From: Candidatus Uhrbacteria bacterium
GTDB lineage: Bacteria; Patescibacteriota; Patescibacteriia; UBA9934; GWF2-40-263
Length of the DNA stretch: 42,527 bases
NCBI GenBank assembly: GCA_003523645.1
Contig: DOFP01000007.1
Span: 1-42,527, forward strand
Reading direction: 5' to 3'
Shown: positions 1-42,527 of the stretch, piece by piece
Position numbering within the stretch: position 1 is the stretch's first letter
Layout of the letters: each line of letters starts with the position of its first letter
Notes under the pieces: model-generated
Told to the model about the DNA's origin: nothing
The model's database searches: none
Seen by the model: only the letters and a program-made list of their open reading frames with translations
Position numbers and translations under genes: made by a program

Positions 1-123
1 AGGCGCCAATTTCCGAACGGTCTCCTCTTCGTTTCGCCTCTTCAGTTCGGCTCCACGAGCTTCCCCTGCGGCGAGTTGTTCCTTCATTTCGTCAGAAAAA
101 AACTGGATTCGTCGTGTTTCCAT
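1..123 (-). CDS. 5' end of an unknown gene; N-terminus METRRIQFFSDEMKEQLAAGEARG..., continues past the window start
   Basis: Reverse-strand ATG at 121-123 preceded by GGAGAAAtttca (RBS); open frame runs to the window edge. Too short (41 aa in window) for the ORF track. Confidence 0.4.
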   Translation of the reverse strand, partial: METRRIQFFSDEMKEQLAAGEARGAELKRRNEEETVRKLAP

Positions 124-416
124 TGAAATTTCTCCTGAATTTGCTGTTTACTAGAATTACATACATTTATGTAGAAATAGCGACTTGTTTATAGTATACA
201 TAATATCTTTTGTCAATATTTGTCATCATTTTTAAAGAACTAAGATAGTTGGTATACTTTTAGTGAATCTTTAAATGTAGGACTTTCACATTTGGATGCA
301 GACCAAGGAGAAATCGAGGCTTTTTGTGAGCTGTACTCACAGATACAGTGAACAAAAAACGTAGATTTCGACACAGGTATGCGCCGAATGAGAAAGTTCT
401 AAAATGATATTTTTCT

Positions 417-2720
417 ATGCGTAGATCATTGGGTGAACAGACTTCCATGGGAGGAGAAGGTGAACGAACAGCATTATTGAAAAAAGAACGAAAAGAAGTA
501 CTTGGTGCTAAGCAGGAATATTGGAATCAGGTGAAAAAATCCATGATGGAATTATTTGGAGAGCAGGAAGTTCCAGAAGAGATTCTTCAAGAGCTTGTTG
601 CTATTCGTCAGGAAATAAAAATTCAAGCTGTTGAGACTGTATACCTTGATATATATTCCAAATCAGTACGAAAACGTATACACGATCTTGCTGTCTCGAT
701 TCTTGCCTATCGGAAAGGAACAGAAACACAAGGTTCTACGAGTTCAGAACAAGAGCAGGTACTTCAAGAAGAATTGGAACGATATTTTGAATCGTTTCGT
801 ATTGCACAGAACGCAGGACGATTTCGTGAAACCGTTCGAGAGGTGCAACGCGCAATGACGCAAGAGAATCGTACGGGGAAATTGAATTTTTATTCAGAGG
901 AAGAAAAAACGGAAGAGATGGTTGTGCGTGTGCAAGAAAAATATGCACGTGTTGGATTTTCAGAAAAGGAAATTCAAGAACTCGTGCGTACATGTGATGT
1001 CAAAAAGTTGAATGAGATTGAATTGCAGGATCTGAAAATTTTGGCAAAAATCTCGGATATTTTTCGGAAATTCATGGATGGAGATAAAACAAAATATGTC
1101 ATATTATCTGCCGGCTTACTTGTCCCTGCTTTTCTCGAAGGGTATGCTCCAATGACACTTGCGAAAGCCTTTCAAAAGGATCATATCGATGTTGTTCAAG
1201 TCGGTTTGTATGCGTTGCTCACAGGGGCGGCATCAGGAATGTCCACGTGGCTTCATAAAAAATTTAATATATTTCTTGATCAAAATTTTTCCAAAAAAGG
1301 AGGAATTGGACAAACGATTTCCAAAAATATTGGCACATTTCCTCCGGAAAAAATCAATGAATTTGGACGTTCAATCGTGAAAGCACGCATTGCCTGTGCA
1401 AAAGACAGTTATGAAAGTGTCTATCGTATGGTGAGTGGAGATGTTCTCCCAACCGCTGTGACGCTCGCGACAAGTGCAGCGATGTTGTATCGAGAACAAC
1501 CCTATCTTGCAGCTGCAACCATAGCCGGAACTGGGTTCATGATGATGTTGGATAAATATATGGAACGGGCAACAGGATGGTGGGGGAAGCGCCGTAAAGC
1601 AGAACAGGAAGGAGAAGTCGCAGGGAGACAAATAGAAGAACAATTTAATGCACACATGGAAATTGTTCTTTCGGGAATGAAGGATGATTTGATTGAACGC
1701 ACAGAAACACTTCTTGCAAAGGAGCGGGTAGCAAAGTCTGATAGGCAATATGCAGAAATGATTCGCGATCAGATTTCGAGTTTATATCGATCTTTGAATA
1801 TGATTGTTGCCGCTGGAGTAACGATTGCGGTTGGAGGAAATGCAGAAAAATTTGTTGCAGCTCTTGTGTATTCTCAAAACTTTCAGCAAGGGGTAGCTAA
1901 TTTACTCGGCTCTAAACGCCGCATGCTTGCGAATTTGCGTGATATCCAACAAATGGAGCTTATGTTTAATGGGCACGCAGAAGAGGAAGAAGAACAGGAA
2001 AAAACACGTGTGGAAATCACACAAGTTCCACGTGGAGATATTCTTTTGAAAGATGTGAGATTCGAAGCGGATGGAAAGATCATTCTTGATGTATCGAATC
2101 TTCGTATTCCTGAAGGAGAAATGGTACATTTAAGCGGGATGAGCGGAAGTGGAAAAACAACGTTCATGAAAGTTGTTTCCGGGTATTATCGTCCAACTTC
2201 AGGTGAAGTACGATTTGGAGAAACCTCACTTGAACAAATCAAAAAAAGCGGAAAAGAATCTCTGTATTCTGCCATTGGGTATCTTCCGCAATTTCCATAT
2301 GTGTTGGAGGATACGGTTCGTGCAAATACGGTGTTTGGATTGCAGGAAAAGATTTCAGATGAAGCGGTTCGTGAAGTTTTGCGCGAAGTGGGATTGGGAG
2401 AACGATTTTCAAATTTAAACGAACAACTCAAAGGTGGTCGTGGAGATACAGGGACGACGTCGGGTGGGGAATCGGCTCGACTTGGTCTTGCGCGCATTTT
2501 GCTTAAAATCAGAAATACGGATTCGAGAATGGTATTTTTGGATGAACCAACCGCATCTGTCGATGAAAAAACTCGCAACGAAATTGCCGACATTTTAAAA
2601 CGAGAAAAGCGGGCTCGTCCGCATGTGACATTTCTGGTGATCAGTCATGATAAGGAATTTATGAAACGAATGGAGTGTTCCATGACTGTCAAAGTAGAAA
2701 AAGGAAAAGTAAAGATATGA
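417..2720 (+). CDS. Fused ABC transporter: N-terminal helical domain, 5-6 TM permease region, C-terminal ATP-binding domain (exporter type)
   Basis: 767-aa ORF. Walker A GMSGSGKTT, degenerate signature TSGGESARL, Walker B VFLDEPT, H-loop ISHD. Hydrophobic helices in the middle (e.g. YVILSAGLLVPAFLEGY, LNMIVAAGVTIAVGG). Confidence 0.85.
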   Translation: MRRSLGEQTSMGGEGERTALLKKERKEVLGAKQEYWNQVKKSMMELFGEQEVPEEILQELVAIRQEIKIQAVETVYLDIYSKSVRKRIHDLAVSILAYRKGTETQGSTSSEQEQVLQEELERYFESFRIAQNAGRFRETVREVQRAMTQENRTGKLNFYSEEEKTEEMVVRVQEKYARVGFSEKEIQELVRTCDVKKLNEIELQDLKILAKISDIFRKFMDGDKTKYVILSAGLLVPAFLEGYAPMTLAKAFQKDHIDVVQVGLYALLTGAASGMSTWLHKKFNIFLDQNFSKKGGIGQTISKNIGTFPPEKINEFGRSIVKARIACAKDSYESVYRMVSGDVLPTAVTLATSAAMLYREQPYLAAATIAGTGFMMMLDKYMERATGWWGKRRKAEQEGEVAGRQIEEQFNAHMEIVLSGMKDDLIERTETLLAKERVAKSDRQYAEMIRDQISSLYRSLNMIVAAGVTIAVGGNAEKFVAALVYSQNFQQGVANLLGSKRRMLANLRDIQQMELMFNGHAEEEEEQEKTRVEITQVPRGDILLKDVRFEADGKIILDVSNLRIPEGEMVHLSGMSGSGKTTFMKVVSGYYRPTSGEVRFGETSLEQIKKSGKESLYSAIGYLPQFPYVLEDTVRANTVFGLQEKISDEAVREVLREVGLGERFSNLNEQLKGGRGDTGTTSGGESARLGLARILLKIRNTDSRMVFLDEPTASVDEKTRNEIADILKREKRARPHVTFLVISHDKEFMKRMECSMTVKVEKGKVKI

Positions 2721-2750
2721 TATACTCATTCAGGTGGATATAATACGATT

Positions 2751-2907
2751 AGGACCTTTCTCGTTTTGCCCATTTTGGTCTTACCATGCACCATCTGGTG
2801 CATGGCTTACGGGGACCCCAGTTTTTCTCGCTGTACTTGATTGAGTACAGCTCGATAAAACTTGCACCCCGTGCACCAAAACTAGTCTAAACTGAGAAAG
2901 TCCTAAC
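2751..2907 (+). repeat. Copy 1 of a ~156-nt repeated structured element (candidate ncRNA or MITE-like element) in the 3' region of the ABC gene
   Basis: About 85% identical to 17283-17438. Near-complementary ends AGGACCTTTCTC / GAGAAAGTCCT. Internal hairpins CCATGCACCAtcTGGTGCATGG and CTGTACTtgattgAGTACAG. No ORF. Confidence 0.7.
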
Positions 2908-3010
2908 GATATCTTTCGTATGGAAACATTCCTGGTTCAAAAACAACTTTTCCGCAAGAGAAAAATTGGTTTTGTTCTCGTAAGTGTTCACAACTGCATT
3001 CAATGCATTC

Positions 3011-3042
3011 AAAAAACCTCAACCTCACGTTGAGGTTTTTTG
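3011..3042. terminator. Rho-independent terminator (bidirectional hairpin)
   Basis: AAAAAA-CCTCAAC-ctcac-GTTGAGG-TTTTTT. Confidence 0.7.
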
Positions 3043-3075
3043 AATCTTATTATTTATTCTTAAAAGGAAACCTGT

Positions 3076-3681
3076 ATGCAACATCCATTTACCGAAACAA
3101 TGCTTGCGACAAAATTTGGACATTTCAATATTCGAGTGTATGCGGACACACAAGGAAAAGAAACCGTTCTTCTTTCAACAGAAAAATTAGATCCGTCCAT
3201 TCCTGTGTGTGTTCGTATTCATAGTGAGTGCATGACTGGAGATACGTTTGGAAGTTTACACTGTGATTGTGGAGAGCAGTTGGATGCCTCGCTTCAAAAG
3301 ATCAAGGAAGGAGAAAATGGCGTATTGATTTATCTACGACAAGAAGGACGTGGTATTGGTTTATTTGAAAAAATCAAAACGTATCAATTACAGAAAAAAG
3401 GATATGATACCTATGAGGCAAATGTTCTTCTTGGACATGAACCTGACGAGCGAACATACGAGAAAGCAAAAATGGCACTTGAGGATTTGGGTATTACCCG
3501 TATTCGGCTTCTCACAAACAATCCTTCAAAAGTGAATGACATGATGAATCTCGGCATAGAGGTGGTTGAACGTATTCCGCTTGTGATGCCAGCAAATACC
3601 TATAATGAACGTTATTTTATTTCTAAACGGGATAAATTTCATCATTTTTTTCAAGAAACAATTGGAGCAAAAGTTAGATAA
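3076..3681 (+). CDS. ribA: GTP cyclohydrolase II
   Basis: 201 aa. Zinc/active-site motif [23 protein letters not shown] matches RibA (E. coli [24 protein letters not shown]). RBS AAAGGAAAcctgtATG. Confidence 0.95.
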
Positions 3682-3735
3682 GGAAAAGTGGTTTAAACAA
3701 AAAACTCACCACAGAAGATATAGTGAGTCAGGTCG

Positions 3736-4932
3736 TTATTCGGTCTGGAGTAATGCCCAAACATTCAGAACAGATGAGGCATTGGCAATGCCTCCTTGAG
3801 AAAAGAAACTGTGACCGGTTTCTCCAAAAGGAATTTCTTTTCCATCTCCCTGAATGAGAAAATATCCTCCGGTTTCGTCGCAGATTTTTCCTGTGTTCCA
3901 CTTATGAACCTCACAGATTTCTTCCGGGGTCATAAACGGATCATCTGCAGCAGCGATCGTGAAGGTTTTGTAGGTATACAACGTTTCGGACGGCGCAAAC
4001 GGTCTTTGAAACGAGAGGTTCAGACCAACCATATCCGCGGCGGCCGTGAAGGACTCCGGAAAATTCCAGGTTCCAATTTCCTCCAAAGACGGAGATGTTG
4101 TCATGAGTCCGCCATTCGGGAGAGAATAGAACATGGTTTGAGAAATAGCGTCTCTCAGGATGATTTCAATACCATCCTCTGTATTCCGGAGATAAGGGGT
4201 CAGTTCTCGCATGGCCGTACTTGTGAGGACATATCCATACAATCCTTCCGCATATGCCCAAGAGGTTTCAGAAAGCGGCACGGGTGCGATTTCCAGAATA
4301 CGTTCAATACCGTATGTGTGAAAACTGGCTCTGGATAATTCCAGCTCGTATTCCATCACAGGCAACATTTGTCCGGCCATGGAATGAACAACCATGGTAT
4401 CCAATGGATGGAAGAATGGACTTGCCGGATCACTCAGAGTTTCCAGGAGATCAATTTCCGCATCAATGAATTCGGAGAGTCCGATCTGACCATATACAGC
4501 ATCAGATGGAACCCCGCTTTCTCCATGTCCCGGATGTGCAACAAGGAGAATGCCTTTCAGTCGGCAAGACTCAGGCATAGCAAGCCGTGCTTCCGCATAT
4601 TTAAGAAAGATAAGCGGTGCGTTGGTAAAGCCGTGAAATTCGATTGACCACCCCTTTGCATCGCTACAGGCATAGGGATTAGGAATTTCCAATACCTGCA
4701 TATCAAATGCATTCTTATATCCTGTCATCGAGACCGGAATACGCAGGTCTTTTGTTAAAAACGAATCAGCAGGTTGTTTTTGAAGAATTTGCTGACTTTT
4801 TTCATTGGTTTCTTTCGGGTCTCCACACCCAATTGTAAAGGAAGAGAAACAACCAAAAACCATCAACACCCAAAACAGCATTTGTTTTTCGTGCAGCACA
4901 GCTTCTCCTTTTGTATTAAGTTTACAGACCAC
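3736..4932 (-). CDS. Putative secreted lipoprotein, function unknown
   Basis: 398-aa ORF (GTG start at 4932; alternative ATG at 4881). N-terminal signal/lipobox-like MLFWVLMVFGCFSSFTIGCGD. No recognisable catalytic motif. Confidence 0.6.
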   Translation of the reverse strand: MVCKLNTKGEAVLHEKQMLFWVLMVFGCFSSFTIGCGDPKETNEKSQQILQKQPADSFLTKDLRIPVSMTGYKNAFDMQVLEIPNPYACSDAKGWSIEFHGFTNAPLIFLKYAEARLAMPESCRLKGILLVAHPGHGESGVPSDAVYGQIGLSEFIDAEIDLLETLSDPASPFFHPLDTMVVHSMAGQMLPVMEYELELSRASFHTYGIERILEIAPVPLSETSWAYAEGLYGYVLTSTAMRELTPYLRNTEDGIEIILRDAISQTMFYSLPNGGLMTTSPSLEEIGTWNFPESFTAAADMVGLNLSFQRPFAPSETLYTYKTFTIAAADDPFMTPEEICEVHKWNTGKICDETGGYFLIQGDGKEIPFGETGHSFFSQGGIANASSVLNVWALLQTE

Positions 4933-5091
4933 TTTCTCGTGATATACACGAGAAAGCTACGATATAGAATCACATGGGTAATATATCGTCAATTTTCTAG
5001 AGGGTACTCATTCATACCATTGACTTTTTATACAAAAACGTCTATGTTCAGTTGTTCCTATTTTTGCCACACGAAGAAAAAGGAGAAGAAA

Positions 5092-5589
5092 ATGGAACAA
5101 AAAATCGTACGAATGGTAAAAATATCTGATTCTGATAGTGAGTTTTTGACACGTCTTGAAGGAATTGGATTTGGATTTGGTCTGGAAGAAGAAATCGAAC
5201 AAGGATATGTTCTTGTCGAAACAATTCTTCCGGAAGGTTGGACATGGTACGAGAGTGAACATCCGTATCTCCGAGATCCGCGCGGGAATATTCGAAGTTT
5301 CTGCGATTGGTATCAAGGAGGTTACTGTCATTGGTTTCATAGGTGTCTTTCTCTCCAAAGTAATGGAGAGCGGACGCCCGGACGAGAAGACAAACAGGAT
5401 GATTTCATGTTTTGGATCGAGGTTTTGAAGAAAGGAAGGCTCGTTCACAAAACTCGTTCTGTACGTACGTCGTATCACGACCGTGGAAAACGGATGGAAG
5501 ATTTGCGTCCACTTTATGCGGAAGCTGAAGGATGGATGGACGAGCATTATCCCAATTGGCATAATGTCTTTGCCTACTGGGATGAGTGA
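5092..5589 (+). CDS. Hypothetical protein (165 aa)
   Basis: ATG at 5092 preceded by AAAAGGAGAAGAAA. The upstream part of the 4774 ORF overlaps the convergent lipoprotein gene, so the internal start is preferred. Confidence 0.55.
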   Translation: MEQKIVRMVKISDSDSEFLTRLEGIGFGFGLEEEIEQGYVLVETILPEGWTWYESEHPYLRDPRGNIRSFCDWYQGGYCHWFHRCLSLQSNGERTPGREDKQDDFMFWIEVLKKGRLVHKTRSVRTSYHDRGKRMEDLRPLYAEAEGWMDEHYPNWHNVFAYWDE

Positions 5590-5619
5590 AAGATTGTTCT
5601 TTTTTTGAAAGGAAAGACT

Positions 5620-6156
5620 ATGAAGATTACCAGAGAAATGCTTTCCGAATCTTTGAAAACGATTCTCGATATGTTGGTGAAAGATGCCAATCTGCCTGAA
5701 CGCATGCGTTGGGGAACGCATGTTCAGGTGAGAGATATGTCTATTGGCGCGGGTGCTATGGGACGTTTCATTGATGGGATCTTCGAAGTATCTGTGGGTG
5801 AAAATACCTGGGTCTTTGATGGAAACATAAGTGAGACGTCTTGTTACATTGGTTGGAATGTGGAAATTGAAACTGAAACCGGCTCGGTCACAGCTGTGCC
5901 AGTCATGAAGACACATTATAAGAGCGGACCAAAACCTCTCGATCCTGTATTGTTCGGTTTTGAACCACGAACCATTGGATCTTTGGGTCCATTGCGTCGA
6001 TTTATTCCGTCCAGCGATGATGATGATCTGAGAGATCAAATAGATCTCGTCATCAAGAATTATGGTTTTTCTTTTGTGTATGGAACACTAGAGGAAGTTC
6101 GTCGAGGTCGTGCAATATTGTACAAATGCTTGAGTGGATTTATCCATTCAACTTAA
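5620..6156 (+). CDS. Hypothetical protein (178 aa)
   Basis: ATG at 5620 with RBS GAAAGGAAAGact. Followed directly by a strong terminator. Confidence 0.55.
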   Translation: MKITREMLSESLKTILDMLVKDANLPERMRWGTHVQVRDMSIGAGAMGRFIDGIFEVSVGENTWVFDGNISETSCYIGWNVEIETETGSVTAVPVMKTHYKSGPKPLDPVLFGFEPRTIGSLGPLRRFIPSSDDDDLRDQIDLVIKNYGFSFVYGTLEEVRRGRAILYKCLSGFIHST

Positions 6157-6188
6157 AAACCACCTTTTCGGTGGTTTTTTCTTTTTTT
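6157..6188. terminator. Rho-independent terminator shared by convergent genes
   Basis: AAAAACCACC-ttttc-GGTGGTTTTTTCTTTTTTT. Confidence 0.8.
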
Positions 6189-6198
6189 AAAGGAAAAA

Positions 6199-7029
6199 TT
6201 AAACACGATCACGTAATTGTTTTTCACCTGGTCCAAATGTTTTGTGATCTTGTTTGCGGCGTGGATTTTGACGGAGATCTTTTTCTTGTTTTGCGAGAAA
6301 AGCAAATCGTCTCGCATCTATTTTATCCGAATATTCATACGCGGTTCGGAATGTCTCAAGAAATGCGGGGATTTCAACTTTTCCGTTTGTTGGAATCCAA
6401 TCCTCGTCATTTTGTTGAGTCCATCCGGCTGATTCAATGGCGGAAACCTGTGCCTGATCCGCAAGATAAAGAGCAAGAACATCCGTAATTTCCATTGCTG
6501 TTGCCAATCCTTCCTTTCCTTGCATTTTCTCTTTTTGCAGTTTGTGATCTAAATCTACTAACTTTGATTTTCTTTTATCCATTTCTTGTTTCAATTCCTG
6601 TTTTGTGGCTCGTAGATCTACTCCTTTCTCAGTCAAAACTTTTTCATATCCTCTGATTTCTCCTAAGAATGCTTCTGCCTTTTTTGTATCGGCCTCTATC
6701 TGAAATCCGCTTTCCAAAAGTGCTTCAAATTTTTTTTCTTGTATTTTTCTTTCCTGATCCGCTTCTGTTGGTTCTTGATGTGATTCGAACTGTCCTGTTT
6801 TTCTTCGTGGGAGAGTCGACAGTTTTGCAGAAACAAGATCAATAGCCTTTCTCATTTTTTCTAAAACGCCATGTAAACGATTTTTTTCTTTTTCCGTTTC
6901 CTGTGTTGCTTCTTTGAAGCGTTCTCCTAATCTTTCCTGGTCACTTTTTTCCACTCGTTTAATAACCTCCTTTTCCGCCGGTTGTTGTGGTCTTGTTTCT
7001 CCTTCTCCTCCGCTTTTAAAGAAAGCCAT
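6199..7029 (-). CDS. Charged coiled-coil protein (276 aa), function unknown
   Basis: Long ORF rich in E/K/R/Q heptad-like sequence. No enzymatic motifs. Confidence 0.6.
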   Translation of the reverse strand: MAFFKSGGEGETRPQQPAEKEVIKRVEKSDQERLGERFKEATQETEKEKNRLHGVLEKMRKAIDLVSAKLSTLPRRKTGQFESHQEPTEADQERKIQEKKFEALLESGFQIEADTKKAEAFLGEIRGYEKVLTEKGVDLRATKQELKQEMDKRKSKLVDLDHKLQKEKMQGKEGLATAMEITDVLALYLADQAQVSAIESAGWTQQNDEDWIPTNGKVEIPAFLETFRTAYEYSDKIDARRFAFLAKQEKDLRQNPRRKQDHKTFGPGEKQLRDRV

Positions 7030-7067
7030 ATTGATTTATCCTATTCGTATTAAAGAAATTCACAGTC

Positions 7068-7265
7068 ATGATACCAAACCATATGACACCAGAACAAATG
7101 GAAGAACTCCGGCTTGAGTATGAACGCATTGGAGAACGCATGCGGGAGCTTGCGGAAAAAGCAACAGACCTTGAGAAACGAATGTTTGATGTTTTGAAGG
7201 AAATCATGAAACAGGAGGATAACGAAAAAATAGAAGAAATTCGAAAGAATATTCTCGGAGGATAA
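7068..7265 (+). CDS. Possible small coiled-coil protein (65 aa)
   Basis: ORF divergent from 6199-7029. No clear RBS, so only weakly supported. Confidence 0.3.
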   Translation: MIPNHMTPEQMEELRLEYERIGERMRELAEKATDLEKRMFDVLKEIMKQEDNEKIEEIRKNILGG

Positions 7266-7363
7266 ATTTTAAATATATCGTTGTTGTCGTTTGACAAATG
7301 TGTTTATTTTTGGTAACAAAAGCTCATTCGTCGGACTTTAACAATAGAGAGAAGGGGAAAACA

Positions 7364-8167
7364 ATGGACATTATCATCGGTCAAGAAATTGGTGAATATC
7401 GCACTGAATCCCTTGTTGCGCGTGGAACAAATTCAACCATTTATAGAGGCACTCATCTTCTCATGGGAGAGGAAGTTTGTCTCAAGCGGTATGACCTTGA
7501 CATAAAGCCTGCAATTCCGATTGGGGAAGCGGATGTTTTGTCACGGTTGCAACATACGGAGATTCCAAAATTTCGGAATCTTCTTTCGTTAAAAGATGAT
7601 TCTTATGTGGTTGTCACGCATTTCGTTTCCGGTTCCCCATTGGGTCAAGCCGTGCAAAAGCACGGAAATATGGATCCGGAAATCGTGGCATCATTCTTGG
7701 AGAGAATGTTGCATTTGCTCAGATATATGCATGTAGATCAGAGATGTGTGCATGGAGACATCAAGCCAGAGCATATTTTGGCAAGGACTGATCATTCGAT
7801 TACGCTTGTTGGATTCGGCGTTGCGGAATTTTCTTCTGGAAATTGGGAAAAGAATCGAGGGTGGACAGACTTGTTCGCTCCACCAGAACAAGTTGAGGGT
7901 CGTCCGCTTGTTCCACAGATGGATCTTTACGCACTTGGAATGAGTATGGTGTATCTGCTCTGTGGTGGAAACGAGGAACAATTTAAGAATGGAGAAATTC
8001 CGGACGAAGTCCCCGACCCTATGGGACGATTCCTCTCTCGTTTGGTCATGAAGGATCCTGCCAAACGTTTGAACTGGACGCAGATGGATCTTTTCAAGGA
8101 GTGGGTGGAGATCCGTTTCGAGTGTTTCAAGAGGTCGACGACAGAAGGAAAACTACTCTTTCTTTGA
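7364..8167 (+). CDS. Ser/Thr protein-kinase-fold protein (kinase-like; DFG replaced by GFG)
   Basis: RBS GAGAAGGGGAAAAcaATG. Beta3 Lys in VCLKRY, alphaC Glu in EADVLSRL, catalytic loop HGDIKPEHIL (HRD-like with Asp retained), VGFGVAEF in place of DFG, APE-like FAPPEQ. Paralogous to the C-terminus of 25696-27423. Confidence 0.75.
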   Translation: MDIIIGQEIGEYRTESLVARGTNSTIYRGTHLLMGEEVCLKRYDLDIKPAIPIGEADVLSRLQHTEIPKFRNLLSLKDDSYVVVTHFVSGSPLGQAVQKHGNMDPEIVASFLERMLHLLRYMHVDQRCVHGDIKPEHILARTDHSITLVGFGVAEFSSGNWEKNRGWTDLFAPPEQVEGRPLVPQMDLYALGMSMVYLLCGGNEEQFKNGEIPDEVPDPMGRFLSRLVMKDPAKRLNWTQMDLFKEWVEIRFECFKRSTTEGKLLFL

Positions 8168-8296
8168 GTGATCTGACATGAGGATTTCCGGCACGGAGAT
8201 CCTTTTTTCTTGACGTTTTTTCTCTTTTTGCTAGGGTTGGATGTCGTTCTGGTAGAATGATGTGTTTCTTAAAACTGAATAAGGAAGGAGAAAGAA

Positions 8297-9313
8297 GTGT
8301 CGCGAGGAGGAACTGATTATGACCGTGACGTGTCGGATCGGTCCATGCGAACGAGTAGTGGCTTTACCACAGTCGCAGAGGAAGCGATGGCAACACGACA
8401 ATGGTTCGACCCTGCTCTGTTGCCAAAAGGGAGAGTGATCAAGACACTTTGCAAGAGCCCGATCGCTCTTCCATTTGATGTAACCGGATCCTTGGGGGGT
8501 CTCGCCAAGATCACCTATGACAAAATGCCCATGACTGCCGGAGAACTCAAGAAGCGTTCCTATCTTCAGGACTGTCAGATTTGTCCGATCGCGGTCGGAG
8601 ATGTTGTTTCCGACAGAGGACCGCTCCAGATCGGGGAATTCGTCGTTCCGCGGGAACTTGACAGTTATCTTCAACGCCTTTGGCTCGAAGGGGGAGGTGG
8701 TCGTCAAGGATATGAGTCCTATGAATTCGTCGCCTATTTCCTTGCATACCATTGCGATATTCCAGAGGCCGACACACCATTCGTCATTTTTATAGGTGAT
8801 GAACGGTTCCGGGAGGACCTTCATAGAAATGCGCTTCAAGCGTATTTCGGAGGTATTGAGCATGAAGACATGAATGCTTTCAAAGTGTTTGCCGACCTCA
8901 GGAGAAAGTTCAAGAACAATGTATTTCTGATTCACCGATATTACGATGACATGTGTACGGATAAAGAAGTCATTGACCAGTGGTCAGGAGTTCTTGGAGC
9001 CGATCACGTGATCAATCTCGGACACGGAAACGACACAGCTGTTGCAGACGTCATGCTCGGCATCTTTGCCCTGATGGGCGGGACACGAACTCTGGATCAG
9101 TATCTGGAAGATATGCGGGAACGCGGTCAGGATCAGACGCGTCTTGCCTTTGTTCGTAGGGCTCTGTCTGTTCTGAAGCCGCCGTCCTCAATCCAGAAAA
9201 AAGAGGAAGATGCAGATCAGTCGCAGCAGGTATTGGCGGCGGAAGAGAAGCAGAAAAGTCCGTCCCGCAAGAAGGGAAAATCCGTCTTCGATTCCTCGAA
9301 TTGGGACGTCTGA
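8297..9313 (+). CDS. von Willebrand factor A (vWA/MIDAS) domain protein, locus-1 copy
   Basis: GTG start after AAGGAAGGAG. MIDAS-like DVTGSLGG, GGGG loop and YEFVAYFLAYH. Collinear with 27442-28452 (DVSGSMGF, GGGGG, PEYALYWAATH). Confidence 0.75.
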   Translation: MSRGGTDYDRDVSDRSMRTSSGFTTVAEEAMATRQWFDPALLPKGRVIKTLCKSPIALPFDVTGSLGGLAKITYDKMPMTAGELKKRSYLQDCQICPIAVGDVVSDRGPLQIGEFVVPRELDSYLQRLWLEGGGGRQGYESYEFVAYFLAYHCDIPEADTPFVIFIGDERFREDLHRNALQAYFGGIEHEDMNAFKVFADLRRKFKNNVFLIHRYYDDMCTDKEVIDQWSGVLGADHVINLGHGNDTAVADVMLGIFALMGGTRTLDQYLEDMRERGQDQTRLAFVRRALSVLKPPSSIQKKEEDADQSQQVLAAEEKQKSPSRKKGKSVFDSSNWDV

Positions 9314-9416
9314 AGACAATTTAACCTGTGGGATGCTGGTGCTCAAAATTTTGCACTTGTCGTTCCACAGGTTTTTTAGAAAGTTTCGTTTTTAAGAATC
9401 AATCATCGGAGGAAAG

Positions 9417-10811
9417 ATGAATCATATCATTGGTCGCGGGATTGGACTCGGAGATGAGGGAAAGGGAAAGATCATAGCGGCCATCGGACGGAAACTTGGC
9501 ATTCGGACAGGTATACGCGACACTGGAGCCAATCAAGCCGTTCATCACCTTCCAGGACCTAATGGTATTTGGCATGGGTTTGCGCAATTTTGTTCCCATT
9601 CCTTTCAGAATGACGCGTGGACATTCCTCGCGCGGGGTATGGCGGTTGAGCTTGAGGCACTTGTGCGTGAGGCGGAAGTGCTGGTGACCAAAGGAGTCGT
9701 TGATCCTATTCGACGGGTTGTGATCGATGACCAGTGTGCGATTGTGACACCCATGCACAAAATGGTCGGACGTATGGAGGAATTGATTCGTAGGCGTGGT
9801 TCGTGCGGTATGGGCGCAGGAAGAACAATTCGCGATCGGGAGGCAGGAAAAGGAATTCGAGTTTCACATGTTCTGGACGGATCCGTTCGAGATCGGTTGC
9901 GGGAAATGGTGACAGAAACCATAGCCGAGGCGCGACAGTTACTTGAACAACATCCGACCGATGATATGCGTGCTGAATTTTCCTATTTCATTCATCGGTG
10001 TAATCCGGACATGCTGGCCGAAACCTATGAACATATTCTTGCGTATTCTGGCGTACTGGTAGACCATGATCGTCGGTTATTTCTGCAGCGCATCCAGGAG
10101 GAACGGGTATTTTTCGAGGGGGCACATGGAACTTTGTTGGATGTCCGGTTCGGATTCCATCCGTATGTGACTCAGTCCAAGACCACGTGGCAACATATCG
10201 AGGAGCTTGTCAGTCCTCAAATATCCTTGAAAAAACTTGGGATCTCGAGGTCTTATAGTCTTCGATATGGCATGGGACCTCTCATAACAAAAGACCCTAT
10301 CCTTTCGAAACATCTTCAGGATTCACGTAATCCTGAAGATTCTTGGCAGGGGTCAGTACACATTGGATGGCTTGACCTTCCGATGTGGAGATATGGAATT
10401 CTGTTAAACGATCGACTCGATGGTATTGCCCTTACTTGTCTTGACCACCTAACTGGGTATCCAAGCATTCGAGTATGTACGTCCTATTTTTATGATGGAA
10501 AGCAGGACTCGCTCGATACATTCTTTGAATGGACGCGCACCAAACAAGGAACAGCCGAGATCCTCGGTTTCAAGAAGCCAGAACTACCATTCGAGAGCGA
10601 AGAACGCACGCGGATTCTTCATCAATGTAGGCCTGGTAAGTGGATTGAATTTCCGGGGTGGAACAAGGACATCCGACAAGTAAGACGGGTGCAAGATCTA
10701 CCGAAAGCCGCCCGCAACTATGTTGACTTTCTTGAAAGCTGGGCAGGATTTGCTCTGCCCATTCGGATCATTTCGGTTGGTCCGGATGTTGAAAGCTCAA
10801 TTTTTATCTGA
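9417..10811 (+). CDS. Adenylosuccinate synthetase (PurA)-family protein, highly divergent, locus-1 copy
   Basis: RBS GGAGGaaagATG. PurA P-loop GLGDEGKGKI, GANQAVHH (cf. GGHNAGHT), FFEGAHGTLLDVRFGFHPYVTQSKTT (cf. PurA [25 protein letters not shown]), SYSLRYGMGPLITKD (cf. AYSTRVGAGPFPTEL), LTCLDHL (cf. LTKLDVL). Confidence 0.8.
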   Translation: MNHIIGRGIGLGDEGKGKIIAAIGRKLGIRTGIRDTGANQAVHHLPGPNGIWHGFAQFCSHSFQNDAWTFLARGMAVELEALVREAEVLVTKGVVDPIRRVVIDDQCAIVTPMHKMVGRMEELIRRRGSCGMGAGRTIRDREAGKGIRVSHVLDGSVRDRLREMVTETIAEARQLLEQHPTDDMRAEFSYFIHRCNPDMLAETYEHILAYSGVLVDHDRRLFLQRIQEERVFFEGAHGTLLDVRFGFHPYVTQSKTTWQHIEELVSPQISLKKLGISRSYSLRYGMGPLITKDPILSKHLQDSRNPEDSWQGSVHIGWLDLPMWRYGILLNDRLDGIALTCLDHLTGYPSIRVCTSYFYDGKQDSLDTFFEWTRTKQGTAEILGFKKPELPFESEERTRILHQCRPGKWIEFPGWNKDIRQVRRVQDLPKAARNYVDFLESWAGFALPIRIISVGPDVESSIFI

Positions 10812-10812
10812 A

Positions 10813-10842
10813 ATCCGTGACGCATACTCGCGGATTTTTTTG
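10813..10842 (+). terminator. Rho-independent terminator after the PurA-like gene
   Basis: ATCCG...CGGAT hairpin followed by TTTTTTTT. Confidence 0.6.
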
Positions 10843-10843
10843 T

Positions 10844-10871
10844 ACAAAAAATCCGTCTTGTTCAGACGGAA
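10844..10871 (-). terminator. Rho-independent terminator for the convergent minus-strand gene
   Basis: On the minus strand: CCGTC-tgaacaa-GACGG followed by ATTTTTT. Confidence 0.6.
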
Positions 10872-10877
10872 AGTCGT

Positions 10878-11411
10878 TTAGGGTCCGGCACAGAGCGGGG
10901 GTTCTTGATTCCGGAATTTGGTACGCAATATGAGAAGATTTTTTTTCTCCTGCTCATATGCTTCCAATTCCACGGGATCTGTCGGTAGAACAAAGATGAT
11001 TGTGTTGCAGTGTTGACAATACTGGTACGTTTTTTTCTCTCTCGGATCCGCAAGAAGCGGTCGTGAGAAACTTATGACATTGTAGACGAGCTCCTCGAGT
11101 TCGTTTCTCCAGGATTCTGGGATCATCGTGTTTTGTTGGAAGGAAGCGAACCCGCAGACAGGACACTGTTCAGGGCAGACATCCGGGTTCTGGAACGAAG
11201 TAAGAGCTTGTTCCCGAATTTGTTCCGGTGTTTTTCCACGATGTTCAGCTTCGAAGGATAGGGAGCATTTATTACATCCCAACCGTTCGAGAACTTCATA
11301 AGAATACCCTGTTTGCGTGCATCGGGTATTCCAGATTCCGATGAGCCGTCCTTCTTTACATGAAGGACAAGAATGGTTCATTAGTAAACCTTTCAATTGT
11401 TCCAGACTCAT
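10878..11411 (-). CDS. Cys-rich zinc-ribbon protein (177 aa), function unknown
   Basis: RBS AGGAGGaaacccc-ATG. Multiple CxxC pairs (CPSCKEG, CNKCS, CPEQCPVCG, CQHCN). Confidence 0.6.
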   Translation of the reverse strand: MSLEQLKGLLMNHSCPSCKEGRLIGIWNTRCTQTGYSYEVLERLGCNKCSLSFEAEHRGKTPEQIREQALTSFQNPDVCPEQCPVCGFASFQQNTMIPESWRNELEELVYNVISFSRPLLADPREKKTYQYCQHCNTIIFVLPTDPVELEAYEQEKKNLLILRTKFRNQEPPLCAGP

Positions 11412-11526
11412 GGGGTTTCCTCCTAAGTGTGTTTAAAAAGAACCTTTGAAAATCCTATGGAAGGATAATAAATATGTCAATATAAAATTGATTTTGTTAT
11501 GATGAATTCATTCTTTTTTATTTTTT

Positions 11527-12087
11527 ATGAACGAGCAACTATTCGAATGGAAACAATACCGTAGATCCGAACCGATTCTCTCTAAAGAAGAGCGTACCAA
11601 AGAGCAGGAGTTACGGAATCCAAAAACGATTCTTGAATTTGTTGTGAATCAGGAAAATGGAGTTTTGACAGAAAATATCTGGGCAAAGAATGTCATCGAC
11701 CCATCAGAAACCGTTTATCAATTGCTCAGGGATGAAAGAACCGGACAGCTTGCCATTATAAAATGGAAAAAAGGCGACATTGTAAAACCGCATCCTACTG
11801 AAGGATTCAAACGTGAATATGCGGAAAGCCATTATCGGACAAGTTATGGGCATGCCGGTCAATTTGAGGAAGTTGGTCTCTATGGATCTAGAACAGCCCT
11901 TCAAAAATCTATTCAAGAAGTTCGTGCCATTGGAGCAACTTATCAACCTCTTGCAGAATTGCAAAAGGCGATTGATGAAGGAATAAGAAAACAAGATGCT
12001 GAAGATCAAGAGATGTTGGCAGGACATTCGAAATCTGAAGAAGATGGTGATGATGGACATGATTCCATGTTGGCACGCGCTGCTTAA
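11527..12087 (+). CDS. Hypothetical protein (186 aa)
   Basis: ORF with an acidic C-terminus. No motifs recognised. Confidence 0.5.
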   Translation: MNEQLFEWKQYRRSEPILSKEERTKEQELRNPKTILEFVVNQENGVLTENIWAKNVIDPSETVYQLLRDERTGQLAIIKWKKGDIVKPHPTEGFKREYAESHYRTSYGHAGQFEEVGLYGSRTALQKSIQEVRAIGATYQPLAELQKAIDEGIRKQDAEDQEMLAGHSKSEEDGDDGHDSMLARAA

Positions 12088-12103
12088 TATCTAGGTTATC
12101 CTC

Positions 12104-13390
12104 TTGAGGAAAAGTTTTGTGTCAGTTATGCTACGGAGCATGTCATTTTCTCTCTTCTCTTCTCGTATACGTTTGCCGCGAACAGTGACATTTCTCATTG
12201 TCCTTGTTTGTATTTTAACATCGTTTGTTTTTGGATTGTTTCTTGGACGCCAGCAAGGAGTTCGTCTGGCTGTTCCGTCTGGAGAAGGTCGTGTGTTGGG
12301 TCAAGGGGGGAAAACAATGACGGCATTGGAAAAAGATGTTGACTTCCAATTATTTTGGAATGTTTGGAATTTGGTAAAAGAAACATACTATCAACAACCT
12401 GTTTCTGATAAATCGCTCTTTTATGGAGCGGTCATGGGAATGGTTGCAGGATTACAGGATCCATATTCTGTGTTCTTTGATCCAACAGCTGCAGAAGAAT
12501 TCAATAAAGATTTGACAGGAAGTTTTGAAGGAGTCGGAGCGGAAATCGGTATCAAAAATCATCAGCTGCAAATCGTGGCTCCATTGCCAGGAAGTCCAGC
12601 TGAAGCAGCTGGGATAAAATCAGGTGATAAGATTTTTTTGATTGACGGAAAAGAGACAGCCAACATGACCGTAGAAGAAGCCATATCTTTGATTCGCGGA
12701 GAACGAGGGACAACGGTCGTTTTGACAATTTCTCGAGACGGATTAAAAGATGTCATGGAAGTTTCGGTTGTTCGCGATACGATAAAAGTGAATAGTGTAC
12801 GTGCGGAAATGCGTGAAGACGGCATCGCAGTTATTCACATGTATTTATTTAATGAAGACACGGAACCGTTGTTTACCGCGGCTGTGAATGAAAGTCTGAG
12901 TCATGGAGCACGAGGAATCATTCTTGACTTACGGAGCAACCCAGGTGGACTTTTAACAGCTGCGATTGATGTGGCAAGTGCATGGATTGGTAAAGATCCG
13001 GTTGTCATTCAACGCGTTCGTGATCGACAAGATGTGTTTCCCGGATCTGTCTCTGCTCGTTTGCAGGGAATTCCAACCGTGGTGCTTGTAAACGGCGGTT
13101 CCGCTTCCGGTTCGGAAATTGTTGCCGGAGCTTTGCAAGATTATGGTTATGCAACACTTATCGGAGAACAAACATTTGGAAAAGGATCTGTCCAGGATTA
13201 TCGCGAGTTAGATGACGGGTCTGCAGTAAAAATTACCATTGCCGAATGGTTGACTCCATATGGACGTTCGATTAATCATGTGGGAATTGCTCCGGATGTG
13301 CAGGTTCCGTTTACGGAAGAGGATTTTAAAAATGGACGTGATCCACAATTTGATACAGCCATTGAATGGCTTCAAAAGGCTATCAAATAA
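12104..13390 (+). CDS. ctpA: Carboxyl-terminal processing protease (S41 family, PDZ domain), membrane-anchored
   Basis: N-terminal TM. PDZ segment GSPAEAAGIKSGDKIFLIDG. S41 motifs GIILDLRSNPGGLL and LVNGGSASGSEIVAGALQD...GEQTFGKGSVQ. Confidence 0.9.
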   Translation: MRKSFVSVMLRSMSFSLFSSRIRLPRTVTFLIVLVCILTSFVFGLFLGRQQGVRLAVPSGEGRVLGQGGKTMTALEKDVDFQLFWNVWNLVKETYYQQPVSDKSLFYGAVMGMVAGLQDPYSVFFDPTAAEEFNKDLTGSFEGVGAEIGIKNHQLQIVAPLPGSPAEAAGIKSGDKIFLIDGKETANMTVEEAISLIRGERGTTVVLTISRDGLKDVMEVSVVRDTIKVNSVRAEMREDGIAVIHMYLFNEDTEPLFTAAVNESLSHGARGIILDLRSNPGGLLTAAIDVASAWIGKDPVVIQRVRDRQDVFPGSVSARLQGIPTVVLVNGGSASGSEIVAGALQDYGYATLIGEQTFGKGSVQDYRELDDGSAVKITIAEWLTPYGRSINHVGIAPDVQVPFTEEDFKNGRDPQFDTAIEWLQKAIK

Positions 13391-13473
13391 TGTCTTGTAT
13401 GAATCATGTGCCTTCTCCGGAATCTATTCCACGGTCTCGACCGTCACGTTCAAGTTCAAAACGTGCAAAAAAT

Positions 13474-13920
13474 ATGGTTCATGAAGTATCAGCGGGCGGG
13501 CTTGTATTCAAACGAACTCCAAAAGGAATTTTGTTTGCCATGATGAAAGATTCGTATGGAAAATGGACGTTCCCAAAAGGACATGTAGAATCTGGAGAAG
13601 AAAAAGAAGAGGCTGCTGCCCGGGAAAGCATGGAAGAACTGGGTCTAGAACAAATTCGACTTCTCGAATCATTAGGACAAATTACGATTTGGTTTCGTGA
13701 TCGTTTTGTAAAAAAAGGAGCGCTGGTTCACAAAGACATTCATTATTTTTTATTTGCGACTCTTCCGGACACAGAATTGTTTCCTCAAACATCTGAACAT
13801 ATCCAGGAAGCTGCATGGATTCCAGCAAAGGAATTATTGGAACGATCTTTTTATCCGGATCTTGTTCCTGTGATCAAACGTGCGCTCATGTACGTGCGTA
13901 TTCACGGAGGAACCGTTTAA
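13474..13920 (+). CDS. Nudix hydrolase
   Basis: Nudix box GHVESGEEKEEAAARESMEELGLE. Start uncertain (in-frame alternatives at 13366 and 13393 overlap the ctpA end). Confidence 0.8.
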   Translation: MVHEVSAGGLVFKRTPKGILFAMMKDSYGKWTFPKGHVESGEEKEEAAARESMEELGLEQIRLLESLGQITIWFRDRFVKKGALVHKDIHYFLFATLPDTELFPQTSEHIQEAAWIPAKELLERSFYPDLVPVIKRALMYVRIHGGTV

Positions 13921-13923
13921 CCT

Positions 13924-14694
13924 ATGAGATTTGCTTGGCGGCATGACATCCGCGAATTTTTTGTTGGATGGCATTGTTTTTTTCGGGGAGGATTGCTTCT
14001 TGCACATCGACCTGCCTGGTGGCGTGCACTCATTATTCCGATTTTACTTCATGTAGTTCTTTTTACGATTTTTGTTATCGTGGTCGTTGCTTTATTTGAT
14101 CATTTCTTTCTTTTTTCTTTTCCACGAACTTGGTGGGCACTTTTAGCTGGACTCGTGATCTTGGTCAGTATGATTTTTTTTGTGGTCATGTTGAGTGTTC
14201 CGATACTGGTTGTTTTTGGAACGGTGATTGTTTCGCCTTTTTACGAAGTATTAGGGCGTGTTGTTTCCCAGGCATATGGAGAAGCACTTCCTCAGGTGTT
14301 GTGGCGTGAGGAATGGAAACAGAGTATTCGACAGATTTTTTGGATGTTCGGATGGTATCTTGGTATGCAAGGAAGTCTTTTTCTCTTGTTTCTTCTTCCG
14401 GTTGTTGGAGGACCTTTTTCAACCGTTTTTTTTGGGTTTCTGTTAACAGCAGGTTTTTTTGGAACACAGTATTTAGGATTTTCTCCCCAGTTTCGCTGTT
14501 GGGAAAGTACACGTCAACGCGCCTGGTGTTTGGAACATAAAGGGCTTATATGCGGATTTGGAATGGCAGTTGGTTTTTGTTTGCTTATCCCGGGAATGAA
14601 TTTTTTTGTTCCATCAGCTGCTGTTGTGGCTGGGGTGCTTTTAGTGCGTGAACATGGAGGCGATCGTGCGCATTTTCAAATCGTGAGGAGCTGA
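13924..14694 (+). CDS. Integral membrane protein (256 aa, multi-TM), function unknown
   Basis: Several long hydrophobic segments (ALIIPILLHVVLFTIFVIVVVALF, LAGLVILVSMIFFVVMLSVPILVVFG, etc.). Confidence 0.6.
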   Translation: MRFAWRHDIREFFVGWHCFFRGGLLLAHRPAWWRALIIPILLHVVLFTIFVIVVVALFDHFFLFSFPRTWWALLAGLVILVSMIFFVVMLSVPILVVFGTVIVSPFYEVLGRVVSQAYGEALPQVLWREEWKQSIRQIFWMFGWYLGMQGSLFLLFLLPVVGGPFSTVFFGFLLTAGFFGTQYLGFSPQFRCWESTRQRAWCLEHKGLICGFGMAVGFCLLIPGMNFFVPSAAVVAGVLLVREHGGDRAHFQIVRS

Positions 14695-14712
14695 TGTTAT
14701 ACTAGCAAACGT

Positions 14713-15174
14713 ATGAAAGTGATTTTACTTCGCGATGTCAAAGGTCAAGGGAAGGAGGGGGAAGTGATTGAGGTATCAGAAGGATATGCCCGAAATTTTC
14801 TTTTTCCTCAAAATGTAGCTGTTCAGGCAACAGAAACTGTGTTGCGAGAGCGAAAAGAGCGTGAAGTAATCGCAGAAAGGCGTGATAAAAAGGCCTTGGA
14901 TGCTGCAGCAAAACTTTCCGCAGCTTTAGATGGTTTTGAGGTTGAAATTCCACAAAAAGTGAATGAACAAGGAGGACTATATGGATCTGTACAGGCACAG
15001 GTGATTGCAGATGCATTGAAAAAGCAGAAATTTGCAGTGACTTCTGACATGGTGAGTATGCGTGAACCCATAAAAGAAGCGGGTGATTATTCTGTGACTA
15101 TTAACCTTCCACATGGATTTGAAGCTCTTGTTACAATTCATATTGTTTCAAAAGGAAAAGCAGAAAAAGTATGA
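14713..15174 (+). CDS. rplI: 50S ribosomal protein L9
   Basis: [37 protein letters not shown] is the canonical L9 N-terminus. Confidence 0.95.
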
Positions 15175-16802
15175 AAAAATATATTTTTGTTGTGGGTGGT
15201 GTTTTGTCTGGTGTGGGAAAGGGGGTGACCTCTGCTTCCCTTGGTGCCATTTTTCAGTCCAAAGGATTTTCTGTGACGGCTGTAAAAGCAGATCCATATG
15301 TGAATGTAGATGCAGGGACTATGAATCCAATTGAACATGGAGAGGTATTCGTCACTTGCGATGGGGATGAGACCGATCAAGACATGGGAAATTATGAACG
15401 ATTTTTGGATGTTGATTTGCGTTCAGAAAATTACATGACGACCGGTCGTGTGTATCAAACCGTGATTCAAAACGAGCGTGCCATGAAATATAAAGGTAAG
15501 TGTGTTCAGGTCGTTCCTCATATTCCAGAGGAAATGATTCGTCGCATTCAAGGAGCTGCTGTTCAAAATAAAGCAGATATAACAATTGTAGAAATCGGAG
15601 GAACAGTAGGAGAATATGAAAATATTTTGTTTTTGGAAGCCGCTCGCATGATGAAGCTCGAACATCCAGATGATGTTGCTTTTGTTCTTGTGAGTTATCT
15701 TCCCGTTCCATCACATCTTGGAGAAATGAAAACAAAACCAACACAGCATGCGGCTCGTGCACTTAATAGTGTGGGAATTCAGGCCAACATGATTATCGCA
15801 CGCGGACCGCAAGAATTAGATACGCCGCGCAGAGAAAAACTCGCAGTGCATTGTGGGGTTCCAAAAGATCGCTGTATTGCGGCACCGGACATTGATACGA
15901 TTTATCGTATTCCTCTTCTTTTGGAAGAACAGGATGTAGGGAACAAACTTTTGCATGACCTGCGTGTCAAACCACGTCCATCAGAATTATCTTCTTGGAA
16001 GACATTTATCACTCATATTGAACATGCGCGCCAGAATGTGAAGATTGCGGTTGTAGGAAAATATTTTGGCACAGGACAATATACACTTGCTGATTCCTAC
16101 ATTTCCGTTATCGAGGCGTTGAAACATGCAGCTTGGTCACATCGGTATCGTCCGGAACTTACATGGGTCAGCGCAGAAGATTTTGAAAAGGATCCAAAAA
16201 CCGTTTCGCGTCTTGCAGAGTTTGATGGAGTTCTTGTTCCTGGTGGATTTGGGTCGCGTGGTATTGAAGGAATTTTGACAGCGATTCAATTTGCGCGAGA
16301 AAAAAAAATTCCGTATTTCGGATTGTGTTATGGTATGCAGCTTGCGTGTGTGGAAGTTGCCCGTCACGTTGCGAGACTTGAAGGAGCAAATACGATTGAG
16401 GTTGATTCAAAAACATCACATCCGATTATTCACATGAATCCGCTTCAAGCCAAAAATATTCTTGAACGAAAATATGGAGCCACCATGCGGCTTGGAAGTT
16501 ATACTTGTACATTGAAAAAAGGATCCAAGGCTCGCAAAGCATACGGAATAGATACGATTCAAGAACGTCATCGTCATCGATACGAATTTAATAATACCTA
16601 TCGAGAATCATTAGAGCAGTCTGGATTGGAAATGGTGGGAATAAATCCTGAATCTGACCTTGTGGAAATTGTTGAACTTAAAGATCATCCATTTTTTGTT
16701 GGGGTTCAGTTTCATCCAGAATTTCAGTCCCGTTCCATGCGACCACATCCATTGTTTGCTGCCTTTTTAGCTGCGGCTGGAAAACAAGCAAAAACAGCTT
16801 GA
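15171..16802 (+). CDS. pyrG: CTP synthase
   Basis: [29 protein letters not shown]-terminus. Glutamine amidotransferase motif GLCYGMQLA...HRHRYE. 543 aa. Confidence 0.97.
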
Positions 16803-16995
16803 CAAGAAGACCGTGAATCGGTAGAGTCTTTGCATCTTTGGTTTGTATTTTTGTTTTTATTTATTAGAAAACTTCCGTGTTTGAGCCTAGTTTTAGGAGC
16901 AAGCGAGTACCGGAAAAAGCCGTACTTCACAAGTACGGCGTTGAGGAACGGAGCTTGCGACAACAAAAAAAGCCAAACACGGAATTTTTACTCAT

Positions 16996-17277
16996 ATGGC
17001 ACATAAGAAAGCTGCCGGCTCTACCCAGCTCGGCCGCGATTCCCAAGGTCAGCGCCTTGGTGTCAAAATCGCGGACGGGCAAGTCACACGAGCTGGTCAA
17101 ATCATTGTCCGCCAACGCGGCACAAAAATTCATCCAGGCGTGAATGTTCGTCGTTCAAGCGATGATACACTTTATGCCGGAACAGATGGCATCGTCCATT
17201 TCAAGAAAAAGAAAGCTTTAAATTTTCATGGTATTTTACAGCTTCGCACATACGTGTCTATTGAAAAAGCTTTGTAA
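16996..17277 (+). CDS. rpmA: 50S ribosomal protein L27
   Basis: [24 protein letters not shown]...[10 protein letters not shown] is the canonical L27 sequence. No rplU immediately upstream. Confidence 0.95.
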
Positions 17278-17282
17278 ATTGT

Positions 17283-17438
17283 AGAACTTTCTCATTTTGC
17301 CCATTCTGGGTTTACCATGCATCGGATGGTGCATGGCTTACAGGGATCCCAGTTTTTTCTTGCTGTACCATTTAGTACAGCTTGATAAAACTTCCACCCC
17401 GTGCACCCAAACTGGTCTAAAATGAATAAAGTCCTAAG
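17283..17438 (+). repeat. Copy 2 of the ~156-nt repeated structured element, downstream of rpmA
   Basis: Collinear with 2751-2907, including CCATGCATCggatGGTGCATGG (compensatory substitution keeps the stem) and CTGTACcatttaGTACAG. Confidence 0.7.
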
Positions 17439-17461
17439 TCGTGGTTACTTTAAATAGATTT

Positions 17462-17500
17462 AAAAAATCATTCAGACAAAAATGTTTGAATGATTTTTTG
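17462..17500. terminator. Rho-independent terminator
   Basis: AATCATTCA-(12 nt)-TGAATGATT followed by TTTTT. Confidence 0.7.
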
Positions 17501-17593
17501 TTTGTTATCCTTGACATTTTTGGATTTTTTTGATAAGAACTTGTTACGAATAGTTTTTGGACTTTGAAAATCAACTCGAAAGAAAGGGAAAAA

Positions 17594-18589
17594 ATGAAGC
17601 TTCGATTTCGAAAAATGGTTCGACCGGATATGGTTTTGCGGGAAGCACAGGACTTTGTATTGCAACAGAAGAGGTTGAAACGAAAAAAAGAGCTTGTTCT
17701 AAAAAGAAAACAGATATATTCAGACAGGGGTCTTCATGATGGTAACGACTTTTATTGGTGGGAAAGCATTGGTGGAGCTTGTTTTATGACGAGTGTAATC
17801 TGTTTGTTCATCTCCTTTTTTACAGGATGGAATACTTTTTTGTATGGATTTCTCTTGCCGGGTCTCATTGGAATTTTTTTCTTGCTTGGAGTTGTTCGAT
17901 TGATAGCGAGAGTACAAGTTCCATTCAAGTCGCCGAAATCAGATGAATTGCTTCCAACACGGATCGTGCCGACCTATCTTTCCTATCAGATCAGTCTTCT
18001 CAAAAATGAACTGATTGGTAATGGAAGTCGGTATGTTTCCGTGTACGCGCAAGTGGAGAAAGTGAATCAACGGGCGCGGGCGGTTTCGGAGCAACTCATG
18101 GCACGTATGACTCGAAACAACGAACCCCCTGCTTATCTTCGCTCCAGTTTGGAACAGGCTGAGGAGGTTGTGGAGCGGACCATTCGAGTTCTTGAAGGAC
18201 TTCAGAAATTTCGCGCCAAGGTCGATGGATTCCTTGCCGAGTGTGACGGAGCTGTCGGAGCGCTTTCCGGACCGCTTCATGATCTTGAACTTGTTCATGA
18301 GGTTCAAGAACTGGCCGGTCAGACGAAACGTCTGGAGGATCAGGCACAGCAGGTAGTTTTCGACACGGTGGAAACGCTTCAAACGCGTATGTTCGCTATT
18401 CGTGGAGATGTACATAAGCGTTTTGAGGGTGTCGGTGTCCATCTTGCTTTGGAGACCTCGTCAACAGGTGATGCGGCGAGGGATTTTGAAACACTTGAGA
18501 GAACCATCGCTGATTTCGTTCCAGCCAACCTGATCCCTGAGGCAAAGGTGCGGGCTCTTCAGAACGAGGTTGCCGGCCTCGCGATGTAA
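17594..18589 (+). CDS. Membrane-anchored coiled-coil protein (2 TM + long helical region), function unknown
   Basis: ATG with RBS AAAGGGAAAAA. TM segments FMTSVICLFISFFTGW and FLLPGLIGIFFLLGVV. Remainder is heptad-rich. Confidence 0.6.
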   Translation: MKLRFRKMVRPDMVLREAQDFVLQQKRLKRKKELVLKRKQIYSDRGLHDGNDFYWWESIGGACFMTSVICLFISFFTGWNTFLYGFLLPGLIGIFFLLGVVRLIARVQVPFKSPKSDELLPTRIVPTYLSYQISLLKNELIGNGSRYVSVYAQVEKVNQRARAVSEQLMARMTRNNEPPAYLRSSLEQAEEVVERTIRVLEGLQKFRAKVDGFLAECDGAVGALSGPLHDLELVHEVQELAGQTKRLEDQAQQVVFDTVETLQTRMFAIRGDVHKRFEGVGVHLALETSSTGDAARDFETLERTIADFVPANLIPEAKVRALQNEVAGLAM

Positions 18590-18597
18590 CGCTTTGA

Positions 18598-18638
18598 ATC
18601 GATAGGATACTCATAAGAGTCCTGTCGATTTTTTTTGT
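18598..18638 (+). terminator. Rho-independent terminator
   Basis: ATCGATAGGA-(12 nt)-TCCTGTCGAT followed by T8. Confidence 0.7.
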
Positions 18639-18718
18639 TTAAAATTTTTTGACTTTTTTTCTTTTCTGATTCAGTATTTCTTGGAGAAAATTCATGTTCT
18701 TTTTGAAAGGAAAAAATC

Positions 18719-19174
18719 ATGGAGAAACGTCTCACAAAACGAATGTACTATCAAAGACTTGATGGGCAAACATTCCATGAGTCAAGTACATTGTTTGGTC
18801 TTCAGAATGGAAGAATATGTGAATTTGAAAGAGTACTCCACGATGCGCGGTGGTATAACCGTTATGGAGAAAAACTTGGTTGGGGCGATCTCGTACCAGA
18901 AGATTTTGAAAGGATCGCGTCTGGTTTGAAAAGTGATGAACTCTTTATCATTCTCAGAAAAGTTGATATGTACAGAGATTCATACGTGAGAGCTGGAAGT
19001 GATGAAGATCATCCTCCTCTTGAATACCTCTTGAGAGAGTGTCTCTTCATCATCCGGTCAAAAGAAATTTTTGAAATTACAGACCGTCAACAGGAAGGAA
19101 CTGTGCAAGAAATTTATGGAATCTATCCTGTAAAAGTGATCCATCCCCATTCCATTCGAGGTCTTTTTATTTGA
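18719..19174 (+). CDS. Hypothetical protein (151 aa)
   Basis: RBS AAAGGAAAAAAtcATG. No motifs recognised. Confidence 0.5.
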   Translation: MEKRLTKRMYYQRLDGQTFHESSTLFGLQNGRICEFERVLHDARWYNRYGEKLGWGDLVPEDFERIASGLKSDELFIILRKVDMYRDSYVRAGSDEDHPPLEYLLRECLFIIRSKEIFEITDRQQEGTVQEIYGIYPVKVIHPHSIRGLFI

Positions 19175-19195
19175 TAACCCGTCTCATACACAACA

Positions 19196-19225
19196 AATCG
19201 ACATATCCATCTGTCGATTTTTTTG
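19196..19225 (+). terminator. Rho-independent terminator
   Basis: AATCGACA-tatccatc-TGTCGATT followed by TTTTT. Confidence 0.7.
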
Positions 19226-19226
19226 T

Positions 19227-19256
19227 TTGTCAAAACGTCCTTTTTTCGCTTATACT
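19227..19256 (+). promoter_or_regulatory. Putative sigma70-type promoter for the NifU-like gene
   Basis: TTGTCA, 18-nt spacer, TATACT. Confidence 0.4.
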
Positions 19257-19290
19257 GTTTTGGGAGTATGGTGAACGAAAACAAAAAATT

Positions 19291-19536
19291 ATGTACGAAG
19301 ATATTGAAACAATTTTGAATCAAATTCGTCCTTCATTGGAAGCGGATGGTGGAGGAATTGATCTCGTGAATGTTGATAAAGAACAGGGAATCATTCGAGT
19401 AAAATTACAGGGGGCTTGTCGTGGGTGTCCTATGGCCATTATGACATTGAAAATGGGAGTGGAGGCAGTGTTGTGTGAGCAATTTCCATGGGTACGTGAG
19501 GTGGTTGCGGTGGATGAAGAAGAAAACTTGGCATGA
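19291..19536 (+). CDS. NifU/Nfu-like Fe-S cluster scaffold domain protein (81 aa)
   Basis: ILNQIRPSLEADGGGIDLV...GACRGCPMAIMTLKMGVEAVL is an Nfu C-terminal-domain CxxC motif. Confidence 0.75.
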   Translation: MYEDIETILNQIRPSLEADGGGIDLVNVDKEQGIIRVKLQGACRGCPMAIMTLKMGVEAVLCEQFPWVREVVAVDEEENLA

Positions 19537-19925
19537 GTATTCGAACACGTCTGACAATGGTGCGAAACATGTATGACGGACTGTTTGCCAGTTCACGATT
19601 TTATCGTTGGACAACATTTTTCTCTCTTTTTTTATTGGGAGGCATGATTTTTTTACCAATTTCGCGCCTTATGCCTGTGATTCAGGGAAATGCATTTATT
19701 CCATTACATTATAATATTTTTTTTGGTGTGGATCGTTTTGGTCCTTGGGAAGAAATTTTTATTATCCCTATTGTTGGTGCATGTCTCCTTGTTGTGAACC
19801 TTATTTTTGGAGGTCTTTTTTTTGCCCATGAACGCATCCTTGCTTCATTTTTTGTGGTTGCAACATTCCTTGCCGAAATGATTCTTTTTGTTTCCATGAT
19901 TTTCGTGATCTTGCTCAATGTTTAG
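19533..19925 (+). CDS. Small integral membrane protein (130 aa), upstream of mraY
   Basis: Start overlaps the Nfu stop (ATGA). Three or four hydrophobic helices. Confidence 0.55.
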   Translation: MSIRTRLTMVRNMYDGLFASSRFYRWTTFFSLFLLGGMIFLPISRLMPVIQGNAFIPLHYNIFFGVDRFGPWEEIFIIPIVGACLLVVNLIFGGLFFAHERILASFFVVATFLAEMILFVSMIFVILLNV

Positions 19926-19931
19926 ATTTTT

Positions 19932-20984
19932 ATGACCCTTGAATCGTTTGAAATTATTCGTATCCTCCTTCTCACAACTGCAGCGTTTGTCATGGCGGTT
20001 GTGTGGACACCAGCGCTCACCCACGTTCTCTTTAAATATAAAATGGGAAAACGTATTCGTGATGAAGCATCTGCTCCTATTTTTTCAAAATTGCATGCAA
20101 AAAAAGCTGGAACACCAACCATGGGTGGTGTGCTTATTTGGGTGACCCTTCTTGTATTAGCTCTTGTGCTTTGGCAAGCGCATACATGGTGGCCTGAGAC
20201 ATGGATTGGTCAGTTAAATTTTCTGTCTCGAACACAAACCTTGCTTCCACTGGGAGCACTTGTGGCATCTGCACTTGTGGGGCTTGTGGATGATTATTTT
20301 AATGTGCGTGGAATCGGATCCAACAATGGCGGTCTTCGCATGGGACATCGACTTTTGATTTATACAGCCATTGCTGTTGTCGGTGCTTTGTGGTTTGCGT
20401 TTAAACTTCATTGGGATCTTTTGCATGTGCCGTTTATCGGTGATTTCAATATCGGGTGGTGGTACATTCCTTTTTTTCTTTTAGTGATTGTATCCACTTC
20501 TTTTTCTGTGAATGAAACAGATGGTCTTGATGGATTGGCTGGAGGAACACTTCTTACTTCTTTTGGTGCATACGCAGTGATCGCATTTTCTCAAGGCCGA
20601 TATGACCTTGCCGTATTCTGTGGAGTGATTCTTGGTGGATTGCTCGCCTTTCTTTGGTTTAATATTCCGCCAGCACGATTTATCATGGGAGATACGGGAG
20701 CAATGTCATTGGGAGTGACTCTTGGTATTGTGGCATTGCTCACAAATACCGCGTTTCTTCTTCCGGTGATTGGAAGTATTTTTGTGTTGGAATCGCTTTC
20801 TGTAATCATTCAGCTATTTTGGAAAAAAGTGTTTAAACGAAAATGGATTCTCTCATCTCCATTTCATCATCATCTGGAAGCCATCGGATGGCCTGAATCG
20901 AAAATTGTAATGCGTTCCTGGGTTATCTCTATGATTTCTGCAAGTCTTGGTTTAGCGTTTGTTTTGCTTGACGCGCTCAAATAA
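19932..20984 (+). CDS. mraY: Phospho-N-acetylmuramoyl-pentapeptide transferase
   Basis: 350-aa polytopic protein with NETDGLDGLAGG and IMGDTGAMSLG motifs typical of MraY. Confidence 0.95.
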   Translation: MTLESFEIIRILLLTTAAFVMAVVWTPALTHVLFKYKMGKRIRDEASAPIFSKLHAKKAGTPTMGGVLIWVTLLVLALVLWQAHTWWPETWIGQLNFLSRTQTLLPLGALVASALVGLVDDYFNVRGIGSNNGGLRMGHRLLIYTAIAVVGALWFAFKLHWDLLHVPFIGDFNIGWWYIPFFLLVIVSTSFSVNETDGLDGLAGGTLLTSFGAYAVIAFSQGRYDLAVFCGVILGGLLAFLWFNIPPARFIMGDTGAMSLGVTLGIVALLTNTAFLLPVIGSIFVLESLSVIIQLFWKKVFKRKWILSSPFHHHLEAIGWPESKIVMRSWVISMISASLGLAFVLLDALK

Positions 20985-20987
20985 TGT

Positions 20988-22121
20988 ATGGCTGATCACA
21001 AACCAACGCATGCTATGGATTATACATTTCTCGGAATGGTCGGAGTGATGCTTTTGTTTGGTTTCATGATGCTCGCATCCGCTTCTGGTCCTATGAGTTA
21101 TGTTCTTTCTAAAACGAATGACAGTTTGTATCTGGTGAAACATCAATTATTTTTTGGATTAATTCCCGGTCTTGTCGGTCTTTTTGTTATGAGTCGGATT
21201 CCGTATCAGTTTTGGAAAAAACATGCCTGGGGATTTTTATTGGTGAGTGTAGGACTCCTTATCCTTGTTTTTATTCCGGGAATTCAGGCGGATTTCGGCA
21301 CGTCGCATAGCTGGATTTCGATTGGAAATCTTTTTTCTCTTCAGCCGGCTGAGATTGTAAAATTGACGTTTCTTTTTTATCTTGCCGGTTGGCTCGAATC
21401 ACGAGGAACACACGGAGTCAAAGATTTCCATGGGGGATTTCTTCCATTTATTTGTATTCTTGGTGTGATTATGTTTCTTTTGATTCTTCAGCCGGATATT
21501 GGAACAATGTCTATTATTGTTGCCATTTCCATGATTGTTTATTTTACGGCTGGAGCACGTTTTCTACATCTTTCCGGTTTGGTTGCGGCTGGGATTGGAC
21601 TTTTAACGTTTCTTATCACCACATCCAAATACCGTCAGGATCGTCTCATGACTTTGCTTCACCCGGAGCTTGATCCGTCTGGAGCCGGATATCATATTAA
21701 CCAAGCCCTCTTAGCTCTTGGTTCTGGCGGATTTTTTGGGTTAGGATACGGACATTCGCGACAAAAATTTCAATATTTGCCTGAAGTATCTGGAGATTCC
21801 ATTTTTGCTGTGATCGGAGAAGAGATGGGATTTTTTATGGCAGTCATTCTCCTTGCTGTATTTCTCTTTTTTTTCTGGCGAGCGCTTCGAATTGCGCGTA
21901 GTGCACCTGATTCATTTGGAAAGTATGTTACGATCGGAGTTGCCTCTTGGATTCTTGTTCAGGCGTTTGTGAATATTGGTTCTATGGTTGGACTTCTTCC
22001 AATTACAGGAGTAACCCTTCCTTTTATCAGTTATGGAGGTACGTCCCTTGCTGTTTCTTTAGCTGCCATTGGTGTTGTGTTGAATATTTCAAAATATGCC
22101 GGAAAAACAGCCAAATTTTAA
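20988..22121 (+). CDS. ftsW: SEDS-family peptidoglycan polymerase FtsW/RodA
   Basis: 377-aa polytopic protein. Motifs QPAEIVKL, GLLPITGVTLPFISYGGTSL. Confidence 0.9.
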   Translation: MADHKPTHAMDYTFLGMVGVMLLFGFMMLASASGPMSYVLSKTNDSLYLVKHQLFFGLIPGLVGLFVMSRIPYQFWKKHAWGFLLVSVGLLILVFIPGIQADFGTSHSWISIGNLFSLQPAEIVKLTFLFYLAGWLESRGTHGVKDFHGGFLPFICILGVIMFLLILQPDIGTMSIIVAISMIVYFTAGARFLHLSGLVAAGIGLLTFLITTSKYRQDRLMTLLHPELDPSGAGYHINQALLALGSGGFFGLGYGHSRQKFQYLPEVSGDSIFAVIGEEMGFFMAVILLAVFLFFFWRALRIARSAPDSFGKYVTIGVASWILVQAFVNIGSMVGLLPITGVTLPFISYGGTSLAVSLAAIGVVLNISKYAGKTAKF

Positions 22122-23196
22122 TCGTACAAAAAAAATATTGTTTGCAGGAGGAGGAACCCTTGGACCTGTTACACCTTTATTGGCTGTGGCTGAGGCATGG
22201 CGTAAACGTGATGCATTAGTGGATATGGTTTGGGTTGGAACTCCACATGGTCCTGAACAGGAAGTTGTGAATAAAGCAGGTATTCGGTTTCTCACCTTAC
22301 TTGTGGCTCGTGTTCCTCGTTATCCAACATGGGAATGGATATGGCTTCCATTCCGTTTTCTTTTTGTCTTGTTTCAATCTGTTCAACTATTACGTCGAGA
22401 ACGGCCGGATGTGATTGGTTCGGCAGGCGGATACACAGCAGTACCAATTGTGATGGCTGGATGGCTCTTGAGAATTCCTGCATGGATTCATCAACAAGAT
22501 GTTCCTCCGGCTCTGACAAACAGGATCATGGCTCCATTTGCGCGGTGGATTACCGTTGCATGGAAAATATCCTTGAAAGATTTTTCTTCTTCTAAAACAT
22601 GCTGGATAGGAAATCCTGTGCGTTCAAGTATACGGGAAGGGTCAAAAGAAAAGGCAAGAATGTTTTTTGATCTTGATGCCGCATATCCAACGATTCTTGT
22701 TTTGGGTGGTGGGGGAGGATCTGCGTGGTTAAATGAGAAAATGTCAGAAATTGGATCTTCACTTGTGACGCATACAAATGTGATTCATATAACTGGAAAA
22801 GGAAAAATGCGTGTAAATTTGCAAACGTTTGGGAAGAGATACGTAGCACGTGAATTGCTTACAAACGAAATGCCTCACGCGTTGGCAATGGCTGATGTGG
22901 TTGTGTGTCGTGCTGGAATGGGAACAATCAGTGAACTTGTTGCATGGAAAAAAACAGCCATCATGATTCCGCTTCCGCATTCGCCGCAAGAGGCAAATAT
23001 GGAGCAGATTTATGCGAGTCATGCAGCTATTCTTTTGTCTCAAGAACAGACAACCGCAGATAGATTACAAGAAAAAATTATATGGCTTCTTGGACAAAAA
23101 AAAGAACGTGAGCAATTGGGAGAACAGATGGGGAATATATTACCTGTTGATGCGGCAGATCGAATCGTGGATCAGTTAATTCAATTGACAGAATAA
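22096..23196 (+). CDS. murG: UDP-N-acetylglucosamine--lipid I transferase
   Basis: FAGGGTLGPVTPLLAVAEA (cf. GGTGGHVFPALAVA) and VVCRAGMGTISEL (cf. VVSRAGALTVSE). Confidence 0.9.
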   Translation: MPEKQPNFNRTKKILFAGGGTLGPVTPLLAVAEAWRKRDALVDMVWVGTPHGPEQEVVNKAGIRFLTLLVARVPRYPTWEWIWLPFRFLFVLFQSVQLLRRERPDVIGSAGGYTAVPIVMAGWLLRIPAWIHQQDVPPALTNRIMAPFARWITVAWKISLKDFSSSKTCWIGNPVRSSIREGSKEKARMFFDLDAAYPTILVLGGGGGSAWLNEKMSEIGSSLVTHTNVIHITGKGKMRVNLQTFGKRYVARELLTNEMPHALAMADVVVCRAGMGTISELVAWKKTAIMIPLPHSPQEANMEQIYASHAAILLSQEQTTADRLQEKIIWLLGQKKEREQLGEQMGNILPVDAADRIVDQLIQLTE

Positions 23197-23198
23197 AA

Positions 23199-23230
23199 AA
23201 AGACCCGGAATAAACCCCAGGTCTTTTTTC
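23199..23230 (+). terminator. Rho-independent terminator after murG
   Basis: AAGACC...GGTCTT hairpin followed by TTTTTT. Confidence 0.6.
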
Positions 23231-23236
23231 GAAATT

Positions 23237-23389
23237 ATTCTGCGTCCTCTTCGTTGACATCCATATCTTCTTCATCGCCCATATCATCTATGTCATCATC
23301 TGTGTCCATTTCGGCGCATTCGTCGCATTTGGTTTCGTCATTGATTTCGACGTCTTCGGCGTGGCAGACGGAACAAACTCCCATCATAC
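23237..23389 (-). CDS. Possible small acidic CxxC protein (50 aa): MMGVCSVCHAEDVEINDETKCDECAEMDTDDDIDDMGDEEDMDVNEEDAE
   Basis: Uninterrupted minus-strand ORF between murG and tRNA-Lys. No clear RBS and below the ORF-track length cutoff. Confidence 0.2.
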
Positions 23390-23560
23390 GTGCTTAGATT
23401 CATTTACGAATAATGCGAGGTCCACAAAAGAGTGGATCCTAACGGGCATTAGTATAACTGACGTGTTTTTATCGTCAATATAGTTGTGGATAACGTTTTT
23501 TTTCACCGCATAATCACTTGCTTTTTTTTATTTGGTGGTATACGATTTTCGCACTTTCGC

Positions 23561-23635
23561 GCGCTGGTAGCTCAGTGGTAGAGCGGGGGCCTTTTAAGCC
23601 CAAGGTCGTGGGTCCGATCCCCACCCAGCGCACCA
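23561..23635 (+). tRNA. tRNA-Lys (anticodon TTT), CCA encoded
   Basis: Cloverleaf by hand: acceptor GCGCTGG/CCAGCGC, D-arm GCTC-agtggta-GAGC, anticodon loop cTTTTaa, T-arm GTGGG-tccgatc-CCCAC. Unusual C at T-loop position 55 and G-A at pair 27-43. Confidence 0.85.
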
Positions 23636-23781
23636 AAAAAACACCGCTAAATAAGCGATGTTTTTTTGTAAATTGACCAATCGAGTGAGTACTTTAGTTT
23701 AAAAAAAAAACGAAACTCTCCGCAAAATTGAGGTTTTTTGATATGCTGTATATATAATGCTTTCGTTTATTTTGAACATCT

Positions 23782-24759
23782 ATGGATGGAAAAAATGTAT
23801 TTGGAATAGAAGGAGAAGTGAGAAGTAAGACCATTACTAAATATGAAAAAGATCAAAATCCTGAACGAGTAGAACAGATCAATGAAGGAGTTGAACATCC
23901 AAAATTAGTTTCATTTGATTTAGAAGGAGAAAAAGTTCAAATCGAATACATTGAAGTTCCTGCGAAAAAACAAGAACAACATGAAGGAGAAAAAGAAAAA
24001 GTTATTATTCTTTTTCCTGGTTTTTGTGCTTCCTATATTCCGTATGTGGGTGCGGTAAAAGAATTGGCTGGATACATGGGAAATTATCGTATCATTTGTC
24101 TATCCCCATTGGACTCAGGAAAAAGTTCGTCTTTGAAAGAAAGTCATCTGCAAAAAATGGGCGAGGTATACCGTGCGGCATTTCAGAAATTGGGAATTGA
24201 TTCAGCTCATACGGAAGCAACCGTGATTGGTCATTCACGATCAGATATTATTGCATTGGAACTTGCGCGGTCTGTGCCAGAACTTGTGAAAAATATTGCG
24301 CTTGTGAATGGAATTACCGGGAAAAAAGAAGGTCTTGCAGGACTTACGTATGATTTTACTGAACACACATTTTTAGATATTACTCCGGAAAGAATGAAAG
24401 GACTTTTCAAAGGGGAAGTGGAAGCAGCGAGAAATTATTTGAATCAAACAAGAGACTTTTTGAGAAACATGTTGAAACCCACTCACATATTGAACCAATT
24501 TAGCTCATTGAATGAACGAAAAAAAGTGAATGTAAAGGAATTGCTTTCTCAATTGAAATCTAATGTCCTTATTTTGAGCGGAACCGGAGATATTACGGAT
24601 TATAAAGAAACACGAGAAAATATTTATGAAAATTTGCCAGAGAATATCCAGGCGGAACATCATTTGGAAATAGGTGGATTGCATGATGAGATCAATGCGC
24701 ATCCAGAAGGATTTGTATTGAAGTTTCGCAAATGGATGGAGTCAGTGGAGAAGGTATGA
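23782..24759 (+). CDS. Alpha/beta-hydrolase-fold protein (putative)
   Basis: Nucleophile-elbow-like VIGHSRSD and hydrophobic beta strands (VIILFPGF). Start uncertain. Confidence 0.5.
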   Translation: MDGKNVFGIEGEVRSKTITKYEKDQNPERVEQINEGVEHPKLVSFDLEGEKVQIEYIEVPAKKQEQHEGEKEKVIILFPGFCASYIPYVGAVKELAGYMGNYRIICLSPLDSGKSSSLKESHLQKMGEVYRAAFQKLGIDSAHTEATVIGHSRSDIIALELARSVPELVKNIALVNGITGKKEGLAGLTYDFTEHTFLDITPERMKGLFKGEVEAARNYLNQTRDFLRNMLKPTHILNQFSSLNERKKVNVKELLSQLKSNVLILSGTGDITDYKETRENIYENLPENIQAEHHLEIGGLHDEINAHPEGFVLKFRKWMESVEKV

Positions 24760-24892
24760 TTGAATAGATGTAGAAAATATTTAATATGTCAAATAAACTT
24801 GACATTTTTTTATTTTTTTGATAACATAAGGACATTCATCGTCCTTTTTTGGTAGATATAGCCACAATATGTGGCTTTCACGAGGAGGAAAA

Positions 24893-25363
24893 ATGAGTTT
24901 GAACCGGATGGTCGCAAACGCGCGGCAAAGAGAGCGAAACAACGAACGCCGATCCCGTTGTCGGGAAGCGATCGATGAATGTCTACGGGCTGTCCGCGGG
25001 GTGGATGGGGCAACCTTCGATGATTTCCACTGGATTCAGAATCGTATCACGGATCCGGTCGTCTCGGCTGCTCTGAGGGATGAAAATGTTTCCCTTCAGG
25101 AGTATGTCCAGTGGGAAGCGGCTTACAAAGCCGATACTCCGAATCGGAATGCACGAGAACTCGCGAGAAAATGCGAGGAAGCACAATCCGCTTTGGACGA
25201 CTTTCGTAAATCCGCGGATTGGTTTGATCAAGAGGATTTGATTTCAATTCTGGAGTATCGTCACTTGGTTGGTGACGAGGCCTTCTGTATTGAATTTCAT
25301 ATTTCTCAAGACGAACTTGAGAAAATTGATAACTGGGAGAATAAGGATTTGGAAGATTGGTGA
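24893..25363 (+). CDS. Hypothetical protein (156 aa)
   Basis: ATG after GAGGAGGaaaa. Charged helical protein. Confidence 0.5.
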   Translation: MSLNRMVANARQRERNNERRSRCREAIDECLRAVRGVDGATFDDFHWIQNRITDPVVSAALRDENVSLQEYVQWEAAYKADTPNRNARELARKCEEAQSALDDFRKSADWFDQEDLISILEYRHLVGDEAFCIEFHISQDELEKIDNWENKDLEDW

Positions 25364-25455
25364 TCTTCCAAAAAAATTCGCGCACATGCGGGACGGAGAG
25401 CGTGTATACGCTCTAAGTCCTGTGTGTGTTTTTTTTGTTTATACGTCTAAAAATC

Positions 25456-25483
25456 TTGACAGGTAGGTTGTTTTTGTTATACT
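25456..25483 (+). promoter_or_regulatory. Putative sigma70-type promoter about 210 nt upstream of the locus-2 operon
   Basis: TTGACA, 16-nt spacer, TATACT. A second TATAAT lies at 25492. Confidence 0.45.
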
Positions 25484-25695
25484 TTATGTCTATAATACAT
25501 TTACTATTTTTTATTTCAAGAAACTTGATGTCATTTTGACTAAAAATGGCTTGACTGACAACAAATTTCATGATAGGTTCTTCGGTCTTTCTTTTCGCCC
25601 CAAAATTCGTCAATAATTGTTGGCAGTTTTAGGGAGGGAATAAATCTCTCACCAAATGGTGATCTTTCACAATTAAAACAAAAAAAGGAGAAATC

Positions 25696-27423
25696 ATGAC
25701 TCTTGATCCTAAGATGTATCTGTCAATTTCTGTGCCTGAAAATTTGAGGAATGGACTCATTGCTATGATGGTTCGTCATTTCCTCTTGAAACAGGTCATC
25801 GGAAACGAATACGTAGCATCTCAAGCCGCACGTGAAATTATGACCGCTTTGTACGGTTTTCATTCAACGTTCGCTCAGATTCAAAGCACGTCAAAAGAAG
25901 ATTTTGAAAAAGCAACTCAAAAAGCCGGTATTTCTGGTATCCCTGTGGCTGGTTTCAAAGAACTCCCGGACGTGTGGCATCTGGTGAATCCTGAAACTCC
26001 GATGTGTTCCCATTGTGGGGATGTACCGCTTTCGAATAATGGATCCTTCATTCAGAATCTGGTTGTTGGGTCTAAGTGTCCCTTCTGTCATGTGGGAGAG
26101 TTTGTTCTCATTCCTATGACTTTGAAAAAGATTACTTGGACTGACGGCAGACTTGTGGATCCGTCTATGAGAGAAGATTATCAGTTCATCACAGGAGAAC
26201 AAATTCCTCTGGATGATGACTTGATTATGGATTGGGTCAATGTTCGTATTCAGCCAGATCTTAAACAAGCATTGGTAGAAGCACAGGTTTCCATATATGG
26301 ATTTCTTGCTTATGCCAACTTGGTTCGCAACGCGTTCAGCGGTCGCAAGGAATCCGAGGAAGGATTGTGCAAGGCTGTTGGTTGGTTGCTTGAGGATCCG
26401 GAAGTATGCAACCTGCCGGTTTCTATTATGGCTGAAGAGGCTATGAAAGCCCGGCAGTATGTGGAAGAAAGAGAAGTGACGAACATGCCACGGATTTTGA
26501 AGTCCACGAGCGTTATCCTTCCTGTATCTTCTGTTGTGGCAACTGTTGTGAATCCGTTTGCTCCGATGAATGAACGAGATCCAACATCCTATATACGGAC
26601 TCGTCTACTCGCATCTGGAGATATGGCTGATATTTATCTTGGCCATCTCAACGATCCATTCGCGGACAAACAGGAGACAGTGATCATCAAGGTGTACCGA
26701 GATGCAGAAGACACTGGGATGGCTCGTAACGAGGCACAAACTTTGGAGCGTTTATACGGAAGTGCTGAGACTGAGAAAGCTGAAGGTTTCCTTCATGGAT
26801 TTCCCAAGGTTCTTGCATACGGACCAGTAACGGATTCTGACGGAGTTGTGCACGAATGTAATGTGTTTTCGTACACTCCTGGCTACATGACTTTGGAAGA
26901 AGTTTGTCGTGACGATCATCGGGTCGATATTCGAACAGGTGTGTGGATGTTCAACCGTATTCTCGAAATGCTTGGTTGGATTCACCAGCACGGCATTATT
27001 CTTGGATCGGTTCTTCCATCCCATATCCTTGCCCAGCTTGATGAACACTGGATCGTTTTTCTTGGATGGCCCTATGCAGTTCATGAGCCAGAGAAAACCG
27101 GTGCACGCATTCTCGCGGTCAGTCAGGCGTACGAGTCTTTTTATCCGGAAAGTGTGTTTCGAAAGAAACCGCCGTCTCCGGCAATGGATATCTCGATGGC
27201 TGCGCGGTGTGTGATCCAGGTTGTAGGTGGAGATCCGATCACGGGGAAATTGCCTCGTGGAGAAGATCCGCTATTTGAGACGATTTTGAAGACAGCTGCC
27301 GGTCTTCATGGTTCTGTTCCGTTCAAGAACGCTTGGCAGTTGCATGAGGCGTTCGGAGAAGTTGCGCGTTCCGTTTTAGGGCCGCGTAAGTTTCATCCAT
27401 CCCGGGTGTTCAAAAAAACCTGA
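25696..27423 (+). CDS. Zinc-ribbon plus pseudokinase-domain protein (575 aa), locus-2 copy of the kinase-fold component
   Basis: RBS AAAGGAGaaatcATG. N-terminal region has CSHCG...CPFCH. C-terminal protein-kinase fold: VIIKVY (beta3 K), EAQTLERL (alphaC E), HQHGIILGSVLPSHIL (HRD Asp lost), FLGWPYA (DFG lost). Collinear with 7364-8167. Confidence 0.75.
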   Translation: MTLDPKMYLSISVPENLRNGLIAMMVRHFLLKQVIGNEYVASQAAREIMTALYGFHSTFAQIQSTSKEDFEKATQKAGISGIPVAGFKELPDVWHLVNPETPMCSHCGDVPLSNNGSFIQNLVVGSKCPFCHVGEFVLIPMTLKKITWTDGRLVDPSMREDYQFITGEQIPLDDDLIMDWVNVRIQPDLKQALVEAQVSIYGFLAYANLVRNAFSGRKESEEGLCKAVGWLLEDPEVCNLPVSIMAEEAMKARQYVEEREVTNMPRILKSTSVILPVSSVVATVVNPFAPMNERDPTSYIRTRLLASGDMADIYLGHLNDPFADKQETVIIKVYRDAEDTGMARNEAQTLERLYGSAETEKAEGFLHGFPKVLAYGPVTDSDGVVHECNVFSYTPGYMTLEEVCRDDHRVDIRTGVWMFNRILEMLGWIHQHGIILGSVLPSHILAQLDEHWIVFLGWPYAVHEPEKTGARILAVSQAYESFYPESVFRKKPPSPAMDISMAARCVIQVVGGDPITGKLPRGEDPLFETILKTAAGLHGSVPFKNAWQLHEAFGEVARSVLGPRKFHPSRVFKKT

Positions 27424-27441
27424 AAAAAAGGAGAGATTGAA

Positions 27442-28452
27442 ATGGCAAAAGGATGGAATACATCGACCCATCAAGAGGTTGAGAAGAAGATGCAGCAGGT
27501 CAAGGAAACAGGCGGAAGTGTGCCAAATGATGGGACAAATCCATACCTGGTTCATCCGCTTATGGATCCTTTGAAGATCAAGAGTGGCATAAGGGAAAGC
27601 TGTGATAGTGCGGAGCAGCTTTTATCGCTTGCCATTATTTTTCTCATGGATGTGAGTGGTTCCATGGGGTTTGTTCCTGAACAACTCAGAACTCGCTATC
27701 TTTGTGAGCTCATGAAGTTTTTGCTTGGCGGGAAACTGGTTGTGGATCCACAGATCATGTTCGCCGCATTTGCGGACGTTGCAGATCGGTGCTTCTTGCA
27801 GGTTGGACAGTTCGAACTCGGAACTGAAATGCACGGGGATCTTTCTCGTTTGCGTATTGGTGGTGGCGGAGGAAGTGCAATGGCGCACGAAGCGCCGGAA
27901 TATGCTCTCTATTGGGCAGCGACCCATACCAAGATTGATTGCTTCGAAAAGCGAAGAAAAAAAGGAATTCTCGTCATAACGACCGATGAAATGCCGAATG
28001 ATAAACTCAAGAAAGAGTATGTCAGGCGTTTTATTGGAGATGGATTAGAAAACGACTTCACGATCGAACAGGTCATTGCACTTGTCCGACAGAAGTACGA
28101 CATTTTCTGTCTGTACACCCATACAGGTTCGTATGGCAGCATGGACAAAGAGATCCGAGCCAGGTGGGTGGAGATCCTCGGATCCGAATATGTTTTCGAC
28201 TTTTACCAGTCTGAAGATATTTGTGCTCTGGTCGGATCCATTATTGGATTGCGAGAGGAAATGGTGAATAATCTAGATGATCTCCGTAATCGTCTCCGTG
28301 GTCTTGAGACTTCGGAGGAAACCATTACTCGGGTGTTGCGGACGGTTTATGGATACGCGACTCTTCTTGGAAGAGGTCAGGTCAATGGGGTGACCCAGAA
28401 GGCTGACGCTCCCGTTGAGAAATCGAAAACAACCGGCAATCGTCGGTTGTGA
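27442..28452 (+). CDS. vWA/MIDAS domain protein, locus-2 copy
   Basis: RBS AAAGGAGAGattgaaATG. Canonical MIDAS IIFLMDVSGSMGF, GGGGGS loop, ILVITTDEMPND. Confidence 0.85.
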   Translation: MAKGWNTSTHQEVEKKMQQVKETGGSVPNDGTNPYLVHPLMDPLKIKSGIRESCDSAEQLLSLAIIFLMDVSGSMGFVPEQLRTRYLCELMKFLLGGKLVVDPQIMFAAFADVADRCFLQVGQFELGTEMHGDLSRLRIGGGGGSAMAHEAPEYALYWAATHTKIDCFEKRRKKGILVITTDEMPNDKLKKEYVRRFIGDGLENDFTIEQVIALVRQKYDIFCLYTHTGSYGSMDKEIRARWVEILGSEYVFDFYQSEDICALVGSIIGLREEMVNNLDDLRNRLRGLETSEETITRVLRTVYGYATLLGRGQVNGVTQKADAPVEKSKTTGNRRL

Positions 28453-28525
28453 TTCGCAGGTAAAAACATGAGGAGGCCTGCATACTCGCAGGTCTCCTTT
28501 TTACATCTTTTATATTGGAGGAATC

Positions 28526-29959
28526 ATGAACGATTTAGAGTTTGGTCGAACATCCTACCTGATTCGCGATTTGATATTTGGAGATAGTGGAAAGGGAACT
28601 ATCGGAGAGTTTCTCACATGGTGGCTTGATCAATTCGCGCCAATTTGGTCAAAGGTTCATACAGTCATTCGGACCGAGGGTGGTCATCAGGCCATACACA
28701 ACAATATCCTTCCCGATGGACGACATCATGGATTTTCCCAGTTTGGGTCGGGAAGTCTCACGTCTCCGATTTGGACACACCATGCAAAGGGAATGATGGT
28801 CGAGCCACTGCACGCACTTGACGAGGGAAAGGATTTGCAGCATTTGGGCGTGCGGGATATCTTCGGCCGTTTGACTGTGAGTCGCGATGTCCGAATAGTG
28901 ACGCCGTTTCAACAGGCAGCCAACCGTCTTCGCGAATATGCTCGAGGAGTCGGACGGCACGGAAGTTGCGGAAAAGGGATTGGTGAAACTGCATCTGATG
29001 CACTTGCGATCGGAACCGATGCTCTTTATGCAAGAGATCTGATGGATTCTGCAATCCTTCGGGAAAAGTTGTCTCAGATTCAGGCATACAAGCTGGCTCA
29101 GCTCGCAGATCTGATATATCGATTTGGAGATGACAAAGCAATCTCGGCAGAGATCGACTGGCTCACAAATACGGCAGCTTCATCGATTCTCGTCGCGTAT
29201 CTTGGCGAGTTCGTCGAACGCGTGAAGATCGTGGAGAATGCACACATTGGTGGAATTCTTTCCAGGCCGGGTTCGGTGATTTTTGAGGGAGCGCAAGGAG
29301 TTCTCATTGATGAGTGGCGCGGGTTTCACCCGTACACGACATGGAGTACCTGTACGTTTGACAACGCGCTCGAACTTCTCCGCGAACACCAGTATGACGG
29401 CAGGATTGTCCGGATCGGAGTTGTCCGCGCGTATGCAACACGACACGGTGCCGGACCATTTATGACAGAAGATCCATTTCTTACCAATGCACTTCCGGAC
29501 ACATATAACGTGACGGATGTTTGGCAACAGACGTTCCGTGTCGGCTGGTTCGATGCTGTGGCTGCTCGATACGCAATTGCAGCATGTGGTCAGGTAGATG
29601 CATTGGCTGTCACTTGTCTTGATCGAATGCGTGATTTATCTCAGTGGCTCATCTGCACCGGATATGAATTATCTGAAGATGATTCGAATGCGGCAAAGTT
29701 TTTTGAACTGGATCCGCAAAATCCGAGGATTGCGCGTAATATTCGGCTTGGACCTCACAAAGATCTCGTTTATCAAGAGACCTTGACTGAGCAGTTGAAG
29801 CGTGTGAAGCCGATATATGAAGTCTCTGCCAATGCAGCAGACTTTGGCCAGCGTGCAGAGCAGCATCTTGCACGAATCGAATCTGAACTCGGCGTGCCGG
29901 TCGCTATCACATCCTACGGTCCAACCGTTCTGGACAAGCGAATGGTACGCCCCGTTTAA
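28526..29959 (+). CDS. Adenylosuccinate synthetase (PurA)-family protein, highly divergent, locus-2 copy
   Basis: RBS GGAGGaatcATG. Eroded P-loop FGDSGKGTIG, GGHQAIHN, GSCGKGIGET, IFEGAQGVLIDEWRGFHPYTTWSTCT, RAYATRHGAGPFMTED, VTCLDRM. Matches PurA motifs in order. Confidence 0.8.
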   Translation: MNDLEFGRTSYLIRDLIFGDSGKGTIGEFLTWWLDQFAPIWSKVHTVIRTEGGHQAIHNNILPDGRHHGFSQFGSGSLTSPIWTHHAKGMMVEPLHALDEGKDLQHLGVRDIFGRLTVSRDVRIVTPFQQAANRLREYARGVGRHGSCGKGIGETASDALAIGTDALYARDLMDSAILREKLSQIQAYKLAQLADLIYRFGDDKAISAEIDWLTNTAASSILVAYLGEFVERVKIVENAHIGGILSRPGSVIFEGAQGVLIDEWRGFHPYTTWSTCTFDNALELLREHQYDGRIVRIGVVRAYATRHGAGPFMTEDPFLTNALPDTYNVTDVWQQTFRVGWFDAVAARYAIAACGQVDALAVTCLDRMRDLSQWLICTGYELSEDDSNAAKFFELDPQNPRIARNIRLGPHKDLVYQETLTEQLKRVKPIYEVSANAADFGQRAEQHLARIESELGVPVAITSYGPTVLDKRMVRPV

Positions 29960-30012
29960 TAAGGGTTCGAATAAAATCTTGAGGAATCGTTAAAAACGGT
30001 TCCTTTTTGTAT

Positions 30013-30039
30013 AAAAAAACCGCTGCGGAGAAGCAGCGG
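30013..30039 (-). terminator. Rho-independent terminator for the minus-strand gene 30050-30808
   Basis: On the minus strand: CCGCTGC-ttctcc-GCAGCGG followed by TTTTTTT. Confidence 0.7.
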
Positions 30040-30049
30040 AAACGAGTTC

Positions 30050-30808
30050 TTATTTCGGAAAAGGAAGAGCATAAACAGCATCTTCCAAATATTGTTTTAC
30101 TCGATCAATTTCCAAATCACCTTGGAGAGTCCGGAGTTCTGATTCCGTATCGATATTCACTCTTGGAAAGAGTTTTCCAAAAGGTTTTATACGCTCGATT
30201 GTCTTCAATCCGAGTTTACCTGCGATTCCGATGCCGATGTTGGGGAATCGACTCCGGACTTCAGAGATATATGGACCAAGTTTTTTGATATCGAGCATTT
30301 TTCCCTTTGACCCATCTAGATCAAGGAGAATATCTGTCGGAGCATCGCCGTACTCTCCGACTTTTTGTGCGAGTTGTACAGGATCACTATGCACCTGTTC
30401 AAACGCATGATGTCCGACTTGGAGAATAAGTCGGAAGTGAGGAAATCGATTTCGATAGGCACTGAGAACAGTTGGGCGTGGCCAAGCAATGTTCATCTGG
30501 AAACCTTCGAAGTGTGGTCCAGCCAGAGTCGTGATCCGACACATTTGAAGAAACAAGGTGTCAAGATCTGGTGTCGTATAATGAACAAGGTTGAGTGTGG
30601 CTGGATCGTCAGGAAAAAGTTCGACCAGACGATGAATCAGTGGATACTTTTTTGGGTTTCCCGGTGGTTTCCCAAACAATGTTTTCATGTTCGCGAGCAC
30701 TCCGATCATGAGCCGTCGTTTTGTCTCAAGTGTTTTGAAGTGTTTAAGCACTTGGTTTACTTCTGTCCGACTCATAAAGCCGGTGAAGCCGATGTATGGA
30801 GTTTTCAT
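30050..30808 (-). CDS. TIM-barrel protein resembling phosphoribosylanthranilate isomerase (TrpF-like), tentative
   Basis: RBS AGGAGGtatca-ATG. IGFTGF (cf. KICGIT), ILLDLDGSKGKMLD (cf. LLD..GGSGKTFDW), C-terminal VNIDTESE...VKQYLEDA resembles the PRAI C-terminus. Weak call. Confidence 0.4.
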   Translation of the reverse strand: MKTPYIGFTGFMSRTEVNQVLKHFKTLETKRRLMIGVLANMKTLFGKPPGNPKKYPLIHRLVELFPDDPATLNLVHYTTPDLDTLFLQMCRITTLAGPHFEGFQMNIAWPRPTVLSAYRNRFPHFRLILQVGHHAFEQVHSDPVQLAQKVGEYGDAPTDILLDLDGSKGKMLDIKKLGPYISEVRSRFPNIGIGIAGKLGLKTIERIKPFGKLFPRVNIDTESELRTLQGDLEIDRVKQYLEDAVYALPFPK

Positions 30809-30905
30809 TGATACCTCCTTTTATGGTTGAAGTTTCTAGAATGATCCTAACTTGTTTAAAAAGGATGTCAACAATTTTTGCTTGTCGGATGCGTTTGTTT
30901 TGCTT

Positions 30906-31502
30906 ATGATGGGGTATGTTCACATTTTTATGAAACTTCCTTTGATTTTTCGAAACATGCAAAAACAGTTTGTGAATGCTCAACAAGGGCGTTCAGCTGT
31001 GATACATGCATCAAATGATGCACTTAATCGTTCAAAACGTGCGATTTTTGCATTACATCGCGGAAACGCACAAACAGCGACAACACTGTTAGAAGAGGCT
31101 AAAATCTGTTTTCAAGATGCAGAACGACGATTTCGCACTAGTCCGGAATTAAAACATGAAGGTTCTTATCAGGCAGCACGTGAAGAGTATACGGAAGCAA
31201 TGATATTTGCGGATTATCTTCGTGGTGGACGCTTTTCCATATCAGAGCCACGGATTGCAGATCCGCAGGTGTTTCTTGCAGGTCTTTCTGATGCCACAGG
31301 TGAGATTGTTCGGTATGCTATTCGTCAAGCAACGCATGGAAATCGAGAAGAAGTCACACGTGCTCACGAGACCATTGAAATGATTATCCATTTTCTTTTG
31401 GAACTTGATTTGACCGGATACCTTCGTCAGAAGTTTGATCAAGGAAAAAAGAATTTGCGTACCATAGAAGATATCCTTTACGACTTAAGTCTCAAATCCT
31501 AA
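30906..31502 (+). CDS. Translin-family protein (putative)
   Basis: All-helical ~198-aa protein. C-terminus LRQKFDQGKKNLRTIEDILYDLSLKS matches the translin signature (human LRKRYDGLKYDVKKVEEVVYDLSI). Start uncertain (ORF track begins at a TTG at 30852). Confidence 0.55.
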   Translation: MMGYVHIFMKLPLIFRNMQKQFVNAQQGRSAVIHASNDALNRSKRAIFALHRGNAQTATTLLEEAKICFQDAERRFRTSPELKHEGSYQAAREEYTEAMIFADYLRGGRFSISEPRIADPQVFLAGLSDATGEIVRYAIRQATHGNREEVTRAHETIEMIIHFLLELDLTGYLRQKFDQGKKNLRTIEDILYDLSLKS

Positions 31503-31507
31503 TTGTT

Positions 31508-32161
31508 ATGCCATTTACTCCGTCATCCTGGTATTTTTTCCGGGACGAATTCGACCTGTTGGAGGAGGAGATGGACGCGATTCTTTATAAGCATGAACGA
31601 ACACGTGATACATCCATTCGTGCCATGGAAGAAGAAATTATTGAGGAGCAGACACGTGTGGAAGGTCGTTACGAAGAGGAGATTGCCCGATTTTTTGTCC
31701 ACAACAAAGAGGATGGAGCGGAAGAGGATCATGTGCTGGAAGATGATCGTCCTCTGCGGGAAATGCTTAGAGAACATTGCGTTCGTGATCCATTATATCA
31801 ACGGGCATTTTTTTGGGCGACAAATCTTTTTCAATGGGCAGGTCGGGAATATGGGAAACAGACATCAAAAAATCGCGACTTGTTTGAGATTTATTTGAAT
31901 GTTTGTTTGGTTCCGGTAAAGATTGCTTGTGCGCGTGCGGATGAAGCATGGGAAGATCCAAAAACATTGCCTGTTGTTGCAAAGGAATACGAATCCGCTC
32001 TTTTTTATCTTGTAAGAATGATTGATGCCTTGGCCCGACTCGAACGAAAAATAAAATCTCTTTCTCCATCTTTTATTCAGGAAGCGCGTTTTCTTCAACG
32101 TGAACTCGGACGGTTGCATGCACAATGTGTTCGGCAACAAAAAGATCGTTGGAATATTTGA
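31508..32161 (+). CDS. Hypothetical acidic helical protein (217 aa)
   Basis: ORF directly downstream of the translin-like gene (6-nt gap). No motifs recognised. Confidence 0.5.
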   Translation: MPFTPSSWYFFRDEFDLLEEEMDAILYKHERTRDTSIRAMEEEIIEEQTRVEGRYEEEIARFFVHNKEDGAEEDHVLEDDRPLREMLREHCVRDPLYQRAFFWATNLFQWAGREYGKQTSKNRDLFEIYLNVCLVPVKIACARADEAWEDPKTLPVVAKEYESALFYLVRMIDALARLERKIKSLSPSFIQEARFLQRELGRLHAQCVRQQKDRWNI

Positions 32162-32162
32162 C

Positions 32163-32837
32163 ATGGGTGTTTTACATCGGCCAAAAATAACGGCCATCAT
32201 TCCTGCTTTTAATGAAGAAGCGACTATTGCTCATGTCGTAGAAGTTGTCATTTCTTCTCCACTTATCGATGAATGTTTCGTGGTCTCAGACGGATCAACG
32301 GATCACACAGCTGAGATAGCGCGTCGAGCAAGAGCCACACAGGTTTTTGAACGATCTACTTGCGGAGGAAAAGGGGCAGCGATGTTGTATGCGGTTGCAC
32401 AAACAGATGCGGCTATCCTTGTTTTTTTTGATGCAGATTTGCGTGGATTGACCACGGATCATATCGAACGATTGGTTTTGCCAGTGATTTCCGGTGCGAA
32501 GGCTATGAATGTTGGTTTGCGTGATCGTGGAATGTTTTGGACGAATTTTTCTCGTTATTTGCCATTGATTAGCGGAGAACGCGCATTGATTCGTCGGATT
32601 GTTGATGAGATTCCTCCAGAGTATGTCCAGGGATTTATGGTTGAAGTCGCATTGAATTATTTTTGTAAATATCACAAGCTGCGGTACGGATCCGTGTTTC
32701 TTCCAGGACTTTCCATCCGGCGAAAGTATGAAAAAGTGGGAATCAAAAAAGCGGCAGGTCAATATATTCATATGTTTTTTCAAATTTTAACCGCCATGTT
32801 TATTCTTCGCATGGCAAGAATATTTAAACAATTTTGA
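32163..32837 (+). CDS. Family 2 glycosyltransferase (polyprenyl-phosphate sugar transferase-like)
   Basis: ITAIIPAFNEEATI, VVSDGSTDHT, FFDADL (DxD) motifs. Start overlaps the previous stop (TGACATGG). Confidence 0.85.
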   Translation: MGVLHRPKITAIIPAFNEEATIAHVVEVVISSPLIDECFVVSDGSTDHTAEIARRARATQVFERSTCGGKGAAMLYAVAQTDAAILVFFDADLRGLTTDHIERLVLPVISGAKAMNVGLRDRGMFWTNFSRYLPLISGERALIRRIVDEIPPEYVQGFMVEVALNYFCKYHKLRYGSVFLPGLSIRRKYEKVGIKKAAGQYIHMFFQILTAMFILRMARIFKQF

Positions 32838-32838
32838 T

Positions 32839-34293
32839 ATGTCTATACATCTTGCAGATGTTCAATCTTTTAAAGATGCTGTTGTAACGGTCATGGGTCT
32901 TGGTCGGTATAAACAAGGAAGCGGTATTGGAGCGGCAAAATGGCTTTTACGTCATGGTGCCCAAATGGTGATTACGGATTTGAAAACAGAGGAAGAACTT
33001 CAAGAGTCTGTCAAAGAAATCACATCTTGGTACGAACGTTATAAAGAGATGTATCCAGATCGCAATATTTATAGCCCTGTTTTTGTTTTAGGTGAACATC
33101 GAGCTGATAATTTTACAGATGTGGATCTTGTGGTACAAAATCCAGGTGTTCCAAAAGAATCGGAGTTTGTGCAACTTGCCAAACAACATGGCGTATCTGT
33201 GGAAAGTGATGTGAGTTTATTTTTTCGCTTCTGTCCGTTTCCAATTTATGCGGTTACAGGCACACGAGGAAAATCAACAACAACCGCATTGATCGGAGAA
33301 ATTTTGAAAGCATTGAATCCAAAAGCGATTGTTGCGGGAAATATGGCCGTGTCTCCATTGGAATATCTGGATGAGCTTTTGGAAGAAAAAGAATCTATTC
33401 CGATTGTTCTCGAACTTTCTTCTTGGCTTATTGATAGTTTGGAAACCGTTCCTCGTGGTCCGGAAATTAGTGTTCTTACGAATGTATTTGAGGATCATCT
33501 GAATCGATACGGTTCATTTGCAGATTATATTCGCTCAAAAGAAGCAATGTTTCACCATCAGACTGCAAAGCAAAAGGCTGTGTTAAATTTTGATCATGAA
33601 ATCGTGCGAGAGATCGGTTCTCGAGTCCATGCGCAGAAATTTTGGTTTTCTCATGAGCAACTTGCTGAAGAAATGGACGGAGCATACGTAGAAAATGGAA
33701 CGATTTTTTTTCGGGAAAAAGGAAAGTCTGAATCCATTTTGCCTGTTGCGGAAATGAGACTTCAAGGAGAGCATAATGTGCAAAATGCATTAGCGGCTGT
33801 GGCGACTGGACGTATAGCTGGTGCAAGTTTGGAGATTATTGCACAGGTACTCCGTACATTTGTGGGTTTGCCGGGACGTCAGGAACTTGTTCGAGAAGTG
33901 AACGGAGTAGTCTATATAAATGACACCACTGCCACATCTCCGGATGGGACCATTGCTGCTTTAGAACATTTTGGAAAGAAAGCAAATATTATTCTTCTTG
34001 CAGGAGGTTCATCCAAGAATTTATCTTTGGAAAAATTGGGAAACGTTATTCGTGCCACTTGTAAATTTGTCGTGCTCTTGGAAGGAGATGCCACAGCGAT
34101 GTTTGCAGCCGCGATTGGAGATTCTGTTCCGACGGTCCAGGTTGTTTCTATGGCAGATGCGGTGATGACCGCAGCGCGAATGGCTCAAACAGATGATGTC
34201 ATTCTTCTTTCTCCAGGGACAGCCAGTTTTGGTATGTTCAAAAATGAATACGACCGCGGTGGTCAATTTGTGGATGCAGTGAAGAGATTGTAA
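32839..34293 (+). CDS. murD: UDP-N-acetylmuramoyl-L-alanine--D-glutamate ligase
   Basis: N-terminal Rossmann segment VTVMGLGRYKQGSGIGAAKWLLRHGAQMVITD typical of MurD. Mur-ligase P-loop VTGTRGKSTTTALIGEIL. C-terminal domain LAGGSSKN. Confidence 0.9.
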   Translation: MSIHLADVQSFKDAVVTVMGLGRYKQGSGIGAAKWLLRHGAQMVITDLKTEEELQESVKEITSWYERYKEMYPDRNIYSPVFVLGEHRADNFTDVDLVVQNPGVPKESEFVQLAKQHGVSVESDVSLFFRFCPFPIYAVTGTRGKSTTTALIGEILKALNPKAIVAGNMAVSPLEYLDELLEEKESIPIVLELSSWLIDSLETVPRGPEISVLTNVFEDHLNRYGSFADYIRSKEAMFHHQTAKQKAVLNFDHEIVREIGSRVHAQKFWFSHEQLAEEMDGAYVENGTIFFREKGKSESILPVAEMRLQGEHNVQNALAAVATGRIAGASLEIIAQVLRTFVGLPGRQELVREVNGVVYINDTTATSPDGTIAALEHFGKKANIILLAGGSSKNLSLEKLGNVIRATCKFVVLLEGDATAMFAAAIGDSVPTVQVVSMADAVMTAARMAQTDDVILLSPGTASFGMFKNEYDRGGQFVDAVKRL

Positions 34294-34314
34294 GAATGGA
34301 ATAGTCTCTAAAAG

Positions 34315-34899
34315 GTGGGGAACAGAAAAATATGTTATTCTGTATGTACTTCTTTTATGATCTGGAATCGTCTTCTTTCACCTGAGTCAAATGAACAATT
34401 GTTGACCGTGGCTCATACAACTGCGGTTTCGCATTTACCTTGGATATTTTTTCTTTTGGTGTGGATTTGTGCGCCGTTCTTTTTTTTGTTTTCTCTTTGG
34501 GAATTTGGATGGATGGGTCGACTGGTGTTTGGAGGGTTATTTTTGTCCGGACTTTTCCTTGCTTGGCGTACGTGGTTTTCCTGGCAACACACCTGTCTTA
34601 TTATGACAGATCGACGTGTGGCTGTGGTAACACAGCGTGGTTTTTTTGATCGCACTATTTCCGAATCTTCTTATACGGATATTCAAGATGCAACGGTCCG
34701 GGTGAAGGGAATTTTTTCCACATTATTTCGGTACGGAACGATTCGTCTGGAACGGAAGGGGACGACTGCATCTCCACTTGAGATGCGGCGTCTTCGACAT
34801 CCGGCGCGTATCCAAGCATTGGTTCATGAAATTCGAGAAGATATCAAATCTCCCGAATATACCGCTCATGCAAGTGCTCAATCACAGATTTCTTCGTAG
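34315..34899 (+). CDS. Membrane protein with bacterial PH-like (YdbS/YdbT-type) domain, tentative
   Basis: Two TM helices followed by CLIMTDRRVAVVTQRGFFDRTISESSYTDIQDATV...GTIRL, as in bPH_2 proteins. Start uncertain. Confidence 0.45.
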   Translation: MGNRKICYSVCTSFMIWNRLLSPESNEQLLTVAHTTAVSHLPWIFFLLVWICAPFFFLFSLWEFGWMGRLVFGGLFLSGLFLAWRTWFSWQHTCLIMTDRRVAVVTQRGFFDRTISESSYTDIQDATVRVKGIFSTLFRYGTIRLERKGTTASPLEMRRLRHPARIQALVHEIREDIKSPEYTAHASAQSQISS

Positions 34900-34904
34900 T
34901 CGTT

Positions 34905-35369
34905 ATGTCGCGTGTTTCTCGACCATATTTGTTTCGTCGTTTGTTGGATGTCCGATGGTTTTTTATATTGAACCTCGTCGTCTTAGGTTTTCTTTTATTG
35001 TCTTTTGGAAAAGAGTTTGCGCGTCATTATACCATTCAACAGGAAATTCATCGTTTACAAGTACAGGCTGAGGAATTAGGTGCGCACAAACTCGAAATTG
35101 AACAATTGGCTCAAGCCATGCAGACGGAAGCATTTATTGAACGCGAAGCCCGGTTAAAACTCGGTCTTCGCAAGCCTGGAGAGGAGGTTGTTGTGATTGA
35201 AGAAAAAAAAGAAACTTCGACTCCAGGATCTATTGAATCTCCTTTGATACGGGATGGAACAACTCCATCCACTTCCACCGTTCTTGCGAATCTGAAAAAA
35301 TGGTGGTACTACTTTTTTGATCATCAAACGTTTGAATCTATTCACGCCTATGGGTCTCTTTCCTCTTAA
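34905..35369 (+). CDS. Septum formation initiator family protein (FtsB/DivIC-like)
   Basis: N-terminal TM, coiled coil, then the conserved EREARLKLGLRKPGEEVVVI motif of FtsB/DivIC. Confidence 0.8.
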   Translation: MSRVSRPYLFRRLLDVRWFFILNLVVLGFLLLSFGKEFARHYTIQQEIHRLQVQAEELGAHKLEIEQLAQAMQTEAFIEREARLKLGLRKPGEEVVVIEEKKETSTPGSIESPLIRDGTTPSTSTVLANLKKWWYYFFDHQTFESIHAYGSLSS

Positions 35370-36357
35370 GAAAAAAAATCTTCAAGAAATTTCACATTCT
35401 CCGTCAGAAGTCATGTCTGTTCCAACAGATTCTTCTTTACCTCCATCTCATGTTCCGTCTGTTCGTCGATGGTTCCGTTGGCTTATTGGATCCATGATCG
35501 TTGTTTTTATTCTTGGGAGTATCGGAGCGGTGACGGTTGTTGTGTATATTCTCCCTCCGAGTGATCCTCTGGTCCGTAAAGTGACATCTGTGATTCCGTA
35601 TCCGATAGCTCTTGTGAATCGTCAATGGATTACGTTTAAAGAATTTTATGCGGAACAAGATGCATTAAAACGTTTTTTTGAACAATCGCAGGAAGATGGT
35701 CAAACAGCTCCATCTGTTGACGAACTTCAATCAGATATTCTGGATACATTGATTGATAAAGCGGCGGTGCAACAATTGGCAGACCGTTATGCAGTTTCGA
35801 TTGATCAAAAACAAGTGGATGATCTTCTTGCATCCACGTATGCACAAAGCGGTTCGGAACAGGCATTTCTTGATGAAGTACACAAAGTGTTTGGGTGGAA
35901 TAAAGAGCAATTTACCGTTCGTGTTATTGAACCGATTGTCCTTGCTTCTCAGGTACGTGAAGCATTGCAAAAAGATACAACCATGCAAAGTGTGCCGCGA
36001 GCAAAAGTCGACGAAGCATTGGAACGTTTGAAAAAGAATGAATCCTTTGCAGATGTTGCAAAAGATGTAAGTGAAGATGCTTCTGCAGCAGAAGGCGGAG
36101 ATATTGGATCGCTTCATCTTTCAGAAATGCCAGAGTCATTAGCAGCCATAATTCCAAGTTTAGAACCAAATGTTCCAAGTGATGTTCTTGAACTTTCTGA
36201 GGTGTATGCCATTGTGATGATTGGAGAACGTCCAGCAGAAGGAGAAGAAGATCCTTCTTATAAAATTTCTCTTATTATTGTAAACAAACGTCCTTTGGAT
36301 GAAATAGTGACTGAATTTTTAGCTTCATCTCAAGTGACGCGATTTCTTAAAGGGTAA
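35350..36357 (+). CDS. Membrane-anchored SurA/PrsA-like chaperone with parvulin-type PPIase-like domain
   Basis: N-terminal TM (WLIGSMIVVFILGSIGAVTVVVYIL). ESFADVAKDVSEDASAAEGGDIGSL resembles the parvulin motif F.ELAK.YS.D..S...GG.LG. Start uncertain (35317/35350/35413). Confidence 0.55.
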   Translation: MGLFPLKKKNLQEISHSPSEVMSVPTDSSLPPSHVPSVRRWFRWLIGSMIVVFILGSIGAVTVVVYILPPSDPLVRKVTSVIPYPIALVNRQWITFKEFYAEQDALKRFFEQSQEDGQTAPSVDELQSDILDTLIDKAAVQQLADRYAVSIDQKQVDDLLASTYAQSGSEQAFLDEVHKVFGWNKEQFTVRVIEPIVLASQVREALQKDTTMQSVPRAKVDEALERLKKNESFADVAKDVSEDASAAEGGDIGSLHLSEMPESLAAIIPSLEPNVPSDVLELSEVYAIVMIGERPAEGEEDPSYKISLIIVNKRPLDEIVTEFLASSQVTRFLKG

Positions 36358-36422
36358 AAGACGAGACAAATCTGCTTGATCTCCAGTCTTCATTTTGATA
36401 CGATCGCGGTCGTCCGTCTCTT

Positions 36423-36498
36423 GCCACTTTAGCTCAGTCGGTAGAGCAATGCTTTCGTAAAGCAGAGGTCCCGGGTTCGAATCCCGGAAGTGGCTCCA
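36423..36498 (+). tRNA. tRNA-Thr (anticodon CGT), CCA encoded
   Basis: Acceptor GCCACTT/AAGTGGC, D-arm GCTC-agtcggta-GAGC, anticodon loop ttCGTaa, T-arm CCGGG-ttcgaat-CCCGG. Confidence 0.9.
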
Positions 36499-36500
36499 AT

Positions 36501-36541
36501 AAAACAGCATAATATTACGTGCTGTTTTATTGTTGTTTTTT
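36501..36541 (+). terminator. Rho-independent terminator after tRNA-Thr
   Basis: AAAACAGCA-taatattacg-TGCTGTTTT followed by a T-rich run. Confidence 0.7.
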
Positions 36542-36633
36542 GACAAAAAGAATTAAGAATCATAGGATGTCTGATCTCTCCAGATTCTTTGGAGAGATGT
36601 CGGTGTCCTTTGAAATAAAAAATGGAGTAACAA

Positions 36634-37497
36634 ATGAGTGTTTTAAACGGATATTGTGATTTGATTGTAACACCGGAACGGCGGAGTGCGGAACGATTGT
36701 TGGAAGATCAGGAAAGCAGTCGTCCTAATCGTCGAGTCATACCGCGATATATTCTTTCTTCGAACAATCCGTATGGTTTTTTTGGACTGGATGATCCGGA
36801 TCTTTCGACGTTTGCCGATCTCATTTGTACTTTTCAAAACGGGAGTCGAGAAACACATCCTGAACACGCAAAAGACATGGCTTTTCTTCCCATTGATCGG
36901 GCGCGACGGATTATTTTTGAGGGTGGAGCCCATGTATTCGTCCATGAAAAAGGAATGTGTATTGCCTGTTTCCTGATCGAGTGTCTCGGATCCTTCGGTT
37001 CGCATCTGGTTGTAAAAGGCGGATATCTCGCTACAAGGTCTCGGCTCGAGGTATTCGAGTTTCTCGACACGCTCCTTTTGCATCCGTATCAGGGTTGCTG
37101 GGTCGTGATACGAACATGGGATGGTCTGCGTTCCCTTTTTTCACGATTACTCAATGGAAAACATTTGTACGGACCGTGGCTTGAGTACGGATATGAGGAA
37201 TTTTCACACAAACTTCCTGCGATTTGGAATGACTATACATATGGAGGGAAGAAAGGAGACAATGGGAATCCTTTTCTCGTTCGTCCCCCTGTTGGTTTGG
37301 ATCTTTCAGACGACATCCTGCCTGATTCTTTGTCTCCGGAAGATACGGAGTGGCTAAAGAAGCGGATGCAACAACAATTATTTTCGACTGAGATTGCAGC
37401 GTTGATCCGTTATTATGCAACTATTGAACGAGCTGGGCGGCTTGGAAAATATTCTGTGCCGGATGTACGTTCTCTTGAATACGGAGATCGGATATGA
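36634..37497 (+). CDS. Hypothetical protein (287 aa), first gene of the putative operon ending in the MVP-like gene
   Basis: RBS AATGGAGtaacaaATG. Cys-containing globular protein with no recognised motifs. Stop overlaps the next start. Confidence 0.55.
   Translation: MSVLNGYCDLIVTPERRSAERLLEDQESSRPNRRVIPRYILSSNNPYGFFGLDDPDLSTFADLICTFQNGSRETHPEHAKDMAFLPIDRARRIIFEGGAHVFVHEKGMCIACFLIECLGSFGSHLVVKGGYLATRSRLEVFEFLDTLLLHPYQGCWVVIRTWDGLRSLFSRLLNGKHLYGPWLEYGYEEFSHKLPAIWNDYTYGGKKGDNGNPFLVRPPVGLDLSDDILPDSLSPEDTEWLKKRMQQQLFSTEIAALIRYYATIERAGRLGKYSVPDVRSLEYGDRI

Positions 37498-42527: not shown

Follow-up and report, generated by a model that had tools for sequence, protein, structure and literature searches.

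The window analysed here, a stretch of 42,527 nucleotides, derives from Candidatus Uhrbacteria bacterium, a groundwater organism of the Candidate Phyla Radiation (CPR) found in the Rifle groundwater data sets and probably an episymbiont. Three copies of a short repeated element were found between its genes. Copy A occupies positions 2750–2905 of the + strand (156 nt) and begins 29 nt past the stop codon of an ABC-transporter gene (the stop ends at 2720). Copy B lies at 17282–17436, also on the + strand (155 nt), and begins 4 nt past the stop codon of rpmA (17275–17277). Each is followed by a host intrinsic terminator-like hairpin on the + strand, which is located outside the element (3007–3045 downstream of copy A and 17461–17500 downstream of copy B). 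The two copies are 85% identical and collinear from end to end (BLAST E 3e-38), and the two conserved blocks of the element occur in the window at A and B alone, with a chance expectation of 0. The original prediction had described two collinear + strand copies of about 85% identity, each upstream of a rho-independent terminator, which agrees with these results apart from coordinates that were off by 1–2 nt; its statement that each copy starts about 30 nt after a stop codon is correct for copy A and wrong for copy B.

A third copy in the window, overlooked when two were counted, was detected by a sensitive search of the window. This copy E (278–401, minus strand, 124 nt) represents a short subfamily and lies in the 5' leader of the ABC-transporter gene, with a gap of 15 nt between its end and the start codon (417). 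Promoter-like hexamers, which are consensus matches only, are present just upstream of copy E (231–258) and abutting copy A (2717–2744); the number of such hexamers was not above that in shuffled sequences.

Several other genes of the window were noted. The region 38439–41057 encodes a protein of ~854–872 amino acids with a major-vault-protein shoulder domain (PF11978), and ~30852–31502 encodes a protein with a Translin domain (PF01997). These two families are found mostly in eukaryotes or archaea, and their presence in a small CPR genome is unusual. In the region 14713–17277 the gene order is rplI (L9)–pyrG–rpmA, and rpmA has no rplU (L21) upstream; the usual arrangement is an rplU–rpmA operon.

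Further copies, whose search the original prediction had suggested, were found elsewhere in the same species by a metagenome scan and subsequent look-ups. Copy C is located at 545–697 of contig L014, the same site as 13680–13832 of L035, directly past the terminator of a hypothetical gene. Copy D (9529–9684 of L033) is located in the gap between ligA and gatC, on the opposite strand. Thus, the element is known from five copies of 124–156 bp, three of which were found through targeted searches. They are distributed over two contigs within the sampled sequence of ~137 kb, three facing one way and two the other, and at each of the five loci the encoded proteins carry names from Ca. Uhrbacteria GW2011_GWF2_41_16 / GWC2_41_11.

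The copies were used to build a covariance model, which was run over this ~137 kb (~106 kb in the region of the window and ~32 kb surrounding copy D). Strong scores (81–177 bits) were obtained for the five copies only, including A (151.5 bits), B (154.3 bits), and E (81.2 bits). Contig-by-contig extension, which added ~95 kb of sequence, revealed no new main-family copy and no transposase. The exact two-block pattern matched one of 185,579 species representatives, Candidatus Uhrbacteria bacterium GW2011_GWC2_41_11, whose matching contig terminates inside copy A. In metagenomes, the exact-pattern scan returned copies C and D and one chance match (L011); such two-block scans miss contigs known to carry the element and are uninformative on copy number. 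No match to the element was found in viral contigs or, using blastn, in plasmid and phage collections.

All insertions are in intergenic DNA, in either orientation and often a few bases from a stop or start codon. Copies A and B are in 3' UTRs, C follows a terminator, D occupies an intercistronic gap, and E is in a 5' leader. Relative to the adjoining genes, copies A, B, and C have the same orientation, and copies D and E the opposite one.

Comparison of the five copies revealed a common 13-bp terminal inverted repeat, TAGGACTTTCTCA...TGAGAAAGTCCTA, with 0–3 mismatches. Full copies open with TAG(G/A)AC(C)TTTCTC and close with its reverse complement. The ends of copy A, TAGGACCTTTCTC...GAGAAAGTCCTA, are near-complementary as had been claimed. 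In copy E the repeat is TAGAACTTTCTCA...TGTGAAAGTCCTA, and in copy B, the most decayed of the five, it contains mismatches (TAGAACTTTCTCA / TGAATAAAGTCCTA). The sequence similarity between copies stops exactly at the terminal inverted repeats, and the flanks are unrelated save for 5-bp duplications.

Directly outside the termini, a perfect 5-bp direct repeat was observed in four of the five copies, with a different 5-mer at each site. These target-site duplications are ACGAT for copy A (left 2745–2749, right 2906–2910); CATTT on the element's strand, that is AAATG on the + strand, for copy E (402–406 and 273–277); TTTGT for copy C, inside the T-tract of the preceding terminator; and TAAAA for copy D. 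Copy B is flanked by AATTG and AGTCG, which match at three of five positions and represent no intact duplication; its termini are the most degenerate of the five copies, as expected of an older insertion. The TA found at each end of the element is part of the inverted repeat, and the duplicated 5 bp of AT-rich target DNA lie outside it. Identical 5-mers around a random 155-nt segment of the window occur at an empirical rate of 0.0013 per site, and therefore four out of five by chance would have a probability of ~1e-11.

The empty sites can be reconstructed by removing the element together with one repeat, giving ...GGATATAATACGATATCTTTCG... for copy A and ...AAATTTAAAATTATGTCA... for copy D. 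In the latter case, removal with one TAAAA yields the compact arrangement ...TTT-TAA-AATT-ATG..., in which the ligA stop codon is four bases from the gatC start. Restoration of this compact junction indicates that copy D is an insertion into an operon junction.

With regard to coding capacity, no reading frame is conserved across the copies, and a protein-database search with the six-frame translation, aimed at spurious ORFs called on other copies, found no match, which bears out the claim that no ORF is present. The whole window was also compared with Rfam 15, as had been recommended. At the gathering score tRNAs only were detected, and around A and B matches with E values up to 10 were at chance level and mostly on the host terminators; the single match inside a copy was fiv_FSE, with 13 bits against a gathering score of 53. 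Thus, the element matched no Rfam family. Neither the Pfam gene lists of the ~137 kb nor a terminal-repeat search revealed an autonomous insertion sequence or transposase with the termini of the element, and the gene lists sampled contained no Y1 transposase (RAYT) gene.

The element is an imperfect palindrome predicted to form a long rod closed by its complementary termini, with one hairpin at the side (hairpin 1) and a central hairpin. Hairpin 1 is located at 2783–2806 of the + strand in copy A, CCATGCACC-ATCT-GGTGCATGG, and the same hairpin is found at 17314–17337 of the + strand in copy B. The central hairpin of copy A (2829–2852, + strand) is GCTGTACT-TGATTG-AGTACAGC, with the general form GCTGTAC...GTACAGC. 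The conserved internal tract mentioned in the original prediction is also present, CACCCCGTGCACC. Over the tested copies and strands, the folds were more stable than shuffled sequences, with z-scores from -5.7 to -9.8. For the + strand z was -8.5 (A) and -5.9 (B), and for the - strand -9.3 (A) and -7.4 (B). In A, B, and E the more stable fold is that of the element's minus strand, and in D there is little difference between the strands; the transcripts of A and B would nevertheless be the plus strand. No consistent excess of G-U pairs was observed on the transcribed strand.

Copy E lacks hairpin 1 and has a similar central hairpin, which is the only part of its interior recognisably shared with copy A; the rest of the interior has diverged. 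Compared with the other copies, its termini are 79–100% identical and its interior 54–56% (shuffled mean 50.5, maximum 55). This pattern of conservation fits selection acting on ends that would be bound by a transposase.

To count pair changes, copies A, B, C, and E were aligned with two strain variants and compared with the common fold. In hairpin 1, eight pairs are invariant and a ninth shows a one-sided change (C-G to U-G). The central hairpin differs among A, B, and C by loop changes, a 2-nt indel, and one closing pair lost in B, and no both-side pair change was found anywhere among these three copies. The two internal hairpins reported earlier are real, whereas the compensatory changes said to maintain them are not, since no both-side change separates A and B. 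Ten both-side changes were counted, all of which come from the single sequence E. Because copy E retains full-length pairing despite these changes, there may be some constraint on the palindrome at the DNA or RNA level. Copy E is one lineage, and a palindromic transposon end can explain the kept rod as well as RNA selection can. The covariance model that had been called for was built, and the both-side changes that could support its structure are confined to one sequence, E; none was found among A, B, and C, and the five sequences are too few for a statistical test.

We then compared the loci among assemblies and strains. The same copies were found at the same sites in independent JGI, ENA, NCBI, and Logan assemblies, and the layout is unchanged in the strain variant P0027. 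In several independent assemblies, contigs terminate within copies (L007, L010, L022, L023, L024, and L037), which is the usual behaviour of dispersed repeats. No empty site or presence–absence polymorphism was detected: at each locus, the copy was present in all of the several contigs extending to the site. The nearest other homolog of the flanking ABC protein among 5.8 billion proteins is 52% identical, and there is accordingly no orthologous empty site in relatives for comparison. The sole structural variant is a 31-nt deletion in copy D of the GWF2_41_16 assembly (L032 / L013), which takes a whole arm of the element including the left terminal repeat (L032 9560–9704 vs. L033 9529–9684).

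Annotation is also affected at copy D. Deposited gatC proteins of 111 and 116 amino acids begin inside the element and a call of 101 amino acids does not; the starts inside copy D are an annotation artefact caused by the element. Within copy A, positions 2877 and 2884 differ between strains, being CACCAAAACTAG in the window and CACCCAAACTGG in L020 (12116–12271), and the L020 version agrees with the family consensus. The window strain may thus have acquired two recent substitutions, or gene conversion may have taken place between copies.

Two additional rod-like, imperfect palindromes of the window gave weaker matches to the covariance model. Palindrome G (16865–16990, 126 nt, best match on the - strand, 28.7 bits) occupies the gap between pyrG and rpmA, stops 5 nt short of the rpmA ATG, and also folds very stably. 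A promoter-like site, TTGACA-17-TAGAGT at ~16799–16827, was read by eye and is absent from the promoter scan; it would place palindrome G in the rpmA leader. Palindrome F (42058–42191, + strand, 134 nt, 41.6 bits) is located directly past the stop of a DPBB-domain gene (ending at 42057) and before ftsE, with fold z-scores of -9.8 (+ strand) and -12.5 (- strand). Gene callers extend ftsE through palindrome F (282–288 amino acids), and homology to FtsE starts from residue 63 (MIRLKNV...), at ~42259. Both palindromes are single-copy in the sampled DNA. They were rejected as diverged family members because their sequence identity to the family was not above the shuffled level; they may be distant relatives of the element.

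Hairpin 1 was also found on its own. One and the same ~170-nt segment lies downstream of both of two tRNA-Gln genes, whose anticodons are TTG and CTG (L025 13919–14121, L042 11150–11360, and L048 1–220). In this segment, two copies of TGCACCGTATGGTGCATGGCGGAGCCATCAAAAGA flank a terminator. The hairpin CCATGCACC-GTAT-GGTGCATGG of this segment is hairpin 1 of the repeated element and occurs twice per tRNA-Gln gene, and the tRNA 3' end, GGAGCCAT, is repeated after the solo hairpin. Possible origins of the segment are an att-like remnant or a REP-like unit; alternatively, the element may have taken its hairpin module from here. Several assemblies break at this duplicated segment. A copy of the element or an insertion sequence had been considered at the contig breaks after a DUF4419 gene, which are explained by the ~170-nt duplication downstream of tRNA-Gln. 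The T-tract after the terminator of the DUF4419 gene varies among assemblies in length and composition (L025 ~13840–13880 vs. L026 and L042). Another candidate, TAGGACTTTCGTCAT (L042 11692–11706), shares 10 nt with the start of the terminus and begins at the stop codon of an 85-amino-acid GIY-YIG gene; this match is compatible with chance (~0.3 expected in the sampled DNA) and was discarded.

Taken together, the repeated element is very probably a family of miniature inverted-repeat transposable elements (MITEs), non-coding and inserted between genes at least five times in the Candidatus Uhrbacteria genome. The copies are small and dispersed in both orientations, have terminal inverted repeats and flanking direct repeats, lack coding capacity, and fold into a long stem-loop; occupied and empty sites that differ between strains were not seen among the contigs reaching these sites. 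MITEs are characterized by size, inverted repeats, duplications, absence of a transposase gene, and a long stem-loop, and are usually under 200 bp and at most about 400 bp (PMC3184786). The original prediction had offered either a structured RNA or a MITE and favoured the former; its alternative is supported here, and its preference is not. It had also stated that many more copies with target-site duplications at random locations would point to a MITE. Such copies were found, in modest number and, as regards placement, in mixed contexts.

The best-supported mechanism is cut-and-paste transposition of a non-autonomous DNA element. The termini would be recognised by a DDE-type transposase acting in trans, which would make 5-bp staggered cuts in the target, as general background on insertion sequences and the MITE definition in PMC3184786 suggest. 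Lying between genes and the promoters or terminators of these genes, the copies are probably cotranscribed with their neighbors to form very stable RNA rods, as in the case of Correia, ERIC, RUP, and bcr1. By the same analogy, these rods may incidentally affect mRNA stability or translation, which would be a side effect rather than the raison d'être of the element.

Bacterial MITEs reviewed previously include Correia/CREE of Neisseria, ERIC of Enterobacteriaceae, RUP of Streptococcus pneumoniae, and Nezha of cyanobacteria (PMC3184786). The Uhrbacteria element resembles bacterial MITEs in being non-coding and intergenic, in its inverted repeats, target-site duplications, and long stem-loop, and in a size within 100–170 bp; many of them are cotranscribed with neighboring genes, as may be the case here. 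It differs in its host, which belongs to a different phylum (Candidate Phyla Radiation), and in having no match in Rfam, plasmids, or phages. Membership of the Correia / ERIC / RUP type was rejected, since these IS630-type elements duplicate TA, whereas the Uhrbacteria element duplicates a variable 5 bp. Its 13-bp inverted repeat begins TAGGAC and has no known partner insertion sequence.

A close resemblance in size and layout was found with bcr1 of the Bacillus cereus group, which is described as a transcribed intergenic repeat of ~155 bp with tens of copies (Okstad et al. 2004; PMC6542083, PMC3184786), a closing stem with two independent stem-loops, and 5-nt flanking repeats (PMC6542083, PMC3184786). 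Both elements are ~155 bp, restricted to one species group, intergenic, and similar in predicted fold, and both have 5-nt flanking repeats. On the other hand, the flanks of bcr1 are described as always TTTAT, with site-specific recombination proposed, whereas those of the Uhrbacteria element differ per site (ACGAT, CATTT, TTTGT, and TAAAA). Considering these flanks and the host, which is Ca. Uhrbacteria and not the Bacillus cereus group, a bcr1-type repeat was rejected.

Two additional classes were compared. Like TIMEs, which are Tn3-derived non-autonomous miniature elements, the Uhrbacteria element is non-autonomous and has 5-bp target-site duplications. Tn3-family inverted repeats are ~38 bp and begin with GGGG; the repeat found here is 13 bp and begins with TAGGAC, and no Tn3-type transposase was found in the sampled genes, so that a Tn3-derived TIME was rejected. 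REP sequences are GC-rich units of 20–40 bp that carry a GTAG or CGTC tag, are RAYT-dependent, and cause no target duplication; the Uhrbacteria element has none of these properties. Similar to REP, BIME, and REPIN, the Uhrbacteria copies are intergenic palindromes of a kind that can sit in 3' UTRs and stabilise mRNA, and the solitary copies of hairpin 1 beside the tRNA-Gln genes are reminiscent of REP units. A size of 124–156 bp, the presence of 5-bp duplications, and the lack of RAYT in the sampled gene lists led us to reject a REP/REPIN assignment.

The extremely stable folds could be taken as a sign of a functional family of structured RNAs (small RNAs, or 3'-UTR or mRNA-stabilising elements) under selection for RNA structure. 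Copies A and B, each with a stop codon before it and a terminator after it, are thus probably transcribed, a promoter-like site (2717–2744) abuts copy A, and the rod of copy E was kept through its 10 both-side pair changes. We consider such a family very improbable: all of these changes come from E and none from A, B, and C, copies D and E run opposite to host transcription, copy C lies past a terminator, and in four of the five copies the fold of the complementary strand is at least as stable. In addition, the most conserved part is the termini rather than loops or junctions, one strain tolerates the loss of a whole arm of copy D, no Rfam family matches, and the exact two-block pattern occurs in only one of the 185,579 species representatives. 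RNA selection also leaves the 5-bp duplications unexplained.

The same duplications bear on a REP/REPIN-like or recombinase-dependent palindrome, spread by a RAYT or IS200/IS605-type transposase or by bcr-like site-specific recombination. The whole element is palindromic, and hairpin 1 stands alone downstream of two tRNA-Gln genes much as a REP unit would. REP/REPIN and IS200/IS605 derivatives have no target-site duplication and a fixed short motif beside the insertion (PMC3733652), whereas the flanking 5-mers here are duplicated and different at every site. The copies are also far larger than REP, and the sampled gene lists contain no Y1 transposase, which makes this origin highly improbable. 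All data are metagenome assemblies, and one may ask whether segmental duplication or misassembly could have produced the copies. Given that independent assemblies from four sources have the same copies at the same sites, and that similarity ends exactly at the inverted repeats with flanks unrelated apart from the 5-bp duplications, the chance of such an artefact appears negligible.

A further possibility, which goes beyond a MITE family and which we regard as unlikely, is that the rods have been co-opted in this reduced CPR genome as RNA modules in the mRNAs of essential genes, where they would control decay, processing, or translation. In that case, palindrome G in the leader and copy B in the 3' UTR would lie at either end of the rpmA mRNA, with copy D placed between ligA and gatC and copy E in the ABC-transporter leader. 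Hairpin 1, found also near the two tRNA-Gln genes, would be a recognition site for a protein or RNase. Mobilisation might then need no resident transposase, being provided for example by a phage enzyme or an enzyme of the episymbiont's host.

MITEs are common in bacteria, and CPR genomes are small and usually regarded as poor in mobile elements. A full-text literature search found no paper describing a MITE in a genome of the Candidate Phyla Radiation / Patescibacteria. The element is of an ordinary kind and reveals no new mechanism; it is notable only for its host group, for which the search gave no earlier report. With a MITE family, the breaks of several assemblies of this organism at these sites find an explanation, as do gene-calling errors such as the gatC starts in copy D; the over-extension of ftsE through palindrome F is a similar error whose link to the family is unproven. 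The copies offer a marker for strain tracking in the Rifle groundwater data sets. By analogy with other bacterial MITEs, these insertions would place very stable hairpins inside the transcripts of essential genes.

What the first reader, a model, noticed from the sequence alone, without database searches (positions are those of the whole stretch)
7364..10811. Second, diverged copy of the same kinase-fold / vWA / PurA-like cassette
Seen in sequence: the locus-2 gene order repeats here. The kinase-fold protein (7364–8167; HGDIKPEHIL retained, DFG replaced by GFG) aligns block by block with the C-terminus of 25696–27423 (IYRGTHL/IYLGHLN; LKRY/IKVY; HVDQRCVHGDIKPEHILA/HQHGIILGSVLPSHILA; LVGFGVAE/VFLGWPYA). 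The vWA protein (8297–9313; DVTGSLGG, GGGG, YEFVAYFLAYH) aligns with 27442–28452. The PurA-like protein (9417–10811) aligns with 28526–29959.

The two copies are much less than 50% identical, so this is an ancient duplication with both copies kept intact, not a recent repeat.

The copies differ in ways that suggest subfunctionalisation. Locus 1 keeps an intact PurA P-loop (GDEGKGK) and the kinase catalytic Asp. Locus 2 has lost both but gained a zinc-ribbon N-terminal extension on the kinase-fold protein.

A Cys-rich zinc-ribbon protein is encoded convergently just downstream (10878–11411).
Basis: partly seen in the sequence, partly recalled or inferred. Interest (0 to 1): 0.85.

Follow-up and report, generated by a model that had tools for sequence, protein, structure and literature searches.

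The report
Two unrelated copies of phage-borne kinase–vWA–PurA-like module
This small Patescibacteria genome carries two distantly related versions of an uncharacterised three-gene module that is also widespread in large phages and actinobacteria. Its enzyme looks like the purine enzyme PurA but has lost PurA's aspartate-binding site.

Summary
Windows 7364–10811 and 25696–29959 both encode kinase-fold, vWA and PurA-like proteins in the same order and on the same strand. The pairs are homologous at 22–31% identity.

The two copies are not each other's closest relatives. They were never sisters in 200 bootstrap trees. They fall in two deep clades, each with closer relatives (34–48% identity) in other phyla and in phages. 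Independent acquisition is more likely than a retained in-lineage duplication.

The module is mobile. It occurs in cluster C mycobacteriophages, in 59 of 80 sampled IMG/VR viral loci, on plasmids and in many Actinomycetota, where it usually sits next to an NrtR-like Nudix regulator.

All 77 module PurA-likes keep the GTP and phosphotransfer residues (Asp13, Lys16, His41, Asp333). All have remodelled the L-aspartate loop (Thr301→Gln, Arg303 deleted) and the IMP-phosphate contacts. They are therefore not housekeeping PurA and not PurZ.

Most partner kinases are J-domain pseudokinases.

The claim that locus 2 lost the P-loop is wrong. Locus 1 is the more aberrant copy.

The function is inferred, not shown: a regulated GTP-dependent nucleotide-modifying enzyme acting in phage–host conflict. 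I found no description of the module in the literature.

The parts
7364..8167 (+). K1: Hanks-type kinase-fold protein (267 aa). It has no J domain. The β3 Lys, αC Glu and HGD Asp are present, but the catalytic-loop Asn is His and DFG is GFG.
   Evidence: Pfam Pkinase E 1.2e-27. Scores 213 bits against an HMM of viral J-domain active kinases that sit next to vWA genes. Motifs were read from the alignments.
8180..8204 (+). Terminator-like hairpin (11-bp stem plus T-run) between K1 and V1.
   Evidence: This is a consensus match only. It suggests that K1 may be transcribed separately from V1–A1.
8297..9313 (+). V1: cytoplasmic vWA protein (338 aa), clade I. It has a MIDAS-type DVTGS motif, a GGGG…ESYE loop and GDE after β4.
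9417..10811 (+). A1: PurA-family protein (464 aa), clade I. It has GDEGKGK, His41 and Asp333. The Asp loop is remodelled (SWQG-SVH). It has the unusual residues His224, Tyr273 and His306.
   Evidence: Pfam PF00709 E 4e-67. NCBIfam purA score 178 bits against a 395-bit cut-off. Residue audit. Tree.
10878..11411 (-). Convergent Cys-rich ORF (177 aa) with several CxxC pairs. It is a neighbour, not a conserved member of the module.
   Evidence: No hit in Pfam, NCBIfam, PADLOC or PHROGs. Homologues were found only in the identical contigs L001–L003.
25456..25483 (+). Promoter-like site (TTGACA, 16-nt spacer, TG-TATACT; 11 of 12 matches) upstream of K2.
   Evidence: Consensus match only.
25696..27423 (+). 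K2: pseudokinase (575 aa). Residues ~290–575 form the kinase fold: β3 Lys and αC Glu are kept, HRD is replaced by ILG, and DFG by LGW. The N-terminal ~290 aa is an orphan region containing a CSHC…CPFC zinc ribbon.
   Evidence: Scores 162 bits against the cassette pseudokinase HMM. Matches phrog_3043, the C1 mycobacteriophage 'kinase', at E 4e-21. The word-indexed search of 5.8 billion proteins returned only K2 itself. Alignment.
27442..28452 (+). V2: vWA protein (336 aa), clade II. It has a DVSGS MIDAS motif and a basic C-terminal tail ending NRRL.
   Evidence: BLASTP to V1 E 3e-15. Matches phrog_2971 at E 3e-35. Closest relatives (≤40% identity) are in Massilia, Duganella, Polyangiaceae and Planobispora. 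Tree.
28526..29959 (+). A2: PurA-family protein (477 aa), clade II. It has GDSGKGT, His41, Gln224, His273 and Asp333. Its Asp loop reads VWQQ-TFR, which fits the family signature.
   Evidence: Pfam PF00709 E 1e-56. NCBIfam purA score 151 bits against a 402-bit cut-off. Residue audit. Tree.
29981..30005 (+). Terminator-like hairpin (11-bp stem plus T-run) directly after A2. It closes a K2–V2–A2 operon.
   Evidence: Consensus match only.

Best explanation
Both loci are members of one widespread, horizontally mobile and so far undescribed gene module. They belong to two deeply separated lineages of it (clade I for locus 1, clade II for locus 2). They were most likely acquired independently, not duplicated in this lineage.

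The module's core is a MIDAS-type cytoplasmic vWA protein next to a PurA-fold enzyme. The third partner varies. It is usually a kinase-fold protein, mostly a pseudokinase with an N-terminal J domain and sometimes a Zn ribbon. Alternatively it is an AAA+ ATPase plus a pyruvate-kinase-like barrel.

Shown:
- The PurA-fold enzymes keep every residue needed to bind GTP and transfer its γ-phosphate (P-loop, Asp13, Lys16, His41, Asp333).
- They have replaced the L-aspartate loop and most IMP 5'-phosphate contacts.

Inferred:
- They still perform GTP-driven activation of an oxo group, but on a different substrate and/or with a different nucleophile. They therefore do not make adenylosuccinate.
- The vWA protein and the (pseudo)kinase form a protein–protein switch that controls or targets this enzyme. 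In most homologues the switch is coupled to DnaK through the J domain.
- The biological role is nucleotide modification, signalling or depletion in phage–host conflict or stress, not housekeeping purine synthesis.

In this window, locus 2 is a typical operon of its clade. Locus 1 is an atypical and partly degenerate hybrid. Its kinase comes from the 'active' subgroup but has lost the J domain and both metal ligands. Its PurA-like has three unique substitutions.
For: Homology and fold.

Two clades, not sisters.

The closest relatives lie in other phyla.

The triad is conserved in order and strand in:
- Eremiobacterota, Massilia, Planobispora and Polyangiaceae.
- About 60 of 80 GTDB loci, mostly Actinomycetota. 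At least 501 relatives were confirmed in that scan.

Phage and plasmid carriage:
- 201 Mycobacterium phages in the phage collection carry the vWA gene. In Dandelion the genes run gp267 kinase, gp268 vWA, gp270 'PurA'.
- Rhizobium and Vibrio jumbo phages carry the vWA–PurA-like pair.
- 59 of 80 IMG/VR loci carry the full triad, spanning 26–71% GC.
- Rhodococcus and Agrobacterium plasmids carry it.

PurA residue audit on 77 cassette sequences plus 12 phage sequences:
- D13, K16 and H41 are conserved in 77/77 of the cassette set and in all 12 phage sequences. D333 is 77/77 in the cassette set and Asn in one phage (Vibrio).
- N38→Q in 77/77 of the cassette set; the Vibrio phage keeps Asn.
- T301→Q and R303 deleted in 77/77 and in all 12 phage sequences.
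- V273→H in 76/77.
- T129→C in 73/77.
- R143 is lost.

Both A1 and A2 score below the purA equivalog cut-offs.

J domain: HP[DE] occurs in 55 of 59 kinase-fold partners. A profile of these N-termini hits only J-domain chains in the PDB, best hit DnaJ at E 2.4e-8. hhalign against E. coli DnaJ gives 94.8% probability.

Pseudokinase motifs.

Alternative AAA–vWA–PK-like–PurA-like architecture, including V1's close relative at 49% identity.

An NrtR-like Nudix-wHTH gene is adjacent in 62 of about 85 loci.

Both cassettes are GC-richer than their flanks.

Locus 2 interrupts the dcw cluster.
Against: - No biochemical or genetic data exist for any member. Substrate, product and the physical K–V–A interaction are all inferred.
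- There are no PADLOC hits for V or A and no phage genes around either window locus. A conflict role in this organism therefore rests only on distribution.
- The trees are distance-based (NJ) with one outgroup and limited sampling.
- An extremely old duplication followed by wide lateral spread of both paralogues cannot be told apart from two acquisitions.
- K1 and K2 in this window lack the J domain, so DnaK coupling may not apply here.
- The higher GC of the cassettes could reflect amino-acid composition rather than foreign origin.
Confidence: 0.55

Rival explanations
1. One reading: an ancient tandem-type duplication within this lineage, both copies retained and subfunctionalised, with locus 1 catalytic and locus 2 regulatory.
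For: Same architecture and gene order, with all three pairs homologous. Both lie in one 42-kb window. Some other Patescibacteria carry clade I and clade II vWA genes side by side (L014, L015), so co-occurrence recurs.
Against: The copies were never sisters in 200 bootstraps. Each has closer relatives in other phyla and in phages. The supposed 'losses' in locus 2 are the family norm, and locus 1 is the aberrant copy. K1 and K2 belong to different kinase subfamilies.
Confidence: 0.08
2. Housekeeping or salvage adenylosuccinate synthetases. In a reduced genome one or both PurA-likes simply convert IMP to adenylosuccinate, with neighbours that regulate them or are unrelated.
For: Strong PF00709 matches. 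The intact P-loop, Asp13, His41 and Asp333. Patescibacteria depend on nucleotide salvage (general knowledge). Nucleotide genes such as CTP synthase and GTP cyclohydrolase II are present in the window.
Against: The aspartate-binding loop is replaced in all members: Thr300→Tyr/Trp, Thr301→Gln, Arg303 deleted, Arg305→Phe/Trp. The IMP-phosphate ligands Asn38, Thr129 and Arg143 are changed. Scores are less than half the purA equivalog cut-off. The same subfamily is fixed next to vWA genes in phages and in large-genome Actinomycetota, which by general knowledge have a normal purA.
Confidence: 0.1
3. A cellular anti-phage defence (abortive-infection) system. The vWA protein and (pseudo)kinase sense infection and unleash the PurA-like enzyme to drain GTP or IMP, or to make a toxic or signalling nucleotide.
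For: Patchy, HGT-like distribution across phyla and on plasmids. The Polyangiaceae locus lies among patatin, STAND-kinase and PD-(D/E)XK genes. An NrtR-like (ADP-ribose-type) regulator is linked. There is a kinase–vWA precedent in the TerY-P defence triad (own knowledge).
Against: No PADLOC model matches V or A. The module is most uniform and frequent in lytic large phages, which argues for a function that benefits the phage. Most actinobacterial loci have ordinary neighbours. Phages can carry defence genes, so this is not excluded.
Confidence: 0.2
4. A phage host-takeover or counter-defence module. The cellular copies, including both here, are captured or domesticated phage genes.
For: The vWA gene is found in 201 Mycobacterium phages, and the kinase and PurA-like are reported as conserved in all C1 members (PMC9476963). 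59 of 80 IMG/VR loci carry the full triad. K1's best relatives are viral. K2 matches the phage family phrog_3043. Phage J-domain proteins that hijack DnaK are a known theme (own knowledge).
Against: There are no phage structural or PHROG hits around either window locus. Hundreds of chromosomal copies with an NrtR-like regulator look like stable cellular operons. The direction of transfer is unresolved.
Confidence: 0.3

Closest known systems
Adenylosuccinate synthetase PurA (EC 6.3.4.4; Pfam PF00709)
   Same: The same fold and family. The GTP P-loop, catalytic Asp13, Lys16, His41, Gln224, Thr239 and the guanine-specifying Asp333 are conserved.
   Different: The L-aspartate loop (Thr300, Thr301, Arg303, Arg305) and the IMP 5'-phosphate ligands (Asn38, Thr129, Arg143) are replaced in every member. 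Scores fall below the equivalog cut-offs. The gene is always next to a vWA gene.
PurZ / PurZ0 of Z-genome phages (2-aminoadenylosuccinate synthetase)
   Same: A phage-borne paralogue of PurA with changed substrate specificity.
   Different: PurZ replaces Asp13 with Ser (PMC12884076), whereas the cassette enzymes keep Asp13 in 77/77. The NF038379 score is 26–34 bits against a 300-bit cut-off. PurZ still uses aspartate. No datZ, mazZ or dpoZ context was seen in the loci read.
TerY-P triad (vWA TerY + PP2C phosphatase + Ser/Thr kinase; candidate defence system)
   Same: A stand-alone cytoplasmic vWA protein encoded next to a Hanks-type kinase in a mobile three-gene unit.
   Different: There is no PP2C phosphatase. 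The third gene is a PurA-like enzyme. The kinase is usually a J-domain pseudokinase. No PADLOC model matches the vWA protein.
PrkA(YeaG)–YeaH(DUF444 vWA)–YcgB(SpoVR) stress module
   Same: A kinase or AAA protein plus a vWA protein plus a third protein, in one conserved operon. V2 shows a faint DUF444 match at the MIDAS motif (E 0.034).
   Different: The match is below threshold. There is no SpoVR and no PrkA-type AAA-kinase fusion.
AAA+/MoxR–vWA chaperone pairs and the archaeal ArnA/ArnB–ArnC/D kinase module
   Different: The AAA here is of the classical FtsH/Cdc48 type, not MoxR. The linkage to PurA-like and PK-like enzymes has no counterpart.
J-domain kinases such as eukaryotic GAK/auxilin-2, and phage J-domain proteins that hijack DnaK
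   Same: Homologues of K1 and K2 combine a J domain carrying HPD with a kinase fold.
   Different: The domain order and partners differ. Most cassette kinases lack the catalytic Asp. K1 and K2 in this window have no J domain.

Membership tests
Canonical adenylosuccinate synthetase (PurA) | PF00709 fold with P-loop GDEGKGK, catalytic Asp13 and His41 | tested here: met
   A1 reads GDEGKGK and A2 reads GDSGKGT. Asp13, Lys16 and His41 are present in both.
Canonical adenylosuccinate synthetase (PurA) | L-aspartate site: Thr300, Thr301, Arg303, Arg305 (E. coli numbering; residue roles from my own knowledge of the Honzatko/Fromm structures) | tested here: not met
   A1 reads W-Q-(deletion)-V and A2 reads W-Q-(deletion)-F. 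Across the family, Thr301→Gln and the Arg303 deletion occur in 77/77. The HMMER alignment places the same gap.
Canonical adenylosuccinate synthetase (PurA) | IMP 5'-phosphate ligands Asn38, Thr129 and Arg143' | tested here: not met
   Asn38→Gln in 77/77, Thr129→Cys in 73/77, and Arg143→His/Ala/Gly.
Canonical adenylosuccinate synthetase (PurA) | Score above the NCBIfam purA equivalog cut-off | tested here: not met
   A1 scores 178 bits against 395–402. A2 scores 131–151 bits against 395–402.
Canonical adenylosuccinate synthetase (PurA) | Enzymatic formation of adenylosuccinate, or complementation of ΔpurA | not testable with these tools
   Requires an enzyme assay or genetics.
PurZ / PurZ0 | Catalytic Asp13 replaced by Ser (PMC12884076), and a score above the NF038379 cut-off | tested here: not met
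   Asp13 is kept. NF038379 scores are 33.5 and 25.6 bits against a 300-bit cut-off.
Active Hanks-type Ser/Thr kinase | β3 Lys, αC Glu, HRD Asp, catalytic-loop Asn and DFG Asp all present | tested here: not met
   K1 has Lys, Glu and the HGD Asp, but Asn→His and DFG→GFG. K2 has Lys and Glu, but HRD→ILG and DFG→LGW. The fold itself is met: Pkinase E 1e-27 for K1, and 162 bits against the cassette HMM for K2.
vWA / MIDAS domain | Rossmann-like vWA fold with a DxSxS-type motif after β1 and an acidic residue after β4 | tested here: met
J-domain (DnaJ) co-chaperone | Helix II – HPD – helix III | tested here: not met
   Met for homologues: 55 of 59 have HP[DE], and the profile hits PDB J domains at E 2.4e-8. 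It is absent from K1, which has no N-terminal extension, and from K2, which has no HPD and no DnaJ hit.
TerY-P defence triad | TerY-type vWA plus a PP2C phosphatase plus a kinase, matched by PADLOC models | tested here: not met
   No PADLOC hit for V1 or V2 at E ≤ 0.1. No phosphatase gene in either locus.
PrkA–YeaH–YcgB module | DUF444 vWA above threshold, a PrkA AAA-kinase and SpoVR | tested here: not met
   DUF444 scores 13.7 bits against a cut-off of 27 for V2 and gives no hit for V1. There are no PrkA or SpoVR neighbours.

The most novel reading that the evidence does not exclude
The vWA-linked PurA-fold enzymes catalyse a previously unknown GTP-dependent reaction. Possible reactions are aspartate-independent amination or ligation at a purine oxo group, or attachment of a nucleotide to a peptide or other amine. 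They are switched by a vWA protein and a J-domain pseudokinase that recruits Hsp70. Together these would form a new class of phage–host conflict module spread across large phages, Actinomycetota and Patescibacteria, with vWA relatives fused to U-box domains in protists.
Probability: 0.3. Interest if true: 0.85.

Novelty: new variant of a known kind. Interest (0 to 1): 0.64.

Why it matters
About 330 phage PF00709 proteins fall outside the PurZ group (481 phage homologues minus 147 phage PurZ sequences, PMC12884076). They include those of about 200 cultivable cluster C mycobacteriophages and are annotated 'PurA' or '2-aminooxy adenylosuccinate synthetase'.

This analysis shows that the vWA-linked ones share a remodelled substrate site and a fixed partnership with a vWA protein. 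Usually a J-domain pseudokinase is present as well. This defines a concrete, testable module in tractable systems: M. smegmatis phages, Rhodococcus, Massilia, and Vibrio and Rhizobium jumbo phages.

If the chemistry is new, it adds a PurA-fold reaction to nucleotide biology and to phage–host conflict. If it is not new, hundreds of annotations can still be corrected.

For Patescibacteria, keeping two such modules in a roughly 1-Mb genome suggests they matter for an epibiotic, phage-exposed lifestyle.

Tried and rejected
- **PADLOC, NCBIfam and Pfam on V1 and V2.** No family matched. TerY-P and DUF444 membership were therefore rejected.

- **PDB sequence search with V1.** Nothing useful. A structure model was needed.

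- **First genome scan.** It failed because the mixed alignment had no conserved stretch. It was repeated with A3.

- **Word-indexed homology search with K2.** It found only K2 itself, so the N-terminal 290 aa remains an orphan region and no alignment-based model of it was attempted.

- **afdb50 fold search.** The library was unavailable.

- **PHROGs on ten neighbouring window ORFs.** No phage signal. I rejected the idea that either locus sits in a recognisable prophage.

- **Cys-rich ORF at 10878–11411 as a module member.** Rejected, because it is absent from all other loci.

- **Window NUDIX gene (13366–13920) as the NrtR-like partner.** Rejected, because it shows no similarity at E < 1e-5.

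- **Gly2 of the vWA protein as the PurA-like enzyme's nucleophile.** The test was inconclusive. Gly2 is present in 96% of members. It is missing in the A-less J-kinase–vWA–PK-like phage loci, which fits the idea. It is retained in the A-less L005 locus and missing from both window vWA proteins, which does not fit.

- **First bootstrap script.** It timed out and was redone with a faster distance calculation.

- **Eight literature searches**. None found a paper describing the triad.

Full report
**1. Observation**

The window resembles a Patescibacteria chromosome. It carries mraY–ftsW–murG, a murD-like ligase, ribosomal protein L9 and CTP synthase. V2 is 100% identical to a protein of Candidatus Uhrbacteria GW2011_GWF2_41_16.

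The ORFs at 7364–8167, 8297–9313 and 9417–10811 are K1, V1 and A1. The ORFs at 25696–27423, 27442–28452 and 28526–29959 are K2, V2 and A2. All six are intact, on the + strand and in the same order.

- K1 is a protein-kinase domain (Pfam E 1.2e-27).
- A1 and A2 are PF00709 proteins (E 4e-67 and 1e-56).
- V1 and V2 have no family hit.

Pairwise BLASTP gives:

| Pair | Identity | E-value |
|---|---|---|
| A1 / A2 | 30% | 7e-52 |
| V1 / V2 | 24% | 3e-15 |
| K1 / K2 | 26% over 97 aa | 1e-4 |

The weak kinase pair is confirmed by profiles. K2 scores 162 bits and K1 66 bits against an HMM of cassette kinases from other genomes. A generic kinase control scores 23 bits.

**2. The module is not peculiar to this genome**

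- The V1 family has 793 hits in the 5.8-billion-protein set.
- It has 2,664 representative clusters at E ≤ 1e-3 in the 1.84-billion-protein library.
- At least 501 relatives were confirmed among GTDB species representatives.

I ran phmmer on six-frame ORFs of the fetched loci. The order kinase-fold → vWA → PurA-like recurs on one strand in about 60 of 80 GTDB loci. These include Rhodococcus, Nocardia, Saccharothrix, Actinoplanes and a Mycobacterium species. The same order occurs in Eremiobacterota, Massilia, Planobispora and Polyangiaceae.

Phages and plasmids carry it too:

- 201 Mycobacterium phages (cluster C/Bixzunavirus types such as Bxz1, I3, Cali and Dandelion) carry the vWA gene. In Dandelion it sits between an annotated Ser/Thr kinase and an annotated 'PurA'. 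PMC9476963 lists the kinase and the PurA-like protein as conserved in all C1 members.
- Rhizobium and Vibrio jumbo phages carry vWA plus PurA-like.
- Of 80 IMG/VR viral loci, 59 hold the complete triad. Their GC ranges from 26% to 71%, on contigs up to 512 kb.
- Rhodococcus, Tsukamurella, Variovorax and Agrobacterium plasmids also carry the vWA gene.

**3. Duplication or two acquisitions?**

NJ trees of the PurA-like and vWA proteins agree with each other.

- Clade I holds A1 and V1 together with Patescibacteria, Myxococcota and Eremiobacterota sequences.
- Clade II holds A2 and V2 together with Massilia, Polyangiaceae, phage Dandelion, Actinomycetota and some Patescibacteria sequences.

In 200 bootstraps the window copies were never sisters. 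The clade I bipartition was recovered 178 times for the PurA-likes and 198 times for the vWA proteins.

| Protein | Identity to nearest clade members | Identity to the other window copy |
|---|---|---|
| A1 | 39–43% (clade I) | 31% |
| A2 | 44–46% (Actinoplanes, Polyangiaceae) | 31% |
| V1 | 47–48% | 22% |
| V2 | 34–39% | 22% |

The kinases belong to different subfamilies. K1 scores 213 bits against viral J-domain active kinases. K2 scores 162 bits against the pseudokinase family and matches the C1-phage family phrog_3043.

Three further points suggest foreign origin:

- Both cassettes have 47–49.5% GC in a 40–43% background.
- Locus 2, with a few orphan genes, lies between murG and murD inside the dcw cluster.
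- Locus 2 has a promoter-like site at 25456–25483 and a terminator-like hairpin at 29981–30005.

The simplest reading is two independent acquisitions of two old lineages of one module. An extremely old duplication followed by lateral spread of both copies cannot be excluded. An in-lineage duplication with local subfunctionalisation is not supported.

**4. Anatomy of the PurA-like enzyme**

I aligned 77 cassette PurA-likes to E. coli PurA, taken from NC_000913, and read the positions known from AdSS structures. The residue roles come from my own knowledge.

Conserved in 77/77 unless stated:
- Gly12, Asp13, Lys16, Gly17, His41, Thr239 and Asp333.
- Gln224 in 76/77.

Changed systematically:
- Asn38→Gln (77/77).
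- Thr128-Thr129→Ser-Cys (73/77).
- Arg143→His/Ala/Gly.
- Val273→His (76/77).
- Thr300→Tyr/Trp.
- Thr301→Gln (77/77).
- Arg303 deleted (77/77).
- Arg305→Phe/Trp.
- Lys331→His/Cys.

HMMER places the same gap against Yersinia AdSS. The signature also holds for twelve more phage sequences, including those of the Rhizobium and Vibrio phages.

Both window proteins score at less than half the NCBIfam purA cut-off. They also fall far below the PurZ cut-off. PurZ replaces Asp13 with Ser (PMC12884076), whereas these proteins keep Asp13.

What is shown is that the GTP and phosphotransfer machinery is retained while the aspartate pocket and part of the IMP-phosphate pocket are replaced. What I infer is that the enzyme is active, but the product is not adenylosuccinate.

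A2 (GDSGKGT) fits the family P-loop consensus GD[AE]GKG[AT]. A1 is the only sequence with His224, Tyr273 and His306.

**5. Anatomy of the kinase-fold partner**

Across about 60 homologues, the β3 Lys and αC Glu are kept. The HRD Asp is replaced by Asn, Ala, Ser or Thr, giving a VHGAxxPxN/H motif. DFG becomes DW(C/S)(Y/F) or GW. Most are therefore pseudokinases.

HP[DE] lies N-terminal of the kinase fold in 55 of 59 homologues. A profile of these N-termini hits only J-domain chains in the PDB; the best hit is DnaJ at E 2.4e-8, and 80 hits are listed. It aligns to E. coli DnaJ with 94.8% hhalign probability.

The Massilia and Polyangiaceae members carry a CxxC…CxxC ribbon instead, as K2 does. 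The rest of K2's 290-aa N-terminus has no detectable relative.

Seven viral loci encode a J domain plus a fully canonical kinase (HGDIKPQN, DFG), followed by a vWA protein and a pyruvate-kinase-like barrel, with no PurA-like gene. These are K1's nearest relatives. Compared with them, K1 has lost the J domain, the catalytic-loop Asn (→His) and the DFG Asp (→Gly).

**6. Other recurring partners**

- V1's close relative at 49% identity (L092), several Patescibacteria and Myxococcales use a different architecture. It runs AAA ATPase (FtsH/Cdc48-type, about 650 aa) – vWA – PK-like barrel (about 310 aa) – PurA-like. The barrel retains the KIE and ARxDL motifs of pyruvate kinase.
- In 62 of about 85 loci an NrtR-like Nudix-wHTH gene flanks the cassette. 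When it lies upstream it has an intact Nudix box (Actinoplanes, Planobispora). When it lies downstream the box is degenerate (Rhodococcus, Nocardia).
- The Cys-rich ORF at 10878–11411 is not conserved with any cassette.

**7. Mechanism**

My best-supported model (confidence 0.55) has three parts.

- The vWA/MIDAS protein and an ATP-binding partner form a protein-level switch. The partner is a pseudokinase or kinase, often with a J domain that would recruit DnaK, or else an AAA+ ATPase.
- This switch controls a GTP-dependent PurA-fold enzyme acting on a non-canonical substrate pair.
- The NrtR-type regulators point to an ADP-ribose-like or other nucleotide ligand.

The distribution in lytic large phages, on plasmids and patchily across phyla points to phage–host conflict or stress rather than core metabolism. 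Whether the cellular copies defend against phages, or the phage copies take over the host, is open. I give both as rivals.

Everything beyond domain identity, residue conservation, gene linkage and phylogeny is inference.

**8. Known systems and literature**

Membership tests excluded canonical PurA, PurZ, TerY-P and PrkA–YeaH–YcgB. Eight full-text searches found no description of this triad. PMC12884076 counts 481 phage PF00709 proteins and characterises only the PurZ group.

I rate this a new variant of known kinds, namely vWA–kinase or AAA modules and PurA paralogues in phages. There is a 0.3 chance that the enzyme chemistry is truly new.

**9. Verdict on the finding**

The repeated cassette is real and interesting. 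The 'ancient duplication with subfunctionalisation' reading is not supported, and its details on which copy is intact are largely reversed.

Noticed in passing
window 38439-41057 (+): An 872-aa ORF the same size as the eukaryotic major vault protein. It has the MVP shoulder domain (Pfam E 6.6e-26) and Vault_3. Residues 482–820 align to rat/human MVP 465–814 at E 2e-14. Its GC is 0.52 against about 0.42 for the flanks. A vault-protein homologue in a Patescibacteria genome is unusual.
   Followed up: partly
window 30852-31502 (+): A Translin-family ORF (Pfam E 5.6e-18) lies directly downstream of locus 2. Translin is mainly eukaryotic and archaeal.
   Followed up: no
window 23200-32800: Locus 2, an α/β-hydrolase, several orphan ORFs and the translin gene lie between murG and a murD-like ligase. 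They form an accessory island inside the dcw cell-wall cluster.
   Followed up: partly
vWA family (P0001–P0379); window 8297-8340 and 27442-27480: The family N-terminus is in register and reads MG[GHS][GS]x[YW] in 306 of 319 members. Both window proteins lack Gly2. Phage loci with an active J-kinase and a PK-like gene but no PurA-like have vWA proteins starting MSESADY. The C-terminal tails are basic and end in R-[LIV] or K-x-L-L, like DnaK-binding peptides.
   Followed up: partly
L092, L013, L014, L015, L017: An alternative four-gene architecture: AAA ATPase – vWA – truncated pyruvate-kinase-like barrel (KIE and ARxDL motifs kept) – PurA-like. It occurs in Patescibacteria and Myxococcales. 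L014 and L015 carry clade I and clade II vWA genes in tandem.
   Followed up: partly
L008, L019–L089 (positions ~6000–6900 or ~10000–10900): An NrtR-like Nudix-wHTH gene is adjacent to the cassette in 62 of about 85 loci. Upstream copies have an intact Nudix box. Downstream copies have a degenerate one.
   Followed up: partly
P0054–P0120 (eukaryotic entries): Protist homologues of the vWA protein (for example in Pelomyxa and in EukProt transcriptomes) are fused to U-box (PF04564) or SAM domains.
   Followed up: no
L178 2169-2960; L179 2611-3330: In Rhizobium phage RHph_Y65 and Vibrio phage SRILMA the vWA–PurA-like pair is preceded by a shared ~240–260-aa protein instead of a kinase. It has a DGVVWDxM motif and a Met/Gly-rich tail. 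The Rhizobium phage also has an NMNAT/Nudix gene 3 kb upstream.
   Followed up: no
L005 8001-9482: In a kinase–vWA pair with no PurA-like gene nearby, the vWA protein carries a ~150-aa insertion. It is 493 aa long, and many relatives are ~490–516 aa.
   Followed up: no
window 7500-10500 and 27000-30000: Both cassettes have 47–49.5% GC, against 40–43% in the surrounding genes.
   Followed up: yes

Follow-up and report, generated by a model that had tools for sequence, protein, structure and literature searches.

A two-copy module of a vWA protein, a specialised PurA-fold enzyme and a kinase-like partner in a CPR bacterium, with counterparts in bacteria and phages

Two diverged copies of a three-gene cassette

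The DNA analysed here, called the window, is a stretch of 42,527 nucleotides from a Candidatus Uhrbacteria contig (DOFP01000007.1). An ORF check of the window gave three + strand ORFs within 25696-29959 (triad A). Gene 1 (25696-27423) codes for a long-form kinase-fold protein of 575 aa, gene 2 (27442-28452) for a vWA-fold protein of 336 aa and gene 3 (28526-29959) for a PurA-fold enzyme of 477 aa. The co-directional operon described in an earlier, sequence-only reading of this DNA was recovered with exactly matching coordinates, together with its short intergenic gaps (18 nt between genes 1 and 2, 73 nt between genes 2 and 3) and a consensus ribosome-binding site, GGAG or GGAGG, before each gene.

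A promoter-like site, TTGACA-16 nt-(TG)TATACT, is located on the + strand at 25456-25483, ~213 nt upstream of the gene 1 ATG. It is a consensus match only (11/12 positions, with an extended -10 TG). Since 10 such sites were observed for 6.7 +/- 2.5 expected, the predicted promoter is plausible, not proven. The leader that follows (~210 nt, 25484-25695, + strand) ends in the ribosome-binding site AAAGGAG. An Rfam search with this leader returned no credible match and its folding z-score is only -2.2; neither gave evidence of a riboswitch. In the gap between genes 2 and 3, folding compared to shuffled sequences revealed a strong hairpin followed by a U-run (28470-28504, + strand; free energy -23.9 kcal/mol, z-score -5.25, with 0/200 shuffles folding equally well), a possible internal attenuator. 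Two terminator-like hairpins, both consensus matches only, are found further downstream. One, with an 11-pair stem and a T-run, closes triad A (29981-30005, + strand); the other, on the - strand (30039-30020), closes the convergent neighbouring gene, where a terminator had indeed been predicted.

The second cassette reported at 7364-10811 carries the same three kinds of genes, in diverged form (copy B, + strand). The ORF of its kinase (7364-8167) could be extended to 7298, and the start at 7364 is favoured because it is preceded by an AAGGGG ribosome-binding site. This kinase is a bona fide Pkinase match (1.7e-27) where HGD and the catalytic-loop Lys are present, His replaces the catalytic-loop Asn and GFG replaces DFG. 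The vWA-like protein (8297-9313, GTG start) has a DVTGS MIDAS motif and matches phrog_2971 (4.9e-27), and the PurA-like enzyme (9417-10811) matches its family profile at 4.2e-67 and scores 178 bits vs an equivalog cutoff of 395. Identity between copies A and B is 30% for the PurA-like paralogues (6e-55) and 24% for the vWA paralogues (3e-15); the kinases share a local match only (1e-4). The GC content of both copies exceeds that of their surroundings, which is consistent with acquisition.

The kinase-like and vWA partners

Profile searches and motif statistics divide the gene 1 product into an N-terminal region (1-~290) with a Cys4 zinc ribbon, whose cysteines (C104/C107...C128/C131) are conserved among 26 long-form relatives, and a degenerate protein-kinase domain at the C-terminus (~297-570). 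This domain keeps the beta3 Lys (VIIKV) and the alphaC Glu (NEAQTLE), and the Asp is absent from both HRD (HQHGIILGSVLPSHIL) and DFG (FLGWPY). All the elements on which gene 1 had been called a zinc-ribbon pseudokinase were therefore found. The protein matches phrog_3043 'kinase' (4.4e-21) and the PADLOC PD-T4-6 kinase (2.9e-4), and its family profile matches CK2alpha in the PDB (1e-13). Its relatives amount to 1,123 cluster representatives at E<=1e-10. Of 142 kinase-like copies, 5 have Asp at the HRD position (0/62 viral) and the other 137 are without catalytic Asp; most carry His in place of the catalytic-loop Asn, and the beta3 Lys and alphaC Glu are retained in the family. DnaJ fusions were seen on 5/30 kinase-like members and weak TCAD9 and VMAP-M0 matches on 2/30.

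The MIDAS motif assigned to gene 2 is present (DVSGS) and intact, D70-x-S-G73-S74 ... D182-E183, with D70, G73 and S74 invariant in a family alignment of 37 sequences. The AF2 model (pLDDT 88.4, pTM 0.87) has as top Foldseek matches the SpaC vWA, the NorD VWA and integrin I-domains. Gene 2 matches phrog_2971 at 2.9e-35; its match to DUF444, at the MIDAS, is sub-threshold (E 0.034, 13.7 bits vs a cutoff of 27). The C-terminal tail is disordered in the model and ends in RRL; a motif xRL-COOH terminates 50/96 bacterial and 20/80 viral vWA copies. At the other extremity the family has a conserved small residue (MG/MA/MS), of which the Gly is not invariant, A and S being found in the two window copies.

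A PurA fold without the L-aspartate site

Gene 3 was proposed to encode a divergent PurA-family enzyme, and its scores agree: it matches PF00709 (Adenylsucc_synt) at 1.1e-56, yet reaches only 151 bits vs the cutoff of 402 for the NCBIfam purA equivalog, and 131 vs 395 for a further one. The NCBIfam PurZ score is 25.6 for a cutoff of 300. The AF2 model (pLDDT 93.4) shows a full PurA fold, for which Foldseek retrieved E. coli PurA (1.4e-34, TMt 0.82), and PurZ with a TMq of 0.53-0.58. Contrary to the description of a P-loop remnant, the P-loop GDSGKG is intact (G12, D13, G15, K16, G17).

Residues were then mapped over 159 PurA-like copies, 85 bacterial and 74 viral. G12, D13, K16, H41, Q224, T239 and D333 do not vary, and the clade keeps both residues that specify guanine, Asp333 and Ser414. 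On the other hand, essentially no copy retains T300, T301, R303, R305 or R143. The L-Asp loop TTGRRR has become W-Q-x-x-F-R, with T300->W/F/Y, R303->G and R305->F/L/M; N38->Q and V273->H are further substitutions, and T129 is C in 82/85 bacterial and 50/74 viral copies (V in 21 viral ones). Several IMP 5'-phosphate contacts are also replaced. As judged from these alignments, the clade keeps its GTP-binding and catalytic residues and has lost the L-aspartate site. Both the sub-equivalog scores and this loss indicate that the gene 3 homologues are not ordinary PurA. Public annotations label them 'adenylosuccinate synthetase', and phrog_1211 groups the PurA-like protein under a '2-aminooxy adenylosuccinate synthetase' annotation.

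Co-conservation in bacteria and phages

At least 583 species genomes carry a relative of the vWA gene. Among the loci analysed, the 80 best-scoring per collection, 71/74 with room have a PurA-like gene directly downstream of the vWA gene and co-directional with it, 67/75 have a kinase-like gene upstream, and 62/70 hold the full trio. The module is widespread in Actinomycetota, Myxococcota, Chloroflexota, Planctomycetota, Burkholderiales and phages, and is not a Patescibacteria peculiarity. Almost all of 80 IMG/VR viral loci show the trio in this order, and ~200 Bxz1-like cultured mycobacteriophages carry it (for example MoMoMixon gp256-257-259), the genes there being annotated only individually. 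Counts of vWA-like vs PurA-like proteins in cultured phages are nearly equal: 201 vs 202 for Mycobacterium, 10 vs 10 for Rhizobium and 6 vs 6 for Vibrio. A genome announcement describes serine/threonine kinase and PurA-like phams as conserved in all C1 lytic mycobacteriophages (PMC9476963). Phage copies neighbour Pnk in mycobacteriophages and an anaerobic RNR in a Vibrio phage. Some loci, e.g. in a Vibrio phage, have no kinase-like gene, so this partner is not obligatory.

This recurrence in bacterial loci, IMG/VR contigs and cultured phages rules against chance adjacency, and the three-part composition given by the sequence-only reading holds as far as the trio goes. A frequent fourth gene had escaped it: an NrtR-type Nudix-wHTH gene accompanies the vWA gene in 42/72 loci and was missed because the window has none, beside either copy or elsewhere. 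The Nudix box was degenerate in 3/4 sequences inspected, a pattern typical of Nudix members that sense ligands instead of hydrolysing them.

The flanks of bacterial loci (98 neighbour genes) are ordinary metabolism and hold no defence-island signal, only generic subtilase and kinase matches to defence models; the suggested conflict role is unproven. In one locus, L009, the module adjoins patatin, STAND-kinase and PD-(D/E)XK genes. Across 8 Streptosporangiaceae loci the module keeps its place on the chromosome, and this stability argues that its role there is physiological. A literature search found no paper on the PurA-like/vWA/kinase-like combination, in line with the sequence-only reading, which did not recognise it as a described system. 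The module is widespread, in hundreds of bacterial species and many phages, yet unstudied.

Possible function of the module

What we infer about chemistry, complex formation and physiological role starts from the observed anatomy, folds, residues, co-conservation and phage carriage. Tentatively, we regard the locus as a self-contained, horizontally mobile module for regulated purine-nucleotide handling, with a MIDAS vWA protein and a specialised PurA-fold enzyme as invariant core and a degenerate kinase-fold protein as usual partner. Our best guess at the reaction is a regulated transformation of a purine nucleotide that depends on GTP and uses an amine other than aspartate. The enzyme would bind GTP and phosphorylate the 6-oxo of a purine nucleotide through D13, K16, H41 and Q224, like PurA. 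An amine other than L-aspartate would then attack the activated carbon, to give an N6-substituted nucleotide of adenine type; we propose a different amine because a conserved aromatic/His pocket (H273, W/F300, F305) stands in place of the aspartate-binding Thr/Arg loop. Judging by the altered 5'-phosphate contacts, the acceptor may be something other than plain IMP. Alternatively, the enzyme could stop at GTP hydrolysis/phosphotransfer, or act on a macromolecule. The vWA protein, with its MIDAS and xRL-COOH tail, and the His-rich pseudokinase may serve as subunits for regulation or scaffolding, by which the enzyme is switched or targeted. In loci that have one, the NrtR-like protein would sense a nucleotide ligand and control the operon. 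During infection, phages might use the module to reprogram the purine-nucleotide pool or to protect it, and bacteria, including this two-copy CPR organism, as a regulated nucleotide-handling device.

Other readings have to be weighed. Pairs of a vWA protein and a kinase are a recurring feature of conflict systems such as TerY-P, and the trio could be an anti-phage abortive infection system in which pseudokinase and vWA protein sense infection and the PurA-like effector depletes GTP/IMP or makes a toxic or signalling nucleotide, the phage copies serving inter-phage competition. The patchy phyletic distribution, the elevated GC, two diverged copies in a small CPR genome, the neighbours at L009 and the TCAD9/VMAP-M0 matches would fit. 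We nevertheless hold it unlikely: the vWA-like and PurA-like proteins are without PADLOC match, the flanks are metabolic, the position in Streptosporangiaceae is stable, and conservation of the kinase and PurA-like phams in all C1 lytic mycobacteriophages (PMC9476963) is unusual for such a system. A phage-type nucleic-acid hypermodification, analogous to PurZ-based Z-genomes, would have the module make an N6-modified (d)AMP precursor or modify purines in DNA/RNA, evading host nucleases. PurA-family enzymes have been so recruited, as PurZ/PurZ0 (PMC12884076), many large lytic phages carry the module near nucleotide-metabolism genes (Pnk; anaerobic RNR) and the phrog_1211 annotation covers the PurA-like protein. 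However, the clade keeps Asp13, which is Ser in 100% of phage PurZ/PurZ0 sequences (PMC12884076), and is missing the Asp site that a succino-intermediate would require; no conserved polymerase, dNTPase or lyase partner adjoins the module, and its carriage by hundreds of bacterial chromosomes under an NrtR-like regulator is hard to reconcile with a virion-DNA role, making this reading quite improbable.

The enzyme might instead be a protein-directed ligase, activating a purine or protein carbonyl and coupling it to a protein amine, for example of the vWA partner, to yield a nucleotide-protein conjugate; the pseudokinase would act as adaptor. The aromatic/His pocket in place of a small-molecule L-Asp site, the small N-terminal residue and conserved C-terminal tail of the vWA protein on its disordered linker, and the DnaJ fusions, which suggest protein-remodelling links, speak in its favour. 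We find it distinctly doubtful, as this reading is purely inferential, the vWA N-terminal Gly is not invariant and we know of no precedent for PurA-fold enzymes acting on proteins. Ordinary purine salvage, with gene 3 as the organism's adenylosuccinate synthetase and unrelated neighbours, could appeal to the good Pfam E-values, the public annotations and the full fold. The failed equivalog cutoffs, the lost residues and the near-obligate vWA linkage across phyla and phages make it highly improbable, and the ordinary-PurA identity of gene 3 is largely refuted; a canonical purA is also expected in free-living hosts, Massilia and Micromonospora among them.

Comparison with known systems

With PurA (EC 6.3.4.4; PF00709, TIGR00184), the enzyme shares the overall fold, P-loop, Asp13, His41, Gln224, Asp333 and Ser414. 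It differs by its sub-equivalog scores, the replaced TTGRRR loop, the loss of R143 and the N38->Q, T129->C and V273->H changes, and its genes sit beside a vWA gene, not in purine operons. PurZ/PurZ0 (succino-2-amino-deoxyadenylate synthase) is likewise a phage-carried PurA-family enzyme away from housekeeping AMP synthesis, but is a short form (~340-370 aa) retaining aspartate chemistry. The module has vWA and kinase-like partners instead of DatZ/MazZ/DpoZ, and its structural similarity to PurZ is lower; with Asp13 kept and the low PurZ score, identification as PurZ was rejected.

TerY-P (vWA TerY, Ser/Thr kinase, PP2C phosphatase) also combines three genes, a MIDAS vWA and a protein-kinase fold. 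The analogy does not extend to membership: the module vWA matches no PADLOC model, there is no PP2C phosphatase, the kinase is catalytically degenerate in 137/142 copies and the third gene encodes a PurA-fold enzyme. The PrkA/YeaG-YeaH (DUF444, vWA-like)-YcgB/SpoVR stress module is similarly a conserved trio of kinase-like, vWA-like and third proteins, chromosomal and linked to physiology rather than defence; here the DUF444 match is sub-threshold, and neither the AAA+ PrkA architecture nor SpoVR is found. Finally, the vWA-AAA+ pairs (NorD/NorQ, CbbO/CbbQ, MoxR-vWA, chelatase D/I) join a MIDAS vWA adaptor to a P-loop NTPase, and gene 2 has the NorD VWA domain among its best structural matches; the NTPase of the module, which has no evident remodelling target, is a SIMIBI-class PurA-fold ligase and not an AAA+ ring ATPase.

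Organization of the two trios and their surroundings

The window carries two trios of kinase-like, vWA-like and PurA-like genes. The first, triad A, consists of gene 1 (25696-27423, +, 575 aa), gene 2 (27442-28452, +, 336 aa) and gene 3 (28526-29959, +, 477 aa), separated by gaps of 18 and 73 nt and with GGAG or GGAGG ahead of every start codon. The second, copy B, comprises a kinase (7364/7298-8167, +), a vWA-like ORF (8297-9313, +) and a PurA-like ORF (9417-10811, +). Both had been described in a sequence-only reading, as a three-gene operon and a second copy of the cassette, and this anatomy was recovered exactly. Copy B is an old paralogue of triad A, not a recent duplicate: the PurA-like proteins share 30% identity (6e-55), the vWA-like proteins 24% (3e-15), and similarity between the kinases is only local.

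A promoter-like site (TTGACA-16-(TG)TATACT, 25456-25483, +, 11 of 12 consensus matches) lies about 213 nt 5′ of the first ATG of triad A. Gene 3 is followed by a terminator-like hairpin (29981-30005, +), which is faced by another on the opposite strand (30039-30020, -); promoter-like site and hairpins alike are consensus matches only. A riboswitch in the ~210-nt leader was considered and dropped: Rfam gave no credible match (best E 0.027, far below gathering) and the folding z-score was only -2.2, a weak signal. The gap between genes 2 and 3 contains a hairpin (~28470-28504, +; -23.9 kcal/mol, z-score -5.25, a stability reached by 0 of 200 shuffles) with a U-run directly 3′ of it and a weak promoter-like site nearby (28500-28527). 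This hairpin could be an internal attenuator or terminator uncoupling expression of the PurA-like enzyme from that of genes 1 and 2. The stretch between the copy B kinase and vWA-like genes (~8180-8260, +) contains a terminator-like hairpin (GGATTTCCGGCACGGAGATCC with T6) and, 3′ of it, a TTGACG...TAGAAT promoter-like pair, so that this kinase may be transcribed apart from the vWA/PurA-like pair.

The window is ordinary chromosome, with genes for ribosomal protein L9, CTP synthase and the dcw cluster (MraY/FtsW/MurG/MurD/DivIC), which rule out a prophage or viral genome. The GC content of both trios (0.46-0.51, vs 0.39-0.43 around them) suggests that they were horizontally acquired. Several other genes of the window deserve mention. 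An 872-aa ORF (38439-41057, +) resembles the Major Vault Protein, with matches to its shoulder domain (6.6e-26) and to a vault repeat (3.9e-08); unusual in a CPR bacterium and with a GC of 0.51-0.52 against a background of ~0.42, it was probably horizontally acquired. Convergent on copy B is a gene (10878-11411, -) whose 177-aa product contains several CxxC pairs and matches nothing in Pfam. A Translin-family protein (30852-31502, +, 5.6e-18), just past the convergent neighbour of triad A, and GTP cyclohydrolase II (3076-3681, +, 7.4e-59), upstream of copy B, are probably unrelated housekeeping genes.

The PurA-like enzyme

Gene 3 and its copy B counterpart match Pfam PF00709 (Adenylsucc_synt) at 1.1e-56 and 4.2e-67, respectively. 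Both score far below the NCBIfam purA equivalog cutoffs: 151.2 vs 402 (NF002223) and 131.5 vs 395.55 (TIGR00184) for gene 3, 178 vs 395-402 for copy B. The PurZ model NF038379 gives them 25.6 and 33.5 bits, its cutoff being 300. The AlphaFold (AF2) model of gene 3, built from 43 sequences (pLDDT 93.4), superposes on full-length cellular PurA (E. coli 1cg1) with E 1.4e-34, TMt 0.82 and 24% identity, and much more poorly on PurZ/PurZ0 (TMq 0.53-0.58, 15-17% identity).

Functional residues were mapped onto 85 bacterial and 74 viral PurA-like copies from the E. coli PurA reference sequence, whose residue identities were checked and agree with the 1cg3 alignment. In E. coli PurA numbering, the residues of GTP binding and catalysis (G12, D13, K16, H41, Q224, T239, D333) are essentially invariant, with Asp13 found in 157 of the 159 copies and alignment gaps in the remaining two. 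In the L-aspartate loop, T300, T301, R303 and R305 have given way to W/F/Y, Q, G and F/L/M, respectively. Contacts to the IMP 5′-phosphate are mixed: T239 is kept, N38 is conservatively replaced by Q, T129 by C (V in some viral copies), and R143, contributed by the other subunit, is lost in favour of H, Y, N or G. V273, of the ribose/Asp pocket, has become an invariant His. What is shown is an enzyme of the PurA fold in which the machinery for GTP and phosphotransfer is retained and the aspartate site lost. The distance from housekeeping PurA noted in the sequence-only reading was real (151 bits vs a cutoff of 402), and comparison of structure and residues with PurA and PurZ placed gene 3 in the PurA fold with GTP residues kept and the L-Asp site lost; the reading's ‘P-loop remnant’ was too pessimistic a description, the P-loop being intact.

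The kinase-like and vWA-like proteins

Gene 1 itself has no Pfam match, and a word-index homologue search with it returned gene 1 alone; its relatives were found by neighbourhood BLAST and exhaustive HMMER. Residues ~297-570 are homologous to the gene lying 5′ of the vWA gene in all the other loci examined. The family profile matches CK2alpha and other protein kinases in the PDB (1e-13), HRDVKPHN aligning with HGAVLPEH and DWG with (D/G)W. In the bacterial set the beta3 Lys and the alphaC Glu are each present in 74 of 78 members, which together with the fold places the family in the kinase-like superfamily. The position of the HRD Asp is occupied by Asp in only 5 of 142 members (0 of 62 viral), that of the catalytic-loop Asn by His in most, and that of the DFG Asp by Asp in about half. 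Sub-threshold Pkinase, Kdo and APH matches were obtained with 7-12 of 30 members. As gene 1 has neither the HRD nor the DFG aspartate, its earlier designation as a pseudokinase is justified, or at least a designation as non-canonical kinase. The remodelled catalytic loop of the family carries four near-invariant histidines, which may form a new site. The copy B kinase is a clear Pkinase match, with HGD present and GFG in place of DFG.

The N-terminal ~290 residues of gene 1 are common to ~30 long-form relatives, and a Cys4 zinc ribbon within them is conserved in 26. A Pfam search of this region in 10 long-form relatives gave nothing, and no domain beyond the ribbon is detectable. Among the 30 kinase-like members scanned (loci L001-L087), five matched the DnaJ domain model and two Zn_ribbon_3; TCAD9 and VMAP-M0, which belong to predicted conflict systems, gave single weak matches.

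For gene 2, Pfam yielded no significant match, VWA models included. Its model (pLDDT 88, pTM 0.87) retrieves, by Foldseek, vWA and integrin I-domains, the NorD VWA domain and the SpaC adhesin with probability 1.00, and across an alignment of 37 sequences the MIDAS (D70-x-S/T-G73-S74, later D182-E183) is invariant. Model and alignment thus give the Rossmann-like fold with MIDAS DxSxS...D of the vWA superfamily. The final ~12 residues are disordered and end in x-R-L-COOH, a motif found in 50 of 96 bacterial and 20 of 80 viral copies and in a mycobacteriophage protein (gp257); Burkholderiales-type copies carry the variant WW[KR]RLF[GAS]. Gene 2 is 100% identical to a protein of Candidatus Uhrbacteria GW2011_GWF2_41_16.

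Conservation of the trio in bacteria

The three genes occur together near PurA-like homologues of Chloroflexota, Saccharibacteria, Binatia and one further genome, and around vWA-like homologues of Massilia, Planobispora and Polyangiaceae. A scan with one genome per species found vWA-like relatives in at least 583 genomes. Linkage was counted with home-built HMMs in the best-scoring 80 of these loci, not a random sample, using as denominators the loci with room for the gene in question. In this set, PurA-like lies directly downstream of vWA-like on the same strand in 71 of 74 loci, kinase-like lies upstream in 67 of 75, and the trio is complete in 62 of 70, so that the co-occurrence proposed from the window alone holds across genomes. 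Hosts include Actinomycetota, Myxococcota, Planctomycetota, Chloroflexota, Burkholderiales, Verrucomicrobiota, Fibrobacterota and CPR. The trio is a real unit: the genomic partnership of the PurA-like enzyme with the MIDAS-bearing vWA protein is obligate, and a degenerate protein of kinase fold usually joins it.

A gene for an NrtR-type Nudix + wHTH protein accompanies the vWA-like gene in 42 of 72 of these best-scoring loci, and is present in the Pfam-annotated loci L001, L004, L007 and L008; the module is thus frequently controlled by, or associated with, such a protein. The Nudix box is degenerate in three of the four sequences inspected. No NrtR-type gene adjoins triad A or copy B in the window. 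A stand-alone NUDIX hydrolase gene (13366-13920, +, 1.8e-20) lies 2.5 kb 3′ of copy B; without a wHTH, its product is not an NrtR-type regulator.

Gene order varies in places. Tandem duplications of the vWA-like gene occur in loci of Chloroflexota and Polyangia (L002, L009, L015, L024, L025, L060, L076), and the kinase-like gene lies 3′ of PurA-like instead of 5′ of vWA in L002, L095, L109, L114, L127 and L166. A Polyangiaceae locus (L009) has an extra 157-aa ORF between the vWA-like and PurA-like genes (9472-9945).

In eight Streptosporangiaceae loci (L008, L031, L061, L063, L064, L073, L088, L089) the module occupies the same conserved place on the chromosome, preceded by an acyl-CoA dehydrogenase and followed by DUF6458, Dabb and a 2-oxoacid dehydrogenase complex; this points to vertical inheritance of the module in that family. 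In three Streptosporangiaceae loci purS and purQ lie a few kb downstream; a general tie to purine biosynthesis was rejected, purS/purQ/purL being near the module in these three only. In a census of 98 flanking proteins the neighbours belonged to ordinary metabolism; a defence-island context found no support, their PADLOC matches being only to generic subtilase and kinase.

Phage copies

Scanning of IMG/VR found vWA-like relatives on 279 viral contigs. Among 80 of the 279, PurA-like lies 3′ of vWA-like in almost all, and a kinase-like gene (>=100 bits) is present in about half; many of these contigs are 100-500 kb long. By tblastn against cultured phages, vWA-like was found in 219 records and PurA-like in 240, with matching counts in phages of Mycobacterium (201 vs 202), Rhizobium (10 vs 10) and Vibrio (6 vs 6). 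In the Bxz1-like Mycobacterium phage MoMoMixon, gp256 is annotated as ‘Ser/Thr kinase’, gp257 as ‘hypothetical’ and gp259 as ‘PurA-like adenylosuccinate synthetase’; between the last two lies a small ORF, gp258, of 88 aa (5888-6154 of its locus, L170). A Vibrio phage carries the vWA/PurA-like pair only, which fits this pair being the invariant core. The module is carried by lytic phages as well as at stable bacterial chromosomal loci.

Each of the three window proteins is assigned to a dedicated PHROG (phrog_3043 ‘kinase’, phrog_2971 ‘unknown function’, phrog_1211). A genome announcement counts the serine/threonine kinase and PurA-like phams among those that all C1 mycobacteriophages share, with no functional comment (PMC9476963). 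In a 2026 study of viral PF00709 homologues, the PurZ/PurZ0 clade, defined by Asp->Ser at the catalytic position, is alone characterised and ~330 others serve as outgroup (PMC12884076); having kept the Asp, the present clade belongs to that uncharacterised remainder.

Proposed function and alternatives

New nucleotide chemistry is predicted, since the catalytic machinery of a textbook purine-biosynthesis enzyme is kept and one substrate site discarded. We tentatively propose that the PurA-like enzyme would activate a 6-oxopurine nucleotide in a GTP-dependent and regulated manner, that a non-aspartate amine would then substitute the activated purine, and that the vWA and pseudokinase proteins would serve as regulatory or targeting subunits. 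Less probable still is a wider version: a new PurA-fold activity, in which GTP would drive the amination of a 6-oxopurine nucleotide, or some other substitution on it, by a non-aspartate nucleophile. A dedicated vWA/pseudokinase pair would control the reaction, and its product would be a hitherto unknown metabolite or signal for large phages and bacteria alike, sensed by a specialised NrtR-like regulator.

The sequence-only reading had seen a vWA-centred signalling or conflict module, an interpretation that finds partial support. Its anatomy, the reality of the system and the apparent novelty of the combination have stood; the phage distribution and the NrtR partner had escaped it. An abortive-infection defence system is unlikely, the flanks being ordinary metabolism with no defence-island signal. 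A pathway of nucleic-acid hypermodification seems more doubtful again, and we consider protein-directed ligation, in which the module would act on proteins, the least probable of these three. Plain purine salvage is very improbable, being largely refuted by the residue and linkage data.

If the wider version is correct, the module would stand for a nucleotide-based pathway, new and widespread, where phage and host meet. At least 583 species-level genomes of many phyla carry the module, as do hundreds of viral contigs, very large phages among them, and ~200 cultured Bxz1-like mycobacteriophages; the literature searched does not treat it as a unit. Public annotations name the PurA-like proteins ‘adenylosuccinate synthetase’, so metabolic reconstructions may wrongly credit IMP-to-AMP conversion, a risk greatest for CPR bacteria and phage ‘auxiliary metabolic genes’. 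The module is tractable by genetics in M. smegmatis with a Bxz1-like phage, in Massilia and in Micromonospora.

Comparison with known systems

The combination of kinase-like, vWA-like and PurA-like genes appears undescribed and new at the system level: an incomplete literature search for it returned only genome announcements naming the phage genes singly. With canonical PurA, the PurA-like proteins have the fold and the GTP and catalytic residues in common; they differ in falling below the equivalog cutoffs and in the L-aspartate residues. PurZ/PurZ0 have Ser for the catalytic Asp13 (PMC12884076), whereas the PurA-like clade retains Asp; of the PurZ partners DatZ, MazZ/DUF550, DutZ/DmtZ and DpoZ the window has none, and the annotations around the gene in MoMoMixon and in the Vibrio phage likewise list none.

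The TerY-P triad, to which the module had been likened, differs in each of its components. Neither vWA-like protein of the window matches any PADLOC model, TerY-type vWA included, at E<=0.1, and the PurA-like proteins likewise match none; triad A, copy B and the conserved neighbourhood contain no PP2C phosphatase gene; and in place of a competent Ser/Thr kinase, gene 1 is without the HRD and DFG Asp and the copy B kinase has HGD with GFG. As for PrkA-YeaH-YcgB, the vWA-like protein matches DUF444 (YeaH) with 13.7 bits, the cutoff being 27, and the loci have no SpoVR-like gene. The module therefore departs from PurA, PurZ, TerY-P and PrkA-YeaH-YcgB in the defining features tested; its closest likeness is to PurA or PurZ in chemistry, and to TerY-P and PrkA-YeaH-YcgB in architecture.

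Follow-up and report, generated by a model that had tools for sequence, protein, structure and literature searches.

Do the two kinase-fold proteins encoded in this stretch of Candidatus Uhrbacteria DNA (42,527 nucleotides, hereafter the window) still transfer phosphate, and what might they be doing beside the genes that accompany them? Each protein—K1 in locus 1 and K2 in locus 2—heads a module of three genes, and is followed by a vWA protein (V1, V2) and an altered adenylosuccinate-synthetase-like enzyme (A1, A2), so that the partners named in an earlier note on this DNA do adjoin the kinase-fold gene in both loci (Table 1). The same note had described a graded loss of catalytic motifs from one protein to the other. 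We do not find one: the two cassettes are only 24–30% identical, K1 and K2 fall in different clades, and a gradient of motif loss exists only across the superfamily.

Table 1. Features of the two cassettes, in positions of the window.
Feature	Position	Strand	Remarks
K1, kinase-domain protein of locus 1	7298..8167	+	289 aa (267 aa from Met at 7364)
K1 degenerate glycine loop ARGTNSTIYRG	7418..7450	+	Homologues: AEGGFGKTYRG or AEGAMGRTYVA
K1 catalytic loop H152-G-D154-IKPE-H159	7751..7774	+	Asp kept, Asn to His; aligned to AMPK HRDLKPEN
K1 G172-F173-G174 replacing DFG	7811..7819	+	Codons GGA TTC GGC
V1, putative vWA-type partner of locus 1	8297..9313	+	PHROG 2971 4.9e-27; MIDAS-like DVTGSL 8477-8494
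A1, 464-aa PurA-like enzyme of locus 1	9417..10811	+	Pfam Adenylsucc_synt 4.2e-67
A1 P-loop GDEGKGK; remodelled aspartate loop	9447-9470; 10341-10370	+	Alignment to E. coli PurA
K2	25696..27423	+	575-aa long-form pseudokinase of locus 2; ORF without internal stops
K2 N-terminal domain (aa 1-268), helical, embedded zinc ribbon	25696..26499	+	Fold unlike any known
Four-Cys zinc ribbon C104-x2-C107...C128-x2-C131	26005..26088	+	Conserved in long forms
K2 kinase-fold domain (aa ~296-570)	26581..27405	+	Foldseek against PDB and profile matches
K2 β3 Lys332 (VAIK Lys), kept	26689..26691	+	Column Lys in 208/217 family members
K2 αC Glu346, kept	26731..26733	+	Column Glu in 212/217 family members
K2 catalytic-loop equivalent IILGSVLPSHIL	26995..27030	+	HRD to L436-G437-S438; Asn to H443
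K2 DFG equivalent G457-W458-P459	27064..27072	+	Alignment to 217 family members and K1
V2, putative 336-aa vWA-type partner of locus 2	27442..28452	+	PHROG 2971 2.9e-35; MIDAS-like DVSGSM 27649-27666
A2, PurA-like enzyme of locus 2 (477 aa), predicted to use GTP	28526..29959	+	Pfam Adenylsucc_synt 1.1e-56
A2 P-loop; remodelled aspartate loop	28577-28600; 29519-29548	+	Alignment to E. coli PurA

By its motifs and modelled fold, K2 is a genuine, evolutionarily maintained pseudokinase of the eukaryotic protein-kinase type; within a large family that has no name, it represents a divergent 'long form'. The comparison with active kinases that the earlier note proposed bears out the fold: the AF2 model of K2 (mean pLDDT 86.4) matches VRK1, PknA and PknB in the PDB by Foldseek (E ∼3e-9, probability 1.00, target-normalised TM 0.58–0.74). 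A profile of the long-form K2 family (profile label A2) matches CK2, CDK6 and StkP at 1e-12 to 1e-15, and PHROG 3043 ('kinase') matches the C-terminal part of K2 at 4.4e-21. In the alignment to 217 family members and K1, by which we set the motif register, K2 is shown to keep the residues predicted to anchor ATP—the Lys–Glu pair—and to lack those expected to serve as catalytic base and as both metal ligands. None of four residues (HRD His, HRD Asp, catalytic-loop Asn, DFG Asp) is present; H443 and G457 occupy the two metal-ligand positions (catalytic-loop Asn and DFG Asp, respectively) and neither is canonical. The leucine at the HRD His position is the sole case among the 217, of which 214 have His, and the glycine loop (SGDMADIY) has a single Gly in place of GxGxxG. 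The note had recognized that the HRD Asp and the DFG Asp are missing, and indeed LGS and GWP stand there; its reading of 'ILG' for DFG was one residue out of register, without consequence for the loss itself.

The family around K2 is large (1723 homologous cluster representatives at E≤1e-3) and carries a signature of its own, GD...K...E...HGA-x-L-P-x-H...[D/G]-W, with the catalytic-loop consensus vHGAvLPxHvL. Among the 217 aligned members, the β3 Lys is retained in 96%, the αC Glu in 98% and the αF Asp in 99.5%. The HRD Asp position is Ala in 87% and Asp in only five sequences; outside the Ala majority it is taken by Ser, Gly, Asn, Cys or Arg, and because it varies so freely it looks released from constraint. 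Other replacements are strongly conserved. The catalytic-loop Asn has become His in 90% of members and the DFG Phe has become Trp in 91%; a His lies six residues N-terminal of the DFG position in 98%, and the glycine loop retains its Gly in more than 90%, followed by Asp in ∼70%. The first DFG position is Asp in 69% and Gly in 26%. There are exceptions in the family: P0130 has a full HRD together with DW, and L055 and L016 have HGD/HTD.

Might this HGA family, K2 included, be an unconventional enzyme with a rebuilt active site? The site would be formed by the Lys–Glu pair, the His at the Asn position, the pre-DFG His and the Gly-Asp of the glycine loop; the reaction could be small-molecule or nucleotide phosphorylation or a different nucleotide-dependent one, AMPylation for example, and it would act on the vWA protein or on whatever the PurA-like enzyme uses as substrate. 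SelO, SidJ, CASK and WNK are precedents, each regarded as inactive at first. The strong conservation of the non-canonical residues and of Lys and Glu, a DFG Asp surviving in over two-thirds of members, and the motifs of P0130, L055 and L016 all speak for such an enzyme. The residues that phosphotransfer would need nevertheless point the other way: the catalytic base is Ala in most members and drifts in the rest, Gly has taken the place of the DFG Asp in a quarter of them, the glycine loop has one Gly only, and K2 itself lacks HRD His, HRD Asp, Asn and DFG Asp at once. We consider an unconventional enzyme unlikely, and a non-catalytic K2 remains our reading.

The N-terminal domain of K2 has no counterpart that we could find: a search for structural relatives of its 268 residues returned none, and the prediction itself is confident. 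The pLDDT of 95 was reached from 25 sequences only, which implies coherent covariation among them. The CxxC...CxxC motif pointed out in the earlier note is present. Across 28 long-form homologues its first three cysteines (C104, C107 and C128) are invariant, and C131 is at least 90% conserved. Most members of the wider K2 family have a J domain at the N-terminus, where K2 has the zinc-ribbon domain. The HPD motif appears in their N-terminal consensus and is exact in ∼67% of 130 short-form members; Pfam DnaJ scores 19–26 bits against short forms and Ewok gp260, and 54.7 bits against the K1-clade phage protein L089. We looked for a J domain with an HPD motif in K1 and K2, and it is present in neither. 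Since K2 lacks the J domain, a link to Hsp70 does not apply to it directly.

K1 (modelled by NCBI as 267 aa and 289 aa) belongs to a clade other than that of K2, one that is normally intact and J-domain-bearing. Pfam Pkinase matches it at 1.7e-27 (96.9 bits), and a residue-by-residue alignment to AMPK α2 confirms the motif register. K63 (β3 Lys) and E77 (αC Glu) are both kept, as is an APE-like PPE motif. The glycine loop (RGTNSTIY) has a single Gly instead of GxGxxG, and both metal ligands are replaced, the Asn by H159 and the DFG Asp by G172. GFG, HGD, the β3 Lys and the degenerate glycine loop had all been read correctly in the earlier note, which overlooked the change of Asn to His159. In the three nearest relatives of K1, HGD, Asn and DFG are intact and accompanied by a J domain: the catalytic loops of the nearest homologues read HGDIKPQN or HGDIKPRN, and DFG is present in P0272, P0273 and L089. 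Measured against these relatives, four features of the clade are missing from K1, namely J domain, glycine loop, catalytic-loop Asn and DFG Asp; we looked for a remnant of the J domain upstream of K1 and saw none. The K1 state is repeated in a distant relative, P0187 (HGD, PEH and VGF, with GFS at the DFG position). The loss of catalytic residues is thus conserved in the K2 family and not among the closest relatives of K1. This divides two proposals of the earlier note. That both proteins may be pseudokinases stands in so far as both lack phosphotransfer residues, family-wide in the case of K2, and has to be qualified for K1, whose nearest relatives are intact; likewise, alignment of homologues shows the loss in K2 to be conserved, whereas the state of K1 is shared only with distant P0187.

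With such relatives, K1 could still be a working kinase, weakly active or without a need for Mg, which would leave K2 as the only pseudokinase. K1 keeps Asp154 of HGD, Lys63, Glu77 and PPE, its Pkinase score is high, every catalytic residue is present in its closest relatives, and CASK works without a DFG Asp. K1, however, has given up both metal ligands (His159 and Gly172), its glycine loop is GTNST against GGFGK, and, unlike its clade, it has neither a J domain nor an upstream remnant of one. Moreover, the HGD, PEH and VGF trio of P0187 suggests a recurrent non-catalytic state, and no other PurA-like member among 70 has the changes that A1 shows at Q224 and V273, so that the locus-1 cassette as a whole is atypical. 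An active K1 seems to us quite improbable; most likely, K1 and K2 are both non-catalytic adaptors.

The second gene of the module encodes a putative vWA protein, an assignment drawn from motifs, sub-threshold Pfam matches and NCBI names. V1 and V2 are 24% identical to each other. The sequence D-V-[TS]-G-S, which agrees with the MIDAS pattern DxSxS, is invariant in 20 aligned partners. The Pfam matches (DUF444 0.0087 at best, VWA_2 E=0.11, CobT_C 0.12 and VWA_CoxE 0.21) all lie on the MIDAS segment and none reaches the threshold; DUF444 matches weakly there in 6 of 20 vWA partners; hhalign places V2 on the MIDAS segment of E. coli ViaA with a probability of 56% over 41 columns, and a PDB sequence search with a vWA-type partner gave no match. 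The nearest counterparts of V1 are the vWA genes located after the K1-clade kinases of L089 and L083. V2 has 324 homologues, several of them called 'VWA domain-containing protein' by NCBI, and the motifs DVTGSM, LQVGQFES, EGGGG and GDE are conserved in its family. A Met-Gly start is found in 116 of 119 vWA partners.

The third gene encodes the PurA-like enzyme. A1 and A2 share with PurA the PF00709 fold, the P-loop GDxGKG, Asp13, His41 and the guanine-specifying Asp333; indeed, G12, D13, G15, K16, G17, H41 and D333 are invariant in 70/70 PurA-like members. Gln224 is kept in 69/70 and is shared by A2 only, A1 having His. We take T300, T301, R303 and R305 of E. coli PurA to form the aspartate loop, and N38 and T129 to be ligands of the IMP phosphate. 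Unlike PurA, every one of the 70 members, A1 included, has N38Q, T129C, T300W, T301Q and loss of R303; R305F is found in 64/70 (A1 has Val) and V273H in 69/70, and A1 alone combines Q224H with V273Y. By alignment, the family retains the predicted GTP site together with catalytic Asp13 and His41, and its aspartate pocket is completely remodelled. The label 'PurA-like' used in the earlier note is warranted by Pfam Adenylsucc_synt and needs qualifying, because the aspartate site is gone in 70/70. NCBI calls both A1 and A2 'adenylosuccinate synthetase'.

If that name were taken at face value, A1 and A2 would be host adenylosuccinate synthetases of ordinary purine metabolism, with neighbours that are unrelated or merely regulatory. 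The strong Pfam matches agree with the name, and bacteria of the candidate phyla radiation rely on nucleotide salvage, which can be counted in its favour. Yet the aspartate loop is remodelled, and both IMP-phosphate ligands are changed, in all 70 relatives. A1 (178 bits) and A2 (131–151 bits) score less than half of the NCBIfam purA equivalog cut-offs (TIGR00184/NF002223, 395–402). Two divergent copies are each locked to kinase-fold and vWA genes, and the trio also occurs in large-genome organisms that presumably have a canonical purA. We regard this explanation as very improbable. The phage enzyme PurZ was another candidate for A1 and A2. In PurZ, Asp13 is replaced by Ser in all phage members (PMC12884076). 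Identity with PurZ or PurZ0 was rejected: Asp13 is kept in 70/70 members, and the NF038379 model, whose cut-off is 300, gives only 33.5 and 25.6 bits. The genes that accompany PurZ, namely DatZ, MazZ and DpoZ, are all absent from the module.

The sequences themselves can be trusted. The K1 and K2 motif states recur in several independent Candidatus Uhrbacteria assemblies (KKR86..., KKR98..., HBO99... and SRR3989339), among them allelic variants with differences at other sites of the proteins, and this repetition means that they are neither noise nor an assembly artefact. The earlier note had held that homologues with intact motifs would imply a sequencing error; the rule fails for K1, whose homologues are intact and whose state nevertheless repeats in these assemblies and in P0187. 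That the losses are decay or error, leaving functionless pseudogenes or assembly mistakes, is hardly credible even for a metagenome assembly in which the nearest K1 homologues are intact, K1 has no J domain and A1 has outlier substitutions, given that all six ORFs of both cassettes are intact and full length, that the motif states repeat, that K2 shares its state with a family in which many positions are conserved and which counts more than 1700 cluster representatives, and that the K2 N-terminal domain is so confidently predicted from so few sequences.

The three genes travel together. Kinase-like, vWA and PurA-like genes follow directly in that order on the same strand in 66 of 80 sampled loci; about 8 of the 80 have the vWA and PurA-like genes without a detectable kinase-like gene, and the kinase-fold adaptor is hence not always required. 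In the K1 clade, the third gene may resemble a pyruvate-kinase barrel instead of PurA, and an NrtR-type Nudix regulator is a conserved extra neighbour at module loci elsewhere. The same gene order is found beside the long-form member L092 and in Bixzunavirus mycobacteriophages (for example, Ewok gp260, 261 and 263), and the module occurs in more than 200 sequenced mycobacteriophages. Loci of the vWA partner number at least 578 in reference genomes, and are spread over Chloroflexota, Actinomycetota, Myxococcota, Planctomycetota, Acidobacteriota and Verrucomicrobiota and also in Oxalobacteraceae; culturable Massilia, Duganella, Streptomyces and Actinoplanes carry the module. In the window, the G+C content of the cassettes (0.45–0.51) is above that of their flanks (0.36–0.44). 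Their higher G+C, together with the presence of the module in unrelated phyla and large phages, suggests a mobile accessory module. We found no known defence genes or mobile-element hallmarks flanking either cassette, and our literature search for the three-gene module found no paper describing it.

Several known systems resemble parts of the module. Eukaryotic nucleotide-binding pseudokinases include STRADα, HER3, JAK JH2 and the RNase L pseudokinase domain. Like these, the K2 family keeps the Lys–Glu anchor without a catalytic base or metal ligands, has lost its motifs family-wide and, by analogy, would presumably serve as scaffold or as allosteric switch. Unlike them, it is bacterial and phage-borne, has its own signature (HGA, PxH, [D/G]W and the glycine-loop GD), is fused to a J domain or, in K2, to a novel zinc-ribbon domain, and has genes for a vWA protein and for a PurA-like enzyme as its neighbours. 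A kinase-fold domain and a J domain also share one polypeptide in eukaryotic GAK/auxilin-2. The wider K2 family joins the same two domains, and would likewise recruit Hsp70, but in reversed order, with a mostly inactive kinase and in prokaryotes and phages; K1 and K2 have no J domain at all.

Two bacterial three-gene units also place a kinase-fold gene next to a vWA/MIDAS gene: the TerY-P triad (vWA TerY, a PP2C phosphatase and a Ser/Thr kinase) and the PrkA/YeaG operon (PrkA/YeaG, the vWA-like DUF444 protein YeaH, and SpoVR/YcgB). The function of both is stress-related and poorly understood. In the module, by contrast, the third gene is PurA-like (pyruvate-kinase-barrel-like in the K1 clade) rather than PP2C or SpoVR, and the kinase partner, for the most part inactive, carries a J domain, whereas PrkA is AAA+. 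No match to PP2C, PrkA or SpoVR was found in either cassette or in the neighbouring window ORFs scanned. Among defence systems, PADLOC-DB v2 returned only generic kinase matches for K1 (PD-T4-6, mad6 and MkoA) and none for the vWA and PurA-like partners. K1 matches PD-T4-6, a single-gene Ser/Thr-kinase anti-phage defence, at up to 3e-27; we rejected the assignment, since the match spans generic kinase subdomains only (aa 77–230) and both metal ligands are absent. K2 matches PD-T4-6 only at 3e-4.

We propose, with a probability of about 0.6 for the reading as a whole, that a pseudokinase acting as a non-phosphorylating adaptor or switch is paired with a PurA-like catalyst in a mobile accessory module. 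The kinase-fold protein would serve by binding a nucleotide or a partner, and would hold or regulate the vWA protein and the PurA-like enzyme. In most family members the J domain would recruit Hsp70/DnaK; in K2 the zinc-ribbon domain would recruit some other partner. The PurA-like enzyme would be the sole predicted catalyst, probably using GTP to activate a purine-like oxo group that is transferred to an amine other than aspartate. The module may act in stress, virus–host conflict or nucleotide handling and not in core purine synthesis; it is its distribution that suggests a role in conflict.

A more specific version, which we offer as a long shot, is that the trio is an Hsp70-linked nucleotide-modifying conflict or stress system of bacteria and large phages. 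The aspartate pocket would have been swapped for an aromatic one (W300, Q301, H273 and F305), and GTP would drive the joining of a purine nucleotide to another amine, possibly a protein amino terminus; once Met is removed from the Met-Gly vWA partner, a glycine amine would become available. The reaction could then yield an N6-linked protein–nucleotide adduct or else a nucleotide with a new signalling role. In this scheme the dead kinase would be a nucleotide-sensing adaptor that reaches DnaK via the J domain, and the Uhrbacteria long form would recruit a different partner via its zinc-ribbon domain.

Since culturable bacteria and more than 200 mycobacteriophages with a tractable host carry the module, its function is directly testable. 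If our reading is true, it defines a large bacterial and phage pseudokinase family, mostly J-domain-fused, for which Pfam and NCBIfam have no model; a PurA paralogue no longer able to bind aspartate in the known way; and a vWA protein that links the two in a fixed three-gene unit. The public labels are now 'serine/threonine kinase', 'hypothetical protein' and 'adenylosuccinate synthetase', and would mislead metabolic reconstruction. The mislabelling would weigh most in bacteria of the candidate phyla radiation, where a 'purA' call alters the inferred purine pathway.

The DNA carries two divergent copies of a widespread three-gene module of which we found no description in the full-text literature searched, a coverage that leaves out most subscription journals, so that an earlier description is possible. 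Each copy encodes a kinase-fold protein (K1 in locus 1, K2 in locus 2), a vWA-type protein (V1, V2) and a PurA-like protein (A1, A2). Candidatus Uhrbacteria is a groundwater candidate-phyla-radiation lineage, and protein records of the cassettes are known from several of its assemblies. The 42.5-kb window is bacterial chromosome: it encodes CTP synthase (pyrG), ribosomal protein L9 (rplI), MraY, FtsW, MurG, a Mur ligase, GTP cyclohydrolase II and three tRNAs. A phage identity was dropped on account of such genes and because a megablast of positions 20000-32000 against a phage collection gave no match.

Features of the two cassettes and their surroundings
Feature	Position	Strand	Remark
66-aa coiled-coil-like ORF (MIPNHMTPEQMEELRLEYERIGERM...)	7100-7297	+	just upstream of K1, other frame; not a J domain
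K1 kinase-fold gene, locus 1	7298-8167	+	
V1 vWA-type gene, locus 1	8297-9313	+	
A1 PurA-like gene, locus 1	9417-10811	+	
Convergent ORF after locus 1	10878-11411	-	177 aa, no Pfam match
K2 kinase-fold gene, locus 2	25696-27423	+	
V2 vWA-type gene, locus 2	27442-28452	+	
A2 PurA-like gene, locus 2	28526-29959	+	
Convergent ORF after locus 2	30050-30808	-	no Pfam match
Translin-family protein, just past locus 2	30852-31502	+	5.6e-18
872-aa protein with Major Vault Protein shoulder domain and vault repeat	38439-41057	+	shoulder domain PF11978, 6.6e-26

Both cassettes have a G+C content of 0.45-0.51 against 0.36-0.44 in their flanks. They are only 24-30% identical to each other, and K1 matches K2 weakly (29 bits, E=1e-4) over some 100 residues surrounding the catalytic loop; a recent duplication is thereby ruled out. 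The cassettes look like separate acquisitions or ancient paralogues, not like one decay series. The graded loss of catalytic motifs that the earlier note saw within this genome is therefore not supported at such low identity. A gradient exists only across the superfamily, running from an intact K1 clade through K1 and one homologue, P0187, to the family of K2, with K2 itself the most stripped.

K2 gave no Pfam match. Over its C-terminal 280 residues it matches PHROG family 3043, 'kinase' (4.4e-21), and structure prediction, a check proposed in the earlier note, returned a kinase fold: the AlphaFold2 model (mean pLDDT 86.4, built on 28 homologues) finds VRK1, PknA and PknB in Foldseek at E ~3e-9 and probability 1.00. 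A word-indexed protein search recovered K2 alone. The family came to light when phmmer was run exhaustively over 1.84 billion cluster representatives: 1723 relatives lie at E<=1e-3, of which 1123 reach E<=1e-10.

We aligned 217 members (150 phmmer relatives and 67 copies from genome loci) to the family profile and counted the residues at each catalytic position. The beta3 Lys (96%), the alphaC Glu (98%), the alphaF Asp (99.5%) and the His of HRD (99%, 214/217) are retained. The Arg of HRD is Gly in 90%, and the Asp is Ala in 87% and Ser in 5%, remaining Asp in only 5 of the 217; we call this the HGA family. His occupies the catalytic-loop Asn position in 90%. At DFG, the first position is Asp in 69% and Gly in 26%, and Phe is replaced by Trp in 91%. 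Also near-invariant are the lone Gly of the G-loop with Asp after it, the motif YPxE and, C-terminally, GPxxF, and a His stands six residues ahead of the DFG position in 98%. Rare members, one with HRD and DW (P0130) and others with HGD or HTD (at loci L055 and L016), show that the ancestor of the family was a normal kinase.

The main rival reading takes this rebuilt site for an unconventional active site. It can point to a conserved set of two His, the Gly-Asp of the G-loop and the Lys-Glu pair; set against the family-wide loss of the HRD Asp, we consider it unlikely. As judged from the alignment, the profile is that of a maintained pseudokinase, not of a decaying gene, and the pseudokinase probably still binds nucleotide.

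K2 is the most extreme member of this pseudokinase family. It retains Lys332 and Glu346, has Leu436-Gly437-Ser438 at HRD, His443 at the Asn and Gly457-Trp458-Pro459 at DFG, and is the sole one of the 217 with Leu at the HRD His. The family alignment thus bears out the earlier observation that both the HRD Asp and the DFG Asp are gone. The N-terminal CxxC...CxxC reported at the same time is likewise present, and its pairs C104/C107 and C128/C131 are kept among long-form homologues (C131 in >=90%).

K1 belongs to a different kinase clade and has a Pfam Pkinase match of 1.7e-27. In a residue-by-residue alignment with AMPK alpha2, HGDIKPEH stands at HRDLKPEN and VGFGV at ADFGL. It retains the catalytic Asp154, Lys63 and Glu77; Gly172 stands at the DFG Asp, and the glycine loop reads GTNST. 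The earlier note had correctly described GFG for DFG, a degenerate glycine loop and the retained HGD and beta3 Lys; the change of the catalytic-loop Asn to His159 had been missed. The closest relatives of K1, at most 39% identical, come from metagenomes (two proteins) and from the 485-kb uncultured phage LR745208 (one ORF). At their N-terminus lies a J domain (54.7 bits, HPD), and their kinase domain, with GGFGK, HGDIKPQN and DFG, is apparently active. By this comparison K1 has lost the J domain, along with its glycine loop and the two metal ligands. No J-domain remnant lies 5' of K1, where we found in-frame stop codons and, as the only ORF, an unrelated coiled-coil one. K1-clade kinases end in ...RL.

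Protein records of K1 and K2 show identical motif states across assemblies, even in allelic variants with differences at other sites, which excludes sequencing error. Hence the rule that intact homologues would signify such an error is not right: the relatives of K1 are intact, and its own state is the same across assemblies. Homologue alignment gives a split answer. The losses of the HRD Asp and the catalytic-loop Asn in K2 are conserved in its family; the GFG of K1 is not found in its closest relatives, and the motif state of K1 recurs in P0187, where the N-terminal domain of the long forms precedes a K1-like kinase domain with the same combination of HGD, PEH and VGF. The proposal that both proteins are pseudokinases is accordingly well supported for locus 2, where the loss is family-wide, and plausible for locus 1.

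A typical HGA-family member is 320-390 aa long, with a J domain in the ~90 residues before the kinase fold (consensus A..PEDvFG.L.G...YR.LA...HPD...A.eAF..L; exact HPD in about two-thirds of 130 members). Typical members, gp260 of the Bixzunavirus mycobacteriophage Ewok included, score 19-26 bits against Pfam DnaJ, slightly below the 27.8-bit cut-off. In place of the J domain, K2 and some 25 further long forms carry a 268-aa N-terminal domain, which modelled well on its own from 25 sequences (pLDDT 94.9, pTM 0.86). We found no match to it as a separate gene in short-form loci.

The vWA-type partner has 324 detectable homologues, with the conserved motifs DVTGSM (MIDAS-like), LQVGQFES, EGGGG and GDE. 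Its Pfam matches are sub-threshold and fall on the MIDAS segment (VWA_2 0.11, DUF444 0.0087); hhalign gives a probability of 56% against the MIDAS segment of E. coli ViaA, a PDB sequence search with the vWA profile found no match, and NCBI names several members vWA proteins. The vWA assignment is moderately supported by these comparisons. A Met-Gly start (MG[HSGYQ]G.YS) is seen in 116 of 119 members (P0002-P0121), and C-termini are mostly ...RL, or ...RLF or ...RMF plus one more residue; V2 starts MAKG and ends NRRL.

A1 and A2 match PF00709 strongly, yet their 131-178 bits fall far below the NCBIfam cut-offs of 395-402. We aligned them and 68 relatives with E. coli PurA, in which we take L-aspartate to be held by Thr300/301 and Arg303/305, and the IMP phosphate by Asn38 and Thr129. 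All 70 share the P-loop residues Gly12, Asp13, Gly15, Lys16 and Gly17, the catalytic His41 and also Asp333, which specifies guanine; Gln224 is retained in 69, the exception being A1 with His. By contrast, Asn38 is Gln, Thr129 Cys, Thr300 Trp and Thr301 Gln in 70/70, all of which also lack Arg303; Arg305 is Phe in 64/70 and Val273 His in 69/70. A1 keeps the canonical GDEGKGK P-loop and is the sole sequence altered at both Gln224 and Val273. From the retained GTP and catalytic residues and the altered ligands of aspartate and IMP phosphate, GTP-dependent activation chemistry is probably kept, with the amine substrate probably changed and the nucleotide perhaps changed too. True PurA identity is rejected on both the scores and the replaced aspartate site. 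PurZ identity is ruled out, as Asp13 is invariant here and replaced by Ser in all phage members of PurZ (PMC12884076).

The module is far from confined to this lineage. Kinase-like, vWA and PurA-like genes follow one another on one strand in 66 of 80 loci fetched, beside another long-form homologue on a metagenomic contig, and in over 200 Bixzunavirus mycobacteriophages (cluster C1), where they are annotated as serine/threonine kinase, hypothetical protein and PurA-like adenylosuccinate synthetase. A pair of vWA and PurA-like genes occurs in Vibrio phage Va1. With one genome scanned per species, at least 578 vWA-partner loci were counted, spread over Chloroflexota, Actinomycetota, Myxococcota, Planctomycetota, Acidobacteriota, Verrucomicrobiota and Oxalobacteraceae. 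Two Polyangia loci (L010 3998-5928, L024 5677-7788) have a tandem pair of vWA-type genes between the outer two. Relatives of K1 form a sister module (L089 3776-6754 in LR745208; L083 6001-8940) of a J-domain kinase, a V1-like vWA gene and, where the PurA-like gene would stand, a pyruvate-kinase-barrel-like protein (PF00224, 31-32 bits, cut-off 30).

The only further conserved neighbour is an NrtR-type Nudix/winged-helix regulator gene (NUDIX 7e-19, NrtR winged helix 4e-13), nearly confined to Actinomycetota: within L013-L082 it occurs in 43 actinobacterial loci and one Pseudomonadota MAG (L020). It lies directly upstream of the module on the same strand, ~700-1000 bp from the kinase-like gene, and in about six loci it directly adjoins the vWA gene, the kinase-like gene being absent there. 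This position hints that the actinobacterial module may be controlled by ADP-ribose, a breakdown product of NAD. A 525-aa neighbour cluster proved to be acyl-CoA dehydrogenase, the remaining clusters alternative-frame artefacts of high-GC DNA, and no Hsp70 gene was seen in the conserved clusters.

Around the two cassettes, a terminator-like hairpin at 8180-8204 (+; an 11-bp stem, then a T run) between K1 and V1 means that K1 may be transcribed separately from its partners. A strong hairpin at 25373-25436, upstream of K2 and after a 164-aa ORF, is probably a terminator; it surfaced only through a spurious sub-threshold miRNA match. No riboswitch or other known RNA was found upstream of either cassette, nor convincing att-like repeats around locus 2, beside tRNA-Lys. 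A third PurA fragment, considered because of a 26-nt repeat at 29798 and 30777, lacks protein similarity. The 177-aa ORF has many CxxC pairs and a non-significant match (E=0.04) to the zinc-ribbon region of K2. The Major Vault Protein shoulder and Translin are eukaryote-typical families, unusual for a candidate-phyla-radiation bacterium; a 2026 preprint reportedly deals with an 'RNA vault'.

Closest to the module among known systems are pseudokinases that bind nucleotide, the kinase-vWA modules TerY-P and PrkA-YeaH-SpoVR, and PurA/PurZ; as a family, it fits none of them. The third component that defines either kinase-vWA module is missing here, and the PurA-like proteins fail both the cut-offs and the diagnostic residues of PurA/PurZ. 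A known defence system was rejected, as PADLOC has no model matching the vWA or PurA-like parts.

The module thus combines a conserved kinase fold that lacks catalytic residues but keeps an ATP anchor, with a J domain in most members, and adjoining genes for a MIDAS-type protein and a PurA paralogue that retains the GTP site and has a new pocket. We propose that the kinase-fold protein would act as a non-catalytic, probably nucleotide-binding adaptor that assembles or gates the vWA and PurA-like proteins. The J domain, where present, would engage DnaK, and the PurA-like protein would be the enzyme of the module; that it performs a new amine-nucleotide ligation has a low probability. Given its mobile-looking distribution, shifted G+C and occurrence in large phages, the module may be an accessory one that serves stress, conflict or nucleotide handling.

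Follow-up and report, generated by a model that had tools for sequence, protein, structure and literature searches.

Two PurA-like genes of a Candidatus Uhrbacteria contig, their vWA and kinase-fold neighbours, and a putative GTP-using, non-aspartate activity

The window, that is the whole stretch of 42,527 nucleotides analysed here (contig DOFP01000007.1 of Candidatus Uhrbacteria bacterium), carries two loci in which a gene for a PurA-fold enzyme (P) is the last of a co-directional cassette, following a gene for a kinase-fold protein (K) and one for a vWA protein (V). All six genes lie on the forward strand: K1 (7298..8167, 289 aa), V1 (8297..9313, 338 aa) and P1 (9417..10811, 464 aa) at the first locus, K2 (25696..27423, 575 aa), V2 (27442..28452, 336 aa) and P2 (28526..29959, 477 aa) at the second. 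PurA is adenylosuccinate synthetase (EC 6.3.4.4, PF00709), with E. coli structures 1ADE and 1CG0. As the sequence-only reading of this DNA had it, the window holds neither a canonical purA nor a purB: the only two PurA-type P-loops present are those of P1 and P2, the fumarate-lyase signature is absent from all six frames and PurB was not found among the larger ORFs scanned in the window.

P2 matches Pfam PF00709 with E = 1e-56. Its AlphaFold model (pLDDT 94.1) was aligned by Foldseek with PurA structures of E. coli, B. anthracis and others at TM 0.76-0.85, against TM 0.56 and 15% identity for PurZ. Residues were mapped and numbered against E. coli PurA and conservation was counted in 261 relatives. 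Translation of 28526-29959 reproduced the P2 motifs that had been quoted before, among them FGDSGKGTIG (residues 18-27), which contains the P-loop GDSGKGT (nt 28580-28600). Further along we found GGHQAIHN (nt 28679-28702; N38Q, H41 kept), GSCGKG (nt 28961-28987; T129C), FEGAQG (aa 253-258, nt 29282-29299; Q224 kept), HPYTTWST (aa 268-275, nt 29327-29350) and TRHGAGP (aa 305-311, nt 29438-29458; V273H). These are followed by VWQQTFRVGWFD (nt 29519-29554), which replaces the Asp loop TTGRRRRTGWLD of PurA, then by VTCLD (aa 362-366, nt 29609-29623; D333 kept) and TSYGPT (nt 29909-29926; S414 kept). The P-loop of P2 had been described as eroded. This does not hold, as G12, D13, G15, K16 and G17 are all kept, and residue mapping identifies E14S and K18T as the conserved state of a variant clade, in which position 14 is A, Q or S and position 18 is S or T in at least 115 of 120 relatives. 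A decaying, pseudogene-like P2 was likewise ruled out, the clade consensus being matched at every key position; P2 is probably an active and typical clade member.

P1 is a second PurA-fold enzyme (PF00709, E = 4e-67) that is 30% identical to P2 and belongs to a second sub-clade of the variant family; a search among 1.84 billion representatives gave relatives of 38-42% identity. It carries GLGDEGKGKI, with the complete PurA motif GDEGKGK at aa 12-18 (nt 9450-9470), followed by GANQAVHH (nt 9525-9548), GSCGMG (nt 9798-9824), FEGAHG (aa 233-238, nt 10113-10130; Q224H), HPYVTQSK (aa 248-255), LRYGMGP (nt 10260-10280; Tyr at the clade's His273), SWQGSVHIGWLD where PurA has its Asp loop (nt 10341-10376), LTCLD (aa 339-343, nt 10431-10445) and ISVGPD (nt 10770-10787). 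The P-loop, FEGAHG, HPY and C-LD elements previously ascribed to P1 are thus present, whereas the GAGP element is not, P1 reading RYGMGP. In an NJ tree P1 falls inside the variant clade, from which it differs at four near-invariant positions (Q224H, H273Y, F305V and R306H). Despite its ‘canonical-looking’ P-loop, P1 is therefore, judged from the alignment, the more aberrant of the two copies, and its drift at clade-invariant active-site positions means that its activity may be altered or reduced.

Comparison with PurA separates a retained part of the active site from a replaced one. Like PurA, the P proteins have the full-length fold, and Asp13, Lys16 and the three P-loop glycines are present in both copies. 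D13, K16 and H41 are invariant or nearly so in the relatives (Asp13 in 257/261), with His41 found in both copies; the IMP-base ligand Gln224 is kept in P2 and in 249 of the 261 relatives, but is His in P1. Thr239, Arg272-x-Gly274 and Asp311 are also shared with PurA, as are the guanine determinants Asp333 and Ser414, both invariant in the 261 relatives. By residue mapping, then, the residues with which PurA binds GTP and transfers its gamma-phosphoryl group are kept in P (the P-loop glycines, Asp13 and Lys16, together with His41, Asp333, Ser414 and, in P2, Gln224); as this core is shared with PurA, P too probably phosphorylates a lactam oxygen from GTP. Use of a different NTP by P2, proposed earlier, is not indicated given the invariance of Asp333 and Ser414, although Lys331 of the guanine pocket is Cys in P1 and P2 and C, H or N across the clades; because of this replacement, P is likely, though not certain, to use GTP.

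P1 and P2 share the changes in the replaced part of the site. Where PurA has the L-aspartate loop T300-T301-G-R303-R304-R305, the two copies read V/S-W-Q-x-x-F/V, with VWQQTF(R) in P2, SWQGSV(H) in P1 and x-W-Q-x-x-F-R as the clade consensus; the one-residue gap in this loop is placed differently by different alignments. Among the 261 relatives W-Q is invariant at the T300/T301 position, and the R305 position is F or M. On this alignment, the aspartate-binding loop has been swapped for a conserved aromatic W-Q-x-x-F-R. In the AdSS structure of H. pylori, the residues that contact IMP correspond to D13, N38, G127, T129, T239, V273, R303 and R143*, and a sulphate occupies the site of R303 and R305 (PMC11571797). 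Three of the four contacts of the IMP 5′-phosphate clamp are changed or lost in both P1 and P2: N38Q, which is invariant, T129C, found in 217/261 relatives, and the partner-subunit Arg143, which has no equivalent. Thr239 is the only clamp residue kept, in both copies and both clades. V273H is typical of the clade and S240 is replaced by W, or by K in the P1 clade. Full conservation of the PurA catalytic and substrate-binding residues is thus found in neither copy. The idea of a repurposed nucleotide enzyme stands in this respect, with the Asp loop and the IMP 5′-phosphate clamp as the changed sites and not the P-loop on which it had been based.

Scores and phylogeny set the two proteins apart as well. 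Against the NCBIfam PurA equivalog models TIGR00184 (cut-off 395.6 bits) and NF002223 (402 bits), P2 scored 131.5 and 151.2 bits and P1 178.4 and 178.2 bits, less than half of the cut-offs in both cases. With the NCBIfam PurZ model NF038379 (cut-off 300) they reached 25.6 (P2) and 33.5 bits (P1). In the NJ tree all variant sequences, the phage and plasmid copies as well as P1 and P2, group apart from the 21 canonical PurAs included (bootstrap 100/100). As far as sequence can tell, the adenylosuccinate-synthetase superfamily has a third clade beside PurA and PurZ, and P1 and P2 belong to it.

Both copies had also been noted to adjoin vWA genes, and structure and homology agree: V2 and V1 lie immediately upstream. 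V2 is a vWA protein with a C-terminal helical region (AlphaFold pLDDT 88.9) and an intact MIDAS motif, DVSGS (aa 70-74, nt 27649-27663). It has no Pfam or NCBIfam match; a Foldseek comparison of its model with the PDB returned integrin I-domains, vWF-A, SpaC and NorD at probability 1.0, and it matches phrog_2971 (PHROG, function unknown) at 3e-35. V1 is a divergent homologue of V2 (BLASTP E = 3e-15; V-family HMM 142 bits; phrog_2971 at 5e-27), with its MIDAS motif DVTGS at aa 61-65 (nt 8477-8491), and retains every invariant column of the V alignment A2. Across the V family the motif D-x-[ST]-G-S is invariant; in 46 homologues this applies to D70, G73, S74, D182 and E183, while T163 is conserved.

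The sequence-only reading missed the conserved context that a kinase-like gene forms with V and P, a cassette found in phages and plasmids as well. K1 is a Hanks-type kinase-domain protein lacking an N-terminal module (Pfam Pkinase, 1.7e-27). Its ATP-binding Lys is kept (VCLK, nt 7475-7492); in the catalytic loop HGDIKPEH (nt 7751-7774) the Asp is retained and the Asn is His, and VGFG (nt 7805-7819) stands for DFG, with loss of the Asp. K2 combines an N-terminal extension carrying a zinc ribbon (CxxC...CxxC, aa 104-131, nt 26005-26088) with a C-terminal Hanks-type pseudokinase domain, in which the Lys is kept (VIIK, nt 26680-26697), the HRD Asp and the Asn are absent from the catalytic loop LGSVLPSH (nt 27001-27024) and LGW (nt 27058-27069) stands for DFG. 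K2 has no Pfam match and a search of a large protein database returned K2 alone; jackhmmer/HMM searches placed both K1 and K2 in one K family, and K2 matches PHROG phrog_3043 ‘kinase’ at 4e-21. The K profile, built from neighbouring ORFs, matched PAK, PknB and StkP kinases among PDB sequences (E about 1e-17), PAK and PknB kinases being its nearest relatives of solved structure. In 164 K proteins the HRD position reads HGA in 115 and a true HRD or HGD in 7, the Lys is kept in 140, and an HPD motif lies near the N-terminus in 97; Pfam DnaJ gave 28.5 and 25.0 bits for two proteins of this J-domain type (cut-off 27.8). Judged by these motifs, the K family consists of Hanks-type pseudokinases carrying a J-domain or a zinc ribbon.

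The same association recurs far beyond the window. Cassette neighbourhoods were scored by HMM matches and not by longest-ORF gene calls; gene ‘fusions’ seen in two loci (L021 and L050) were rejected as artefacts of greedy longest-ORF calling, which yields spurious or over-long ORFs in high-GC genomes. K-V-P or one of its variants KVVP, VPK and VVPK was found in about 75 of 84 non-redundant genome loci, covering at least 8 phyla; these loci come from CPR, Chloroflexota, Myxococcota, Actinomycetota, Proteobacteria, Acidobacteriota and Planctomycetota. In metagenome loci V adjoins 17 of 18 genes with the variant signature and none of 36 canonical purA genes (Fisher p = 3.8e-13), and in the 36 canonical loci compared neither V nor K is a neighbour. 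In many V/P pairs the two genes overlap by 4 bp at the stop and start codons. The cassette resides on Rhodococcus and A. vitis (Agrobacterium) megaplasmids and in mycobacteriophage Catera, where gp249 is K, gp250 is V and gp252 is P; close P homologues occur in 202 Mycobacterium phage records, and PHROG matches were found for all three genes. In IMG/VR, V adjoins P in 77 of 80 loci, of which 65 have K as well, though some of these ‘viral’ contigs (200-500 kb, some with NrtR) may be misclassified CPR genome fragments.

Taken together, we propose, with a probability of about 0.6, that P is the GTP-using, non-aspartate enzymatic subunit of a horizontally mobile K-V-P cassette. Its function would most likely be that of a GTP-driven ligase acting with a nucleophile other than aspartate. 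P would then not be an adenylosuccinate synthetase, yet would follow the two-step chemistry of the family: a lactam-type, purine-nucleotide-like substrate would be O-phosphorylated in a GTP-dependent manner, and a nitrogen nucleophile other than aspartate would displace the phosphate. Gene order and the overlapping stop and start codons suggest that P could act in a complex with V and K. V may serve as an adaptor through its MIDAS site and K as a nucleotide-binding, non-catalytic regulator, whose J-domain versions could recruit Hsp70. An NrtR-type Nudix/winged-helix regulator gene (N) adjoins the cassette in 29 of the 84 genome loci, though in neither locus of the window; an ADP-ribosylglycohydrolase lies near it in 3, and in two Uhrbacteria loci the cassette sits within an NrtR / pncA / nadD / pncB / nadE operon. 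The NrtR family senses ADP-ribose, and a partner this frequent suggests that an ADP-ribose- or NAD-type nucleotide either switches the cassette or is what it acts on.

The same residues might instead describe a sensor or switch that binds GTP and a nucleotide, or an IMP-dependent GTPase running futile cycles, and not a biosynthetic enzyme; its conformational state would be read out by the vWA adaptor together with the pseudokinase/J-domain protein. We hold this to be unlikely. Loss of the second-substrate site with retention of the GTP and first-substrate core would suit such a role, the conserved catalytic residues also fit a GTP-hydrolysing switch that makes no product, and neither partner shows an obvious catalytic role, a vWA protein with MIDAS and a pseudokinase with a J-domain being typical of signalling or adaptor functions; the P1 ORF, moreover, is intact despite the loss of several clade-invariant residues. 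However, the replacing W, Q, F and R, together with C129, H273 and W240/K240, are near-invariant over 35-50% sequence divergence, so that the pocket looks re-specified rather than decayed, and the general base Asp13 and the general acid His41 serve chemistry and not binding alone.

In a further reading, P might be a nucleotide-pool repair or counter-defence enzyme, used by phages against nucleotide-depleting immunity and by bacteria and plasmids for the same pools. Two versions can be drawn: inosine nucleotides could be re-aminated in a GTP-driven reaction by ammonia or another non-aspartate nitrogen donor, or NAD+ could be re-formed from ADP-ribose and nicotinamide, the anomeric OH being phosphorylated and the phosphate then displaced by the ring nitrogen. 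That lytic Mycobacterium phages and many large viral contigs carry the cassette speaks for this proposal, as do the NrtR, ADP-ribosylglycohydrolase and NAD-salvage neighbours, the aromatic W/F pocket in place of a dicarboxylate pocket and the lost Arg143 of the 5′-phosphate clamp. We nevertheless regard it as rather improbable: it is entirely inferential and assigns no role to V or K, the NrtR-type gene is missing from two thirds of the loci and from both loci of the window, the anomeric carbon is several angstroms away from the O6 site of IMP in PurA, and PADLOC holds no related system. When all six cassette proteins were scanned with PADLOC-DB v2, P and V had no match at E <= 0.1 and K matched generic kinase models alone (PD-T4-6, mad6); the cassette is therefore not a catalogued defence system. 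A broader formulation is equally doubtful, in which K-V-P(-N), common to lytic phages, megaplasmids and bacteria of many phyla, would be an unrecognised mobile machine whose PurA-fold subunit uses GTP to re-make an adenine- or NAD-type nucleotide from its breakdown product without aspartate, giving AMP or ATP from IMP or ITP, or NAD+ from ADP-ribose and nicotinamide. Switched on by the ADP-ribose-sensing NrtR and controlled by the vWA/J-domain pseudokinase pair, it would amount to a new nucleotide-pool repair pathway that counters nucleotide-depleting immunity.

It is very improbable that P1 and P2 are ordinary, divergent adenylosuccinate synthetases making AMP from IMP for purine salvage in a reduced CPR genome, with coincidental neighbours. 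The full-length PF00709 matches, PurA as best structural match, the kept Asp13, His41 and Lys16 and the name ‘adenylosuccinate synthetase’ in all public annotations of these proteins would agree with it. Against it stand the scores below half of the equivalog cut-offs, the separate clade, the replacement of R303-R305 and T300/T301 in both copies along with the altered 129 and 143 positions, the V linkage of the variant genes and the missing purB signature in the window. P genes are not found with purine genes and are almost always found with V and K. One Anaerolineae contig carries a K-V-P cassette 2.8 kb from a canonical purA, and co-existence with purA is inferred for the free-living Actinomadura, Myxococcus, Massilia and Rhodococcus.

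A PurZ-like enzyme making a modified-purine (2-aminoadenine) precursor of DNA, as the phage homologues' name ‘2-aminooxy adenylosuccinate synthetase’ in RefSeq and PHROG and the weak NCBIfam PurZ match would have it, is hardly tenable, since P1 and P2 keep Asp13, for which phage PurZ has Ser in 100% of sequences (PMC12884076), have lost the Asp loop whereas PurZ uses aspartate, score an order of magnitude below the PurZ cut-off and, for P2, resemble PurZ far less than PurA in structure. The annotated ORFs of the window include no evident datZ, mazZ or dpoZ.

As a GTP-using, non-aspartate subunit of a cassette, P would share features with several known systems. PurZ/PurZ0, the N6-succino-2-amino-2′-deoxyadenylate synthase of Z-genome phages, is likewise a phage-borne, repurposed member of the superfamily, and shows that the fold tolerates new substrate specificity; it is short (about 340-370 aa) and condenses aspartate, in contrast to the long P1 and P2 with their lost aspartate site. 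MoxR-vWA, NorQ/NorD and CbbQ/CbbO also place a MIDAS vWA gene beside a P-loop NTPase, its probable partner, but this is an AAA+ ATPase, whereas the cassette has a SIMIBI-class PurA-fold enzyme and an obligate third partner, the pseudokinase. The TerY-P triad, reportedly described by Anantharaman et al. in 2012 as the vWA protein TerY with a Ser/Thr kinase and a PP2C phosphatase, is likewise a bacterial operon in which vWA and Hanks-type kinase-fold genes are coupled. Identity with this triad was ruled out, no PP2C phosphatase gene recurring beside the cassette; in addition, the cassette K lacks the catalytic Asp (K1 keeping that of HGD), V is missed by Pfam VWA models and the third gene is PurA-like. 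Our literature search found no description of the K-V-P cassette, and an oral-microbiome kinase preprint that was checked proved unrelated.

From a third clade with the aspartate site lost and the GTP chemistry kept, one would predict that this textbook enzyme fold catalyses a new reaction. The spread of the clade over at least 8 phyla, megaplasmids and phages, in strict association with vWA and J-domain pseudokinase genes, points to a widespread, unexplained function. This can be tested in Bxz1/Catera-type phages of M. smegmatis, Rhodococcus jostii RHA1 (pRHL1), Agrobacterium vitis and Myxococcus. Hundreds of variant genes are annotated as ‘adenylosuccinate synthetase’ or PurZ, which leads to wrong purine-metabolism calls in metabolic reconstructions; this affects CPR bacteria in particular, since annotation calls of this kind are the basis for assigning their nucleotide auxotrophies.

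The two PurA-like enzyme genes of the window, P1 at locus 1 (9417-10811, + strand) and P2 at locus 2 (28526-29959, +), encode proteins of 464 and 477 aa; the former starts MNHIIGRGIGLGDEGKGKII and the latter reads ...LIRDLIFGDSGKGTIGEFL near its start. PF00709 was matched across almost the full length of both (Pfam, E = 4e-67 for P1 and 1e-56 for P2). Translation of the ORFs recovered the FEGAQG/FEGAHG, HPY and TCLD motifs listed in a sequence-only reading of this DNA; the GAGP element it gave to both copies did not hold for locus 1, which has GMGP. Consistent with the noted lack of an ordinary purA and of purB, all frames of the window were free of a third PurA-type P-loop and of a fumarate-lyase (PurB) signature. 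GTP cyclohydrolase II, CTP synthase, MraY, FtsW, MurD and a major-vault-protein homologue were among the larger ORFs scanned. Through a neighbouring protein that it matches exactly, the DNA was assigned to Candidatus Uhrbacteria bacterium GW2011_GWF2_41_16, a member of the CPR.

We then aligned P1 and P2 to E. coli PurA, together with 118 relatives of P2 and 143 of P1. In liganded H. pylori AdSS (E. coli numbering), IMP is contacted by D13, N38, G127, T129, T239, V273 (backbone), R303 and R143 of the partner subunit, a carboxylate-mimicking sulphate is bound at R303 and R305, and K331 lines the guanine pocket (PMC11571797). The P-loop of P2, earlier described as eroded, is not: G12, D13, G15, K16 and G17 are retained. 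Its two differences from GDEGKGK, E14S and K18T, are the conserved state of the P2 clade: position 14 is A, Q, S or C in 112/118 relatives and position 18 is S or T in 115/118. His41, Asp311, Asp333 and Ser414 were near-invariant or invariant in both clades, Gln224 was Q in 249 of 261 relatives, and Arg272-x-Gly274-x-Gly276-Pro277 was retained.

Other positions were replaced throughout, in P1 and P2 and in the clade of each: N38Q, T129C, K331 (to C, H or N) and V273 (V273H; P1 itself has Tyr), while Arg143 has no equivalent. The aspartate loop TTGRRR has become x-W-Q-x-x-F, and the sole arginine left in the clades is the fourth, R306. Two alignments placed a one-residue gap in this loop differently; the Thr pair and R303-R305 were absent either way. 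Mapped onto PurA, Asp13 and His41 are kept, Gln224 is kept in P2 but is His in P1, and R303/R305 are gone from both. P1, with its 'normal' P-loop, is the odd copy, since it departs from its own clade (Q224H, H273Y, F305V and R306H, at positions conserved in 132 to 140 of 143 relatives, bar F305, where 112 have F and 19 have M) while P2 fits its clade consensus at all positions. The GTP and phosphotransfer residues are strongly conserved, and a different set of residues, no less conserved, has taken over from the aspartate site and part of the IMP phosphate clamp. The earlier observation is confirmed and its interpretation holds in part: the enzyme is repurposed, with the P-loop not being the altered part; as to a changed NTP, nothing pointed to one except the Lys331 substitution.

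In a neighbour-joining tree of 66 sequences (P1, P2, 40 sampled relatives, the copy of phage Catera, two plasmid copies and 21 canonical PurAs), the variant sequences formed one clade without any canonical PurA in 100/100 bootstraps. Within the PurA superfamily, P1 and P2 belong to a third clade. Viral PF00709 proteins were surveyed in 2026, with sequences assigned to a PurA or a PurZ group (PMC12884076); from the totals given there we calculate that about 365 of 767 fall outside both, and they are not discussed in the survey.

At both loci P is the third and last of three co-directional genes. The first encodes a kinase-fold protein (K1, 7298-8167, +; K2, 25696-27423, +) and the second, directly preceding P, a protein of about 336 aa (V1, 8297-9313, +; V2, 27442-28452, +), in agreement with the vWA genes noticed beside both copies. 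V had no match in Pfam or NCBIfam. Its model (pLDDT 88.9) matched integrin I-domains, vWF-A domains, SpaC and NorD with a Foldseek probability of 1.0, and its MIDAS residues were invariant in 46 homologues; on its predicted structure, V is a vWA protein. The K family profile matched PAK, PknB, StkP and PknA at E of about 1e-17, pointing to a Hanks-type kinase fold. The catalytic loop is H-G-A in 115/164 family members and a true HRD/HGD in 7/164, its Asn is His in 130/164, and the ATP-binding Lys is retained in 140/164. Most K proteins (97/164) carry the HPD motif of J-domains at their start, and others start with a zinc ribbon; two HPD-type proteins scanned with Pfam DnaJ scored 28.5 and 25.0 bits (cut-off 27.8). 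K2 is of the zinc-ribbon type and has lost the catalytic Asp, Asn and DFG Asp; K1 retains the catalytic Asp, with Asn and DFG Asp missing. No PADLOC model matched P or V, and we found no description of the K-V-P cassette in the literature.

A one-genome-per-species scan gave at least 590 loci, of which the best 80, with six earlier loci, yielded 84 non-redundant ones. About 75 of these 84 carried single-strand K-V-P or its variants KVVP, VPK and VVPK, and almost all exceptions were interrupted by a contig end; many V/P gene pairs overlap by 4 bp. Hosts were found in CPR (Uhrbacteria, Saccharibacteria, Paceibacterota), Chloroflexota (Ktedonobacterales, Anaerolineae, Oscillochloris trichoides DG6), Myxococcota (Myxococcus), Actinomycetota (Actinomadura, Spirillospora, Micromonospora, Planobispora), Beta- and Gammaproteobacteria (Massilia), Acidobacteriota and Planctomycetota. 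As a control, a looser-pattern metagenome scan returned both variant and canonical genes, and only loci with enough upstream sequence were counted: V was nearby in 17/18 variant-signature genes, V or K in 0/36 canonical purA (Fisher p = 3.8e-13). Linkage of P with both a pseudokinase and a MIDAS vWA protein is strict. On one Anaerolineae contig K-V-P lies 2.8 kb from a canonical purA; P is thus a paralogue of PurA, not its replacement.

The cassette moves among chromosomes, plasmids and phages. Rhodococcus megaplasmids carry it as K-V-P-N, N being an NrtR-type protein, R. jostii RHA1 pRHL1 was matched by a V homologue, and an Agrobacterium vitis plasmid carries the cassette. P2 homologues (38% identical) were present in 202 Mycobacterium phage records, mostly of the Bxz1-type cluster C1. 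In phage Catera, family HMMs identified gp249 as K with a J-domain (338 bits), gp250 as V (299) and gp252 as P (412), just downstream of lysis genes and terminase; K2, V2 and P2 matched the same three PHROG families. Between V and P, Catera gp251 (L091, 5729-5995) is an 88-aa ORF of phrog_3263, function unknown, without window counterpart. V adjoined P in 77/80 IMG/VR loci, with K also in 65; many of the cassette-bearing contigs are 100-500 kb long and some may be misclassified CPR fragments. Many contigs of L172-L251 measure 200-512 kb, some with an NrtR-like gene, and could be jumbo phages or such fragments; L192 and metagenome locus L119 are one contig of 208 kb.

N, which combines a Nudix domain with an NrtR winged helix (Pfam NrtR_WHD 9.7e-26), was the sole other recurrent neighbour. 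It adjoins the cassette in 29/84 genome loci of five phyla, often within the operon, and also occurs in the plasmid loci; it is absent from both window loci. CPR versions have a degenerate Nudix box, actinobacterial ones an intact box. ADP-ribosylglycohydrolase genes (PF03747; representative 5.5e-57) lie a few kb from N-K-V-P in one locus of Anaerolineae and two of Saccharibacteria (L022, 6873-7760; L038, 3724-4743; L060, 2016-3023), and in two Uhrbacteria loci the cassette is flanked by an NrtR gene on one side and by pncA, nadD/nadK, pncB and nadE on the other.

Our preferred general picture, to which we give a probability of about 0.6, is that of a third-clade enzyme that would still use GTP to O-phosphorylate a lactam-type nucleotide substrate, with Asp13 as base and His41 as acid, and would condense the activated intermediate with some nucleophile that is not aspartate. 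Together with P, its partners V and K would make up a complex of regulatory or adaptor type, J-domain versions of K engaging Hsp70, and N would couple expression or function to ADP-ribose/NAD-type nucleotides. That P acts as a GTP-binding sensor or futile GTPase seems unlikely, and a specific nucleotide-pool repair or counter-defence reaction somewhat more doubtful still. An ordinary AdSS is very improbable; on the NCBIfam PurA equivalog models P1 and P2 scored just 131-178 bits, against cut-offs of about 400. PurZ identity was ruled out, as Ser replaces Asp13 in every phage PurZ (PMC12884076) whereas P1 and P2 retain Asp13; the AlphaFold model of P2 (pLDDT 94.1) superposed on bacterial PurA at TM 0.76-0.85, versus TM 0.56 and 15% identity for PurZ. 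This variant of a known enzyme family, set in a cassette without described counterpart, occurs widely, is systematically mis-annotated and lends itself to experiment.

Several other genes were observed near cassettes. In several CPR loci an unannotated same-strand gene of about 400-430 aa, without Pfam match and absent from the window, lies immediately 5′ of K (L003, 2862-4052; L011, 3811-5112; L013, 2350-3717; L056, 551-1795; L060, 4036-5244) and may be a lineage-specific fifth component. Massilia violaceinigra (L007, 16276-16851 and 6033-7010) has a Band-7/SPFH gene between an NrtR-like gene and K, and a TerD gene about 6 kb downstream, past a transposase and a T6SS immunity gene. In the window, a cysteine-rich, zinc-ribbon-like protein of 177 aa, with several CxxC pairs and no Pfam match, is encoded convergently right after P1 (10878-11411, -), and a stand-alone NUDIX hydrolase (13366-13920, +; Pfam 1.8e-20), with neither an NrtR winged helix nor a match to the NrtR-like HMM, 2.5 kb downstream of locus 1. 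Locus 2 is directly followed by genes for a 252-aa protein without Pfam match (30050-30808, -) and a Translin-family protein (30852-31502, +; so marked by Pfam in the identical public contig), nothing supporting cassette membership of either. The major-vault-protein homologue of this CPR (Uhrbacteria) genome (38439-41057, +) is 872 aa long and matches Pfam MVP_shoulder (6.6e-26) and Vault_3 (3.9e-8).
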